Made by a program: the position numbers and the translations under genes
Shown here: in pieces, positions 1-64,000 of the stretch
How positions within the stretch are numbered: position 1 is the first letter of the stretch
Layout of the letters: each line of letters opens with the position of its first letter
NCBI GenBank assembly: GCA_046563655.1
Contig: CM102289.1
Location: forward strand, 1,178,001 to 1,242,000
Origin: Yuukianura sp. NJ FZ-2021
Lineage: Eukaryota
Length of the DNA: 64,000 nt
Direction: 5' to 3'
The notes under the pieces: model-generated
What the model was told of the DNA's origin: nothing
Databases searched by the model: none
Seen by the model: the letters and a program-made list of their open reading frames with translations, nothing else

Positions 1-429
1 TCAACATTTAACTAAAAATTTAACATTTAAAAAAATACTATAATTTATAATTTAAATTAATAGTATTACGTAAGTATGTATTTTGGTAGCAAAGTATAGA
101 TTATTTCCAAGCACGATACGTAACTACATCTGTACATTTCTTGGAAACGATAAGTAGCTTCACCTTCGCAGCTAATTTTTGTTTCCTTCGAAAATTGGTT
201 GGATTTGCATTTTAATGAAAGCTAAACACGTAGCAACCAATCAGAAGCTTCAGAATCATGTAACAGAATGAATTAGAACAAATTAGCAACTAGTACTTAA
301 GTTTTTGCTAATTTTTCACATTACTATGTCAGTTGGACGTCCCGGAAATCTTGCCAGTAGATTTCCAGCAACTTTTGCATTCATTTTAACAACAAACAAT
401 AAGTTCAGAATCTGCTTTTTGAAACAGAA

Positions 430-932
430 ATGGCGATGCTGGTAAAATTATTTTTGGTTTCTTTGGCTCTGGTGCTCTATTTCTCCGGTAAGTTAATATT
501 TTTTTTTAAATAATTAGAAAAAAAACTTAAATAAACGGAGAAGTTAAAACAAAATTGTTATAGTTTTACTGCCTTCAATCTAAAATTTTTGTTTCTTCAA
601 TATTTTCCTTTGACAATTTTGATTTTGTTTTAGAAAATGTGGAAACGGCTACAATGCATGTTGACAAATGTGATAACCGTTGCGGTGGATCTAAACGTTC
701 GTGTTCAATTAATTTAAAATAAATTATAATCAGGTGAATTATAATTTAATTAAATTCTGTAGTAAATCCATTTGGGCCGTCCGGTACATGCAAGAGTTGT
801 TGCTTAGAGAAAGGATTTTACGCAGGAGGGGAATGCGGGGACTTCCTGTACCGACATTGTCGCTGTATCCAGAACCCCCCTGGGGGGTTCATGCCCCCAC
901 AGTACCCCCCACACTATCCTCCACAAGGTTAA
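430..932 (+). CDS. Secreted 8-cysteine defensin/diapausin-like peptide with Pro-rich tail (3 exons: 430-487, 634-696, 763-932; 96 aa)
   Basis: Not in the ORF track. Two phase-1 GT-AG introns join to give MAMLVKLFLVSLALVLYFSENVETATMHVDKCDNRCGGSKLNPFGPSGTCKSCCLEKGFYAGGECGDFLYRHCRCIQNPPGGFMPPQYPPHYPPQG*. It has a signal peptide, a CxxxC...CxxCC...GxC...CxC pattern and AATAAA at about 975. Confidence 0.8.
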
Positions 933-1055
933 ACATCTTACATAACATAGCATTACATAATACATACGTTACATAATAAACAGAGTTGCTGTCTAGGCAC
1001 ATGCTTTCTGCTATGAAAAAATTATTTACAACTACTTTTTTTTTGAAATGTTAAT

Positions 1056-2674
1056 CTATTTTTTTAAATATGCGGCTAGTCCCACCGCACCGGGGTTTAG
1101 GGGGAACTGGAGACTGTTTAAAGTCGGCGAATACTGTTGGACCAACTGCGCATGCCCAGGTTTTGCCAATGACATTACATGGATTCCCGGGTATATTGGA
1201 GTGAGGATGTACAGAAAGTCTGCCTGGGGCAAGCTGAGACTAAGTTCGTCCAACGGTCCTCCCGGAATTTCGTACTGATTCAAAATTTGGGCCGACAGCG
1301 TTGCAATGTGCAGTCTCGACTCGGTCACCAAATTTATTCTAGTGTCTGTTGTAAACAAGTGCCCACTGCGTCGAGAAAATGCTGTCCAACATGTAGTTTT
1401 TTGACCTGGAATCAAGGTCATGCGCGATGCAGCGACCACTCCGTTTTCTTGTATCCGCGCAAGTCCGAACCCGCCGCCACCATTATCCGAAAAAGCTACG
1501 ACTGGATTCGAACCGATACCGGTTCCCGGTACGATACTCATACCAAATGGAATAGCGGATCCGATCGGTTCGTTCCGAACTAACTTTCCGATTCCGTTTC
1601 TTCGGATATGAAAACTTCCTAAAATTGCGGCTACTCTGGGTTTTGGTTTTCCTTTGATAGTGACTAGAAGTTGAGACGAATCGGGAGTAAACAAGAGGTC
1701 GCTTGGTGCTCCATAAAATGATGTGTTTTGAATTTTCAAACCGAGAGGGCGGGAAACTCGTGGCAGGGCGGTTATGGACGGAACTCCGTTGGATTCTCTG
1801 GAAAACGAGAAACACTGCACACCATTTTTGGAGCCACCGTTGACAACACACAACATTTGGAGTTTGGTTGAAAAGGCAAGTGCGACGGGAAAATGGCCGC
1901 CACTGGACACAGTTTGGACAAGTTTAAGTTTAGTGGGGGACCGGCGGTTGATTGTAAAAAGTGACACGGAGCTTGAGCCTGCGTTGACTCCAAACAGCAC
2001 GTTGTCATGGACAATCAAGTTGTTTTGGGATCCTAAAGCATCCGGTCCACCGCTCATACCGTCCGGATTTATTCTATAGCCGCCGAGTTCTCCTGTGCTA
2101 AACGATTTCGAAAATCCGAGTTTGCCGTCACGTTGAATCGAAGTAGCGACGATGGAATTTCCGCGTGGATCGTTCGTCATGAAATAAATGGCGCCAATGA
2201 CAGACTTCTTGTGGTGTGATGCATAATCTAAAATAAAAATTTATATCCTGAACTTTTCATTTTCTTTTTCTCAATCATAGAAAATTGTATGAAAACAACA
2301 TTGGAATTCACTTATTACACTTACACTTATTTGAACAACAATTTTTTTTTAATGTTTCAATCAGGAAAACTCAAAAAACTAAACTTGGGTTTCAAAAATT
2401 TATCGCTTTTCTACCAGAACCTTTATGTCGAAGAAAAATTTTACCAAACTTCAAAGTTGAGAGTAAAAAATGACAAGTTTTGAAACACTTTTTTACGTTT
2501 AAGTTTGTTAAGGTTTCCCCCGTTTAGTGTCGTCTGTTTCCCATTACCTATATCCAGGCTTCCATTTCCATGAAAATTGTCTTGATCGTAAGTACTTTCA
2601 CTTGCGCAAAGTTTTGCAACAATAAAAACTTGAACAAAAAATATTTTATAACAATAGTCAACAGCAGAACGCAT
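1056..2674 (-). CDS. Secreted beta-propeller lactonase / 3-carboxymuconate-cyclase-like protein, fungal type (exons 2674-2548, 2227-1056; 432 aa)
   Basis: The 374-aa ORF extends upstream (GAIYFMTND) through a phase-1 GT-AG intron (2547-2228) to a hydrophobic leader exon. Motifs DALGSQ, LFGVNAGSSSVSLF, VSSGGHFPVALA and PGQKTTCW resemble the fungal/bacterial YbhE-like lactonase family. Confidence 0.75.
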
Positions 2675-2690
2675 TTTAAAAGAAACCAAA

Positions 2691-2757
2691 GAATTTTAAT
2701 TTTTCTTAGACTTATTAGAATTTTAATTTTTCTTAGACTTATTAAAATTTTAATTTG
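2691..2757. repeat. 27-bp tandem repeat, about 2.5 copies
   Basis: Unit GAATTTTAATTTTTCTTAGACTTATTA, directly upstream of the lactonase start codon. Confidence 0.85.
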
Positions 2758-3339
2758 TCTAAAGAAAAATGTACAAAATCGCCTTGACAACTCTCTGAAC
2801 GCAACTAAACAAAAAAAAACAAAAAAAAACACACGCATTACTGTATTTATAAATTCTTGTTTCCTTGGAAACCGGACAATCCGCCCTACCAAAAACTTTC
2901 ACAAAACAAATTCAAAAAACCGCTCGTGAGACTACGTTTAGTTAGCAATAGTGTCCTTTTATTTCGTTGCCTTGACAGAAACTTACTTATTTATTACACC
3001 AACTTTTCTGTCGTCGTTTTCAAAAATCAAATGTATATAACTGTTTCCTTTACACTTTTTACGCCTAGTAGTCAAAAGTAACATTCCCAAACATTGGAAT
3101 TGTTATAACATTAAAGCTTTCATTGAGTGCTAATTCGACTTGACAAACTTGTTAGAAAGTAAGACTCGCTCATGTGACTTACACCATAACTTCACTAAAG
3201 GTTATTGTTTGTGTAACAATATCATCTCGTGTACAGTTTTATAAAACTGGACTTCAATTAAATTTTTTTTTGTGTTTTAGTATATTTTATGATTTATGTT
3301 TTAAACTATTTTAAAACTTTGTTTTGATGTAAACCCAGT

Positions 3340-3524
3340 GCTGCTCCAAAAATTGAAAAATTCGAAGCATTTCTTTTCATAAAACTTAAAATTTCATTCT
3401 TTTTTTTTATTTGGATCCTATTGGTTTCCTTCCGCGTCACTTTCGCTTGCACTGTCTTCCAAATCTGCAGGCGAAACTGCAGTAGCCTTGTTCCCCTCGT
3501 TTAAAATTCGAACACAAAGTTTGA
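3340..3524 (-). pseudogene. Calpain 3' remnant (last ~35 codons plus 3' UTR)
   Basis: 3418-3524 is a near copy of 5901-6002 (VRILNEGNKATAVSPADLEDS). Similarity extends into the UTR, and no upstream exons were found. Confidence 0.85.
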
Positions 3525-4409
3525 TCAACTTTAGCTGCTTCTGTTATTAAATTTGCTTGACCGCCCTTGTGATCCAATCAACGAAACAATCAATGTTTGG
3601 TTATTTGGACCCAATCAAGATAACTAAACAAAAAGACACAATCACTTAACTAACTAAGTTATAGTCTCATGAGCAGTTTTTTCAGCTTTTCTTGTGAAAA
3701 TATTTGGGGTACTGTACCCAAGGAGATAAGCATAATTAAAAAAAAATCGTGCAAAAGTTGGTTGAGGTAAAGATGATGTGTTACTTGTAACCAATGTTCG
3801 GTATTTGACACAAAATGGACTATTTGGCATTGACTTGCATTGCATTCTTTAGTTATAATAAGTGCAAAACTTTTATAATACCATTTTCCAATCGAAAGAC
3901 GAATCTAAACCACCAGTTAGATGATGGGGTAGACTGCGTGGTTACAATAGAGGAATTTACTTTGTACTCCGCCCAACGATTGAGCTGATATAAACAAAAC
4001 GTTGTCAGAGAAAAGCTAAAATCAAACAATACGCCCCACTAAAAAGTTTCACAAAAAGACAATGAAAAAACGGCTCGTGAGACTACCCAAGTAAGCGACA
4101 GTGTCTATTTGTTTGTTTTCTTGGATTAAATGACTTCCATTGCCGAAAAATAAACAAAACCAAATTGCCTAAGTGTAGGATATTTGCACTTAAAAGACCA
4201 CATCTGGCGTAACTAAAGTGTTAAAAACGTCATTTTCCTGTTAACCTTTGAAATGAACGGAAGTGTGGATTCTTTCTGAAAGTTTTCACCTCACACAGTT
4301 AAATTGGATAGTTCTTTTGACAGCTTCTATCGGATTTGAAGTTAGGCTTCCTGGTAATATCTCCAGTACACAACTATGGATTTAAATATTACATAAAAGT
4401 CGAGACATT

Positions 4410-5701
4410 ATGATGGATCGAACCAATTTGTGGGTTAAGTTAATGTATACTTGGGCAAGATTTATGCACTACATACCCGTAACATATCATTTTGGACATG
4501 GACAGCCAGATACTATTGTTAACACAAAAAACAATGCATTGTACAATGTGTTTGGAGTATTTTCTACTGTTGTTTTTGGAACAGTCATAGTATGTTGGTA
4601 CTACGAAACCGTTTTTGGTGCTACGACAAAATTTGAAAAAATAATTGCTGTGGGGCTAAATAGTGTCTGTAATGTAATGCATATGACACAATGGATTCTA
4701 CTTATGCGTACCACACGACAACGTTGCATCAAGGTCACAAACATCACTCTCCATACCAAGTTCTATTTGTCCAGAAAATTACCGCGCCCTTTTGCAATGA
4801 TGTGTTTGATGTTCTGCTCAGCAGCAATAATGTATCCGTTTCTCTTCCTACCATTTGTATACGCTATGTCATGGGCACTACCTGGACTGTTCACAACAAT
4901 TCACAATGTACTGGCACTTACCGCTTCACAACTCAGCATTCCGGAGTCTACCGCGTACAACTGGCTATTCAACATATTACAATTTATTGCTTTTGCTAGT
5001 ATTGCAGTTGGTACGGGTCATGCAATAGTCAATATTGCTATTCTGTTTCATTGGACTTATATGTATTTGTTCACAACGAATCAACTACTAAAGGAACCCT
5101 GCTTTGCCTGGTAGGTTAAAGTAAAATTTGTGCTGTAGTTATTGCTTTTAGTTTTTTAAAAACTGAAAAGTTTTTATATGTTTTAAATAAATTTAAATTA
5201 TTTGTTATTTTTGTTTATAGTGAAGTACGCCAGCAGCAACGACCTCAAATATGCCCAGAATCACTGGAGTATTTGAAAGTTAAAGTAATCGGAAAAGCAT
5301 TTGATGAAGCTTTTGGACGTTTAGTTACTGTAACTGCAATTAATATTTTAGCAATTTTGGTCGTGTTCTCATTTTTTGCAATTCGTGCCATTGGTCACTA
5401 TCCGCTTGCGCTATTAGTTGTTGTTATGGTTAGTACCGATTTTGTTGCCATAGTAGATGCAGCCGTTCTCTTCTCGATTTCAACTGATCAGTACATTTTG
5501 TCAAAAAGTTTAATTGAACTAGCTCGTCGCCAAGCAACAAAATCCGGCTCAAAATACGAATCAAAATTTTGGAAGAGCATGACTCCATTGCGCATTGTTG
5601 TCGGAAGTTTTTCTTCTTTTGAAACAAGGGAATTCATTTTGTTCATTTGGGCAGAAGTAGTTATTTATTCATCAATTATAAATCTCCTTCTAGCATTTTA
5701 G
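4410..5701 (+). CDS. Divergent gustatory-receptor-like multi-pass membrane protein (exons 4410-5110, 5221-5701; 393 aa)
   Basis: Two hydrophobic ORFs are joined in frame by a phase-2 GT-AG intron. The C-terminus KFWKSMTPLRIVVG...SSIINLLLAF is shared with the paralog at 20557-22818. Confidence 0.75.
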
Positions 5702-5900
5702 AATGAAAACTCGAAAAGAATTGTGCAGCAAAAGCTTATACTTTCGACGAAAAATTTAACTTTTAGATAACACTTAGTAAATAATTAATTTAATATTTCA
5801 AATTTTCCGGTTTGAAGTAAAATCTTGGTTGTTTCAACAAATTCCATCAATTTCAAACATTTTTCTTTCAAAAAATTCAATTTCTTTTTAAATTTGGTTT

Positions 5901-8900
5901 CTATACGTTTCCTTCTGCGTCGCTTTCACTGTCTTCCAAGTCTGCAGGAGCAACTGCAGTAGCCTTTTTCCCCTCGTTTAAAATTCGAACACAAAATTTG
6001 AATTCTGTTCCCGCTGAAAGCGTTGTCGGGACAACCAAGTATTTTCCAGCCTTCAGTTTGTAGTGAACACTCATACTATTTAACGTATTGCCCGGTGCCC
6101 GCTTGAGTCCTTCGGGATAAATTTCATGAACTTCGTTCTTTTGAAAAAACGTTTTGTCAAAAGTAGTTTCACTGGAAACCTGAAATTCAAAATTTAAAAC
6201 AAGAAATTTTCTCAAAATTCCCAGTTTTTTTAAAAATTGTAAATTTACTGGAAACAGGCGAACGGTGTATCCGTCGTCTAAATCTTCCCACATTTTGTTT
6301 TGTATAACAACCCCAACGATGAGCAATCCGTTTTCTGGTTTAGTCATTTCTACTACATAATGCGGGTTCCGCCAAGGTTTATCTGTGGCGGGAAATTCAA
6401 AATTCAAATTTTAGAATTCAAAACAGTTTTTGAGTTTATAACTACAGTTTTTTGAGTTTTCAAGGCTAATCTGGCTGGAATTTTAAAAAATCTCAAGTTA
6501 CCCCAACCGACTGCCGTATTGTCACAGACGTTCCACTCGTTTTGGAAACTGACCAAACTATACTTGGCGCCTGTGCAGTTGACTTCATTTTGATCCCAGT
6601 ACCAACAACAGGAAATGTCCATAAAATACTTTTTGAAATCTTCGTAACTCATCCAAAACTCGCCGTCATCTTTGCTGACCAAGCCGATTTCCTGTTTTTG
6701 AACTTCACTAACTTGTTGCCACAACGCAGAATCGTCGGCCCAGTCACCTTTCCACTCCGATTTGCCCCACGGATTGCGCAGTCGCATAATTTCGTGCTTT
6801 TCGCCATTCGTAGTTGTAACTACTCTGGCTCCAGTTACAGAGTACGCATGGTTGCCAATTATGTTCAGTTCCTTCAAAATTTTGAAAAGTTCAAAAAAAA
6901 AATTTTTTTTTTTAAACAGTTCAGTTTTTTAAGTTACGTTGGGTATAAATCCTGCTGTGGCTCCCAGGACACAGTCATGCTCAATCCACTTTTCCATTGT
7001 TGGAAAAAAGCCGTCTGGAAGTTTTCCGTCTTTGATTGGCGTCAGGTTACCGAATCCACCAATTAGAGACTCCAACGCGTACATGATAATGTTTCCAGCA
7101 ATATGTGCGTAGTCTCCAACCAACCTAACAAAAATGTTCAAAATTTCGAAAGACTAAGAAAAAAGTCCAAAAGTTCAAAATAACTTTCAAAATTGTTTTT
7201 ACTTTGCAAATGCTTTTTCGAGCAGAATTGCCCAAAATTCGGCTTTTCCATTCTCGGGAGCAAAGTTACTTCCGATGATAACCGTTTTTTCGCGGGTGAC
7301 AATGCAAGGCAAGTAGTCGTCCACTACCACGTCAACCCACGTACCCTGGTACCAAAATCTACCAAAATTGAAAATTTTTTAGAACTAAACTTTTCGAAAA
7401 CCAATTTTTCAGATTTACGAAAGTACCGAAAGTGGTACACTCCTTCATCATTGGTTTTGTTGTCATCAGGAACCACAAAAGTTATCAACTCTGGAACCAT
7501 CGACACAGCTGACAAGGAACACAAAAACCAACAATCTCCCACAGATCCTTGCAGAATGTCAAACCGAGCCTCAGTTTGCCCAATGTCACCGTCATTAAAT
7601 GTTGGCACGTTTTTGTCTTCGTACAACCTTTTACATACATCCTAAATGCAACATAATTAGTTAAATAATAATATGTGATACAAATAGGCAGACGGACGTG
7701 CATAATTAATGTTATAAAGTAGGCCGACAGACAGACAGACAGACACATGAATAATTTTCTAAAACAGTCAGACAGGTAGATAGACTCGCGGACAAACAGA
7801 CAGACAGGAATAATGTTACACAGCAGACAGACAGACAGACAGGAATAAACCGGTTGTAAACCGCCCATACTGATAATAGCGAAGCAATAGCCCCCCCGAA
7901 GGGGGTTTGTTCCCCCCACTTTCCCGCCTCCCCCCCCCGGGGAGTAGGGGTGTGTTTTCCCGCTTCTTTGCTCCGTATCCCAGGAGGCGTGGGGTGTGTT
8001 CCCCCCACTTTCCCGCCCCCCAGGGGATGTTGACAGGTGAGACGTGACAGCTGAGGCGTGACAGCTGACAGGTGAGACGTGGCAGCTGAGGCGTGGCAGG
8101 TGACAGGTGAGACGTGACAGCTGAGGCGTGACAGGTGACAGGTGAGACGTGACAGCTGAGACGTGACAGGTGACAGGTGACACCCGGCAATTGAGAGGTG
8201 ACAGGTGACACCCGGCAGGTGACAGGTGACAGGTGAGACATGACAGCTGAGGCGTGACAGGTGACAGGTGAGACGTGACAGCTGAGACGTTACAGGTGAC
8301 ACCCGGCAACTGAGAGGTGACAGGTGACACCCGGCAGGTGACAGGTGACACCCGGTGGACACAGTGCATGAGTGTGTGAAGTGTATCTGTCAACTGCGTA
8401 ATAGATTTTTTGCTAAGCAGAGAACCATGCCCCATGCCAATTGCCTTTCCTGTCTCACAAGCAGAGTTTTTTACCCACACTTGCATTACAAATGACCTTT
8501 AAAATCCATTTTGACCCGGACGCAGGTGACCTAGGGTCACACATTACACACAAAAGTTGTTCCCCTCGATGAGATGAACAACTTTTGTAGATGTCATTTT
8601 CCGGGTTACCGGGGATGAAACCGGTTGACCTTGACCTTTGACCCGGAAGGAGTTGACACCCGGGGGTCATATTCAATAGTGACCTAGTCCGGGTCATGGG
8701 GTGTTGATAGGTGAAAACCGGAATCAAATCGGGCCAGTAGTTTCTGAGATAATTAATCTGGACAGACAGACGGACAGACAGACGGACAGACAGACAGACA
8801 GACAAACCACTTTTATCATAATAGCTTCGCTATTATAATAATGTTACACAGCAGACAGACAGACAAACAGACACGAATACTGCTACACAGAAGACTGACA

Positions 8901-9472
8901 GACAGACTCACGGACAGACAAACACGTGAATAATTTTATAAAGTAGATAGACAAACAAAACATAAGCAATTCTAAAATTATTTTGAGCAATTTTAAAAAG
9001 CAAAGTAGACACACAGATATGAATAATGTTTCACATCAAACAGACAGACAGACGGAAAGACAGGCATGAATAACATTATGAATTAGGATAGGCTACTTAA
9101 TGAATTAAAATTGTGTACCGCCACTCGTATCCAAGTGGAAGTTCCATTCCATCCGTCGTCTTTCCACTCTTGAAGTCGTGCCGCCATTTTTGGATTTGCC
9201 GTGTCGAAGAGCTGATCGTACTCACCCACCGACTTATCATCATGAGGGAATTCCGGATCTTGGAAATGTGATCCTGCGCATTCCTTTAGAATTTCACAAA
9301 AAACTTGCGCACGACGCTTCACGCTGCGTATGTCAGTGATTTTCTCCAGTGCATGGTCTCCATACTACAACAAAATAAACACCTGAATTTTACAACTTCG
9401 ATGCCAAGTTTCGAAAAGTAAAATTGAAATTACGTAATAAACTGTCCTTCCATTGTGAGTGTACGGCGCCAT
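5901..9472 (-). CDS. Non-classical calpain (CysPc plus short domain III, no PEF domain), 8 exons
   Basis: Catalytic triad motifs [15 protein letters not shown] and RLRNPWG, plus [24 protein letters not shown] and DDGEFWMS. Exons begin [13 protein letters not shown] (9472-9434) and splice in frame through GT-AG introns. Confidence 0.92.
7847..8839 (-). mobile_element. Non-autonomous Helentron (DINE-1/HINE-like) element in calpain intron 2
   Basis: 13-bp subterminal inverted repeats ATAATAGCGAAGC (7873-7885) and GCTTCGCTATTAT (8824-8836). Palindrome at 8818-8836, GTCY microsatellite at 8760-8803, central GTGACAG arrays at 8032-8355, terminal stem-loop CGGTT-GTA-AACCG at 7851-7863, and no TSD. 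Confidence 0.75.
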
Positions 9473-10314
9473 TTTTCGAATTTTAACTTTGTGTAATGCT
9501 TCATAAGTAATTTGAGCCGCACTGCTAAGAAAATTCGTGCTAAAAGTAGTTTAATTTGCAACTCATTTTTAAGCGTCGGAGTGGAAACCACAAGGTCAAT
9601 TAACTAATCAAGGTGAGCCGCAGTAGATATAGAGCATTGGAGATCACTACGTTGAAACAGTTCGTCACTTCCGTTTCTGATTTCAATTTTTGCAAAAATT
9701 TGCATGAGCAGGAAACTTCTTTCATTTTTATTACACATTTTTGTATTACCGTATTTTCCCGTAGATAACGCGCTCTGCCGTATAATGCGCACCAAAAAAA
9801 ACCTCTCAAAATATAAGTTTGACATTCCGTGCTAAATGCTTTTTGAGTTGGAACTAATTCAAATTACAAATTCATACAGTAGACATTTCGTGTTGAATAA
9901 AATTTTAGAATAAAAAGCTTCGTCTCTTGGACAAAGCAAACTCAATTTTCAATTATATATAACTTAAGTCGACATTTCGTGTAGAATCTATTGCTAAATT
10001 CTTTTTGTTTTCTAACATAACTCTAATTAACTAATACATATAGTAGGCATTTCGGTAGAACAAATCTCAAAAATAAAAACTCCGCTCATCACACATTGCA
10101 TGGCAATGAAGTGCATAAAATTGTGCCTTTTTCACATAACACCGCTGCAGTCTAACTACTCGACTCCTCTTCTCTTCTCTTTTTTTTTTTTTTGCAAACT
10201 TCCCTTGGCCTCGAAGCTGGAACTTTCTGTACTAGTTGCAAAATGAAACGGTGCATGTGCCGTTTTTGGTTTTTCGTAAAAATTGTTGTCATTATACTTG
10301 CAGTAGTAATTTTA

Positions 10315-10432
10315 GGGGAATCAAGAATCTCTGAAGAGCAGCCGATTTTGGAGGAATCAGGAATTTCTGAAGAATCGCTGATTTTGGAGGAATCAGGAAT
10401 TGCTGAGGAATCGCTGATTTTGCAGGAATCAG
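10315..10432 (+). repeat. Coding 36-bp minisatellite (EESGISEESLIL, about 3 copies)
   Basis: 12-aa acidic repeat after the signal peptide, absent from the paralogs in this window. Confidence 0.85.
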
Positions 10433-11375
10433 AGACCTCAGATAAATCAACTGCAACTATGGAAACCAAATGTTTAAAGGATTCAAGTGTTGCGTATCAA
10501 ATTGAGAACTTGCATCTACTGATAAATCAGTTTCCACATAGTGACAATTTGATAATTGCTCAAAATCAGCAATTTGAAATAACTTCAAGTTTTGCTGTTC
10601 CCATAAAATTGTATTACTTGTGCCAAAAAAATGTAAGTTGCAAACAAAATTTCACGTTAGCTGACAATCCTATTGTACAATACATTGAGATCTCTGGTAA
10701 CAAACTAAACTACTTTGAAGTTTTCCTGGTATTTCCAAAGAGAATTTCCTCAACAGACGACATGCTCGATAAGGGCAGGGTAATAGTACAGGATATGAAA
10801 TTTGATAATATCGATCGAACGCTAGGTGTTTCAATTCACATAATTGATTGTAAGTACCGCAGCAACATTACCATATCACTGATGTATTACCTCCCCTTTG
10901 CATTTGTGTTCTATCATAACCTAACATCACAGTCTCAACTCTTACACAATGTTCAGGAATATCACGTTTCACAAATTCTGTTGCAGTACAGAATGATTGT
11001 AGAGGATGGCATGTACTTATGGGAACATAAGTTGTACAAGATGAACACAACGCAAGCACTGTCTTTTAACCAATTTCGACAAGTGACTGCAGCAGTTGAG
11101 GCAGAAGCAAGGAATGACATTTTTTTTGGAGATCAAAACATAACTGAAGGCATAATATCCGTAGATGAATTTTTAAATCCTTTCCAGAAGCAGGAACATA
11201 ATTTTCATGACTGCATTAATTTACTTTTACATTACAGACATAGAGTTCCATTAAGGTTGAAAGACATAGCATATAATAAGACAGCTTCATGGAATAACGC
11301 TTACGGTTTCAGTTTAACTTCACCGAATTCGTGGATCCCAAAATTTTTTTTTCTAGTTAAATATGAAACAACTGG

Positions 11376-14300
11376 TGTAATATATGCATTCATGCATCTT
11401 TTTCTGTTCCTTTCTTACTGTCGTGTGAAATGCAATCTAAGCATCTTCACACCCTTGACACTTCTACAATGTCAATTGAGTTCTCTTAATTCGGAAATAA
11501 ATTAGTCACTCTGGTTTTGTAATTAGACGAGTAAAGTCTATCATACAAATGTTCTAGCAGAACATTACATTGGCGACGAGAGTGCTTTCCAGTTAAAGTA
11601 TTCCCCATTACATGTTGCCTGTGCCAAAACAACCCAAAGAGGAAAAGTCAGCAGATTACGCTGTACGCGAACGTATCATAACCATGACCTCCGCAACTGT
11701 TGGTGTCCTTCCTCCGTTTTGTGCAACCACGGACGATTTTGAAGACTGGATAATGATTTTCGAATCCTTTTTGTGTGCCAACGGCATTGACCCGACGAAG
11801 GATAGCCACAAGGCCCGTGCCAAGGGTGTTCTACTTTCGTCAGTTGGACTCCCCACTTTCTCTCTACTGTCAAGTTTAGTGTCTCCTAAAAAACCCACCG
11901 AAGTGGATCTCTCGATTCTCGTCGAGACCCTTCGTGTCCATTTCAAACCTCCTCCTAAGGCTTTGTCGGAAAGATTCAAATTTGCTTCGAGGAAACAACG
12001 GAATGGGGAAACGGCTTCCATGTTCCTAGCCGAATTACGTAAGTTAGCAGTAACATGTAAATTTGACACTGCTCTAGAGGATCGTCTCCGCGATCAATTC
12101 ATTTTTGGCCTCATCAACGAAGCTGCTCAGAAACGAATCTTGATTCGTGACGACAACCTCACCCTGTCGGATGCTTTGCAAGTAGCCACAGCCCAAGAAG
12201 CAGCTGAAGCCGGCACTTCGACCATACGAGAAACCAAGTCAGAGGTCAACTACACCTCTACTCGCGGTCGTGGGTCAGGTCCGCGTCCACCTTCCGGTCG
12301 TGGCCGAGGTGGCGGACAACACAATTCAAAACGCGGTGGGAAGAGTGCCCCGCCCAAGAAGAACCAATCCAACAACAGTTGCCCTAACTGCGGGTCAACT
12401 GAACACTTCAAGGCCAAGGACTGCCCCCACAAAGACGTTGTGTGTCATGGGTGTGGTAAAAAGGGCCATTTTAAAAAGTACTGTCGCAGTTTACCGAAAG
12501 CGACTAACGAGACACGAAATGTAGTTGAAGTGGACTACAACGTCTCAAATGTATTCACAATTTCCCAAGGAAATTCTGTTGATGCTGAATACATTGCAAA
12601 AGTCAAAATCAATGACTTTCTCCATGAAATGGAATTTGACAGTGGCTGTCGCCGGAGTCTCCTCAGTGAAAGTTTTTGGAGTGAAAGTTTAGGTTCTCCA
12701 CCGTTGCGAAAGTCAACCCAAGTGTTTCGGTCGTTCACAGATCACACTTTCAAACCCCGAGGGGATTTGGACGTTAAACTGACTTTCAATGGACAAACCA
12801 AGAATTATACATTCTGTGTAGTGAAAGGACGATCACTCTTCGGCAGAGATCTGATCCGGTTGTTTAAATTGAACCTTTCACTTTCACCCAAGTGTAATAG
12901 TGTGTCCCCAGTGCCCACACTCAAGTCTCTCCTTGCAGAGTTCTCAGACATTTTCTTACCCCCAAGTGGCACAATTCAAAATTTTAAAGCCAAAGTCACG
13001 CTGAAGGAAGATGCTACCCCGCGATTCCTCAAGGCCAGACCAATCCCTTTTGCCCTACGAGCAAAAGTGGACATGGAACTCGACAGAATGGAGAAATCTG
13101 GTGTTATTTCTCGCATTGACCATTCAGAGTGGGCGTCTCCACTCGTGGTAGTTCCAAAGGCCAATGGGAGAGTGCGTATCACAGGTGATTTTAAACATAC
13201 AGTGAACTCCCAACTCCACGTCAACCAGTACCCACTGCAAAGGGTTGATGACCTTTTGACCTTGATTTCGGGTGGTTCGACTTTCTCGCGTCTCGACGGT
13301 CCAGACGCCTTTCACCAGCTTCAGTTGGATGAGTCCAGCAGAAAGTTTTTGGTGATTAACACACATAAAGGTTTGTATCAGTATAATGTGTTGCCACAAG
13401 GAATTGCATCATCGCCCGCCATATTTCAAGAGTTTATGGACGAACTTTTGAAGGGAATACCGATGACAGGCTCTTTTATGGACGATTCGTTGACCAGTGG
13501 TGCCACCGACAGTGACCATATCAAGAATCTTGAACAAATTTTTCTGCGCATGCGCACGGCAAACTACAAACTTGCCATGTCAAAGTGTCAGTTTCTTCAA
13601 AAATCACTTGATTTTATGGGCTTTGTGCTTAACCAGAACGGTGTTTCCACTTCCCCAGAGAAAGTGAAAGCCCTCAATTCTATTCAACGTCCCACTTCAG
13701 TGACGGAAGTGCGTTCGTTTATGGGACTTGTGAATTTCTACGGACGTTTTGTTCCTGGACTTTCACACATTAGTGCTCCCTTGTACCGATTGACTCAGAA
13801 GGATGTCGTGTTCAAATGGGATCAAGCCTGTGACCGTGCTTTCTCCCAAGTGAAAGTGGCCCTGTCCAAGTCACCAGTGCTTGCCCATCACACCCCCTCA
13901 CTCCCCATAGGCATAAGTTGTGACGCTTCACCTATCGGACTAGGAGTTGTACTCTTTCACCGTTTCCCAGACAACACGGAACGCCCGATCGCATTCGCGT
14001 CTAAGCTGCTTTCTCCGACGGAACGTCGCTACGCACAAATAGAACGTGAAGCCCTGGCGATTGTGTTTGGTGTCAAAAAGTTTCATCAGTTTTTGTGTGG
14101 TCGTTCGTTTCAAATTATAACCGACCACCAGCCCCTACTTTCGATCCTTGGACCCGGATCGCCCGTTCCGAGTTTCACTGCAACTCGAATTCAGAAGTGG
14201 ACTCTGTTTTTAAGTCAGTTCGCTTTCACCATGGACTATCGCCGCACCACCGATCACGGCAACGCCGATGCATTTTCCCGGCACCCGTCGACCGATCCGA

Positions 14301-15527
14301 CCGAGCTCGATCCGACCACCGAAGCTGAGGTGAATCTCATCAGTGCCCAAACCATGGAACATTTACCGGTGGATAGCAAAACAGTCCGAACTGCGACGGG
14401 GAAGGATCCCATCCTTGCAGCCGTCCTTCGCAAAATTATTGATGGTTGGTCCCCGACCCCACCATCCAAAACCGATCCACTATTTCCGTTCTACGGTCGT
14501 CGTGCTGAGTTGACCCTAGTTCAAGACGTGATTCTCTGGGGTCGTCGGATCGTCATACCCAGCTCGTTACGCACCCGGATTATGGCGAACCTCCACGAGA
14601 CTCATGCTGGAATAGTGCGCATGAAATCCATTGCCCGCCAACATGTCTGGTGGCCTGGGATTGATTCGGAGATCGAAGACGCTTGTCGGTCATGCAACTT
14701 CTGCATCCAGCGCCGTCCGAATCCGCCGTCCGCGCCGCTACACCCATGGGAATTCCCTGAAAGGCCGTGGCAGCGTCTGCACATTGACCTCGCCGGTCCG
14801 TTCAAAAACAAGATGTGGCTCGTCATAGTTGATGCCCACTCCAAATGGCCGGAAATTTTTTCCCTCGGAAACAACTCTACTTCGGGATCGGTCATTTCCC
14901 GAATTCTGGAATGCATCGGTCGATTCGGACTTCCGGATCAAATAGTCTCCGACAACGGTCCGCAGTTTACTTCCTACGAATTTAAGTCCTTTTGTCGTCA
15001 AAATGGTATTAGGCACTCCACGAGTACCGTATATCACCCCCGCTCCAACGGCGAGGCGGAACGATTTATTCAAACATTTAAATCCTCCTTATCTGGTTTC
15101 AATGGGGATTTAACCACACCATTGCAAAGGTTCTTGTTCCGGTACCGTATCACACCGCACCCTACAACGGGCGCAGCTCCTTGCGAACTCCTTCAAAACC
15201 GACCGCTCCGAAACACACTGCACCTGCTGCATCCGGATTCCGCTCTGACTGCGTCCCGCGCTCAAGCTCACCAAAAGGAGTGTTTTGACCCACACGCCAG
15301 AGATCGGCAATTCGGTATTGATCAAAAGGTTTGGGTCCGAACCTTTTCCAAAAACGAACCGACTGTCTTTTCTTACTGTCGTGTGAAATGCAATCTAAGC
15401 ATCTTCACACCCTTGACACTTCTACAATGTCAATTGAGTTCTCTTAATTTGGAAATAAATTAGTCACCCTGTTTTTGTAATTAGACGAGTAAAGTCTATC
15501 ATACAAATGTTCTAGCAGAACATTACA
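11376..15527 (+). mobile_element. Ty3/Gypsy LTR retrotransposon, Mag-like
   Basis: 5' LTR 11376-11569 (TGTAA...TTACA), PBS TGGCGACGAG at 11571-11580, 5'-truncated 3' LTR about 15363-15527, and 5-bp TSD ACTGG (11371-11375, 15528-15532). Confidence 0.97.
11612..15463 (+). CDS. Gag-Pol polyprotein (Gag with two CCHC knuckles, PR, RT, RNase H, IN)
   Basis: LRDQFIFG, CPNCGSTEH/CHGCGKKGH, FDSG protease, WASPLVVVPK, LPQGIASSP, FMDD, CDAS...YAQIEREALAI, HHCC plus LHIDLAGP...IVSDNGPQF...SNGEAER. Domain order is PR-RT-RH-IN. Confidence 0.96.
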   Translation: MLPVPKQPKEEKSADYAVRERIITMTSATVGVLPPFCATTDDFEDWIMIFESFLCANGIDPTKDSHKARAKGVLLSSVGLPTFSLLSSLVSPKKPTEVDLSILVETLRVHFKPPPKALSERFKFASRKQRNGETASMFLAELRKLAVTCKFDTALEDRLRDQFIFGLINEAAQKRILIRDDNLTLSDALQVATAQEAAEAGTSTIRETKSEVNYTSTRGRGSGPRPPSGRGRGGGQHNSKRGGKSAPPKKNQSNNSCPNCGSTEHFKAKDCPHKDVVCHGCGKKGHFKKYCRSLPKATNETRNVVEVDYNVSNVFTISQGNSVDAEYIAKVKINDFLHEMEFDSGCRRSLLSESFWSESLGSPPLRKSTQVFRSFTDHTFKPRGDLDVKLTFNGQTKNYTFCVVKGRSLFGRDLIRLFKLNLSLSPKCNSVSPVPTLKSLLAEFSDIFLPPSGTIQNFKAKVTLKEDATPRFLKARPIPFALRAKVDMELDRMEKSGVISRIDHSEWASPLVVVPKANGRVRITGDFKHTVNSQLHVNQYPLQRVDDLLTLISGGSTFSRLDGPDAFHQLQLDESSRKFLVINTHKGLYQYNVLPQGIASSPAIFQEFMDELLKGIPMTGSFMDDSLTSGATDSDHIKNLEQIFLRMRTANYKLAMSKCQFLQKSLDFMGFVLNQNGVSTSPEKVKALNSIQRPTSVTEVRSFMGLVNFYGRFVPGLSHISAPLYRLTQKDVVFKWDQACDRAFSQVKVALSKSPVLAHHTPSLPIGISCDASPIGLGVVLFHRFPDNTERPIAFASKLLSPTERRYAQIEREALAIVFGVKKFHQFLCGRSFQIITDHQPLLSILGPGSPVPSFTATRIQKWTLFLSQFAFTMDYRRTTDHGNADAFSRHPSTDPTELDPTTEAEVNLISAQTMEHLPVDSKTVRTATGKDPILAAVLRKIIDGWSPTPPSKTDPLFPFYGRRAELTLVQDVILWGRRIVIPSSLRTRIMANLHETHAGIVRMKSIARQHVWWPGIDSEIEDACRSCNFCIQRRPNPPSAPLHPWEFPERPWQRLHIDLAGPFKNKMWLVIVDAHSKWPEIFSLGNNSTSGSVISRILECIGRFGLPDQIVSDNGPQFTSYEFKSFCRQNGIRHSTSTVYHPRSNGEAERFIQTFKSSLSGFNGDLTTPLQRFLFRYRITPHPTTGAAPCELLQNRPLRNTLHLLHPDSALTASRAQAHQKECFDPHARDRQFGIDQKVWVRTFSKNEPTVFSYCRVKCNLSIFTPLTLLQCQLSSLNLEIN

Positions 15528-17626
15528 ACTGGTTTTTTAACTTGTGATGGCATCAGTGATTGGCTTTCTTTTGAAATATATGCAAAACCATATAAGAGTT
15601 ACGCATGGGGTGCAATATTAGGAACAGGCGTTTTGTTAATATGTTTTGTTACTGTGGTAACTCCTCACCTAAACTTATTAGTTTGTTTGGATATTGGATT
15701 TTTATTTTTCGGAAGTTTGATGGATGTTTTTCCTAAAACACAAAATACTACACGAAATCGTGTTATTCCTGTAATTAGTTTGTGGATGTTGTTAACTATA
15801 ATCCTTACTAATGCATACAAGGGAGTAGTAGTTTCTTATTTAACTAAGTCAAAACCAGTTACAGGAGCATATGAAAATTTCAATCAGTTGGAGAACTTCG
15901 TCGTACTAACAATGCCCCATCTAGCTACGCGTGATTACTTCGTCGGCATATTAAATGAGCCTAGATGTTCTGGCACCCCAGAAGTGCAGAACCTCTTTTA
16001 CTGTGAATGTAAAAATGTGCAGGAATATGGAGAAAATTATGAATGGGATATATGCAAAATTGGGATTACTGAAAATGTTGCCTACAAGCGCATAGTAAGT
16101 TTCACCAAATCGGACAGTTTCCAATGCCTGGAGGCATCAACACCCTATTGCCGGGATTTTTATGAACATTTTAGCATAGATAAATGGAGAATCAATAAAA
16201 GTGAGGTAGACGAGACAAACGTAAGGGACAAATTTCCCAACGAATTTATACTTGCTGAATTTCACGTGTTGTCAAAAGTCAATAATTTTCAACCAGACGA
16301 CCTTGAACTTCAAAGACTTTTACAAATTCTGTCCATTTGCACCAAGATAGCCATGTTTGGACCGGATGAAACTTTAAATATGCTTTTGGCATACCATGAA
16401 AATAAAGTAGGACATGGAGATGGAGATTCACATACTGCTGGACACAAGACAGTCCACTTCCGTAAAGGAACTCAAACATTTGGTAAATTTCCGCTTGGCT
16501 ACGAGTTAGTTGAGCGACATCAATACACAGGATTACAACAACTCATGCACTCTGGAATTTATCAATTGTGGCAAAAGTGGTTCCACATCACTACACCTTC
16601 TGGAACCGATAAAATTATGAATGAACACGAAAAAACAAAATTGCTGAACCAAGGACCGAAACAACTAAAACTAACAGGAAACTTTATGACAACTTTTTAT
16701 TTGATTTTTTGTTGTATGTGTGCTATATGTAGTATAGTATTCATTTATGAAATACGAACACTAATTTATATTTGGATGATTGATGCCAAAAATGCCTACT
16801 GTCGGTTGAAAGTTACCATTTCAAGTTATGTAAACCTAGAAAGACGAAAACTTTAAAGTTTCCTTCGTTGCCTACAAACCTTAATACTTAAACTACAATA
16901 CTTAATGTAGAAATAATATATTAAAAACTAAATACGTCTAGTGTACACAGAAACCCTCACTTTCATAGTAACAATTTCAATTTACTTGTTGGGAACATTT
17001 TAATAGAAATTGTTACTACGACTAATTGGAATTACAAAAGTTGTAAAGTTATTAAGGATGGAGTAACTGTAAAAGCGGTTGGTTTTAATTTGCAATAAAA
17101 TAAAATAAAGCAACACTCACGCCTGTCAAGTGTCGTCGATAAAAAAATGGAATTAAAGTTTCAAGGAAAATTCAGTGTTTCTGCTCAATTTGACATCTGA
17201 AAACTTGTATTATTGCAAAATATCTCTATTTTATACCATCTTTCAATTTGGCAGAACAAGAAATTGCTGTGCAGCTTGAAAGTTTGCGTTTTTGTCTATT
17301 TTTGAAATACTAGGAAACGGTATAGAACATTCAATGAAGGTTCAAAATAACCACGCACATGAGGATGTTTTCATTATTAAATATTTTCCAGTTCCAGAAT
17401 TTTTTCTTCTATTTAGGAAGTAAAACAATGTCAAAACATTGATGATCAAAAATTTTTATTTCAAGTTTTTCAAATTTTTGAACAACAATTTGAAAGCTTT
17501 GTTTTTAGTCACTATCCGGGAAGGGGAAAATGAACCTTATCGACCTCGACTTGCTAAAATTTGAACATGAAAAATTACTTTTTAAAATGAATTCAAGACA
17601 AATCATGAAAATTTTGAAAAGGCACC

Positions 17627-19739
17627 TTATGCAAGCGAAACTGCATGAGCCGGTTTTCCTTCACTGAAAATTCTCACACAAATTTTGAATTCCTGTCCAG
17701 TTGTCATGGCGCTGGGAACAATCAAGTATTTTCCCGCCTTCAACACGTAGTACTCACTCATACTGTTGAAATTTGCAATTGGAGCTTCCTTCTTCCCCTC
17801 GGGGAAAATTTCATTGCCCCAATTCTTCTGGAAGAACTTTTTGTCAAAAACGGTCTCATTTTTCACCTGAAATGACAAAAAAAAAAATTAAATTTTCAAA
17901 ATTTTATATAGAAAATTTTGAAATTTACTGGAAACACTCGAATTGTGAATCCATCGCCCACGTCCTTCCACAACTTTTGTTGTATAAGCGTTCCAACGAT
18001 CAGCAGTCCCTTTTCCGTTTCCGGAGTCATTTCGACCAAAAATGCCGGATTTTCCCACAAGTTGTCTAAAGTTGGAAATTCAAAAGTTCAAAATTTGGAA
18101 AAAGAGTTTGAAATTTGTTTTCTGGGAAGCTTGGGCGGGAATTTTTGCAAAATCTCAACTTACCCCAACCGCCCGCTGTTTTCTTGGCTACGCTCCACTC
18201 AGTATGGAACTCAGCGTAGCTGTTCTTGGCGCCTGCGTGGTTGACCGTTTTCGAATCAAAGTACCAACATGACGAAATGTCTTCGAAGTACGTCTTAAAA
18301 TCTTCGTAACTGATCCAGAATTCGCCTTCATCTTTGTTGATATGCTCCATTTCTCTCTTTTGCTTTTCGTTCACTTCTTTCCACTTTGGTGAACTGTCGC
18401 CCCAATCGCCTTTCCACTCTTCTTTTCCCCACGGATTGCGCATGCGCAGTAAATTGTATTTGTTGCCATTTTCGGTTGTTACCACCCTGGCTCCAGTTAC
18501 AGAGTAAGCATGGTTGGTAACAATGTTAAATTTCTGTATCCAAAAAAAGTTTACAAAAAAATGTTTTTCAAAATTTCATTTTGAGACACTACGTTAGCTT
18601 CGGTTTTCGTTCCAGCTCCAAGCACGCAGCTACGATCAATCCACTTGACGATTGTTTCAAAAAAGTCGTCCGGAACTTCTCCTTTTTTCAAAGGCATGCT
18701 TTGACCAAATCCACCAATCAGAGCCTCCAGGGCATACATAACGGAGTTTCCAGAAATATGGGAGTAGTCTCCAATCAACCTAAAAAGTTACAAAATTTTC
18801 AATTTTTTGAAATTTTTCAGTCCTTTAGTTCAAATTCTGAAAATGTATCCGTACTTGGCAAATGCCTTCTCGAGCAAAATTGGCCAAAATTCGGCTTTTT
18901 CATTGTCTGGATAAAAATTGCTTGCAATTGCCCAAGTTTTTTTATCCGTTACGACGCAAGGCAAGTAGTCGTCCACAACGACGTCAACCCAGGATCCCTG
19001 GTACCAAAATCTGCCAAAATGCAAAAAAGTAAAATAAAATTTTCAAACTTTTATAAAATTTTGAAATGTACCTAAAATGGTAGACTCCTTCGTCATTGGT
19101 TTGATTGTCATCAGGAACCACAAAGGAAATTAATTCCGGAACCATTGAAACAGCAGAAATTGAGCACAAAAACCAACAGTCGCCAACCGCTCCCTGCTGA
19201 ACGTCGTTTCGAGCAATCGTTTTTCCAATTTCGCCGCAACTGAAACAAGGTACGTTCTTGTCTCCGTACACCTTTTTACAAACGTCCTGTTTTTCAAAAT
19301 TTCAAAAAAGAAATTAAAATTTTGAAGCTTAAGTCCTGATAAACATCTGATTCAAGCTAACCGCAATTCGTAGCCACGCTGCAGTTCCGTTCCATCCTTC
19401 ACTTTTCCACCTTTGAAAGCTTTTAGCGCTTTCGGGATTGGCGATGTCAAAAAGTTCGGCGTAGTCGCCAACTGAAGTGTCGTCGTGGAGGAATTCGGGA
19501 TCTTTGAAATGCGAACCGCGGGATTTTTTCAAAATGTCGTGAAAAACCTGTGCACGGTGCTCGTGGCTCTTGAGGTCAGTGATTTTTTCCAACTCGGGAT
19601 CTCCATACTACAAAATCATGATAATGAAGTACAATAAAATAATATATTTCATAAAAGTGACCTTTGTTAAATATTTTAAAAGAGGTATAATTGGAGTTAC
19701 ATAGTAGACGGGTTTCCCTTTCACAGTATATGGCGCCAT
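17627..19739 (-). CDS. Second non-classical calpain paralog (CysPc plus short domain III), 8 exons
   Basis: [14 protein letters not shown] and RMRNPWG. Same exon structure as 5901-9472, starting [13 protein letters not shown]. Confidence 0.92.
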
Positions 19740-20556
19740 TTTTAAAAATTTGAAAATACGAAAGTCCACTATTTTTGAAAAATCGAGCTTGACGTATTTA
19801 AAGGTTCAAGGCGGAAACCGCCACGCGGCGGTTTTTTGATCACGGCGTGCTTCAATTGGCTAATCAGGGTAGACCGCTAATTACGAAAAATTGTTTTGAA
19901 ATTATAGCGGGTGTTTTCAAATTTGGTCTTTGCAAATTTGGTTTTTTGATTTTGGTTTTGTGCAGGAAATGGTAACCCAAGGTCAGTTGACCTCCGATAT
20001 AGTAATTTGGAGCAAGGAAAATAACCAATGGGCATATAAAAGTGATGGAAAAAAGCGTTGATTGCATACAAGGTCACTAGAAAAACAGCTAAAAACTACA
20101 ACTGCCGAACCAACAATCTACAACTATGAATTCAAAAAGGCGGATTTAATGTGTGTTGATCAAGAATAGCGGTCAACTTAGCAATTACTGGTTGAGTAAT
20201 GACACTATTTGCTTCTATTAGAGTAGTTTATTTTTAATTTTTTTAATTTTTATATTTTTATAATTTATAATTTTTAATTAGTAGTATTGTAGATTCCATA
20301 AGATCAAAAACTTCTTCATCGAGCATAATGACCATAATATTGCAAATTCTAAAAAATAAAATAAAACTTGTGGTTAAACCTTGTTAATTAAACCAGCTCA
20401 CTGATTCTGTTGCCACATCGGATACGAACTAGTTGTTGCCACCGCGAATCGAATTAACGATTTTTAATTATTGGTGAAAGGTAGATTAACATCAAATTTC
20501 CTAGGTAATGTTCTAGTACCGTTGTTACAGCGGTTTCAACTAATTATAAAGTCAAG

Positions 20557-22818
20557 TTACATTGCAAGGATAAGAGTGATGACATTTTGGAGTACAATGT
20601 CTCCATAAATTGTGAGAAGATAAGCTTTGGTGTCCAACACAAATTGTTCTCCAACTTTGAGTTCAATTGGTTTCCTTGAGATCCAAAATTTTTTGGAGAA
20701 TGGCGTAGAGTTGCGCAACATACATTTGCCAGCACTGATACACTTGATAGAATGATTCCATGTGAAATGGCCAAAACAATTTGGCCAAAAGTGAAATGAT
20801 CAGAGGTGAAAAGGCCAGAAGTGAAATGGCCAAAAAGTGAAAATATCAGAATTGAAATGGCCAAAAAGTGAAAAGGCCAAAATCTAAAAACGCCAAAAAG
20901 AAAATGGCCAAAAAGTGAAATGACCAAAAAGTGAAAACGCCAAAAAGTGAAAAGGCCAAAATATGAAAAGGCCAAAAAGTAAAAAGACCAGAATTAGGAA
21001 AAAAAATACCTTCAGTGGGTAACTCGGTTTTCTACATTTTTTAAATACAAATATGACCCCCTGCCACGAAAATACTAATTTTTTTGCGATCTGCTTGAAA
21101 TATTTCAAATTTTTAGAAGATGTAAAAAATGGGAAAATATTCCATGTTAACTTTTTCTAAACAAACAAATCCCATTTTTTGAAAGTTAACCAAATCTAAC
21201 CTAAATACTATAACAAAATTGCTTAAGCACTTAAAAACGTAACCTAACCTAACAAAATATAAGCTAAGACATATTTTGAGAAAAAATTAACGTGTGACCT
21301 TATAGCGAAATTGCATTTTTCACAATTTTCCGAAAATTCAAAATTTTTGAGAACGGGCCAAAAAAAAAATTTTTCATAGTCAGGGGGTCTTATTCGCAAA
21401 TAAAAATAAAAATAAAAAAAATGCGAGTAACCCACTGAAATTAATTTTTTCCTAATTCTGGTCTTTTCACTTTTTGGCCTTTTCATATTTTGGCCTTTTC
21501 ACTTTTTGGCGTTTTCACTTTTTGGTCATTTCACTTTTTGGCCATTTTCTTTTTGGCGTTTTTAGATTTTGGCCTTTTCACTTTTTGGCCATTTCAATTC
21601 TGATATTTTCACTTTTTGGCCATTTCACTTCTGGCCTTTTCACCTCTGATCATTTCACTTTTGGCCAAATTGTTTTGACCATTTCACCTGCTACGGATAG
21701 AATTGACGTGACAGAGAACAGCTAAACTGATTGCTTCCGTAAGTACAAACACAATTACTATGGTAGCCAACATAAAAAATAAAAGGATAACAAGATACCG
21801 CAGATTGAGCAATTTGACAAAAGTATAACAAAATGTTATGAGTACTATAATTGCAGTGTACAAAACAAATAACACGACGCCTGCAAATACGTCGTTTCCA
21901 AACTTGTTCATAACTTGGTGACATGCGAATATAGATCTCTGCTCTGCCAGCCTTGACTCCTCTTCCATAGTTTTACTATCCAGACAACAAATTGTGATTT
22001 GTAATTGATTGAAAAGTTAAAATTTAATTTGAATTACCTCAATTTTTGAAGCCAAAGACGTGTTCCATTGGTGTATATTAGGACACAATAAGCAAAGAGG
22101 AGCACAGAATAAACTCCGTTGATATATGCCAGAGAGTAGAGTACCGTTACGATTGAACTTACTATTGTAACAATAATTCTACTAGGATCTACTCCAAAAC
22201 AATACAGCAAAGTTGTTTGAAATATGAGATAATTTGCTTGACTTATTTTGTTGTCCATTAATATAGAGAACGTTATTACTGCCGGTATTAAAAGTATTCG
22301 GCTACAAATAAATATCCCGAATATTGATTTTAACACAACTTCATACCCATCCTTTTCCTCCGAATTTAGTGAAACCTTGTAAGATTTGACTAAAAACAGC
22401 AAAATTAACGTAGATTTAAAAAAAATTGTTATATTGCCTGTAAATATGGATGAAGAAACTCACGAAGTCCATTATTGAATTTTATGAATGTTGACAATAT
22501 TGATAAAATTGAATCCCTGAATGTAAAATGCCAAAGTTGCATACCACACCACAGTATGGTGACAGCAATTAGTCCAATCATAAACACCAACTCCGCGTTT
22601 TCACAGCGCAGAAGTACAGCAGCAGCAGTAAAGAGTAGAGCAGCGACGCAATTCCATACAACACTCACTGCAGTAAGTGCATTGGAAATATTTGTGTTGT
22701 TACTTTTAATTGTAACTAACTCTTTGCCTTGCTGTACAATTTTAAAATTGTAAGCATTCCATTTCCAACCTTCCTGAAATAATTTTAGTGCATATTTCCA
22801 GGTTGTTTCTGATAACAT
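20557..22818 (-). pseudogene. Gustatory-receptor-like gene whose last exon is interrupted by a foldback element
   Basis: Exons 22818-22464, 22389-22038, 21975-21696 plus 20745-20557 give 391 aa ending HVNSI|KCISAG...KKFWISRKPIELKVGEQF...IVLQNVITLILAM*. Confidence 0.82.
20754..21695. mobile_element. Foldback-type non-autonomous DNA transposon, 942 bp, 8-bp TSD
   Basis: About 250 bp of near-identical inverted arms built from ~15-bp subrepeats (GGCCAAAAAGTGAAA). TSD GATAGAAT at 20746-20753 and 21696-21703. Confidence 0.92.
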
Positions 22819-23710
22819 TTTGACCCGCTGTCAATATCTTAGAGATATATCGATACTTCGATTTCTGAGATACTTGAATGTATTTATTTAACTATCGCAG
22901 AGCCAAGTATAACACCAAGCCGCTAAAGTTAAACTTCTATAATACACCCATAAACCAAAAGTCCTCTCCCTGGGATTGGCGAAAATTAAATTTTGACGAA
23001 GTGGGTGTGGTTCAAAATGAAAATTTTTATGGATTAGGTTACAGTCTAACGATAAAAAAAATCGGCCCGGGACAACCGGAGTGTGCAGAAGTAGCGAAAT
23101 GTGTGATTGGTGTCTATCCAAACAATTATGTATTTGTGGCAATTCAACATTCGAGTCAATACTAATAACGACGGACTGCCAGTTGGCAGTTTTGGCTTCC
23201 ATGGAAACCGATGTAAACCAACGTGCAAACCCTTTCTGTGTTTGATTTTAATAATTTACAGAGAGTATTTCTTTAAATTGAACCTCTTCAGTAATTTTCA
23301 GCAAACGAATTTATTTTTAAATAAAGAACGGAAATTGGATTTTAGTTTCAGTTCATTTTGACATTCGAGGAGCAGAATTATGAATGTTTAACACAAGGTT
23401 TGTAAACAACGAAATAATTTTTTCTTCAACAGGTTAGGCAATAACTCAAGCGTTTTAAATTTTGTTTAAAAATTAGCAAAACTTGGTTCACCGTGCCTTC
23501 CTATGGTAATGATTTATATGCAATCAAATGGGATTGGGGGAAAATTGGGGGAAAAAATTGTTTCGAGGGAATTTTTTCGTAAACAGGACTTATTGCCAAA
23601 CCTCTTAAAGCAAGACAATTTCGTTGCTATAGCAACCTTGGTTCAACACAAGACGAAGACATAAATAAATAAATAAACAAATAAATACGTACTTAGTAGT
23701 TTACTAGAAA

Positions 23711-25713
23711 CTACCAATACTCCGGGGCGAGACTGTCCAAATACTGTATCTTCTTGTCCAAAATTTTTTGAATGACGCGCTTAAATTTAATTTTTTTCTT
23801 GATTTTCTTTGCTTTCTTCTTCTTTTTCTTTTGGTATTTCTTGTAACCTGCAAAAAAAAATTAGAAATTCCGTAAATTTTCTTAAAACCTGTCCTCGTTA
23901 AGTAAACATTGACTTTGAATATTGAGTTCAAAATTTTTCGATTGAAAAATAATTGGCACTTTGCAACAAAAACCTCCAACGAAACAAAATCTTACTTTTG
24001 GAATTGAGAATTTTCAAGTCTTTCTTCGTGAGTCCTTTGAATTCATCCCAAAGTGGATCATACTTTTTCTTGTGTGCGTGATGATGGTGGTGGTAATGAC
24101 CGTGGCTGCAACACGCAAAATTTTCAAAAAAAAAATTGTTGCTTTTTTTTTGAAAAAAAAACTTTTCCTAATTGTTTAAACAAGTTTTCCAAAAAAGTGT
24201 AACGGAAAAGTGGTCCTCACGCAAGGCACAGGAAAGAGGAACTTGTTTAAAATTATTTCCTGAAATTAAGGTGAATTGGGAACAAGAAGGAAGAAAATAT
24301 ACAAAGTAATTTACACAACTACTTAAATAAAATATATAAAATAAAACAGTTACATAGAATAATGTAAAAAAAACATAAAAATTTATTTCACTCCATTTTT
24401 CTCTAAGTCATACCAACCACTCGAGTGCATTAATTTTGTGCTTAAGCAAAAGACTCAAAATTTTCTTCAACTCGATATTGTTTTGTAAAAATGCAATTTT
24501 GCTCTTGGCTTTCAACTTGTAAATTTCGTATTTGAGTTTGATTTTGTCATATTCCGGTCCGTGACCCGAGTCCCAGCCCCACCCGTGACCATGGTGACCG
24601 TGACCAAAGTGGAAGTGACCTCGACCTGAATGTGGATTCGCATGATCGGAGAACCATGGCTCATCACTGCTGAAAGCAAATGAAGTTACTTGGCGTTAGT
24701 TTTGATCGAAAGGCGCTAAAAAGCAGACTGATACAATTTTTGTGAAAAAAAAAATAAAAAAAAAAATGTTGTGTTTTTGTAATAAGTTATTTTATTATCC
24801 AACAAAATCAAGAAAGTTATAAGCTTTGATGAGCGGAAACGTAGTGAGTTCCTTGAATTCCCATTTCAAAATTTTCTTCCACTTCTTCTTCCTTTTGTGT
24901 TCTTTGTACATTTCAATTCTCAACTTTTGAACTTCCGGATCCAGGTCGGGGTCAAATCCATGAATCGGAATTGGTTCGGGTGGACTCGGAACCCACCTTC
25001 GGAGTAGGTTTACGTTAGATTAAGTTAAAATTTTTGCCGCAAAAGATCAAAATTTTGTTGTAAATTTATAAAATTTTTGCAAAACAATAAGAAAGTCAGA
25101 AAAGGAACCAGAATTTAACGTTTGTTTTGTTTGTTTGAATTTACATGGGTAAAAGCTGATTTTGAGTTTGTTCATTTTTTTTTGTTCGATTTCAAAAATT
25201 ATTTTTAACTTACTCGGCATGGTGATCCGGCTTGCTTTTTGTTACGGAGACTTTGAATGGCCACAAAAATCGAAACATTGAACTGCGCTCGTCGTTTTGT
25301 GCAGAAGAATTTTCAACTTCTGTTTGTGCAGCTTCTGAACTCTTCTTTATCAAGCGCTTTCTAGCGGCTGGTTGGATTTCTTCAGATGAGGGTGGAGTTT
25401 TTGGTAACTTTGCATCTTCATGTGCTTCCTACAAATTCAGAAGTAAAAACATCTTAAAAATGCAAAAAGATATTTAGTAGAAACACTTTTTTTTTTAAAA
25501 ATAAAGCGTTTTTATGAAATTTCGAACCTCAGAGTTGCTGTCGTGCACAACGCCACCAAATCCAAGAGCTTCTGCAGAGTCCGACTCTTCAAAAGCTAGA
25601 CGCCGCGGTGGTAGGAGAATGTAAGGGCGTGGTCCGTTGAGAAAAACTTCCTGAGCATGCGCAATGCTTTGGCAAAAACATGCGCAGAAGAGAGTTAAAA
25701 GCAAGAGTCTCAT
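23711..25713 (-). CDS. Uncharacterised secreted protein with three alternative terminal exons
   Basis: Common exons 25713-25528 (signal peptide) and 25428-25214 end in phase 2. Three downstream phase-2 acceptors open stop-terminated frames: A 24996-24795, B 24669-24408, and C 24105-23996 plus 23847-23711. Confidence 0.72.
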
Positions 25714-26110
25714 CGTGACCAACACTGAGCCACTTCTGAGCAGTCACTGACTAAAACAAGCTCATCTTGAACTTGAAGTTGACGTGCAGAACAACACGAA
25801 ATGAAAAAAATAGTTTCAAATTGAAGTATTTTCAATAATTTGAGGTAAATGGCACTACTCACTTATTTTCTGGTTTTTGACTCATGCACATCAAAAAATA
25901 TTGACAGTTAAGAACGAGAATCAAAAAAGGAAAAGTTTCTCAAACCAGAATTGGCGTTACACTTTCAACTTTTTGACGCAATTACACTAAACCGGAACAT
26001 AAAAACTTAAAAAAAAATCAAATTCTAAGTTTTTCATATCCTGTGTAGTTTGGCAACAATCCCATTGCAAATCGCCAGAAATTGCTCCCTCTCTCGAGAG
26101 GCTGTAGAGT

Positions 26111-26190
26111 AGAACCTGATAGCTCAATGGCTAGAGGTCTTCCCGAATTGGAAAGTTGTGTGTTCGAATCCCGCTCTGTCCTTTATTTTT
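26111..26190 (+). other. tRNA-derived SINE head or tRNA pseudogene
   Basis: A box TAGCTCAATGG (26120-26130), B box GTTCGAATCC (26162-26171) and a T-run. The acceptor and anticodon stems do not pair convincingly. Confidence 0.55.
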
Positions 26191-26358
26191 TATACGCCGT
26201 TTTTTGTATCTGAAGCCACGTGAGCCCTGAATCTCACAATCGTTAATAATTTTCCGCATCTGACGTGCGATTGTTGGATTACATGATTGAGTAGGTCAAT
26301 TGTTAATTATTAAATGGTCGTGCAAACTTATTGGTTAAATGGAGTTATTTCTATACAC

Positions 26359-29239
26359 TCATTTTTCTTTGTTTGCAAATACTCTCTCAAGTTTAACACT
26401 TTTAAGTTTTAGTATTCGATTTATGGTCAAAATTAAGTTGGGGAGCAAACGAAGTTCGAATATTGCAGAAACAAGAGACAGTACAAGTCCAATTCCCAAC
26501 AGCACAAACATCAACCACATTCTGGCACTCAAATCCAACTTCCTCGGCCCATGTCGGTTTTCACCCACCAATTTCCAAGCCAATTGTGTGTCGTTTTTTA
26601 TATGCATGTCCGTAAGAATAGCCAAGCGACTGACCATGGTGCCAGACTCGGCTAACCGTCTTAACCCCTGTGTCCAATCGTATCCAAGGTCAACCACAAG
26701 TTCAGCCCCAACCATTATATCGTCCATAAACATTGACTTGTCCAGGAAATGATACACTACTTCAATAGGTTTTCTACCAAGACGAGCTGCCACGTTGTCG
26801 TCCAAGTAACGCTTGGCTATTGCAGTATCCAGTATCTCAGAACCCATTGCAAATTCCTTTTTGCACTGCATTACAGGCTCTACGTCCGAATCCTCACATG
26901 GCGGGATTTGCAGATTTTTAAGAAGGTTGTAAGCGGTGAGTCCAGCTTTGCCCTGCTTCTTCAAATGGGCCATGGACATTTGTGCATCTTCAGTCCATGA
27001 TAACATACCATCAAAAAGGATTCTGGTGCCCACCCCTTTAAGGCTCTCCATTCGAATCATTTGTGACATGGCAGTAAGGTGTTTCGAACAAATCTCTCCG
27101 CCCTTGATTCGCTCACTTCTCATCGGACGCAGAATTAAGTTGAGACGATCTTTATGATTGCAACATTCGGTGTACAAGGGATAATCCTTAGCAGAAACGT
27201 CTAAAAATTTATAGTTTCGATCAATAGCCGTTTCGAAGGAATCCAATTCCTGTCTTGGAAATGGAAGTGCAAGAGATGTAGTTACCACTCCCTTGTACCC
27301 ATGCGTAAGCACCAGGGTCATAAACAGAAACATTACGGTAAAAATTTTGAGTCCTTTCCCGACTATTCCTGAAATGTTGGGCAATGGGTAGCCCACTTCT
27401 AGGAACGTACTGTACATAAAAATTGGAATTCGAAGAGACACGGTGTCGTAGTGGGGGCGTACGACAAAGAATGTTGAGACAAAACTAAATGAGACAACCA
27501 GGCAAATCCATGTAGATACCGTAAATGGGCGAATATAGTTTGCAACTCCAACCTCCACACCCTCGTGGTAGCACGTATAGCCATAAGTGACAGTTTGTTT
27601 AAACAGAAATGTCCATATAATGGTCAGTTGGTTAAGAGCGGAGTAGGAGTAGTAGATAAATCGAACGATGACCTCATCTACACAAAAAACAGAGGAAAGA
27701 ATGCAAGTGAATCCAGGTTCATGACAACCAAATTGAACTTTCTCTAACGTTAAAGAGAGTATTTCATTGTCCATCAACCTTGTAAATCAAAAAAAAAAGA
27801 TATTAAAACCAATGTAAATAGAATAATATTAACGAGGGAACCTTTCCTACCGTTCGTTGAGCTTTTGAATTTAAAAAAAATACAGTCGTACTGTGTATAT
27901 CAAAAGACAAGTTTCTGCAGTAGTTTCGGTTACCAACACCAAAAAAATGTACCCCGACCAGGGCTCGAACACGTAGCGCCATTGCCAACAAATGAGCAAA
28001 AAAAAAAATTTGTCAAATTCTTCAACTGAAAATGTGTTTAGGATGTTATATCATGTAATCCGGATATTTTCTGTTGAATAATTCGACATAAAAAGAATAT
28101 TTTTCCTCATTTTTCTGGAATGGAGCCATGGGTCCGAGTCCAGTCCAGGTCGGGGGTACTTTTTTTTTGGCGTTGGCAACGGAAACTACCACGGAAAATA
28201 GTCTTTTGACATTCACAATATGACTGTATTTTTTAAATTCAAAAACTTGACGATCGGTAGGAAAGGTTCCCTAGTAAGTACTATAAACTCTTGTAATAAG
28301 TTTACGGTACGCAGTAATGATACCTGCATTCCTGTCAAGATTAAATGTTTGGTTAAAAGGTGCCAGAAGAAACTGACGCATTGTAGGAATCAAGTACTTA
28401 GATAGTTGCACATCTTCCCCTGCGCCGGCTGATAGACGAATCGGCAAAGTTTGAAGAACTTGTTGCTGCAGTGACTTAAGTTTCAGAAACAGTGGCAATT
28501 GTGTACTGAGAACCAAAAAGTTGGGCATGCTTAACCCCGGAACTCCAATGATTACTTCAAATTGTCCACCTACTGTTGCTCTTTTGCATTCCTTGTAGAC
28601 TACTCTCGTGACCCAGCGACTAAAATAAGTATGGTGGTTTATTTTGACCTTTGACTTGCTCACAGTTTTGCTTTCTTTGACGATAGACTTGAATGTGCAG
28701 GAGTCTGTTACTATTTGTAACAGAGGTTGATGTATAAGGTATGTCTCTGCTGTCTTAATATCAAGATGCATATATGGTTCACCATTTGGTGCTTCGCTCG
28801 TGTAAAATAAAACGGGCAACCAATAGCTCTCCAAGTACTCAAACATATGAAACTCCTGTTTACTATTCCGTGGAAAAATTGCTGTGACGCCAACACAATT
28901 GACGTTTTTTACCATGTAGTGAGGCTTGTCTTGGGGACAGAATGACGGAGTTTTGGTTTCAATGACATTACCAATCGTTGTCACTATAGCGCAAAAACTT
29001 GCATTGTAACGCCTAGGTCGGGCCATTTTGCCATTGTGAGCCAACGTTAATGCGTATGAACTGTTGATATTTGTAGAGTTGGAGTACATAATGACATGGT
29101 TGTAGCAATTGGCCCAACTCCCGCCCAAATACAAATCCAAGTTCAAGTGTTCGATGAAAACGCAACTGCACAACTCAACTCCACCACACAGTAAGATAAA
29201 CTCCAAACAAAAAGTATATTTTGGATCCATTTTTGACAT
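26359..29239 (-). CDS. Two-exon IR-like chemoreceptor (exons 29239-28324, 27677-26359; 744 aa)
   Basis: Signal peptide, LYLGGSWANCYNHVI, pre-M1 YIRPFTVSTW, TM2 LTHGYKGVVTTSL, S2 end RLAESG and TM3. Phase-1 GT-AG intron. Confidence 0.8.
27835..28272. mobile_element. MITE with ~130-bp imperfect TIRs in the IR intron
   Basis: AGGGAACCTTTCCTACCG... at 27835 is the reverse complement of ...CGGTAGGAAAGGTTCCCT at 28272. Confidence 0.85.
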
Positions 29240-29555
29240 TTTTGAAATGGAAATACAAATAAACGTTGGAGTTAGTTAGTCCGATTGTAGAAATTTTGAA
29301 ATGTCTTTTTCGAAATAAAAATTTTCAAATTGAAGTCATGCACATCTCGTCAAGATGCCGGGAAGTTTAAAATTTTAAATTCATGCACATTCCATGACTC
29401 AGTTTTTAAATAAATAAATACCATGATGATCATGAAAAATAAGTTTAATTTCTGAAAATGAAAAGTTGCACGTGAGGATTCGACAACCATTATCTCAATT
29501 AAACTTTTAATAAAATATTTCACAATTTTCTAAAAAAAAATTTAGATGTTAGGAG

Positions 29556-29965
29556 CTTTATTTAATCAATTTCCAAGATTCGAGCGGCTTTTTTTGAAGT
29601 CTCAAAATCGTTGGTCTTCTTCATGCTAACCAGTGGAATCCAATGACAATACAGACGACACTCTCCACAGTAGCCTCAATATCTTCACTAGGAAGGGGTC
29701 GCTAGGATGTGTCGTCATGACGACCAAATTCAAATCAGGTGAATTAGCTTCAGACATATCGTAAGTCGGATCAGATGACCTTGACATTGTTCCATTCAGC
29801 ACAGAGGTCACATTGGCAGCACTTTTTTGAGCACTTGGTTTCCAGAATACGTCGTGCACAAAACCCAGACAAGTGGTGACATAAATTTCGACCACCGTTT
29901 ACGTCTAAATGCCCCTACGTTACTTATCGTATTTATCAGCGCATATAATTTCCAACAATCGCTAA
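29556..29965 (-). pseudogene. SLC33A1: SLC33A1 3' fragment
   Basis: Degenerate copy of about 36453-36885 (IYVTTCLGFVHDVFWKP...) with deletions and frameshifts. Confidence 0.9.
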
Positions 29966-30283
29966 ACTCGCGAAATTAACTAAACGTCTCAACTTGTGGT
30001 TTACAGTTGTATTTATTTATCTCACAACTTTTACAGTTACAGTTAGTAGTAATTATTAATTTTTCTTACAGTGTTGAAAACAATCGATTGAGCAACGTAT
30101 GAAATGCGCCCTGCAAAGTTTAAAAGTTTTTTTTCATTTTTTAAATAAAATTTGCCATGAGCAGTAAAACTGTGCGACACCTATAAAGAAAAGTAACAAA
30201 TCGACAAACGTTGTGTGAACTTAATTTTGGTGCGTGTAGTTTGTCTAACCTTATTAGTATAACTGTGTCGCTTTTTTTAGTTT

Positions 30284-32733
30284 TCAAATACTCTCCTCTT
30301 CACTTTTTTCCAAGTTTTCAACTATTATTATTATTTGAGTTTTGATCAACGTGAAGTAGGGAATCAACAGCTCGACTGTTGCCGAAACAAGAGATAGCAG
30401 CAGTCCTATTCCCAACAGTACAAATGTCAACCACATCCTGGGACTCAAATCCAACTTCCTCGGCCCATCTAGCTTCCCTCCCGCCAATTTCCTTGTCAAT
30501 TGTACTTCCCTTTTCATAAGTATGTAATCAAGAGTAGCAAGGCGACTGCCCATAGTGCCAGACTCAGCTAACCGAATTAGACCCTGTGTCAAGTCATACC
30601 CCAAATCAACCTCAAGGTATGCACCCAGCGTTAGATCGTCCAGGAACATTGAGTTGTCCAGAAAATGATATAGTGTGCCAGTAGGTTCTTTTCCAAAACT
30701 AGCTTCTATGACGTAGTCCAACCGAGTTTTGACTCCTGCGCGATCCATTGCAATGGAACCAATTGCAAACTCTTTGTTGCATTGCATCACAGTGTCCTCA
30801 AATGAAACGCCACACGGTTTAATCCGTAGTCTGTTTAGGAGGTTGTAGGCAGTGAGACCTGCTTTGCCCTGCTTTTTCATTTGATCCATGGCCATTTGTG
30901 CAGCTTCAGTCCATGACAACGCAGCATCAGGTTCTACCAATTTGATGCCAACACGTTTGAGGTTCTGCATTCGACGCAATTGTGACATGGACGTAAGGTG
31001 TTGCTCGCATGTTTCTACGCCCTTTACGTGCCAATCTGTCGTCTGAGGGAGAATTAAGCTCAGGCGACGCCTATGCTTGCAACATTCGTCGTACAATTCT
31101 AGTTCCGTAGGCCAAGGGTCTAGAAAAGTATAGTTTCGGTCAACAGCCATTTCGAAGGAATCCAATTCCTGTTTTTGAAATGGGACAACGAGGGATGTAG
31201 TTACCCCTCCCTTGTATCCAATTGTAAGCACCAGAGCCATTAGTAGAAACATTACGGTAAAAATTCTGAGTCCTTTCCCGCGTATTCCTGAAACATTGGC
31301 CAATGAACAGCCAACGTCTAGGAAAGTACCGTACATAAAAACTGGGATTTGAAGAGATATGGGCCTGTAGTGGGGCCATACCGCAAAGAAAGTTGACACA
31401 AAAGTAATCGAGACAAGCAGGCAAATCCATGTGGATACCGTAAACGGGCGAATATACTGCGCAACTCCAACTTCCATGCCCTCTTTGTAGCATGTATAGC
31501 CATACAGGTAACTTTGTTTAAGCGGGAATCTCCACTTTATAGTCCATATGTCATGCGCGTTATAGTAGAAGGTCACAAATTCAACGATGACATAATCTAT
31601 ACCAAAGAAAGGAAGAATGCAATTTAGTCAAAAAATATGAGTCAACAAGTGCTAAAAAACGCTTGTAAGTGACAGTTTTAACGATGGCTACTTTAGCAAC
31701 GAAATAGTTTTTCTTTAACGGTAAAGGAAAAACTGTTTTCTTGTTTAAGAACCATGGTTTCAACGGAATTAACCAAACTGTTTTAAATCATGTCGAGTAC
31801 AAAAATTTTACCTGGTGCCCCGTCAGCATCAAAAGTTTGGTTAAAAGGAGCCAGAACAAAGTCACGCATTGTATCAATCAAGTACTTTTGTTCTGCACTT
31901 TCTTCTGCGAAGTACATTAGAAGCATCGGTAATGTTTTACGGACTTTTTTTTGCACCAACTCAAATTCCAGGAACAGCGGCAGACGTTGCGTACTGAGAA
32001 CCAAAAATTTGGAAATGCTCAACCCCGGAACTCCAATGATTATTTCAAATTTTCCACCAACTGTCGCTCTTTTGCATTGTTTGTAGACTACCCTCACGAC
32101 AAAGCGACTAAAGTAAATATAGTACTGCAATTCGACATTCAACTTATTCGAATAAGCTCTGTTTTGTTTAACGATAGACTTGAATGTGCAGGAGTCTGTT
32201 ACTATTTGTAGCATAGGGTTATGTATAAGGTAAGTCTCTGCCGTCGTAATATCTCGCTGCTGCATTTCCGATTTACGCTTTGGACCTTCACTCATGTAAA
32301 ATGACATTGGCAACCAATAGTGCTTCAAGTACGCAAACATGTAAAACTCCTGTTTACTCTTCAGTGGAAAAATTGCAGTGACGCCAACACAATTGACGTT
32401 TTTGGTCATGTAGTGGGGCTTGTCTTGGGGACAGAATTCCGGAGTTTTCGTTTCATTCACTTTACCTGTTCTTGTCACTACGGCGCAAAAACTGTCTTCC
32501 TTGCCCCTAGGTACAGCCATTTTGTCATTTTGAGCCAAAGTTAACGCATATGAACTGTAGATGTTAGTGTACTTGGAGTACATGATCACGTGGTTGTAGC
32601 AATTCGCCCAACTTCCGCCCAGATACAAATCCAAACTCAAATGTTCGATGAAAAAGGAACTGGATTGCACAAACCCAATAAAAAGTAAGGCAGAAACAAG
32701 TCAAAAAATAGTTTTTGGATCTATTTTTCAAAT
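30284..32733 (-). pseudogene. Two-exon IR-like gene with a destroyed start/signal region (exons 32733-31812, 31596-30284)
   Basis: Close paralog of 26359-29239. The paralog's ATG TCA AAA ATG reads ATT TGA AAA ATA here, and there is a second in-frame TGA at 32703-32701. The rest of the frame is open. Confidence 0.72.
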
Positions 32734-33135
32734 TTTTGAAAAAAAAATTAAAATGAGTAAGGTTGTGGTAGTTTGGTAGTCCGACTGAATAATCAAACCA
32801 GAAATTTAGAAAGACCTTAACGCGTTTAAAAATTTTGTATTTATGAACGTGTGCAAATATCTCACTTTTGAATAAATAAACACGACGACGATGATCACGA
32901 CAAAATTTAATTTCTGAAAATGAAAATTTGAACGAAACTATTCCAAAGTTTTATCTCAATTAAACTTTTATTCAAATTTTGAAAATATTTTTTAAAAGTT
33001 TGTAGGAACTTTATTTAAAAACCTTCAAAAGTGAAACAAAAATTGAAAAATGAGTGTTTTGGGTTGGTAGGGACAAGTATGTCGTTCACTACAGTCGCCG
33101 TCGCTGTACTAGTCTTTTCCGGTTTTTCCAAAAGT

Positions 33136-35562
33136 TTACAATATGGTTGCCTTTAACCGACTGTATATATTTTTTGCTTGAATCATAAACCCATAAATTG
33201 TTTCTCTTTTTTCGTAACCTAATAATCTGTTTGCTCTAATCATCCCTCTATAAATTATTGTTTTTAGCTCGTAAAGTAATACTAAACTGCATACGCCCAA
33301 GCAACCAAAAATCATATAGAAACATGTAATAATGTTTCCTGTCATCTTTAATTTCTTGGGTTTTCCCTGCAATACCTTTGTTTTTTCGTATTCGTTCATA
33401 ATTTTGTCAGTTGGATTAGGTCTAGTGAGGGGAAACCATTTTCTCCACAATTCGTAAATTCCTGAATGCATGAGTTGTTGCAATCTTTTGTACTGATGTT
33501 GCTCATATATTTTATACCCGCGAACAAATGTACCAAGTGATTTCGTTCCTTTACGAAAGTGTACTGCGTTGTCTCCAATAGAATCTAAACTTTCACTTTG
33601 CAATCGATTTTCGTAGTGTGCCAAAAATATATTCAAATTTGACTCTGCTGCCAGCATGGCCGTTTTGGTGCAAAATGAGACACTTTCTGAAAGTTTTAGA
33701 ATTGTGGGGTTAGGGTCAATTAAATCGCTAAATCGCTCTGGTGTATAGGGATCCACGAGTATAAATGAAGATGGGAATTTAGGGGCTATATTGAACGTAT
33801 GTAAAACGCTCCTGCTCCTTTTTTCGCTTAATATATAAGAGTTTTCGCACATACATTGACTAACGCGGTACTTTGAAGAATGTTGCGAGTTCTTGACGCA
33901 TTGGAACGGAGTTGATTGGGCGTAGTTTACTATTCGCTTCATAGCTACATTTTCAGAAACTTTGACTGGCCACGAGTGTAAATTTAGTTCCGTCTTACGT
34001 ATCACACATGGGGAAGTATTTTTTTCAATTTTCCATTTACAGTAAAACAGGTCACGATCGAATGGGCCATAATCGGACTCATCCGTATAACCTATGTCTT
34101 TGAAAAAATTGAGCGAATCTTTGTGATCGCTTAGTATTACAAAGTCCTCCAATTGATTGAACTCTTCATATGTTTGCGTAATGGGTTTTCCATTAGTTAA
34201 GTACGACACAACTACCCCTTTGTATGCATTCGTAAGGATTACTGTTAACAACATCCACAAACTAATCACAGGGATTATACGATTCCGAGCGACATTTTGT
34301 CGTATGTTAATAAAAAGTTCAAGTAGACTTCCGAAAAACATAAATACAACGTCTAAATATACTAAGTAATTCAGCTGAGAAGTCGCAAACGTTGCTCTCG
34401 GTTGGACCTGAATTACTAAAGTAACAAAACATAACAACAAAAGTCCAGTTGCTAACACTGTACCCCAACAGTATTTGTCGTACGGTCTAGTATAAATTTC
34501 AAACGTCAATGTTTCCTTGGTACCATCACAAGTTAAGAAATTTAGGATACCATATTCGATTGGGAAAAACTGAATAATGTTAGTACGTGAATCAGGGTAA
34601 GCTAAATATAATCCATTAACTAACGTTCTCCAAAATAATTGATCTTTAAGCGTTGTTTTATCAGATGAAACAAAATAGTCTGACTTGAAATGTGTAACTA
34701 AGCCGATATGGTCGTGAAAATTCAACGTCGTAGGTACAAGGTCATGTGCCTTGAAGGGATTCAAAATATCAGTAACTGCTATCTTCCCCTCAGTTAAATT
34801 TCTGTCCGGAAAATAAAGATCGTTCCTTCCCTCCGCTTCAGCTGTTGCGGCCAGTTGTCGAAATAGCTTGAACGATAGCGCTTGCGTTGTGTTAATTTTT
34901 AAACAGCCATGATAATGCCACGAAAAGTATCCAAATATTTCAGATGTCCTTGATCTTGCCTTGTACACGTAACATATTTCTGAAATGAAGTACTTGGCAC
35001 TGTTTCTCACTAGTTGAGTTTTTGCTTTTAGGTTAGTTAGGTTATAATAAAATATGGTTGCGTAAGGGAAGTCTTCCACTAGTAGGTTCCTTACAACGTA
35101 CGAGTTCCTTAAATCCACAATATGAAATGAAATACCCAAAATTCTCACCAAGTCAGATCGTTTCTTGTCCATTATTTCATCGCCATAAGGGAACCGCCTA
35201 CAACTTTCCGGAAATGTGTAAACATTGGTAGGAAACATCATGAAAACTTCTAAATAGTTGAGTTTGTTTCCAGGAGTGTGTTGTATTTCCATGTGTTTCA
35301 TAAAATCTCGTTCATCGTTGTATAAACGACAGCGTAATACTGTAGGCTTCAAGTAATACAATTTTATGGGAACTTCAAAACTTGAAGTAATTTGGAATTG
35401 CGGACTTTCCGAAATTAGTATCAAATTGTCACTATGTGGAAACTGATCAATCAGTTGATGTAGATTCGAAATGTCGAACACAATGCTCCTATGCTCTGAA
35501 ATTGCTACTGTTTTTGAAATGAGAATTGTATTCACAAAAACCATTACCCAGAAGGAATACAT
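33136..35562 (-). CDS. Intronless IR-like chemoreceptor, 808 aa
   Basis: Signal peptide, NLHQLIDQFPHSDNLI, FLTCDG, pre-M1 YTRPYDKYCW, TM2 LTNAYKGVVVSYLT, LQQLMHSGIYELW and TM3. Confidence 0.82.
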   Translation of the reverse strand: MYSFWVMVFVNTILISKTVAISEHRSIVFDISNLHQLIDQFPHSDNLILISESPQFQITSSFEVPIKLYYLKPTVLRCRLYNDERDFMKHMEIQHTPGNKLNYLEVFMMFPTNVYTFPESCRRFPYGDEIMDKKRSDLVRILGISFHIVDLRNSYVVRNLLVEDFPYATIFYYNLTNLKAKTQLVRNSAKYFISEICYVYKARSRTSEIFGYFSWHYHGCLKINTTQALSFKLFRQLAATAEAEGRNDLYFPDRNLTEGKIAVTDILNPFKAHDLVPTTLNFHDHIGLVTHFKSDYFVSSDKTTLKDQLFWRTLVNGLYLAYPDSRTNIIQFFPIEYGILNFLTCDGTKETLTFEIYTRPYDKYCWGTVLATGLLLLCFVTLVIQVQPRATFATSQLNYLVYLDVVFMFFGSLLELFINIRQNVARNRIIPVISLWMLLTVILTNAYKGVVVSYLTNGKPITQTYEEFNQLEDFVILSDHKDSLNFFKDIGYTDESDYGPFDRDLFYCKWKIEKNTSPCVIRKTELNLHSWPVKVSENVAMKRIVNYAQSTPFQCVKNSQHSSKYRVSQCMCENSYILSEKRSRSVLHTFNIAPKFPSSFILVDPYTPERFSDLIDPNPTILKLSESVSFCTKTAMLAAESNLNIFLAHYENRLQSESLDSIGDNAVHFRKGTKSLGTFVRGYKIYEQHQYKRLQQLMHSGIYELWRKWFPLTRPNPTDKIMNEYEKTKVLQGKPKKLKMTGNIITCFYMIFGCLGVCSLVLLYELKTIIYRGMIRANRLLGYEKRETIYGFMIQAKNIYSRLKATIL

Positions 35563-36452
35563 TCTGAAGAAGTTTTCCGTTTTGCTTAAAATTTTGTACT
35601 TTTTGTTACAGTGTTTGGCTTGTTATGTTGATCTCATAGAATAAGTACCAGAAAGTCAAGGTTCAAGACAAAAAAAATCCGTCGACTTTTTAAATAAATT
35701 TACTTAATGCATTATTGGAGCATGAAATGAAAATGTCGACTGTATATAAATGTGTACTTTGAATTAATCAAACACAAAATTGAACAAACACAAAAACATA
35801 AAATGCCAAAGTTTCAGCCCCAAGGTGAAGATTAGGTTACTAAAAATGTTGACATGCCATGTCGACTTTGTGAGTATATATTTTAAAATTGACTTTTGTT
35901 ATGTTTACGGGGCGGAACTTAATATTTTAAAAACTATTTCTACACGAAACGTAGACTTGTTAATATTTAATTTAAAATTGAGTTCGCGATGCTTACCGCA
36001 CCGATCACAACTTTTACTTCTACAATTTTATTCTACACGAAATGGTTAGTATAAATTTATAATTTGAAGGAATTCGAACACAACAAGCATTTAGCACGAA
36101 ATCCAAAACTTCGAACCTCGAGATGAAAGTCCAGTTTGATCAAAATTGGCTGACTTTAGTATTAAAAATTAGTTTTTTAATGCATTAGTATTGCATAAAG
36201 TAACTAAAATTTTCCAAATACTTCGAAGCCATGTAATGGTTCTAGCGCGGAGTCCTTGTTTCCAAAGTCTTATTCTATGTTCTAATCTCAATGAACTATC
36301 TCACTTTTAAGTAAATAAATAAAATGAGTATGACGAAAAAAATTTAATTTCTGAAAATGAAAATTTGCACGACATAATTCGACTTAAGTAAAACTTAGTT
36401 TCAATTAAACTTTTATTCAAGTTTTCAAAATATTTTTTAAATTGTAGGAACT

Positions 36453-38270
36453 TTATTTAAAAACTTTCCAAGATTCTAGCGGCATTTTTTGGAGTCTCAA
36501 AATCGTTGGTCTTCCCCATGCCAACCAGAGGAATCCAATGACAATGCAGACCACACTCTCCACATAGTAGCCATCAATCTTCACTAAACAAGGGTCGCTA
36601 GGAGGCGTTGTCATGGCGACCAAATTCAAATCAGATGAATTCGTTCCCGCCAAATCATAAATTGGATCAGATGTGCTTGGCATAGTTCCATTCAGCACAA
36701 AAGTCACATTAGCAGCACTTTTTTGTTCAATTGGTTTCCAGAATACGTCATGCACAAAACCCGCACAAGTGGTGACGTAAATTGCAACATAATCCACCAA
36801 CCACAAAGCCACCGTTTGAGTCCACATGCCTCCTACATTACTTATCGTATTGATCAGCGTCATATAAGTTCCACCAATCGCTGGATCGCTGATTTTTGCA
36901 GAAAATGCCATTCCCGACACAAACATCGTGTAGACTGGAATAAGATGAAGAGCAAACACTATAAACAGGATTGTGTAGTACATTGATGGTAGCTCTCCAT
37001 TTTCCATGAAAGATGGAGTCCATAGGATGACTATAGGAAAAACAAGCCCGAACATGATGTTAAACGGGACTGCGGTAATGTAAACTCCCATTGCATTTGA
37101 ACCCACTGTGTAGCGGGAAATTAAAATCGGAAGTAAGAGTTTAATTGGAATCAACGGAATTGAGAAAAACGCAACCCATTCTTTAGGAACTCCATTTTCA
37201 ACTAGTTTCAATCTCGCCATGGCATCAGTCGCTGCCCATCCAATTTTCACTGTGAGGTAGAACGCCATTAGGTACTGCACGTTACGCAGACGCAGGATTT
37301 TCCATAAATTTTTATAACTTGCAAAAATGTTCATGTGTTGCTCCGAAACAGCGGCGCATTCTTTTTCCTCTTTTTTGAAAATTAGGATTCCGGTGGTCGT
37401 TACAGCAAAAACGACGCCCCAGAAAAACAGAAATTGCGGTAACGTTACAAATCCGTAGTCGAGCGGTTCCGTTCGAAATTTGTTTGCAAAAGTTGGTGAA
37501 TTGAGTGCCAAAAATCCAGAGTAGCCCATCACTGCTCCTAGTGTCTGTCCAACGGCATTACAAGTTGCAGCATATCCAACGTTTTTTGGTTTCAACATTG
37601 TCAGTGCCCATCCGTCCACTGTGATGTCTTGCGTTGCGCACAAAAAATTTAGTATAAAAAACACAACTGTGATGGCCGTGACTTGAACAGAGTCTAAAAG
37701 AGCTTCGATCCGAAAAGTAAGGACAAACAGGAACAGAGCAATCAAATACTGGAGTGGAATCAACCAGCTTTTGCGTCTTCCAAATTTTTCGAAATAAAAT
37801 GAATCCACTATTGGGGCGTAAAGCACTTTTAGTCCAAATGGCCAACCAGCGATACTGAACTGCGCCTGCTCTTTGTACGGCACGTTTCTTGTTTGGAGCA
37901 AAAACGGAATTGTGGACATGATTCCTAGTGGAATGCCCTGTAGAATGTAGAGCAAAAACAAAAGAAAGATTGATGGCAAATCTTCTCTAAAATTTGCTTT
38001 TTGCACATGCGTTGATGCTGGTTCTTGCTTTTCCTTGTCACAAACAGTCCCACTTCCAAAAGCTGGATTTGAATTCCTGATGCCATTTTTGCACTGAGAA
38101 TCTTCGGATTCTGTACAACCCATAATGGCAGAAAACTGTGAATTTTGAACTAAAGATTTTGGGGTTTCCAATGTTGGGTACAAATTTTCAACTGGCGTCG
38201 TTGCCATTGGTGGCTCAAGGTCGGACTCAACAGAGGCAAAAGACTTGAGCTCAATTGGTTTGGATTTCAT
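36453..38270 (-). CDS. SLC33A1: Acetyl-CoA transporter 1 (MFS), intronless, 605 aa
   Basis: LYILQGIPLG, WPFGLKVLYAPIVDS, FGRRKSWLIPLQY, ATQDITVDGWALTML and ISDPAIGGTYMTLINT. Confidence 0.95.
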   Translation of the reverse strand: MKSKPIELKSFASVESDLEPPMATTPVENLYPTLETPKSLVQNSQFSAIMGCTESEDSQCKNGIRNSNPAFGSGTVCDKEKQEPASTHVQKANFREDLPSIFLLFLLYILQGIPLGIMSTIPFLLQTRNVPYKEQAQFSIAGWPFGLKVLYAPIVDSFYFEKFGRRKSWLIPLQYLIALFLFVLTFRIEALLDSVQVTAITVVFFILNFLCATQDITVDGWALTMLKPKNVGYAATCNAVGQTLGAVMGYSGFLALNSPTFANKFRTEPLDYGFVTLPQFLFFWGVVFAVTTTGILIFKKEEKECAAVSEQHMNIFASYKNLWKILRLRNVQYLMAFYLTVKIGWAATDAMARLKLVENGVPKEWVAFFSIPLIPIKLLLPILISRYTVGSNAMGVYITAVPFNIMFGLVFPIVILWTPSFMENGELPSMYYTILFIVFALHLIPVYTMFVSGMAFSAKISDPAIGGTYMTLINTISNVGGMWTQTVALWLVDYVAIYVTTCAGFVHDVFWKPIEQKSAANVTFVLNGTMPSTSDPIYDLAGTNSSDLNLVAMTTPPSDPCLVKIDGYYVESVVCIVIGFLWLAWGRPTILRLQKMPLESWKVFK

Positions 38271-39378
38271 GATGAATTTATGAATTATTCAAAAGTTGCA
38301 CAAGAACAACAACCACAACACTTGTAGCCTTGCAGATCCTTAAAATGTGCCAAACACAACAACAATTGGGGTTTGAAGTTTTGTAAAACTTTACACAGTT
38401 TGAGGCTGCTAAAATTTACTTCTGAAGTGTTTATTTTAAGTTAAGCAGAGAAACATAACCTGAATTTTGGTTGTTTAAGATATGAAATTGAAACGAGAAA
38501 CTACAAATTGAACAAGACTGATAAAATTGAAGTAGTTTGAAGCAGGATTTTGAAAGGTTGAACGTAACTGAAACCAAGTTTAGGAAATGACGGAAGATAG
38601 TTAGAGTCGTGTCTAACAATAGTTAAACTAACATTAACTTTTCCTTCCTAGTCAAACAATAGACTATATCAAGAGTCTACAGAGATATGGAAACTATAAT
38701 TTTGAAATGGAAAATAGTTAACAATGAAAGTGTCCTCTTGAGCGTGCTTATTTTGAACCATCCTTGAAAATTCTATCCTTTCCAAGTATTTCAGAAATAG
38801 ACAGAAACATAAAACCTTCAACCTAAACACGCAATTTCTTGTTCAGACAAAATCCAAATTACGATGAAAACTGATTTTGGAATAATTCAGTCTAAATATG
38901 GCAAATTGAACAGAAAAACTGTATATTCCTAGAAACTTATTTCCAACTTCTTAATCAACGACGAATAACAGTGTTTTTTTTTTTAATTTTATTTGCACCT
39001 ATTTATGTTACAACTTTTACTATTACAATTTGTAGTAATTAACAATTCCTATGAAAGTGTTTAAAATAATCTATCGAACGAGTAGGTGTTTTAAACAGAT
39101 TTTTTCAATTTCTTAAAATAAGTTTTCAAGAACGTAAGGGATGTTGGATGTACAGTAAAACTGCACAAAAGCCAAATTGAAAAAGTGATCACTCGCATTT
39201 CAAAGGCGAAAACAAAAGGAGAGTTTGCTTCTAAATGTTTGGTTTATGAGAAATGTTGACTGTGAATTTTTAAATTACATTAACTCCAACAGTCACTGTG
39301 CAGTTTCTACATTTACAATTAATTAACGGTAGCAGTATTAAAAATTTATTAAACTACACCAACACGGTTCCAAGCAAG

Positions 39379-41713
39379 TTATAGCTCCGAATCACTTAAA
39401 ATGACAATTTTTATCCTTCCACTTTTTACGTGGACGATAAAGGTATAAATCGGCGTTCTCATCTCGAAAATCAATACCAAAGTACTCACACCCAGGCAAC
39501 AGAGGATCAAATAAAAACAAGTTGTAATATTTCCTGACAAATTTAATTTTTTAGGTTTTCGCGTCTTTGCCTTTGTTTTCGCGTAAGCATTCAACAATTC
39601 GTCGTGTGTGTTTGGCCTAGTGATAGGGAACCATTTTTCCCACAAACCATAAATTCCAGATTGCATTAATTGCTGCAATCTTTGGTATTGATGCTGCTCT
39701 TTTATCATATACCCTTCAACATATTTGCTAAATGGTTCCGTTCCTTTACGAAAGTGTACCACTTTATTTCCAACAGAGTCCCATCCTGTCCGCTTCACTC
39801 TAGTTGCATAGTAAGCTAAAAATATATTTAAAGTTGACTCCGGTGCCATCAAGGCCGTTTTGGTACAAATTGAAAGAATTTGGGAAAGTCTTTGAAGTGT
39901 ATTGTCGACGTCTAAGAAATTTGGGATGTTGTACAACGCGTGGAGATCAGCAATTATGACTTCCGATGGATATTTGCGTGTTACAGAAGCGCCATCAGAG
40001 AAAAGTTTGCTTATTTGTGTCTGGTTAACATATTTGTAAGAACCACCGCAATGGAAAGCTTGAACTTTCTTATTGACAACAACTTCTGGACTAGGCATGC
40101 ATGTAAAACTACGTGATCTGACAAAATCCCGTATTCGCCCAAGAGCAGCGTTTCCACATATCCCAACTGGACAAAGAGATGAATCAAAGAGAACTTGTGG
40201 AATACGAGCATTCCACATGAGAATGAGACTATCTCTGCATGCACAAAAAAAAGCGGCATGAGTTCGTGCACGAGAACGCTAGACGCATTTGAAAAAATAG
40301 CGCTGTCCTGCTTACTATATTTCTCTTCACCAACGTTATCCGTAAATACGACAAAGTTGTCCAGCTGGTTGAACGTTTTGTATGTGTGTCTAATGGGTTT
40401 CTTAGCAGTTAAATGCGAAACAACTACTCCCTTGTATCCAGTTGTCAGAATCACAGTCAACAAAAACCACAAACTAAGTACACATAGTATGCAATTTCTG
40501 CTAATGTTTTGTCGTAGTTGATAGGAATTTTCAACCAGACTTCCGAAAAATATTAATAAAATGTCTGAGTAGAACAAATTTTGAGATGTTGTAATCAGTG
40601 ATTGGACCCGAACTACCAAAGTAACAAAACATATCAGCAAAACTCCAGTTGCAAATATTGAACCCCAAGAATACTTATCGTACGGCTTTGTATAAATTTC
40701 AAAAGTGACAATATCACTTGTTCCGTCGCAAGTTAAGAAAGTTATCGTCTCGTATTTAATTGGGAAAAAGGTAAAATCGTTTTGATCCATAACAGGAGTA
40801 CCCAACGACAGTCCATAACTTTGCACTCGTGAATCGATTTCTTGTGCAAGCTTCTCTGGGTTAGACGTAACAAAACTTCCCTGTTTGTAATGTAAAACTA
40901 AATCAATGTACGCATGAAAATCAAACCATTTCTTTACAAGTTCATGCGATTTGAAAGGGTTTAGGATTTTGTCGACGGCTATTTTACCCTCAGTTTTTTT
41001 CCGCGAGGAAAGTAGTGCCTATTTCTTGTATCTGCCTCAACAGTTGTTGTCATTTGTCGAAATTGGTTCTGACCCAGTGCTTGCGTTGTGTTCATCAAGC
41101 GCCATTCACACATCCAGTAATTTTGACCACGTATTTTGGCGTAAAATAATATTCTGGAAATGCGAAATTTTTTGTTTTCCCCAGTTTCAATTGAAGTTAA
41201 ATTATGATAAAACACAAACACAAGGGGAAACCACTGTAGCATGCCAATATTAACACTTTTGGTAGGCTTTCGATGAATAATATGAATTGAGATACACCGA
41301 GTTCTCAAATACTTAAATGTTGGAGTGCGTCGATTAATGAAGTAACTAGATGCATCTTCATACAGATAAACCACATCTCCATAAACAGTCTTTGGAAATA
41401 CGAGAAAAATTTCAAAATAGTTGAGTTTGTTACTGGAAATGTTCAAGTATTTTACAACATCTAGTTCATCAAATGGAGGTGCGCAAATCCTGTTTCTCTG
41501 ACACATGTAATACAACTTTATTGGAACTTCAATATTTGAAGTAATTTGGAATTGATGATTTTCAGCAATTATCAAATTGTCACTGTGTGGAAACTGATTT
41601 ATCAATTGATGCAGATTCACAATGTATTTCGTGGGGTGCGATGTCTCCGACCTGGCTGAAATTTGCAAAATGAGTGCCATGATCACCAAAAGCCTTAACC
41701 AAAAAGAACCCAT
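39379..41713 (-). pseudogene. Intronless IR-like gene broken by two homopolymer frameshifts (possibly assembly errors)
   Basis: Three ORF pieces collinear with 33136-35562. The shifts lie in T7 (40994-41000) and A8 (40245-40252), and each is repaired by adding one base. Confidence 0.75.
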
Positions 41714-41850
41714 ATTTATAACTTTGGTTTCTGTGTAAACAGAACTTTTGTGCTTATTGTATCGAAGATTTAATTATAGTGGTTGGCTTGTTTACATGAA
41801 CACGTTTGAAGACTCAACTTTCATAAATGGACAAATTTGTAGTTAAAATA

Positions 41851-42239
41851 AACTTCTTGCAAAGAGGATGTAAATAAGTATCGTCAGATCAATTATAGAG
41901 AGTTCCCGCGCCGGATATTTTTGACCTTTAGAAATTGGCGGCTTTTGAACTTGGCTGTTTTAGGATTGGCGGCTAAGGAATTGGTGGCTTTAGAAATTGG
42001 CCGATTTAGGATTGGCCGGAATTTGGCCACCTCCGGTCAAACAAGAACCCGATTAGTCACCCCTGTACCATGCGAAGTTCATCTGCGCAGACAGGTTAAA
42101 AATCGGTTCAGTGGTTCCGGAGAAGTTGTGGCTAGTATACATTCGGACGGACAGACGGACAGACGGACGGACAGACGGACGGACAGACGGACAGACGGAC
42201 GGCCATTACGATCCCTAAAAGTATCTGACGATACTTAAT
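41851..42239 (-). mobile_element. Second DINE-1/HINE-like Helentron derivative
   Basis: 14-bp inverted repeats AAGTATCGTCAGAT (41876-41889) and ATCTGACGATACTT (42223-42236). Terminal palindrome AAGTATC-TGAC-GATACTT, GGAC/AGAC microsatellite at 42144-42202, and central ~15-bp repeats. Confidence 0.75.
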
Positions 42240-42619
42240 AAATTTGTCCAATATACATGATTACATAAAATGCAAATAAATGTTTTAAACAGGCCGACGT
42301 CATTCAATGACCAAGGGGCGGAACTTTTATTTCTAAAACTCTGTTCTAACACGAAATGTCAACTTTTTTAATATATAATTTACTTTAAGTTCGAAAACTG
42401 AAAGCATTTAGCACGAAATGTAAAACCTTTGCTAACCAAAAAGTAGATACATTTTTTTAAGTTTAAATGAAATAAGTTATGTTCCTAGCCAACAACAGAC
42501 ATTACCTTCCTGCTGTAAACCCAGGACTCGTATTTTCATAACGAAAGAAAGCCTGCAAATTTCAGGTTTTCAAATTTTAAAATATCGTCTACTTCCTAGC
42601 TCATAAAAACTACATTTCA

Positions 42620-43860
42620 TCATACCTGTATCACAAACGATGATTTTACTTCATAAAGAAATGCCAAACTACCTAAATCCAAGCTACACAAAAGCATGTA
42701 GAAGGTAGTAACTATATGTATCTTGTTCAATTTAGTTTTTTGGGAGCATGTTTTCATGATCTCGTTTTTTCATATTGCCTCAAAATTTTTTCACTTTCAG
42801 TAGGTCTAGTAATGGGAGTCCACTTTTCCCACAAATGAGCATGTCAAGTACTTACGCCATCGCAAGTCATGAAATTTAAATTTTCCATTTTGGTAGGAAC
42901 AAAATGGTATTGAGCAATTGCTGGCGCTTGTAAATCCCAAGCACTTTTTTCATTGACGAAAATCCACAATTTGGGATATTCCGATTTACCGGAAAACTCT
43001 TCAGCGTAAACAAAAATTTCTCCTAAATGAAAGTCAACGTAATCATGGAGTGAAAGAGATTTTGGAGTAAATTGGTGCGGTTTGAAGGGATTTAAAAACT
43101 TGACTACTTCTATTCTTGCATGCCCTGATTCACTTGCGTTAAGCGAATTAGACACATGAGAATAGAACCATATATTTTTTCCAAATTTCGTCGCATTTGG
43201 AACCATTTGTTTAAAGCGATTCAGCAAAAGTGCTCCAGTTGTGTTCATTGAGGTTGATATGACGGGTTTGCCATACAACAACGATATAGCGGCAATTTCA
43301 AATTCAGTTTTACCGTCATTTTGTGAATGTTGAGAGTATTCAAGTTTGTGAAAAAACATAAATCTATAATGGACGTCTGTTACTAATGGAGTAATTGTAA
43401 ATTTAATGGATTCGTTGCTATGGAAAACATGAAATGAAACGCCATACAACCTGAGTACATTACCAGACTCAGATTCAAAGCCGTAGTTTGATTTGAAACA
43501 AGATTTAAATTTTCCTTCATATTCTAGCTTTTTGAAAACACTGTTTGGAAATATAAGAAAAACTTACAAGTTTTGTAATTTTTTGGTACTGATGTGCTTG
43601 CTATACATTTCATTGAAGTTGCTATAAATACCTTCGCAGTTTCCATGTGTGTGCCACAAGTAGTACAATTTGATGGGAGCTGCAAAACTTGCAGTAATTT
43701 TAAATTGAAGATTTTAAGCAATTATCAAATTGTCACCATGTGGAAACTGGTTTATCAGTTTATGCAGATTTACAATGTGTCAGATTGTGTTCGATTCCTC
43801 TAAACTTGCTGGTACAAGTAAACTCACACCTATTTTCACTAAAAACCCAAAGCGGAACAT
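42620..43860 (-). pseudogene. Decayed intronless IR-like gene with internal deletion
   Basis: MFRFGFLVKI...NLHKLINQFPHGDNLIIA* with in-frame stops. After FMTCDGVS it jumps to LWEKWTPITRPT...TTFYMLLC, so TM1, TM2 and most of S2 are missing. Confidence 0.85.
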
Positions 43861-44421
43861 TATATTTATAAGACGCAACTGTCAACTTTTGGAATTTATC
43901 ACAATTTTCTCGAAGTTTCGCTTTAAAAGGGGAAAGAAAAATTTGAATAAAATTTAGCACCAAAATCTAAAAAAATTTTAAAAAGCATTCCTAGCAAATA
44001 GAATAAATGTCAAATTTGTTCAAACGCCCAGTCATCACCCAAGAAAAAATTTACGAAAACTGAATAAAAAATTTAAAAGCGTCAAACAAAAATTTTGCTA
44101 TACACGAAATGTCGAATCTCTTTATATACATAATTTAAACTAAACTTCCAAGGACTAAAGTTTAACCACGAAATGTGAAACTGCTGCTTATCGAAAAAAA
44201 GCACAGAACTTATATACATATATATTTTACAAAATAAAATTTTTTTCACATTTTATTACAATTCTGCCATAACGACGAGACTACATTTTGGAAATTAAAA
44301 TAATATGGATGGTAAGAAAACACAGGCAATCTACTTGACCATGGAAAACTGCAAGCAAAATTAAAATATTTAATATTTTTTAACACATTTCGAATTCGAA
44401 TTCGAGTTCAATGTTCGACTT

Positions 44422-46809
44422 TCACATTTCACGAGTTTCACATTTCACGAGTTTCAAAGATGGAATGGGAGAAACTTTAGTTTTCCAAAATTTGAAATTT
44501 TGTAAAGCATAGCATAGTAGGTGATAGTGTTTGGTTATAAGTCGGGCTATGTATAAATACACCATAAATTTTACTTCATATACAAAAGATAAACAACATG
44601 CACCCAAACATCCCACCATAAGATAGAAACATGTAATGGCATTCCCTGACAATTTTAATTTTTTTGGTAAACTTTGAAACCATTTTGTTTTTAAATTTTT
44701 GCGCATTACAGTGTCTTGTTCCGTTGGCGTCCGCACTGGTTGCCATCTCTCCCACAACTGAAATATTCCAGACTGAACAATTACTTGCATCCTAATGTAA
44801 GAATACTCACATTCTGAATTGAATCCTTCTGTAAATGTACCGAATTCTTCCGTTCCTACGCGATACTGTACCTTCTTAAATTCTGATTCTGCACTTTCCA
44901 ACTCTAAACGTAGGAGTTCATTTTCATAGTGTGCTAGAAATCCATCCACTGTTGATTTGAATCCAAGTAGAGCCGTTTTTGAACAAAAAGACAACAGTTG
45001 TGATTGTTTCGTAAATGTGCAATTGAAATTAATTAACTTATTTGACCCAAAACATTCAATTTCGGCAGCAATAAAGTATCGAGGGAGTTTACAGATTGTG
45101 GTCATTCCATGTACACGAGCGGTATCGCTTTTAAGTGTTGGTAGGAAATATTCCTCAAACTTGTTGCAGCTTTCGGTAAGACCATCATCAAAATTTGAAC
45201 AATTAAAATCGGATTTGCTCAAGTCAACAAGTTGTTTCATTCCAACGTTGCTGGAAACTGAAATTCCGTGGGCATGCAAGGGCTTACTAATGTCGTCCCA
45301 GTAGTCAGGGGGGCAGTTGCATGCAAATCCCTTTTTAAGTTCTTCTACATGAAGTGTATAAGTGTCGTAATGAAAATTCCGAGACCTTTGAAAGCTCACA
45401 AAATCATGTATATCATCGCGTAGCAACAGCACAAAGTTCTCCAACTGCTTAACACTGTGATATGTTTGTGTAACGGGCTTTGGCGTAGTTAAATACGCAA
45501 CGACAATACCTTTGTAAGCATTTGTTAAAACAACAGTCATCATAAACCATAGACTAATTACAAAAAGTCTCCGATTTCTTGCTATGGTTTGTTGCGGTTC
45601 ACAACAAATTTCTAATAGACTTGCGTAAAATAACAAAATATAGTCTAAACAAATGTAAGCTAAAATTTTAAAATCATAAGGCTTTGGTATTTGGGTAAAA
45701 ACGATAACACAAGCTAAGCATATCAAAAAACATCCAAATACAAGGGCTGTAATCCACGAGTAATTGTCATATGGTTTTGTGTAAATTTCGAAACTTAAAA
45801 TGTCATTTGTTCCATCACAAGTTAAAAAATTTATCGGTTTCGTTATAAGGGGAACATGGAGTAATAGGAACGAATCCCTAAAACGAAAAGACTGTCGCAT
45901 TTTTGTCTCCATTTTCATGTTCACCTCATCTTCAGGGTTCGAAATTTTTGAAATTTCTGTTTCAATAATAAACAATTGAGATTTTTCGTTTACGAGCAAC
46001 ATAATGTATTGTTCCAACTCGAGAGCGGATCCATTGTATAACGGCTTGAATGGATTTAAGGTTAAGCGCGATTCTAATTTTACAAATATTTTGTCATAGT
46101 CGGATTCACTTGGGTAGTAGTATAGACTATCCGTAACTATGGCAATATTTAACATCATTTGTGGGAAATGGTTGAGTGAAAGTGCCTCTGTAGCATTGAT
46201 TGAGTAGTTTCGAAGGTTAGAGTAAAATGAAATTTCAGAAATAGCGAAGTTTTGGATTGTGAGATTTTTTAAAATTGGATGTTGAGGAGTTACTTTGTAG
46301 TAAAAAAATTTGCTTGTATATAGCATGCCTTCACGTAGCATTGTTCTTGTAGGAATCGCGTCAAAACATTCATTGCAGTGAATAACATGAATGAAATAGC
46401 CTGTTTCTGCATCATTATTTTGATTCATTTCAAAACAAGAGCCAAATGGCCCCGCGTATCTCGTGTGTCCAAAAATAGTTTTGGGAAACAAAACGAAAAT
46501 TTGAACGTAGTTTAGTCTAAAGTGTCCAGGGTGTTCCATTCTATGTTTATTAAGGTCTCCATCACTTTCACATTGTACATTCCCACGTTGCATGTAATAC
46601 ACCTTTACTGGAACTTTAAAACTTGAACTAATTTCAGGTTCACGATGGTTTTCAGCAATTATGAGATTGTCACTACGTGGAAACTGATTTATAAGCTGAT
46701 CTAGGTTTGAAATGTGAAAACTTTGTTTCAATTGAGTAGAATTTGCTGGTAAAACGACAGGTTGTAACAAAACAACATTGGCCAAAAACTTTAACAAAAA
46801 ATTCGCCAT
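44422..46809 (-). CDS. Intronless IR-like chemoreceptor, 795 aa
   Basis: NLDQLINQFPRSDNLII, FLTCDG, YTKPYDNYSW, LTNAYKGIVVAYLT, VQSGIFQLW and TM3. Confidence 0.82.
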   Translation of the reverse strand: MANFLLKFLANVVLLQPVVLPANSTQLKQSFHISNLDQLINQFPRSDNLIIAENHREPEISSSFKVPVKVYYMQRGNVQCESDGDLNKHRMEHPGHFRLNYVQIFVLFPKTIFGHTRYAGPFGSCFEMNQNNDAETGYFIHVIHCNECFDAIPTRTMLREGMLYTSKFFYYKVTPQHPILKNLTIQNFAISEISFYSNLRNYSINATEALSLNHFPQMMLNIAIVTDSLYYYPSESDYDKIFVKLESRLTLNPFKPLYNGSALELEQYIMLLVNEKSQLFIIETEISKISNPEDEVNMKMETKMRQSFRFRDSFLLLHVPLITKPINFLTCDGTNDILSFEIYTKPYDNYSWITALVFGCFLICLACVIVFTQIPKPYDFKILAYICLDYILLFYASLLEICCEPQQTIARNRRLFVISLWFMMTVVLTNAYKGIVVAYLTTPKPVTQTYHSVKQLENFVLLLRDDIHDFVSFQRSRNFHYDTYTLHVEELKKGFACNCPPDYWDDISKPLHAHGISVSSNVGMKQLVDLSKSDFNCSNFDDGLTESCNKFEEYFLPTLKSDTARVHGMTTICKLPRYFIAAEIECFGSNKLINFNCTFTKQSQLLSFCSKTALLGFKSTVDGFLAHYENELLRLELESAESEFKKVQYRVGTEEFGTFTEGFNSECEYSYIRMQVIVQSGIFQLWERWQPVRTPTEQDTVMRKNLKTKWFQSLPKKLKLSGNAITCFYLMVGCLGACCLSFVYEVKFMVYLYIARLITKHYHLLCYALQNFKFWKTKVSPIPSLKLVKCETREM

Positions 46810-47080
46810 GATTTAAAGTATAGGCTCTGTTTCCTGTAACTAGTGGGAACCAGCAGTGGCGAAAAACAAAGTTGGTCAAAAAAAGTAGTTTAATGGCGTG
46901 TTTTGTATAAAAATTAATTTGTTTGATCCATTTTAAATTTTGAGAATAAATAAAATTTGAAACATTCGTTCTTGCACGACATGAAAAAAGTGAAGCCTTT
47001 TTCATTTCCACAAGTTTCATTGATTACGACATGAAAACTTTACTATCATGAAAACTCGTCTTAATCTAGAACAAAATGTA

Positions 47081-47765
47081 CAGTGTTGTTCAGCGAAAAG
47101 TAGACACCCCAAAATCGTTTCCATGGCCAGGTGGTGGAAAAAATGCCTTAGCGACCACAACCGATTCTTGAGTTGTTTACAATTTCACTCGCAGTGACGT
47201 CACCCCGAGTGAAAATACAGGGTTGTCCGCGTTTTTAAGCTATCTTTAAGTTAGCAGCGAAAGTTTTAAGGCTAAAATGATGAAAATGTTTGGCAGCACT
47301 GTACATGCCATGACCGGGAATTATAAAATTCCCCCAGCAACCGCATTTTGAAAAAACGATTTTAAGCGACCGTACCTACTAGTATTCTATTTATCTTGGG
47401 TCCATCCGAGTTTTTAAGCTATTTATGAGTTTGCGGCGAAAGTATTGAGACTAAAATGATGAAAATGTTGAACAGCACTGTAAATGAGTGAACTCGGAGT
47501 GAATAAAATCCCATAGCAACTCGGTTTTGAAAAAACAATTTTAAGGGACCATGCCTATAAGTATTCTATTTGCCTTGTTCCATGGCATTTTTTTTAAATC
47601 TTGCATTTTTTGGGGGGAGATTGAGATCAAAAAAACGAAATACGTTTAGATGAATTTATATTGCGCAGAGTATTTTTTTTCAATTTGGTACCCATTACCC
47701 GCACAGTTTTGAAAATAAACAAACTTTTGAGTTTGTTGGTGTCTACTATTCGCTGAACAACACTG
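47081..47765. mobile_element. Tc1/mariner-type MITE (TA TSD) with an internal ~180-bp tandem duplication
   Basis: TIR CAGTGTTGTTCAGCGAAWAGTAGACACC at both ends, flanked by TA. Repeats at about 47222-47400 and 47403-47582. Confidence 0.9.
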
Positions 47766-47791
47766 TATAGTAATCCATGCATACTAATTAG

Positions 47792-50122
<2,331 letters not shown>

Positions 50123-50764
50123 CCTGAATTTGGTCAATCGACGGTTTACAAAACTATGCTTTTTCGATCTTCAGAATTTTGACTTTATTTCATCCGATTG
50201 TTAACTTAAATTAGCAATAAAAATCGATTTTTTAGGTTAAAAAAAAATTTCTAACTGATTCTGATAATTTCAAAAGAGTTTTTTGGAAAAAAAAAGTGTT
50301 TGATGCACTGGAATGAAAAATCTCAGAGTTTCTGATACGAACGAAATCATTGAAATCACTTTTTAAATCTTGGTGGTTAACTAAATTGACCTTCTCAATT
50401 GTAAAGTGCTTACGATGATTCACGTTGGTGAAGTGCTTAACAAGCTGCTCAAAATCTGATACCAAGGCCGAAAACAATAAATCTCTTTTGCTCTCTTTTG
50501 GTTTGCAATGAAAAATTTCCTGTTGACTTAGAACTTACGTTAGTCTGTTACGATTTTCCTTAAGTGATAAAAACTGCGTCAACTCCTGACGTAAAGGAAG
50601 AACATTTGAATTTCCTACTTGATTAGTGTCTAGTTTCTCCAAATTTATTTTTACAAAAAGCATCATCAGCTTTAACGGATTATGAAATTTTCGTTTTAAG
50701 TCAACAAATTTAAAATGACTGAAAAAAATATTGGCTGGCTGTTTTAAAAAATACTCAAAACATG

Positions 50765-51268
50765 CTCTATTTCTGTGTTGAGTTTGACGGAGAGGCTGAA
50801 ATCGTAAGGTTATTTTCACTACGCAGGTTTAAAAATGGGCGCCAAAAGAGTTTGGAGGCTTCTTGAATTGCGAAGGTGAGGTTGATTGGACGAGTGTTGT
50901 TTGGTCCAGCGTAGATCAAAGCATTTGCAATATTTGCCAACTATGAGATCAAGTAAAGCTGAAATAATTTTTTACAATCATGGATTAAATACTAACCACT
51001 GGAAATATTGGTAAGCTGGCGAGAGTTTTGTTTTGGTTGGAACTTGCGTCTCCTTCCCCATTCTCGTCCTCACCCCCATCTCCTTCAGGTTCTTGACGGG
51101 TGAAAGCTGCTTCAACAACACTCGATTTCTAAAAAATGGGTTTTAAGACAAACATGACAACAACACATAAATGTGTATTTAGCACTGCTGTTCTACAATT
51201 TTAAAAAAAATAACATTACCTGTTGGTTTACAACGTCGTTTCCAAACGTTTGCCGGTAACTCGATGTA
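50765..51268 (-). other. Possible 3' exons of an unidentified gene
   Basis: Three AG/GT-bounded blocks (about 51268-51220, 51128-50997, 50940-50770) splice in frame (..QTFGNDVVNQQ|KSSVVEAAFTRQEPEGDGGEDE..|LANIANALIYAGPNNTRPINLTF..*). No start and no recognised domain. Confidence 0.35.
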
Positions 51269-52351
51269 CTAAAAATTACAAAACCCAAAACAAAAAAATT
51301 TGTAAACTTCATTTTGTATGTATCTTCATCAATTTGCAAACTTTTTTTCCCTGAAATTTTGAAGACAAAACTTTAGTTGCCAAAGAGGAGCTAAATCTCA
51401 ATGACCCCAAAATTTCTGGACTTGCAGCTCATTTGCCTCATTTTTTTCAACTTTCTCCCATAACGAACATGTGGTGCATAATGATTCTGGTTATAATAAT
51501 AATTAATACTATTCGGAGAAATTTGAATGCATTAATAATTTGTAGAAAAATGTATTTGATCCTTTGGAAAGTGTTGAATGAGGTAAATGCTTGGTTCGAA
51601 ATTTAAAAGTTAAAAACCTTTTATCTAAATGCTTTGAAGGTATGCATGTCACCCTCACAAGCCTTCGTGTTCATACCTACATAAGGAATTTACAACATTT
51701 TATTAAAAGTCGTATAAATAATAAGTAAATAAAAGTAAATAATAAACGTCTGGCCAAGGTTGCATTCGATTTTTCACTTTCTCTTTCTACTGGTTCATTT
51801 CATTTCAAATTTGCTGCTTTATGTTTTTGTCCATTTTCATCACCTCAATTTCCAGCTGTAAGCTTAGTGTATTTTGCTAGCTCGTTTCTGCTCTAATCGA
51901 ACGTCCAAACTTGGATGTCTTATGAATATCGTCACTGTCAGATTCTACAATTTAAATGCATTCCACAATACCTTCACCAGAAGTTTTTGTATTAATTTTC
52001 CTGGAATTCGGTCGATTCGTCAACCCAAGTCTCGTGGAATTCGTAAATTTGGATTTGTTTTTGGGCGGGAGTTGGGCCAGTTGCTACAATCATGTGATCA
52101 TGTACTATGCATTTACTAATGTCTACACGTCCCATCCCTTAACATTGGCCAAAATTGGACAAATGCCCGCATGGAACCGGAGAGATGGCAGCCCCTGTCG
52201 CATTATTACAAGAAACGGAAACATTTCCGAAACTAAAACCACATCATTTTGTGCAAAAAACAATCCGCACTACAATACCAAAACGGTGGACTGCATTGGT
52301 GTTATCGCTCTGTTTCCACAATTGCCCGGAGAGGACTTGGATATTTTGAAG

Positions 52352-52505
52352 GGAAGGAGGCCATTGTTTCGAACAGATTGTTCCGAATGAGAATTGTTTC
52401 GACAAAAATAATTGTTTTCAAATATTTCAAGAATTGTTTCAAAACAATTATTTTTCGCAACAATTCAATTCGAAACATTTCTATTCGAAACAATGGCATG
52501 GAACC
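52352..52505. mobile_element. 154-bp foldback MITE with 8-bp TSD
   Basis: TSD TTTTGAAG (52344-52351, 52506-52513). Inverted GCCATTGTTTCGAA / TTCGAAACAATGGC, with internal ATTGTTTCGAA subrepeats. Confidence 0.9.
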
Positions 52506-53089
52506 TTTTGAAGCACTTATCGACATTCTGGTTGAACAAGGGGTTTTACAAGAGAATTGAAAAGGGACGCCCAGATATTGTGCAAATAGGGAATCCACTG
52601 CAACCGACATTCTGGCTACAACGCACGCGTCTGCTCGTAGTCACCGACTTATGTACTTTTCAACGAACCACTGGAATCACAGAACGCAGGTTGATAGATT
52701 TACGTCTTCACTCTGACTTTGGTGACTTTAAGAACAGAATGCTTGTTAGAGTAATCTACAAGGATTGCGGTACAGGAGCAATGAGTGGCAAATTTTATAC
52801 TACAATTGGACTTCCTGTATTGAACATATTGGCTTTAGAGGTTTTAAATGTCACAACATTGCCGCTCAAACTTGACTTTGAAGCTCTTCAAAAGAAAATG
52901 TTGAAAGTAATGGCAATTAGAATACAAACAACTAATATGAACTCCATGGAGAATATGACTCTGCCAACATTCATTCAATTCCTCCGGGCGCCGTACAACC
53001 AAAGTTCATTTCTGGCAGCAGGTAAATCGCGCTATTTGATTATCTAGAAATTAACTTTTTGTAGTTTGTACAAATATATTTTAATTGTA

Positions 53090-53271
53090 CACCAAAACTC
53101 CAAATTCGGAAACTTTTTTCCCTCATAATTAGTTGATACATTATAATATAATAATAATAATACAATATCCAATAATAACAATGGAAAGTATTCGGGAAGC
53201 TTGGTAGGCGCTAAAATCGTTTAAATCAATCAACCAATCAGAAATGAGTTCCCCAATTTGGAGTTTTGGTG
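53090..53271. mobile_element. Intronic MITE flanked by TA
   Basis: CACCAAAACTCCAAATT.GG.AACT is inverted at the two ends. Confidence 0.8.
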
Positions 53272-53996
53272 TACATAAAGCACAAATTAATGAAACAAGT
53301 GAAATTTTTTTGGTTTAGATTTGTTAACTATAGCGTATATGCGGATGTCAAGCAGTGACCAAGGTTTGTCAAGCAGCTGGACATTCCCATTGAAATCCCT
53401 AGATACATATGGGCTTACATGCTACCGAGACGGAGTTCAGTTTGGACTGGAAGACTACAGTCGCCCATTCACTGCAAATACATGGCTCTGCCTGGGAATT
53501 TCAATTATATTGTGTCGTACATATTTGCAGCCTGTTCGCCCTACCGCGCCGTATCGCTTCAGGTTCCTGTCTTCATGTACCTGACTCTCCTGGAAGTCGG
53601 CTTCTCATTGGCTAGTGTTCCAGGCATGCGCGGGAAAGGCCTCCAAGCATTTGTTGTAACAGTACTTCTAATGACTCTCATAATAACTCATGGCTACAAA
53701 GGAATTGTTACAACGTCGCTTGCACTACCATTCCCAGGACATGAATTGCAGTCGATTGAAGAAGCGATGGACCAAAACTACAGTTTTGTTGATTATCCTG
53801 ATCCATATACATTGTATTCAACGTGTTGCGCTTACCCTGAGCAGTTAAACAAGACCATCACTGAAGCAGACAACGCCCAATTTGGAAAAGTTGGACAAAG
53901 TTGCCACGAGTACATCACTTCAGTTGCACAATTCTTCTGGATGAAGAAACTTAAAAGTTCTGACCTAGGTTCGTAAACAAAAAAAAACATTTTTTA

Positions 53997-54153
53997 CACC
54001 AGGTTGTCCAGTAACTCGAAATCTTTAACTTTGTTTGAAAGTATGAAATCTGCCTTTCTATGATAATTTTTTGAACGTAATGTAAATGAGATTGGTGCAG
54101 AAATTTGTTTGAAGTAAAATTTTTGGAATCATTGAGTTATTAGACAACCTGTT
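53997..54153. mobile_element. MITE (CAGGTTGTC termini) nested in the extra intron
   Basis: CAGGTTGTCCAGTAACTC ... GAGTTATTAGACAACCTG. Same terminal family as 58424-58790. Confidence 0.7.
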
Positions 54154-55443
54154 TAGATAATTTCTGGATTGGTTGTTATCGTAACCTTGGTTTTGACCTA
54201 GTTTTGAAAGGGAGCTTCCCTACGTTAGTGACAGACGACATGAATAAATTGTTCGACAAACTGGAAGATCAGGGCAAAAATGAAAGAGCAGACTACAAGT
54301 TTCTCAAAAATCTCAAAATCCTACCATGCGGCTTGGATTTTGAAACGGAGTTTGTTAAATGCAAGAAACAATTTTGGATCTCAAACTCCATCTACACTCT
54401 TGACGTCACTAAGAAACTTCACCAGTATGCTACACACTTGATGTCTACTAAAAACTCCTCTGTAAAAGCATACTACTTTTTAGACAAAACTAGGATGGTC
54501 GGTGAGCAAATGCTGGGTTGTCGTGTGTTAAGTGCTGCTAAATTTGATTTTGGCGGGAGCCTAAATCGTCTCATTGAGTCTGGAATTATGATCAGTCGTT
54601 TCGGAATTTTTCAATCCATTACCTTTTTACGTTATATTACTGCAGTATTGAAACAGTTGGAAGAACAACCGAATGCACCGAAGAAATTAAGTTTGGAATC
54701 CAGAGTTTCGTTGGTCTTTTTTCTGCTACCGATTGGATATCTGTTGGCATCTATTTCTGCATTGGTGGAGGCGGTTCTGATTCCAAGCTATACCTTATTC
54801 AGATCCACAATCGCATTGATTTTGTAAGGATCGGCTTTCTTAGTAGTACTCTTTGTTTTGACTCTAACATGCTCTAATTGCACTTTTTTTTTTGTAGAAT
54901 TTAAAAAACATGAGGTACTACGCAACCTGTCAAGGAAAATTATATCAACAAGCGTTGGGTTTTCTTTTCAATTTACCTATAACTAACAACGCCATGGCAA
55001 CTCAACTGAAAATTGTGCCACTTTTTTTTAATGTAAGAATGAAAAGGCCAAATATCTGAATTTTTGTTTTCTCATTTCATTATGAATTATTAAACAGTTT
55101 TGAAGGAGCAGTTGACCATTAATTATTTACTGACTAATGCTCAAATTTTTGCATGACACACGACAGTATCAAGAAAAAATTCAAACATTTCGGAACTTAA
55201 TATTCTTGTAAGTTTTAATTTATATTTTATGTATAAAGTCTATATATCACCATCGTCAGGCGAAGGGTATCGAGGTTAACATTTCAATATTCTACTTTAT
55301 ACGTTCCCAATATTCTGTGCTAAGTTTGTGTTAAACTTGATATTTTGTTGAATTTATATCCAAGACAACAAAAGAAGCACCACATAAGTTCCTGTTCTGC
55401 AAACTTCACGTCTTTAAGAATATTGTCAGATTCTACAATTAAA

Positions 55444-58381
55444 ATGCATTCCACAATCACTTCATCAGTAGTTTTTGTGTTATTTTTTCTGCAGTTCAGC
55501 ACATTCGTCAACCCTAGTCTTGTCGAATTCGTCAATTTAGATTTGTATTTAGGCGGGAGTTGGGCCAGTTGCTACAATCATGTGATCTTGAACTGGTATC
55601 GTACTAACATCTACAGCTCCTATCCACTTACATTCCAATTATACTCACGAATGAAAAAGCGACGAGGATTGGAAAACAGTTCATGTGTCAATGTTACAAA
55701 AACAGGAAATGTCGTAGAAACAACAACTCCTACATTTTGTGCACAAGACAGTCCTCACTACATGACCAAAAATGTGAACTGCATTGGTGTTACTGCATTT
55801 TTTCCGTTTAGATATGACAATGGAAAATACAGTTTTGAATACTTGAGGCAATATTGGCATAACTTGGGTTATTACAAGAAAGAGGAGTGGGGGCGTACAA
55901 TCATTGAAAACAAGTGGTATGCCCTGTCAGAGGAATACCTCATGTACAACACTCGGTTGCTAGTAATAGCTGACTCTTGTACTTTCGAACAGAATGATCA
56001 TTTGTTACGTTTAAACTCATTCCTTGATCTGACGACTAACAACGCTCGATACTTGTGGAGAACTATTGTGAGAGTTGTGTACAACAAGTGTATTACTAAA
56101 GTTGTCAAAGAGATAAGTGGTAAATTTGAACTCAGAATTGGAATTACAGAGCGTTTCATGCGTTGGCGTCATTACTTTGTTGTACACAAATTGCCGCTAT
56201 TAGTTAACTTTGAATACATCCAAAGAGAAATTTACAAAACTATATCAATTAAATTAACTTCGGATGAGTTCAAAACGCTAAGGTTGCCTGATTATTTGGT
56301 GGCCCCACTACTGGACTTTCTATTGGCTCCATTCAATAAAACCTACCCGGAGGAAATAAACTTTGTTGATACAAAAAAAGGTAAAATTTCCGTACACTTC
56401 GTAAAATCAATACTTACAAGGAGACGCTTGCAACCGTTTCTCAAACTAAATTATGAGACTAGTACAAAAAAGTGTTTATAATATTATTATAAATTCTTAT
56501 AAAATTCATATTAATATCCTATTAACATTATATTACTAATAATAGTATATTAACATATTAACATTCTTATCAAGAAAAATATTTTCCTCTGGGTGGCAAC
56601 GAATACCAGCCGGGTATGCAAGTCGAATAAAAACATCAAAAATTATTCAAAATTCAAAAGTCAAACTGAAGTAAATTTAAAGCAAACCAAACCTCATCAC
56701 AGACCATTAAAGTATTAAAGAAATTTTTTAACACTTTAAAATCTGAAAAAAAAATTATACCGTGAACGATACATACAGATAGTCGCCTGGCGGGGTTCGA
56801 ATCTACTTCGGATTCACTTTTTTTGCGTTGCAAAACAAAACTGGTGTCAAAATTTTTGTTTAATTATACTAACAAAATTGCGACTAGTCCAATAATTTAT
56901 TTTAAAAAACGGTTGAAAGCCATTCCTCGTTAGTATATATCAAGCATTTTAATTTTAATAAAGATTTGTATTGATGAAGAATTATACAAATTTGTTCTAC
57001 AGATATAATGATGGTACGTCTACAAGTTAATACTGACAGAAACCGTAGGGGAAGGTGGCCGTACATTCCGCTAAAATCTGTGTACATGTATGGAGTGACG
57101 TGTCATCAAGAAGGCATGCGCTTTGGATTCGACGACTATACAAGCCCGTTTTTCAGCAGCACATGGCTGGTCATGGGTATTTCATTTCTGACGGTATGTG
57201 GATTCTTTTTAGTGTTTCCGCACTACAAAGCCGTATCGCTTCAAATTCCATTCTTCTTTTACGCCACTCTATTGGAAGTGGGATACTCCTTGAAAAACAT
57301 TCCAGGAATTCGGGGCAAGGGACTACAAGTCTTTACCGCAATATTTCTACTAATGGCTCTGGTGCTTACAAATGGTTACAAAGGAATTGTTACCACCTCA
57401 CTCGCACTCCCATTTCCTGAAAATGAATTGAAATCTATTGAAGAAGCATTGGCTAGAAACTACACATTTATTCCAGACCCAGAAACAGACGAGCTATATT
57501 CGATGTACTGTGGACGGTTACATAACTCATGGAACACAATACGTAGTTTACTGGAGCAACGATTGGCACAAAATGGCCTAACATTGGCACAATTCATTAT
57601 CTCTCGTGCACAGTACTACTTTGCAATAAAGTTCAGCTCGTTTCACATAAGCGACAATGTCGCCTACGACATGTTTGATGATAAGATGCATGCTTGGTTC
57701 AGTAATATGGAGCAACAGGGTAGAACGAACTCTTCTGTATACAAATTACTCCACAACCTTACTCTCTTGCCGTGTGATGTTTCTTTGCGAGACGAACTTG
57801 CACAATGTAAAAAGGAATTTGGAATTACTGAAACTTATATGGACACTGCTGTTGCCAAGAGAATGCTGGAGTATGAAGCAGAATTGTTTTTTGGGAAATA
57901 CGTGTCTAGAAAATTCTATTTCTTTTTGGACAAAACGATGTTTGCAAAAGATATCTCACACGGTTTTGAAATAGAAACTAATTCACAGTACGACGTTTCA
58001 ACTAGTTTGAAGCGACTTGCCCAGTCTGGTGTTATGCTCAGCCGTTACAATCTGTATTTGTATATGTATCAAAGACGAGAGGTTACCCTCGCATTGCAAA
58101 TGCCATACCGCAACTATACGGTCGGGGGCCCTGTGCAATTAAGTCTAAGTTCAAGAATATTGTTGGTGTTCTTCATGTTGCCTTGCGGATCTCTGGTGGC
58201 CCTCATTTTTGCAATAGTAGAGGCCATTGTGATTCCTAAATACGATGCAATTAAAACTCTAGTTAAGACTAAACTAACAACTTTGAGCAATCGTCATCTC
58301 GATTTACCTCCCGGCCTACTTCTTCTCCTGCGCAAACCAATTGCTCCCCTTAACGTGAAAATTGTGACCACAAAAGCATAG
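55444..58381 (+). CDS. Two-exon IR-like chemoreceptor (exons 55444-56380, 57003-58381; 771 aa)
   Basis: LYLGGSWASCYNHVI, YTSPFFSSTW, LTNGYKGIVTTSL, RLAQSG and TM3. Phase-1 intron at the same position as in the paralogs. Confidence 0.82.
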
Positions 58382-58423
58382 GGATTATTTCCAAGGTTTC
58401 TTGACAACTGCATTGTAATCCTA

Positions 58424-58790
58424 CGACGGGCTGTCCAATAACTCGTGAGTTCCAAAAATCTTGCAAAAATAATTTATTTTTCCAATTTTCATTATTTACA
58501 ACGAATGATTACCATAGAAAGTAACAGAAGAAATTTTTTTTTGCAAATTCTTTCAGAATTCTCAACTCAATTTGGGTATGCTAAACATATTCAGTTCCCA
58601 TGCCTGTAATGTTAACAAAATCAATATTTTGGGCTTTTTTATTACTAAATATTTATCGATTTTCCCATGCCCTTAATGTTAATTAATTAAATATTTTGAG
58701 GTTTTTGATGAAAAATATATTTAATATTTAAATATTTCGCGGGTTTTTAGTAAATATTTTTGGCATGTCTAGTTATGGGACAACCTGGTG
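58424..58790. mobile_element. MITE related to 53997-54153
   Basis: GGGCTGTCCAATAACT ... AGTTATGGGACAACCTGGTG with TA flanks and an internal short direct repeat. Confidence 0.6.
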
Positions 58791-61700
58791 TAGACAAAAC
58801 TTTTTGTTTGTTTACAAACCCTGATTATTTTGCTTGTTTTTGCAAAATTTAGTGGGGGAAATTGCAAAATTGTAAGAAAATGCATTTTGTAAATAATTTA
58901 CAAGAAAAAAATTTCAAATAATTTTTTGGAAATTTCGAGCTGCAGACGTTCTAGGTTAGATTGTAGGAGACTATACTTTAGTAGTTCACCTAAAAGATTA
59001 ATTGTAGTCATGGCAACACATTTGGACGTGCCCTTCACTGTATTGAGAGCTCTTAAAGATCTTAGAGGAAAAGACATTGAATTTCAAAAACTTCAAATAG
59101 AAAAGTCAACTGCCGAAGATTAGTGCTACTCATGCGAGAAGATGATCGTATGCTAATTTGTTCACCGTTCCATTAACTTGAGCAGTTGACTTTGATTTAT
59201 ATCCTGCAGATCGCTTCCAGCTTGGTGCGCTGGCGCTTTCTCTACTCAAATGAACTTCTGAACCGCATCTTCAGATCAGCTAAAAAGCTCTTGCTTAGAC
59301 TGGAAAACTCTTACTTCACTCCAGCCTCCGCTCCAGAATATTGTAACAGTTTCGTCCAAGCTTCAAATCGCGAACCACATTTCTGCAAATACACTTTTAA
59401 AACAAACTTTTTGAATGACGCTCATTTGGACTTCAATTTTTGAAATCAGTGGGAAGTGTCCATGTGAAAACTGAAGAAAGTCGTGATTGTTTGACTTTTG
59501 TTATTGCAAAACTACCACTTTATTGTACTGTCCAATCAGAAAAGAAGTGCCCAATTCCAGAAATGTTTTCTACTGAATGCAGACATGGGCGGCCATTCAA
59601 CGGAGTCCATTTTCTCCTGGGAATTGCAGTTCTCTCAAGCTGCTTTCACTCCTGTGTCATGTAAGTTCAATTTCCGTTTGAATTGCAAAAAAATCAAAGC
59701 GAGACGTGCTGCAGTAACATAAAAAAAAATGTTGCTGAGAAAAAAATCTTCCGGTTGGACAAAATTTTTGGCTCTCGCTTTTACAATATGAAAGCTGCAT
59801 TATTTAAAAAAAAACAACTTTCTGAGGTTGTATGACCAAAAAAATATGTGAACTACGCAAGAATATTTTTTTGAGATTATATTTTGTAGAACTTTTTTTG
59901 GTTGGTGGTTTGGTTAGTTAATCGCAAAAAAAAGACAATCAGTAAGTGGTTGATGAGTGTTTTTGAATTTGGATTTTGGCACTACTTTTATGTCAATGTT
60001 ACGAACGTGCCTAAGTGCTTAATCAGAGTAGTATTGCGTGGGAAAATAATTTTGAAATTTTGAAAACACCACGAAACTTTCTGAAAATGAACGGAGTGTG
60101 GTTTCTGAACTGTCAACTTCAAATGTCGCGCTATAATTTTCGTTGTGTTTGTAGCAATGCTGTTTCACTGAGGAAAAAGCTCTTGTCGGTTTGACTAAAT
60201 TTTGAAAAGGAGCTGAAAGCCAACATCAATCGCAATTCCATTAGGTTATAGGTTAGGCTAAGCCTAACCTAATGCCCCACGCTGCTTTTTATCCGTGTAT
60301 CGACTAGGGTATTCTGCCTCTGCGGTCTTTTTAGCATGTCTCGATATATTACCTTCCGGTGGTTCCTGATATCCGTTTTCAAAAAAGTTACAATGAAGCT
60401 CCGTTTTGAAATTCCGAAGCAGCTTTTACCACGATGTATCAAATTTTCATTTTGCGGTAGCGCCATTTGTTACGGCTTTTCGGAAACAGTGTAACACCAA
60501 CCATGTTTCATGAGAGATGCAGCAGATGCGACCAACTATTGCAAAAGATGAGCACAAAAGATTACTCGCAGAAAATTAGAGCGGGATTTTCTTTTTTGAA
60601 AACAGAAATCTTAGTTTTTCATACAAAATTTGCATGTCTAAAGAAGTATAAGATGCAAGCACGTAGTAATTACCCGAGCTGTAGCAATAAATTACTTCAA
60701 TTCTAGTGGATTTTTGTACGTGACATGCGAAATTCGGATAATGTTTTCTCTACAAACGAAGCCGGGCATGCCCCGCTCCAGTTTCAAATTTTGTTTGTTT
60801 CTAAAATTTCATCAAATTTTGAATTTCCAAGTTTTTCGAAACTTCAGTTTCAAATTCTTGAAGTCTCCAAGGGTAAAGATGCTCCATCAGGAAAAGATTT
60901 GATACAAAGTAAAATGTTGTTTTTTGCCGAGTTTTGAAAAAAAATTCAACAAAAATTAAAATGCAAACTTTTCTTAATATTTCTCAACTTTTTCCTTGTT
61001 AATTCTCGGTTTCTAACATTGCTGGTTCCTTGACAAAATTTGACAACTTGTGCAATGCAGCAACTCGAGGCATCCTCCGACAAAATCTTTGTTGTGAAAA
61101 GCATTCGCTGAAGCTTCACTTTCACTTGCTTTTACCTTCATTTATAATAGACGCCAAGCACCAGTGGGAGGCTAAAACTGGAACAAAAGCGTCCAGAATT
61201 CCCTGCCCATCAACCTAAAAACGACTTCCTTCTCTCGTTCACTCATAATGCTCTCCACTTCTCATCATCTTTGACTTCCAAATGCAACTTTGTGTTGCCC
61301 TGGGTGACATCCGGGCTTAAGCCGAAGTGAAAAGGAATTTCCTTTGTTTCCATGACAACCAAGCAAGACAGTAGTTTCACCTAATCAAAATTTTAGCAAA
61401 GGAGAAGCTTAAATTTCGGAGCCAAATAGCCCCACCGTCAACTCTTTTTTTTCCAAATGAGAAAGTTGATTACTGGATTTTTTTTTGAAAGAGAAAATGT
61501 CATGCTGCGTAAATGGACGCGAGATGTTGTTTCGTCTGAAATTTTTATTTTTGTTTGAGTCAAGCCACTTAAATCTTAAGAACGTCTTAAAATTTTCATG
61601 GTTTCGGTGGATTCGCTTGCTAACTTTGAGTAGACTTGGAAATTGACTTCAATAAAAACAGATCGGAGTTCATCTTCGCAATTGAATTAGTCAGGAACTC

Positions 61701-62622
61701 TGTCCCGCTGTTTTTCGTTTTGAAATCCACGGGATTCCGCGGGAAGCTTAACACAATTAAAGTTGAGTTTTGGTTTTGGAATTTAAAAAAAGGCGTGTCA
61801 AGGTTCAGACGCAAAAACAAACTGAAAATGAAAAAAAAAGAAAAACAGCGAAAGAAATAAATTGACAAAAGGTTGTGTGTTTTTCAAATTAAATGTTTAA
61901 AGCGGTCTCATCTGTTCAAACAGAAATTCCAATTTGTTTTGAAAATTACCAACTTTGCAACATATTCAAATCGTTAAATTTCCTGTCAAAAAAATAACCT
62001 GAGTATACACTTTTATACTTCCATTGGTTTTTCAAAATTACTTTTCTTTTTGTCTCTTTAAGTTGGATCCAGATTTCGTTTTGAAAAATTTCAATTCTCT
62101 GAAACAAAAAAAAAACTACTTTGAAACGAATTTGTAGAGAAAGCTCAGATTAAAATTCAAACCACAGTTTTTTTTTTACTTTCATTGCGCAAATACGTTT
62201 TCTTATTACGTCTTACGCTGCACTAACTCCAAACTGCTGGTTTTGAATATAACCTCAAATTCTCACTCCAATTTAATCTCAATTAGCGGAAATTTATGGT
62301 TCTATATTCCATTTTTTTAAACTCTAAACTGATATAACAATTTTTGCAACCCGAAGTATATAATCAATAGCGGTTACGGCAAAAAAAAAATACGAAACGC
62401 AATTTTGTAAGTGTGTTTGGTGTAATTTTTTAGCCGATAATCAAATTAAAATTAAGCTACGCAAAACTAATTGGCTTTATTTCCTTTTAAATTGTTTCAG
62501 TTTTTCGAAATTTTGTGTTTGTTTCCGCTAATGTTTTATTCAAATTGAATGTTTTCTACTAAACATAAACAAGTAGATCCCAATTGCCAAAATTTCAGTT
62601 TATCAAATGTTTGTAGCACTTT

Positions 62623-63093
62623 TTAACCCGAATGTTGCCCCATCCACTGCGCAAACTCATCAAGACTGATTCTGCCGTCCTTGTCCAAGTCAGCCTCAGC
62701 TACAAACTGCTCATACGAAATGTCGCAATAGTGTGGGTTGTGAATCTTGTAGAGTACCATGTACTCCTCAAACTCTGGCAACGAAATGTACCCGTCTCCA
62801 TCTTTGTCATAGACTTTTGCACGATTCTTTGACATTTTTTCATCGTCATGCCAATATTTCACAGTTTCAATCATTTCTCGCATGGGGATGTAGCCTCCAA
62901 AATGTTGACGCCAATAGCGCTTGTAAGCGTCAATCTGCTCAGGCGTGCGTGGAAGGCCAATCCGCTCAAAGAAATGTCCAACGTCATTGGCTAAGAAGAA
63001 ACCTTCGTCGGAGAATGTCGGAATCCCTCGGAAAACGGATTTCACGCCTTCGAGCTCCTGTTCGGTAAATGGTTTAGTGAAGTCTCGTGACAT
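62623..63093 (-). CDS. Calmodulin-like EF-hand calcium-binding protein, intronless, about 156 aa
   Basis: Two canonical C-lobe loops, DKDGDGYISLPE and DLDKDGRISLDE, with a degenerate N-lobe. First ATG at 63093. Confidence 0.85.
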   Translation of the reverse strand: MSRDFTKPFTEQELEGVKSVFRGIPTFSDEGFFLANDVGHFFERIGLPRTPEQIDAYKRYWRQHFGGYIPMREMIETVKYWHDDEKMSKNRAKVYDKDGDGYISLPEFEEYMVLYKIHNPHYCDISYEQFVAEADLDKDGRISLDEFAQWMGQHSG

Positions 63094-64000
63094 TGTATCT
63101 AACGAATAGTCACTCACTTTTCAAATAAAGTGAAAAAACAACAGTCACAAATACAAAAAATAAACTTAAGTTGGTCTCCTTTGGGAAGACAGTTTTCAAA
63201 TTTGAAAAAAGTGAAAGCAAAAGAAAATCAAAAAAAGGCTAAAAAGCTCTAAAAAGAGACAAAATATAATAATGGTCGGAAAAATTGTTGTTTTCTTCTC
63301 AAATTCTCAAATCGTTCAAAAAATTTTCCAACTTCCAAAAAGGGAATTACTGTTAATTCAACAGTAATTTTAAAAAATTGAAACATGTTTACCTTATTCA
63401 AGTCAAATGTAGAGTTCAACTGACGCGTTTGGAGTGATTTATCAAGCATTATATAATGTCTAGATTTTTAAATTTAATCAGAAAACCTGAAATTGATCAA
63501 TAAGTTTTTTAAAATAGAGGTGGAGGATTTATTTGATGGGAAAAACCCAATTAAACTAATTGATAGATTAGGTTAGGTTAGGCCAAACCTTGATAGACTA
63601 ACTATGTTTTTAGAGAATTCTGGCAAAGAAATGTGAGACCTATTTTCTTCTTACATTTTTTTTTATATTGAATGTTGAGACACATAAAGCTAAGATTTAA
63701 TACTTACTACATGTAATATATCTCATGGAAAATTTTTGTTTAAATGCGCAGTTGATCATGAAAATTTTTATATGAGGTGATAATTTTTCGATGATTATTC
63801 TAACTTGTTTGAGACTTTTATTTACTGAAAAGGCTGACTTGTTTCGTTCATCAGGCAGGTTTTGAGCTTTTTTTAATTGGACATTAATTAAGCTATTGCC
63901 GTTGTCAAGTAATTCACTTTTTCTCAAAGAGTAGCACTTTTTGTCTTTTTTCAAAGAGTGGCATTTTTTGACTTTTTTTGTAGATGATGTTTTATTTAAC

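What the first reader, a model, noticed from the sequence alone, without database searches (positions are those of the whole stretch)
23711..25713. Unannotated secreted protein with a cassette of three alternative His/Lys-rich C-terminal exons
Seen: a signal-peptide exon and an acidic/Ser-rich exon end in phase 2 (DHHA-GA|gtaagt). Three separate acceptors downstream each open in phase 2 and run to their own stop. A encodes WVPSPPEPIPIHGFDPDLDPEVQKLRIEMYKEHKRKKKWKKILKWEF...KAYNFLDFVG* and is followed by AATAAA. B encodes SDEPWFSDHANPHSGRGHFHFGHGHHGHGWGWDSGHGPEYDKIKLK...LKHKINALEWLV* and is followed by AATAAA. C, which has its own intron, encodes HGHYHHHHHAHKKKYDPLWDEF...YQKKKKKKAKKIKKKIKFKRVIQKILDKKIQYLDSLAPEYW*. 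A and B have CTAAC branch points. Inference: the tails share a layout (His/Pro segment, acidic hinge, cationic helix, K-x-x-x-L-D/E end), which suggests exon duplication with alternative last-exon choice. One pro-region would then be fused to interchangeable metal-binding or cationic (antimicrobial, adhesive or cuticular) modules. The ORF track misses almost all of this.
Basis: partly seen in the sequence, partly recalled or inferred. Interest (0 to 1): 0.8.

Follow-up and report, generated by a model that had tools for sequence, protein, structure and literature searches.

The report
Springtail secreted protein, three swappable tails
A springtail gene makes one secreted protein in three versions by splicing a shared front end onto any of three ancient, duplicated, positively charged helical tails; the layout is kept across distant springtails, but what the protein does is still untested.

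Summary
The gene model is real. On the minus strand, a signal-peptide exon and a second exon end in one phase-2 donor. It faces three in-frame terminal exons (A, B, two-part C).

A broken paralogue elsewhere in the genome keeps all six exons; tail dN/dS is 0.06-0.17 and introns no longer align. Three metagenome loci keep the order and phases. Four protein pairs from other springtails share an identical N-terminus and then switch tails (A/C twice, A/B, B/C); two pairs are Folsomia candida RefSeq isoforms. All 16 N-plus-tail proteins on short contigs carry one tail.

The tails share an ungapped 40-residue cationic amphipathic helix, so exon duplication is supported. The helix, not the histidines, is the conserved part. 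Exon A begins AAG|GT in 5 of 5 loci, a weak acceptor that also looks like a donor.

No Pfam, PDB or Atlas match; named relatives are springtails only; no paper found. This species' transcripts and any function are untested. Best guess: an extracellular structural or surface-binding protein (0.4); antimicrobial precursor is less likely (0.2).

The parts
25766..25777 (-). 12-nt upstream motif shared with the paralogue; holds an AGTTCA nuclear-receptor-like half site (label recalled). Function untested; absent in L019
25746..25750 (-). Initiator-like TCAGT 37 nt before the ATG; similar sites at -39 (paralogue) and -46 (L019). Inr label recalled; start site not mapped
25528..25713 (-). Exon 1: signal peptide (by inspection, cleavage after A-H-A) plus conserved QEVF..G.RPYI.LP motif; phase-0 donor
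   Evidence: dN/dS 0.33
25214..25428 (-). Exon 2: low-complexity spacer ending in the single phase-2 donor that serves all tails
25237..25272 (-). Family motif R-F-L-W-P-F-x-V-S-V-T-K; Arg lies 2-6 residues before W/F-P in 21 of 21 distinct copies
24795..24996 (-). Terminal exon A (66 aa after the junction codon): Pro/acidic linker plus cationic helix; acceptor AAG|GT
   Evidence: (dN/dS 0.12)
24791..24796 (-). AATAAA overlapping the A stop codon; same in the paralogue, not general
24408..24669 (-). Terminal exon B (86 aa): His/Gly/Trp linker plus cationic helix
   Evidence: (dN/dS 0.14)
24382..24387 (-). AATAAA 20 nt after the B stop
23996..24105 (-). Exon C1 (His-rich linker, start of helix); phase-2 acceptor, phase-1 donor
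   Evidence: (dN/dS 0.17)
23711..23847 (-). Exon C2: most basic helix (net +17 over 37 residues), stop codon
   Evidence: (dN/dS 0.06)
23310..23315 (-). Nearest AATAAA after C (395 nt past the stop)

Best explanation
One gene, three mutually exclusive products.

SHOWN from sequence comparison (confidence about 0.93): the exon-2 donor is joined to one of three duplicated terminal exons, giving N+A, N+B or N+C1+C2. Each is a 200-320 aa protein with a signal peptide, a mostly disordered and usually acidic middle, an R-x-x-W-P-F motif, a variable His/Gly/Pro linker and a 40-50 residue cationic amphipathic helix at the C-terminus.

INFERRED, splicing: the first acceptor is kept weak (AAG), which lets the spliceosome skip to B or C; 3'-end formation after B or C completes the choice.

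INFERRED, function (about 0.4): a springtail extracellular structural or surface-coating protein (cuticle envelope/epicuticle or a secreted cement). The helix binds lipid or polyanionic surfaces, or the acidic region of neighbouring molecules. The three tails tune charge (+6 to +9 for A and B, +13 to +20 for C) and hydrophobicity, and the His/Gly linkers give cross-linking or metal sites. The confidence figure is for the whole statement, function included.
For: Architecture: paralogue with six exons in the same order and phases; tail dN/dS 0.12, 0.14, 0.17, 0.06; 4 intron/spacer pairs at or near shuffle level. Loci L019, L021, L022 keep order and phases. Identical N-termini of 170, 195, 144 and 197 aa followed by different tails. 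16 of 16 motif-plus-tail proteins on 906-1528-nt contigs have one tail. L020 is an intron-free N+B junction at DNA level. Tail homology in one ungapped register: 2, 0 and 28 of 1000 column shuffles reach the A-B, B-C and A-C scores. AlphaFold2 model of an N+B relative: helix 230-280 at pLDDT above 90, middle disordered.

Function (indirect only): helix identity of 70-80% between Allacma and other springtails; one intact copy in this genome; net acidic N-part in 9 of 11 relatives. A review passage says Orchesella cuticle holds glycine-rich structural proteins (PMC9861782, passages). His/Gly-rich segments in arthropod structural proteins are recalled knowledge.
Against: No transcript of this species was examined. 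No expression, localisation or biochemical data exist for any member. No chitin-binding or other cuticle Pfam domain. The A-C homology alone is marginal (28 of 1000; a shift of 8 scores as well as register 0). Five genome gene models chain tails or tail parts (P0001, P0002, P0005, P0017, P0019). The window's own N-part is only weakly acidic (-4 and +1). That the short contigs are RNA-derived is inferred, not stated by a tool.
Confidence: 0.42

Rival explanations
1. Antimicrobial or membrane-lytic peptide precursor: the acidic pro-region masks the tail, cleavage at the conserved Arg releases one of three cationic amphipathic products.
For: Signal peptide, acidic spacer and cationic helix (net +6 to +20; best 18-mer hydrophobic moment 0.38-0.60). 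Arg before the W/F-P motif in 21 of 21 copies. This precursor layout is recalled from frog and spider linear peptides.
Against: Helices are strongly conserved across springtail orders and under purifying selection, with one or two genes per genome. A furin-type R-x-x-R is present in only 4 of 21 copies. The released product would be about 80-150 aa. No AMP family match.
Confidence: 0.2
2. Secreted ligand or reproductive protein (egg coat, spermatophore, gland product or signal) whose helix binds a specific protein partner, one partner or tissue per isoform.
For: Fixed helix length and many invariant surface residues per class (22 invariant columns in B; 16 in A) suggest a specific interface.
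Against: No partner identified. Two genes with the tails persist in F. candida, described as parthenogenetic (PMC5490193, title), which speaks against a male-only role.
Confidence: 0.22
3. Metal-binding or detoxifying protein in which His-rich linkers are the functional modules.
For: His runs in B and C1 here and in L019, L021.
Against: His content is not conserved: window A has 2 His, and F. candida C linkers are Gly/Trp-rich. The conserved part is the helix.
Confidence: 0.08
4. The tails are chained constitutively into one long protein through donors just before the stops, as some gene models show.
For: P0001 (A-B-C), P0002, P0017, P0019. GT dinucleotides lie near the A and B stops in the window.
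Against: Chains occur only in genome gene models and break at different points. 16 of 16 short-contig proteins and 4 of 4 RefSeq isoforms have one tail. Coding conservation runs to each stop. The GT sites right before the window's stops are phase 0, the acceptors phase 2.
Confidence: 0.04
5. B and C are separate genes or dead duplicates.
For: The paralogue has decayed.
Against: Spacers are 125 and 302 nt with no ATG frame that reaches B or C. Purifying selection. N+B and N+C proteins exist in relatives.
Confidence: 0.02

Closest known systems
Folsomia candida LOC110852002 (isoforms X1, X3) and LOC110856877 (X2, X3); Orchesella cincta Ocin01_04117; Allacma fusca CAG7824563.1
   Same: Same family: signal peptide, R-x-x-WPF motif, A/B/C helices. 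RefSeq isoforms already switch tails on an identical N-terminus.
   Different: All are named uncharacterised or hypothetical. GenBank models chain the tails. No paper naming the accessions was found.
Arthropod genes with a common N-terminus and duplicated alternative 3' exons (Drosophila broad, fruitless, lola, mod(mdg4)) - recalled
   Same: Shared 5' exons spliced to one of several homologous C-terminal exons.
   Different: Those are nuclear BTB/zinc-finger proteins. This is a secreted low-complexity protein with helical tails and no sequence relation.
Linear cationic peptide precursors (cecropin-, dermaseptin-, spider-type) - layout recalled; collembolan AMP survey PMC10051947 (abstract and outline read)
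   Same: Signal peptide, acidic spacer, Arg, cationic amphipathic helix.
   Different: No homology to the five families that abstract lists was detected. Longer product, variety made by splicing, slow evolution.
His/Gly-rich arthropod and mollusc structural proteins (cuticular proteins, squid-beak His-rich proteins) - recalled
   Same: Secreted, disordered, His/Gly/Tyr/Trp-rich segments.
   Different: No chitin-binding Pfam domain; the conserved element is a Lys-rich helix.
Recursive splicing / resplicing sites (PMC8605326 and 10.1101/006163; search listing with abstract start only)
   Same: Exon A starts with GT right after the acceptor, so a donor-like site is regenerated after splicing (5 of 5 loci).
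   Different: The intron is only 130-364 nt, the acceptor is AAG, and the regenerated donor is weak (4-7 of 9 consensus matches). Use is unproven.

Membership tests
Gene with duplicated, mutually exclusive alternative last exons | One donor, several acceptors in the same phase, each exon with its own stop | tested here: met
   Window, paralogue, L019, L021, L022
Gene with duplicated, mutually exclusive alternative last exons | Alternative exons are homologous | tested here: met
   Ungapped 40-column register; shuffles 2, 0, 28 of 1000; A-C alone marginal
Gene with duplicated, mutually exclusive alternative last exons | Different junctions are used in transcripts | tested here: met
   Met in relatives only: four N-identical pairs, L020. 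Not tested in this species
Gene with duplicated, mutually exclusive alternative last exons | A poly(A) site for each exon | tested here: inconclusive
   AATAAA after B in 5 of 5 loci; a signal between A stop and B acceptor in 3 of 5; ends not mapped
Springtail LOC110852002-like family | R-x-x-W/F-P motif and A, B, C helices | tested here: met
Cuticular proteins (CPR and other Pfam cuticle families) | Chitin-binding or other cuticle family domain | tested here: not met
   No such Pfam hit in 6 window exons or 15 full-length relatives
Cuticular proteins (CPR and other Pfam cuticle families) | Epidermal, moult-linked expression; presence in cuticle | not testable with these tools
   No RNA run could be listed; no expression table found
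Known arthropod AMP families (cecropin, defensin, diapausin, Alo, diptericin) | Sequence homology or cysteine pattern | tested here: not met
   No Pfam hit; tails have 0 Cys
Linear cationic AMP precursor (functional class) | Cationic amphipathic helix behind a signal and acidic pro-region | tested here: met
   the window's own pro-region is only weakly acidic
Linear cationic AMP precursor (functional class) | Processing and killing activity | not testable with these tools
   Arg in 21 of 21, R-x-x-R in 4 of 21; no activity data
Recursive splice site | Juxtaposed acceptor and donor, with lariat evidence of use | tested here: inconclusive
   AAG|GT in 5 of 5 A junctions, GT in 0 of 8 B/C1 junctions; no lariat data

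The most novel reading that the evidence does not exclude
The three isoforms are co-assembling subunits of a springtail-specific extracellular nanostructure, such as the liquid-repellent epicuticle lattice, built by pairing acidic N-regions with the cationic helices. Their ratio is set by a conserved AAG|GT site at exon A that works as both weak acceptor and regenerated donor, so that A-spliced RNA can be respliced to B or C.
Probability: 0.1. Interest if true: 0.85.

Novelty: new variant of a known kind. Interest (0 to 1): 0.55.

Why it matters
Duplicated alternative last exons are known, mostly from transcription-factor genes (recalled). Here the device is kept across distant springtail lineages on a secreted protein of no known family, and no search here found it outside springtails. 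That gives a concrete, testable candidate for a springtail-specific extracellular material or defence system, and three short conserved helices that are easy to synthesise. It also shows that several public gene models chain the tails, probably wrongly.

Tried and rejected
- RNA runs for 23300-26000: no RNA holder listed, so no reads were laid; no evidence either way.
- Complex prediction of the A, C and B helices: no verdict (score 0.03, alignments not used); no evidence either way.
- Pfam: nothing above a curated cut-off for 6 exons and 15 relatives.
- PDB by sequence: 3 hits at E 0.3-0.5, treated as chance.
- ESM Atlas: best feature score 0.77 and TM at most 0.32 for P0006; no usable hit for the B helix.
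- Rfam 22000-28000 and ARAGORN on the window: 0 hits.
- DNA repeats: only short AT-rich matches among the tails.
- Mussel protein P0032 (E 4e-5, 1 of 16 hits): rejected; a repeat protein without motif or tail pattern.
- Own-genome weak matches on C3, C4, C12 (E 0.008-0.9): not followed.
- Earlier scan findings: nothing.
- Trees (40 columns): A and C each form one group; B is unresolved. One search's filter dropped window A, P0012 A, P0017 C and did not include the paralogue; one search dropped window C and truncated P0001 B. The order of duplication cannot be given.
- Literature: accession searches found 0 papers; topic searches listed nothing on this family; term searches of the supplements of PMC6063884, PMC5490193 and PMC4987106 found nothing (one file not searched; bioRxiv supplements and most subscription papers not visible).
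- No fold search was run, since a lone helix gives meaningless matches.

Full report
OBSERVATION. The minus strand holds the model as described. Exon 1 (25713-25528) encodes a signal peptide (by inspection; no predictor was available) and ends in phase 0. Exon 2 (25428-25214) ends in phase 2 at GA|GTAAGT. Three acceptors follow at 217, 544 and 1108 nt from that donor. Each opens in phase 2 and runs to its own stop: A 66 codons, B 86, and C1 36 plus C2 44 across a phase-1 intron. The spacers between the tails are 125 and 302 nt and hold no ATG frame reaching the next tail, so B and C cannot be separate genes with their own starts.

A PARALOGUE SHOWS SELECTION ON ALL TAILS. The genome (98.7 Mb, 22 contigs) gave one other strong match for each of five exons searched, all at C1:4421.6-4428.3 kb; C1 was found there by reading. 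Order and phases are the same. That copy looks dead: no start codon at the aligned place, a hAT-like insertion with an 8-bp duplication in exon 2, a stop in A, an LTR element with a 5-bp duplication and 98% identical LTRs in B, and an AT-rich insertion in C2. The lesions look recent; the duplication is old. Synonymous sites are near saturation (pS 0.59-0.79), three intron or spacer pairs score within 200 shuffles and the fourth just above (35 vs maximum 34). dN/dS is 0.12 (A), 0.14 (3' part of B), 0.17 (C1), 0.06 (C2) and 0.33 (exon 1), with Fisher p from 3.5e-9 to 7e-4. Saturation makes the ratios rough. Conservation runs to each stop codon.

THE CASSETTE IS SHARED BY OTHER SPRINGTAILS. Protein searches returned named relatives only from Folsomia candida, Orchesella cincta, O. 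dallaii and Allacma fusca, plus unnamed ones; one mussel repeat protein was rejected. That the window is from a springtail is inferred from this. All have the phase-2 donor, and L022 has the phase-1 C intron. L019 and L021 end before C.

ALL THREE JUNCTIONS ARE USED IN RELATIVES. Four protein pairs are identical for 144-197 residues and then switch tails: F. candida LOC110852002 X3/X1 (A/C), LOC110856877 X2/X3 (A/B), P0004/P0010 (A/C) and P0013/P0014 (B/C). Of 40 stored proteins, 16 from contigs of 906-1528 nt carry the shared motif plus a tail, and all 16 have one tail (P0037 was missed by the pattern and classed as C). Such intron-free frames imply spliced RNA; this is inference. L020 shows an N+B junction in DNA (its 5' end does not resemble the family). 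Multi-tail chains occur only in five genome gene models (P0001, P0002, P0005, P0017, P0019), which break at different points and are probably prediction artefacts. No transcript of the window's species was seen.

THE TAILS ARE DUPLICATES OF ONE HELIX. A, B and C align without gaps over 40 columns. Register 0 is the best of 17 shifts for A-B and B-C; 2 and 0 of 1000 column shuffles reach those scores. A-C is marginal (28 of 1000; shift 8 scores as well). Identity is 60%, 78% and 72% (medians) within A, B and C, and 20-33% between classes. Net charge is +6 to +9 for A and B, and +13 to +20 for C. AlphaFold2 on an N+B relative (13 sequences, mean pLDDT 62, pTM 0.29) gives a confident helix at 230-280, a short helix at 119-133 and disorder elsewhere. 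Trees separate A and C; B is unresolved (dropped rows are listed under Tried and rejected). The linkers vary freely between His-, Gly-, Pro- and Trp-rich. The shared part ends in a conserved motif with Arg 2-6 residues before W/F-P in 21 of 21 distinct copies; R-x-x-R occurs in 4.

HOW THE CHOICE MAY BE MADE. The A acceptor is AAG in 5 of 5 loci, against CAG or TAG in all 16 other acceptors examined. Exon A starts with GT in 5 of 5 loci, against 0 of 8 for B and C1, although the first full codon differs (Trp or Tyr). The loci share ancestry, so these are not independent draws. The simple reading is a weak first acceptor, propped up by G at +1, that can be skipped. The bolder reading is a regenerated donor that allows resplicing to B or C, as at recursive sites (PMC8605326, 10.1101/006163; listing and abstract start only). 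The regenerated site matches 7, 6, 5, 5 and 4 of 9 consensus positions, never above the true donor, and the intron is short, so I give resplicing about 0.15. AATAAA follows B in 5 of 5 loci; between the A stop and the B acceptor a signal is present in 3 of 5. In L019 and L022 the A message probably runs on to B's site (inference).

FUNCTION. Nothing direct was found: no Pfam family, PDB relative, Atlas hit or paper. I favour a secreted structural or surface-coating role (about 0.4): an acidic disordered block (net -5 to -12 in 9 of 11 relatives) joined to a basic amphipathic block suits self-assembly or lipid and polyanion binding, and His/Gly segments are common in arthropod structural proteins (recalled). 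A review notes glycine-rich structural proteins and lipids in Orchesella cuticle (PMC9861782, passages); that is context only. A specific ligand or reproductive secretion (0.22) and an antimicrobial precursor (0.2) stay open. The latter fits the layout but less well the slow evolution and low copy number. A homology-based survey of springtail antimicrobial peptides lists five families (PMC10051947, abstract and outline), and no match to these turned up in Pfam. Metal binding as the main role is unlikely (0.08).

VERDICT. A real, conserved, alternatively spliced gene of an uncharacterised springtail family. The splicing device is of a known kind and automated annotation already shows it in F. 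candida. Its conservation across springtails, the common origin of the tails and the AAG|GT junction were not found in print by the searches named. Interest 0.55.

Noticed in passing
G000:C1:4421.6-4428.3 kb (L008, minus strand): Decayed paralogue with a lesion in five of six exons, including a 3.9-kb LTR element (214-bp LTRs, 98% alike, one copy split by about 210 bp) inside exon B and a hAT-like MITE in exon 2.
   Followed up: yes
window 1056-2240 (-): 394-aa intron-free frame with a weak Lactonase beta-propeller match (E 1.5e-4, just under the cut-off); possible horizontally acquired gene.
   Followed up: no
window 11408-15527 (+): LTR retroelement-like: 1288-aa frame with gag-pol-like motifs (by inspection) between 162-bp direct repeats, 97.5% alike; it splits a receptor-like gene (10156-11505, 15516-16856).
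   Followed up: partly
window 26359-58381: Cluster of long, intron-poor ionotropic-receptor-like frames; weak Lig_chan matches for 26359-27786 and 44422-46812. Several appear as separate N- and C-terminal frames.
   Followed up: no
window 5901-7641 and 18066-19301 (-); 48469-49689 (+): Two calpain-like exon sets and an acetylcholinesterase/carboxylesterase-like gene, by inspection of translations (labels recalled).
   Followed up: no
window 36453-38288 (-) and 62623-63120 (-): Acetyl-CoA transporter (Acatn, E 6e-101) and an EF-hand protein.
   Followed up: no
window 21684-22830 (-) and 4386-5701 (+): Hydrophobic multi-exon frames resembling chemoreceptors; no significant Pfam match.
   Followed up: no
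window 25766-25777 (-); L008 about 8330-8370: The only upstream stretch shared with the paralogue is a 12-nt motif with an AGTTCA half site, perhaps a nuclear-receptor element; absent in L019.
   Followed up: partly
window 26125-26180: tRNA-like stretch (B-box-like, by eye) between the receptor gene and this gene; ARAGORN and Rfam found nothing. Possibly a short repeat element.
   Followed up: partly
P0001, P0002, P0005, P0017, P0019: Public gene models that chain tails through GT sites near the stop codons; probably mis-predictions worth correcting.
   Followed up: partly
G000:C1:4400-4420 kb and 4430-4440 kb (L010, L007, L009): A large multi-exon gene resembling VPS13 (label recalled, by inspection) downstream of the paralogue and retroelement frames upstream; no shared flanking genes with the window (output partly cut).
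   Followed up: no

Follow-up and report, generated by a model that had tools for sequence, protein, structure and literature searches.

The window (the whole stretch of DNA analysed, 64,000 nt) holds an exon interrupted by a short hairpin-forming segment whose inverted arms begin only at the ninth base from either border, together with a larger foldback element of unrelated sequence with similar outermost bases. The locus raises two questions: whether these non-complementary outer bases belong to the mobile unit, and whether their likeness in the two elements points to a common way of recognising ends. The reading that we favour, with a probability of about 0.6, is that a 154-bp MITE was cut-and-pasted into an IR-like exon and that both it and the larger, 942-bp element are non-autonomous Mutator elements of the Phantom/Muta foldback type, mobilised in trans.

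Structure of the 154-bp element

The segment at 52352-52505 is a 154-bp foldback element with an exact 8-bp TSD, TTTTGAAG, on either side (Table 1). The sequence-only reading had given it this length, this TSD and a symmetry starting at base 9, and all three were found. The left end reads GGAAGGAG followed by GCCATTGTTTCGAA, and the right end, taken as its reverse complement, reads GGTTCCAT followed by the same GCCATTGTTTCGAA. Complementarity runs from base 9 inward, with a 94% match between the outer arms at 52360-52377 and 52480-52497, and the outer 8 nt of the two ends are unlike. These 8-nt stretches are not direct repeats of each other, which excludes a nested insertion as their origin.

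TRF resolved each arm into 2.6-2.7 copies of a 14-15-bp unit. The core of this unit, ATTGTTTCGAA, allowing at most one mismatch, has 13 matches in the window against 5.05 expected, a count reached in 1 of 100 shuffles, and eight of the 13 lie within the element. Folded as single-stranded DNA, the element reaches a free-energy minimum of -42.3 kcal/mol, compared with -17.1 +/- 2.8 kcal/mol for 200 shuffles (z = -8.9), none of which folded as well.

Table 1. Positions in the window of the parts of the two foldback elements and of their host exons.
Feature	Position	Strand	Remarks
TSD TTTTGAAG, left copy	52344..52351	.	exact direct repeat
Left terminal motif GGAAGGAG	52352..52359	+	non-complementary to right tip
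Left arm	52360..52402	+	G + 2.6 copies of 14-bp subterminal repeat (core ATTGTTTCGAA)
Hairpin centre	52403..52453	.	inner arms 52404-52428 / 52431-52455, 88%
Right arm	52454..52497	-	2.7 copies of 15-bp subterminal repeat + C
Right terminal motif (GGTTCCAT reading inward)	52498..52505	-	
TSD TTTTGAAG, right copy	52506..52513	.	
Host exon of 154-bp element	51956..53047	+	310-codon open frame without 52352-52513; paralogous to first ORFs of neighbouring, probably IR-like genes
TSD GATAGAAT, left copy	20746..20753	.	
Terminal motif GATTCCATG	20754..20762	+	8/9 like GGTTCCATG
Left 246-nt arm	20759..21004	+	about 12 copies of 16-bp repeat GTGAAAAGGCCAAAAA
Interior	21005..21444	.	440 bp, non-repeated
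Right 246-nt arm	21445..21690	-	99% complementary to left arm
Terminal motif CGTAGCAGG, reading inward	21687..21695	-	6/9 like GGAAGGAGG
TSD GATAGAAT, right copy	21696..21703	.	
Host exon of 942-bp element	20557..22016	-	without 20754-21703, one 169-codon frame ending in a stop; about 4 hydrophobic segments

Insertion of the 154-bp element and its host gene

Deletion of 52352-52513 joins the flanks into a single open frame of 310 codons, with GEDLDILK on one side of the junction and HLSTFW on the other. When the element is present the host frame meets a stop at 52388-52390, which agrees with the prediction made from the letters that the insertion adds 162 bases in frame and carries stop codons.

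Contigs of four public sequencing runs (X1 to X4) were aligned to 52050-52850 at 80% likeness. Organism A supplied three of the runs, all from a single sample, and organism B the fourth (X4); contig depth in them is not equal to copy number. A 1316-nt contig of X3, representing a diverged relative of the host gene, matches the window as far as 52351 and again from 52727; in between it has 210 letters of its own, where the window counts 375. By arithmetic on the alignment ends listed, about 165 nt are therefore absent from it at the exact insertion point. Two more contigs (X1, X2) likewise break at 52351. The occupied site was also found: both junctions of the insertion are crossed in X1 and X3 by contigs identical to the window, the left junction by a 128-nt contig from X4 (organism B) with six differences, and the right junction by a 378-nt contig (X1, X3) with 35. 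The insertion is not private to the assembly, and since diverged contigs cross its junctions it is older than some of the divergence, whether between haplotypes, paralogues or strains.

The gene that received the element has three ORFs, with 32-50% identity to those of at least three neighbouring genes, and the insertion is in the first long one. The host ORFs themselves gave no Pfam match. In the local gene family six ORFs match Lig_chan with E values of 0.00013-0.0096, all under the curated cut-off. It is a reasonable inference, because of the paralogy to ORFs with these sub-threshold matches, that the host is an IR-like chemoreceptor gene.

The 942-bp element

The second element occupies 20754-21695 between exact copies of GATAGAAT. 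Its 246-nt arms are 99% complementary, each holds 11.8 copies of a 16-bp unit, and no ORF of note was seen in its interior. The symmetry of this element had also been placed at base 9; it starts instead at base 6 (20759) and is interrupted by a mismatch at base 8. The tips of its family are known from this single window copy. Six metagenome loci matched a 20-nt word of the 16-bp repeat, once each, and since the surrounding likeness extended over no more than 47 nt they were set aside as chance.

When 20754-21703 is deleted, a minus-strand frame of 169 codons is regained. This ORF gave only noise in Pfam up to E 10, no usable match in a protein atlas and, against longer proteins, no homologue at E <= 0.001. 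It has one distant paralogue in the window, at 5120-5698 (22% identity, E 5e-6). The host is predicted to be a multi-pass membrane ORF and is without a family match. The earlier proposal that both elements lie in chemoreceptor exons thus has indirect support, by paralogy, for the host of the 154-bp element and none for that of the 942-bp element. Both insertions are in coding ORFs, and two cases are too few to show a preference for exons.

The two elements are both genuine insertions, each between 8-bp TSDs. When the window was scanned for exact 8-bp repeats enclosing inverted arms (offsets 0-12), seven rows were returned: one for each of the elements, another internal to the 942-bp element, and four low-complexity pairs; the same scan on five shuffled windows returned 1, 0, 0, 0 and 0 rows. 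Structure scans of the window found no other foldback element, and blastn searches of the window with both elements gave only short low-complexity matches as further copies.

The frames flanking both insertions are still open, and the elements could in principle be introner-like, being spliced out as new introns so that the host genes stay functional. In the 942-bp element the tip holds a donor-like CAG/GTGAAA and the downstream exon has a CAG 11 nt from its start, and use of this pair would leave a net change of -3 nt, in frame. An in-frame alternative of this kind is expected by luck one third of the time, however, and none of the nine exact-excision registers starts with GT or GC in either the 154-bp element or, on its gene's strand, the 942-bp element. 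We consider splicing of this kind extremely unlikely. Helentrons insert between T and T without a TSD. A Helentron or DINE-1-like origin, which would bring asymmetric ends and subterminal inverted repeats, was rejected on the exact 8-bp TSDs and on the restoration of the frames when the elements are removed.

The 154-bp family and its unequal tips

Among the contig matches listed, likeness to the element stops exactly after 52505 in 34 contigs (11, 10, 8 and 5 in X1 to X4), and a few contigs end instead at 52499, 52502 or 52504. The continuations past 52505 are unlike among contigs (agreement 0.42-0.48). At the other end, likeness is lost before 52360 in four contigs of X3 and three of X4, again among the matches listed, and the consensus of their unaligned letters ends in GGGAGCAA (X3) and GGGAGCAC (X4). 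In other copies of the family the left tip at 52352-52359 is therefore approximately GGGAGCA(A/C), a consensus made by the tool from seven contigs with an overall agreement of 0.64-0.66, and the other end reads GGTTCCAT. The window copy's left tip, GGAAGGAG, agrees with the family consensus at five of the eight positions and departs from it at three.

The copies also vary inside. Three kinds lack 29-42 nt of the centre, with joints at 52402>52432, 52399>52442 and 52406>52436; these have 43, 40 and 47 nt aligned on the left, starting at 52360, and their right side reaches 52505. The part shared by the largest number of contigs is the right arm (52454..52497). Another set of contigs, found in all four runs in records of 1014-3153 nt, has only 52436-52505 in common with the element and then continues inward with a conserved sequence of its own (agreement 0.71-0.79), which indicates that longer relatives with the same 70-bp end exist. 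A search of metagenome contigs with the 22-nt right end of the element gave no matches.

The 154-bp element belongs to a multi-copy family. It is a MITE, being small, non-coding (it carries stops in the host frame) and multi-copy (dozens of contigs in the four runs share its right end), with inverted arms and an 8-bp TSD. Because likeness on the right ends at 52505 and a distinct left tip recurs in seven contigs among the matches listed, the unequal tips are a feature of the family. In both elements the non-complementary tips belong to the mobile unit.

Resemblance of the two elements at their tips

The sequence-only reading had paired the tips of the two elements and had held that they match in spite of unrelated arms. 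In this pairing 8 of 9 and 6 of 9 positions are identical, and blastn of one element against the other found nothing in common except a 16-nt chance match. Pairs of random 9-mers from the window were as good, in either pairing, in 6 of 2,000,000 draws (about 3e-6). A window scan for both tips, with at most one mismatch each, next to an 8-bp TSD found two places, which are exactly the two elements, and the same scan found none in 18 of 20 shuffles. Each tip pattern on its own is a weak signal: the first has three window matches against 0.95 expected, and the second, as originally written, has two against 1.22 expected, with at least two in 38 of 100 shuffles.

When the family consensus is used for the 154-bp element, all four ends have CA-N-G at bases 6-9 (CATG, CAGG, CATG and CA(A/C)G). 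Outside it, the left and right ends have different sets of five bases, and these agree between the families at four of five and three of five positions. Of the two consensus ends that had been offered, GRTTCCATG and SGWAGSAGG, the second has to be loosened to about SGNAGSANG, since other copies read GGGAGCA(A/C).

The likeness could be a coincidence or an accident of single copies, the tips being decayed ends of ordinary TIRs and the elements unrelated. The three departures of the window copy's left tip from its consensus would fit such an origin, as would the commonness of the second pattern in the window and the restriction of the comparison to two elements. The chance frequency of the observed pairing speaks against it, as do the recurrence of the right tip in 34 contigs and of the distinct left tip in seven, in two organisms, among the matches listed. 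The arms of the 942-bp element are 99% identical and its tips are nevertheless unequal, so decay does not explain the inequality. Coincidence is accordingly very unlikely, and the two elements resemble each other at the tips beyond what chance would give.

Superfamily and proposed mechanism

Judged by end architecture and TSD length alone, the most likely superfamily for both elements is Mutator, and this is what we infer. Mutator TSDs are 8-10 bp long (8-9 bp in Aedes Muta), and both elements have exactly 8 bp. Mutator foldback arms consist of 9-15-bp tandem repeats behind an 8-10-bp motif, and the units here are of 14-15 and 16 bp behind tips of 8-9 nt. The pattern known from Tm1 recurs in the 154-bp family, with a right tip to 52505 in 34 contigs and a different left tip in seven among the matches listed. 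An autonomous Mutator member would encode a MULE-domain DDE transposase, often with a FLYWCH finger; no transposase was seen among the 35 of 99 window ORFs (at least 90 aa) scanned against Pfam, where the sole mobile-element protein was a Ty3/gypsy-type pol. Three other superfamilies have to be weighed.

hAT termini start with CA or TA, and the CA-N-G at bases 6-9 of all four ends recalls them, as it would in non-autonomous hAT elements whose outer TIR bases have degenerated. It stands 5 nt inside the TSD border, however, and not at the border. The five outer nucleotides belong to the inserted DNA, as restoration of the frame shows, and they are alike between the families (4/5 and 3/5). A TIR beginning at the very end is absent, the ends being GG, GG, GA and CG and complementarity starting at base 9 or base 6. 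The exact 8-bp TSD of both elements is the predominant length in hAT (PMC5499845, in the part compared), but arms of a dozen tandem 16-bp repeats are not described for hAT in the literature compared. On balance a hAT origin seems improbable.

We likewise give a low probability to non-autonomous elements of the Merlin superfamily, which has an IS1016-like DDE transposase. According to the part of the account compared, Merlin has an 8- or 9-bp TSD, TIRs of 24-462 bp and a conserved terminal GG (PMC8101967). Both ends of the 154-bp element begin with GG, as does the left tip of the family consensus, but the ends of the 942-bp element are GA and CG. The sources compared ascribe long arms made up of short subterminal tandem repeats to MULE and P foldback elements and not to Merlin, and the transposase was not seen in the 35 window ORFs scanned, out of 99.

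The P element, like the elements here, has an 8-bp TSD; that of the Drosophila Foldback (FB) element is 9 bp long and that of Galileo 7 bp. Foldback elements with long, internally repetitive TIRs, of which Galileo is an example, exist in the P superfamily (PMC3169594, PMC3573991, in the parts compared). On this view a THAP-type transposase would mobilise the elements. The 7-bp TSD of Galileo does not fit, unequal outer motifs are not reported for such elements in the literature compared, and the 35 window ORFs scanned, out of 99, include no THAP ORF. A Galileo-like origin is very improbable.

The 154-bp element entered the exon, probably by cut-and-paste transposition, duplicating 8 bp of target and breaking the reading frame. 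Each of its ends has two parts, an 8-nt terminal motif that is unlike between the ends and, behind it, a shared G with two to three inverted 14-15-bp repeats. The 942-bp element is built in the same way, from a related motif pair, about a dozen 16-bp repeats in each arm and an 8-bp TSD. Both would probably be mobilised in trans by one or more transposases whose genes lie elsewhere. By analogy with Muta1, the transposase may bind and cut at the terminal motif; the subterminal repeats may recruit more transposase and be required for cleavage.

A further step, to which we hold only tentatively and which is doubtful at present, is that one transposase lineage serves both families and reads an unequal motif pair (approximately GRTTCCAT and SGNAGSAN, each followed by G) common to several foldback families with unrelated repeat arrays. 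If so, end recognition would be modular, with a left/right 'address' common to the lineage and repeat arrays particular to each family, and the two ends would be told apart in synapsis. To our knowledge, no eukaryotic element of the Mutator type has been shown to distinguish its ends in this way.

Novelty and meaning

The claim of two distinct conserved ends survives in part. The insertions with 8-bp TSDs, the place of the tips in the mobile unit and their status as a family feature of the 154-bp element are upheld. The claim to novelty is not, since unequal short tips outside subterminal inverted repeats made of tandem repeats are already in print for the Mutator/Foldback element Tm1 (PMC3169594, in the part compared). 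The division of labour between terminal motif and subterminal repeats has been tested biochemically for Muta1, according to the part of that paper compared (PMC5499845). The two elements are further, fairly ordinary examples of an architecture published in 2010-2017. What is new for this genome is the family-level evidence of two different tips.

For annotation, tools that expect inverted repeats at the very end will miss such elements or set wrong borders. In the 154-bp element the true ends lie 8 nt beyond the symmetry, and a probable receptor gene is broken. A point of some interest is the related pair of unequal tips common to two families with unrelated arms. If confirmed genome-wide, it would offer a natural system for studying how Mutator-type transposases discriminate ends and whether motifs and repeats can be exchanged, a question addressed so far, in the literature compared, with Muta1 constructs only.

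Comparison with known systems

The published accounts are compared here in part. The long arms of tandem subrepeats, their variable length and their capacity to form hairpins are like those of FB and Galileo, two elements named in PMC3169594 and PMC3573991. The resemblance to Merlin lies in the 8-bp TSD, in the terminal GG of the 154-bp element and in the very divergent TIRs of one Merlin family; the 942-bp element has no terminal GG, and foldback repeat arms are not described for Merlin in the part compared (PMC8101967).

Foldback elements of the Muta/Phantom type have a short terminal motif, subterminal tandem repeats of 12-16 bp and a TSD of 8-9 bp (PMC5225508, PMC5499845). Muta1 and Muta5 of Aedes aegypti, classed as 'type 2 foldback' MULEs, have about nine copies of a 12-15-bp subterminal repeat and hundreds of short derivatives in which the repeat number varies (PMC5225508, PMC5499845); the terminal motif is 10 bp long in Muta1 and 8 bp in Muta5 (PMC5225508). 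The Muta1 transposase binds fragments with the terminal motif, and binding rises with the number of repeats; the repeat is needed for cleavage, which proceeds via a hairpin on the flanking DNA, and the motif for joining (PMC5499845). The elements described here agree with Muta1 and Muta5 in the 8-bp TSD and in an 8-9-nt tip followed by subterminal repeats, here of 14-16 bp. They differ from Muta1, which has one motif, the imperfect palindrome GGGTCTACCC, at either end; here the two ends carry different motifs.

The closest likeness in layout is to Tm1 of root-knot nematodes, a Mutator/Foldback element with a Phantom-type MULE transposase, in which 7-bp motifs, A1 and A2, lie outside the inverted repeat and are followed by a 3-bp shared motif and a variable number of 13-15-bp tandem repeats (PMC3169594). 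Its TSD is mostly 9 bp (8-10), the majority of its members are MITE-like, and A2 is well conserved and A1 more variable (motifs CGGTTAA, CCTACCC; PMC3169594). According to its authors, short non-inverted ends are seen in other Mutator-like elements too (PMC3169594). Against the Tm1 and Muta1 motifs printed in the parts compared, our tips showed no clear sequence likeness, with overlaps of 4 nt by eye. Like Tm1, the elements of the window have unequal motifs outside the inverted repeat, few shared bases and tandem repeats behind them, and one motif that is conserved and another that varies. Tm1 has a known transposase-bearing member. By comparison with its motifs, those of the window elements are of 8 nt (or 5 nt plus CA-N-G) and of other sequence, and the TSD is 8 bp in both elements. 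Unlike what the part of the Tm1 account compared describes, a related motif pair is common here to two families whose repeats are unrelated.

Observations at the insertion sites

Contigs from the four public sequencing runs fall into at least three forms across the locus of the 154-bp foldback MITE (52050-52850). One is as in the window, with the element present. The second, a 378-nt contig with 35 differences (about 9% diverged), also carries the element and has a G>A change at 52510 in its right target site duplication (TSD), while the third is about 12-15% diverged and is without the element. The three forms may represent different haplotypes, paralogues or strains.

The exon hosting this MITE also contains a third exact copy of GGTTCCATG, which belongs to the first tip pattern common to both foldback elements. 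Neither an inverted arm nor a TSD lies beside this copy. The pattern has 3 matches in the window against 0.95 expected, and 3 or more were obtained in 7 of 100 shuffles; the additional copy is probably a chance match.

At the other foldback transposon, the 942-bp element (20746-21703 with its TSDs), a donor-like CAG/GTGAAA lies within the tip on the gene strand (minus), and a candidate acceptor CAG is found 11 nt into the exon downstream of the element on the same strand. Use of this pair would keep the reading frame and leave the exon with 3 nt fewer than in its uninterrupted state, three codons standing in place of four. Judged from the sequence, the in-frame outcome could be luck, with a chance of one in three.

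Gene content of the window

The Ty3/gypsy-type pol frame appears to be intact. Two calpain-like ORFs give strong, almost identical matches to one part of the calpain protease domain, which suggests that a calpain gene was duplicated locally.

Additional features of the window
Feature	Position	Strand	Description
Paired ORFs	4386-5698	+	Two ORFs side by side
Calpain-like ORF	6407-6928	-	Peptidase_C2 profile positions 211-296, E 2e-31
Ty3/gypsy-type pol	11597-15460	+	1288-codon open frame; reverse transcriptase, RNase H and integrase domains
Calpain-like ORF	18069-18575	-	Peptidase_C2 profile positions 211-296, E 1.6e-30
Gene cluster	26362-58378		Paralogous genes, almost without introns
Third tip motif	52170-52178	-	175 bp upstream of the 154-bp element

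The second of the paired ORFs is distantly paralogous to the membrane protein broken by the 942-bp element (22% identity, E 5e-6). The window may thus hold a second family of membrane proteins that has gone unrecognised. Within the gene cluster, six ORFs have matches to Pfam Lig_chan, all below threshold (E 0.00013-0.0096), and the cluster is probably an ionotropic-receptor-like family so divergent that it is hardly detected by standard profiles.
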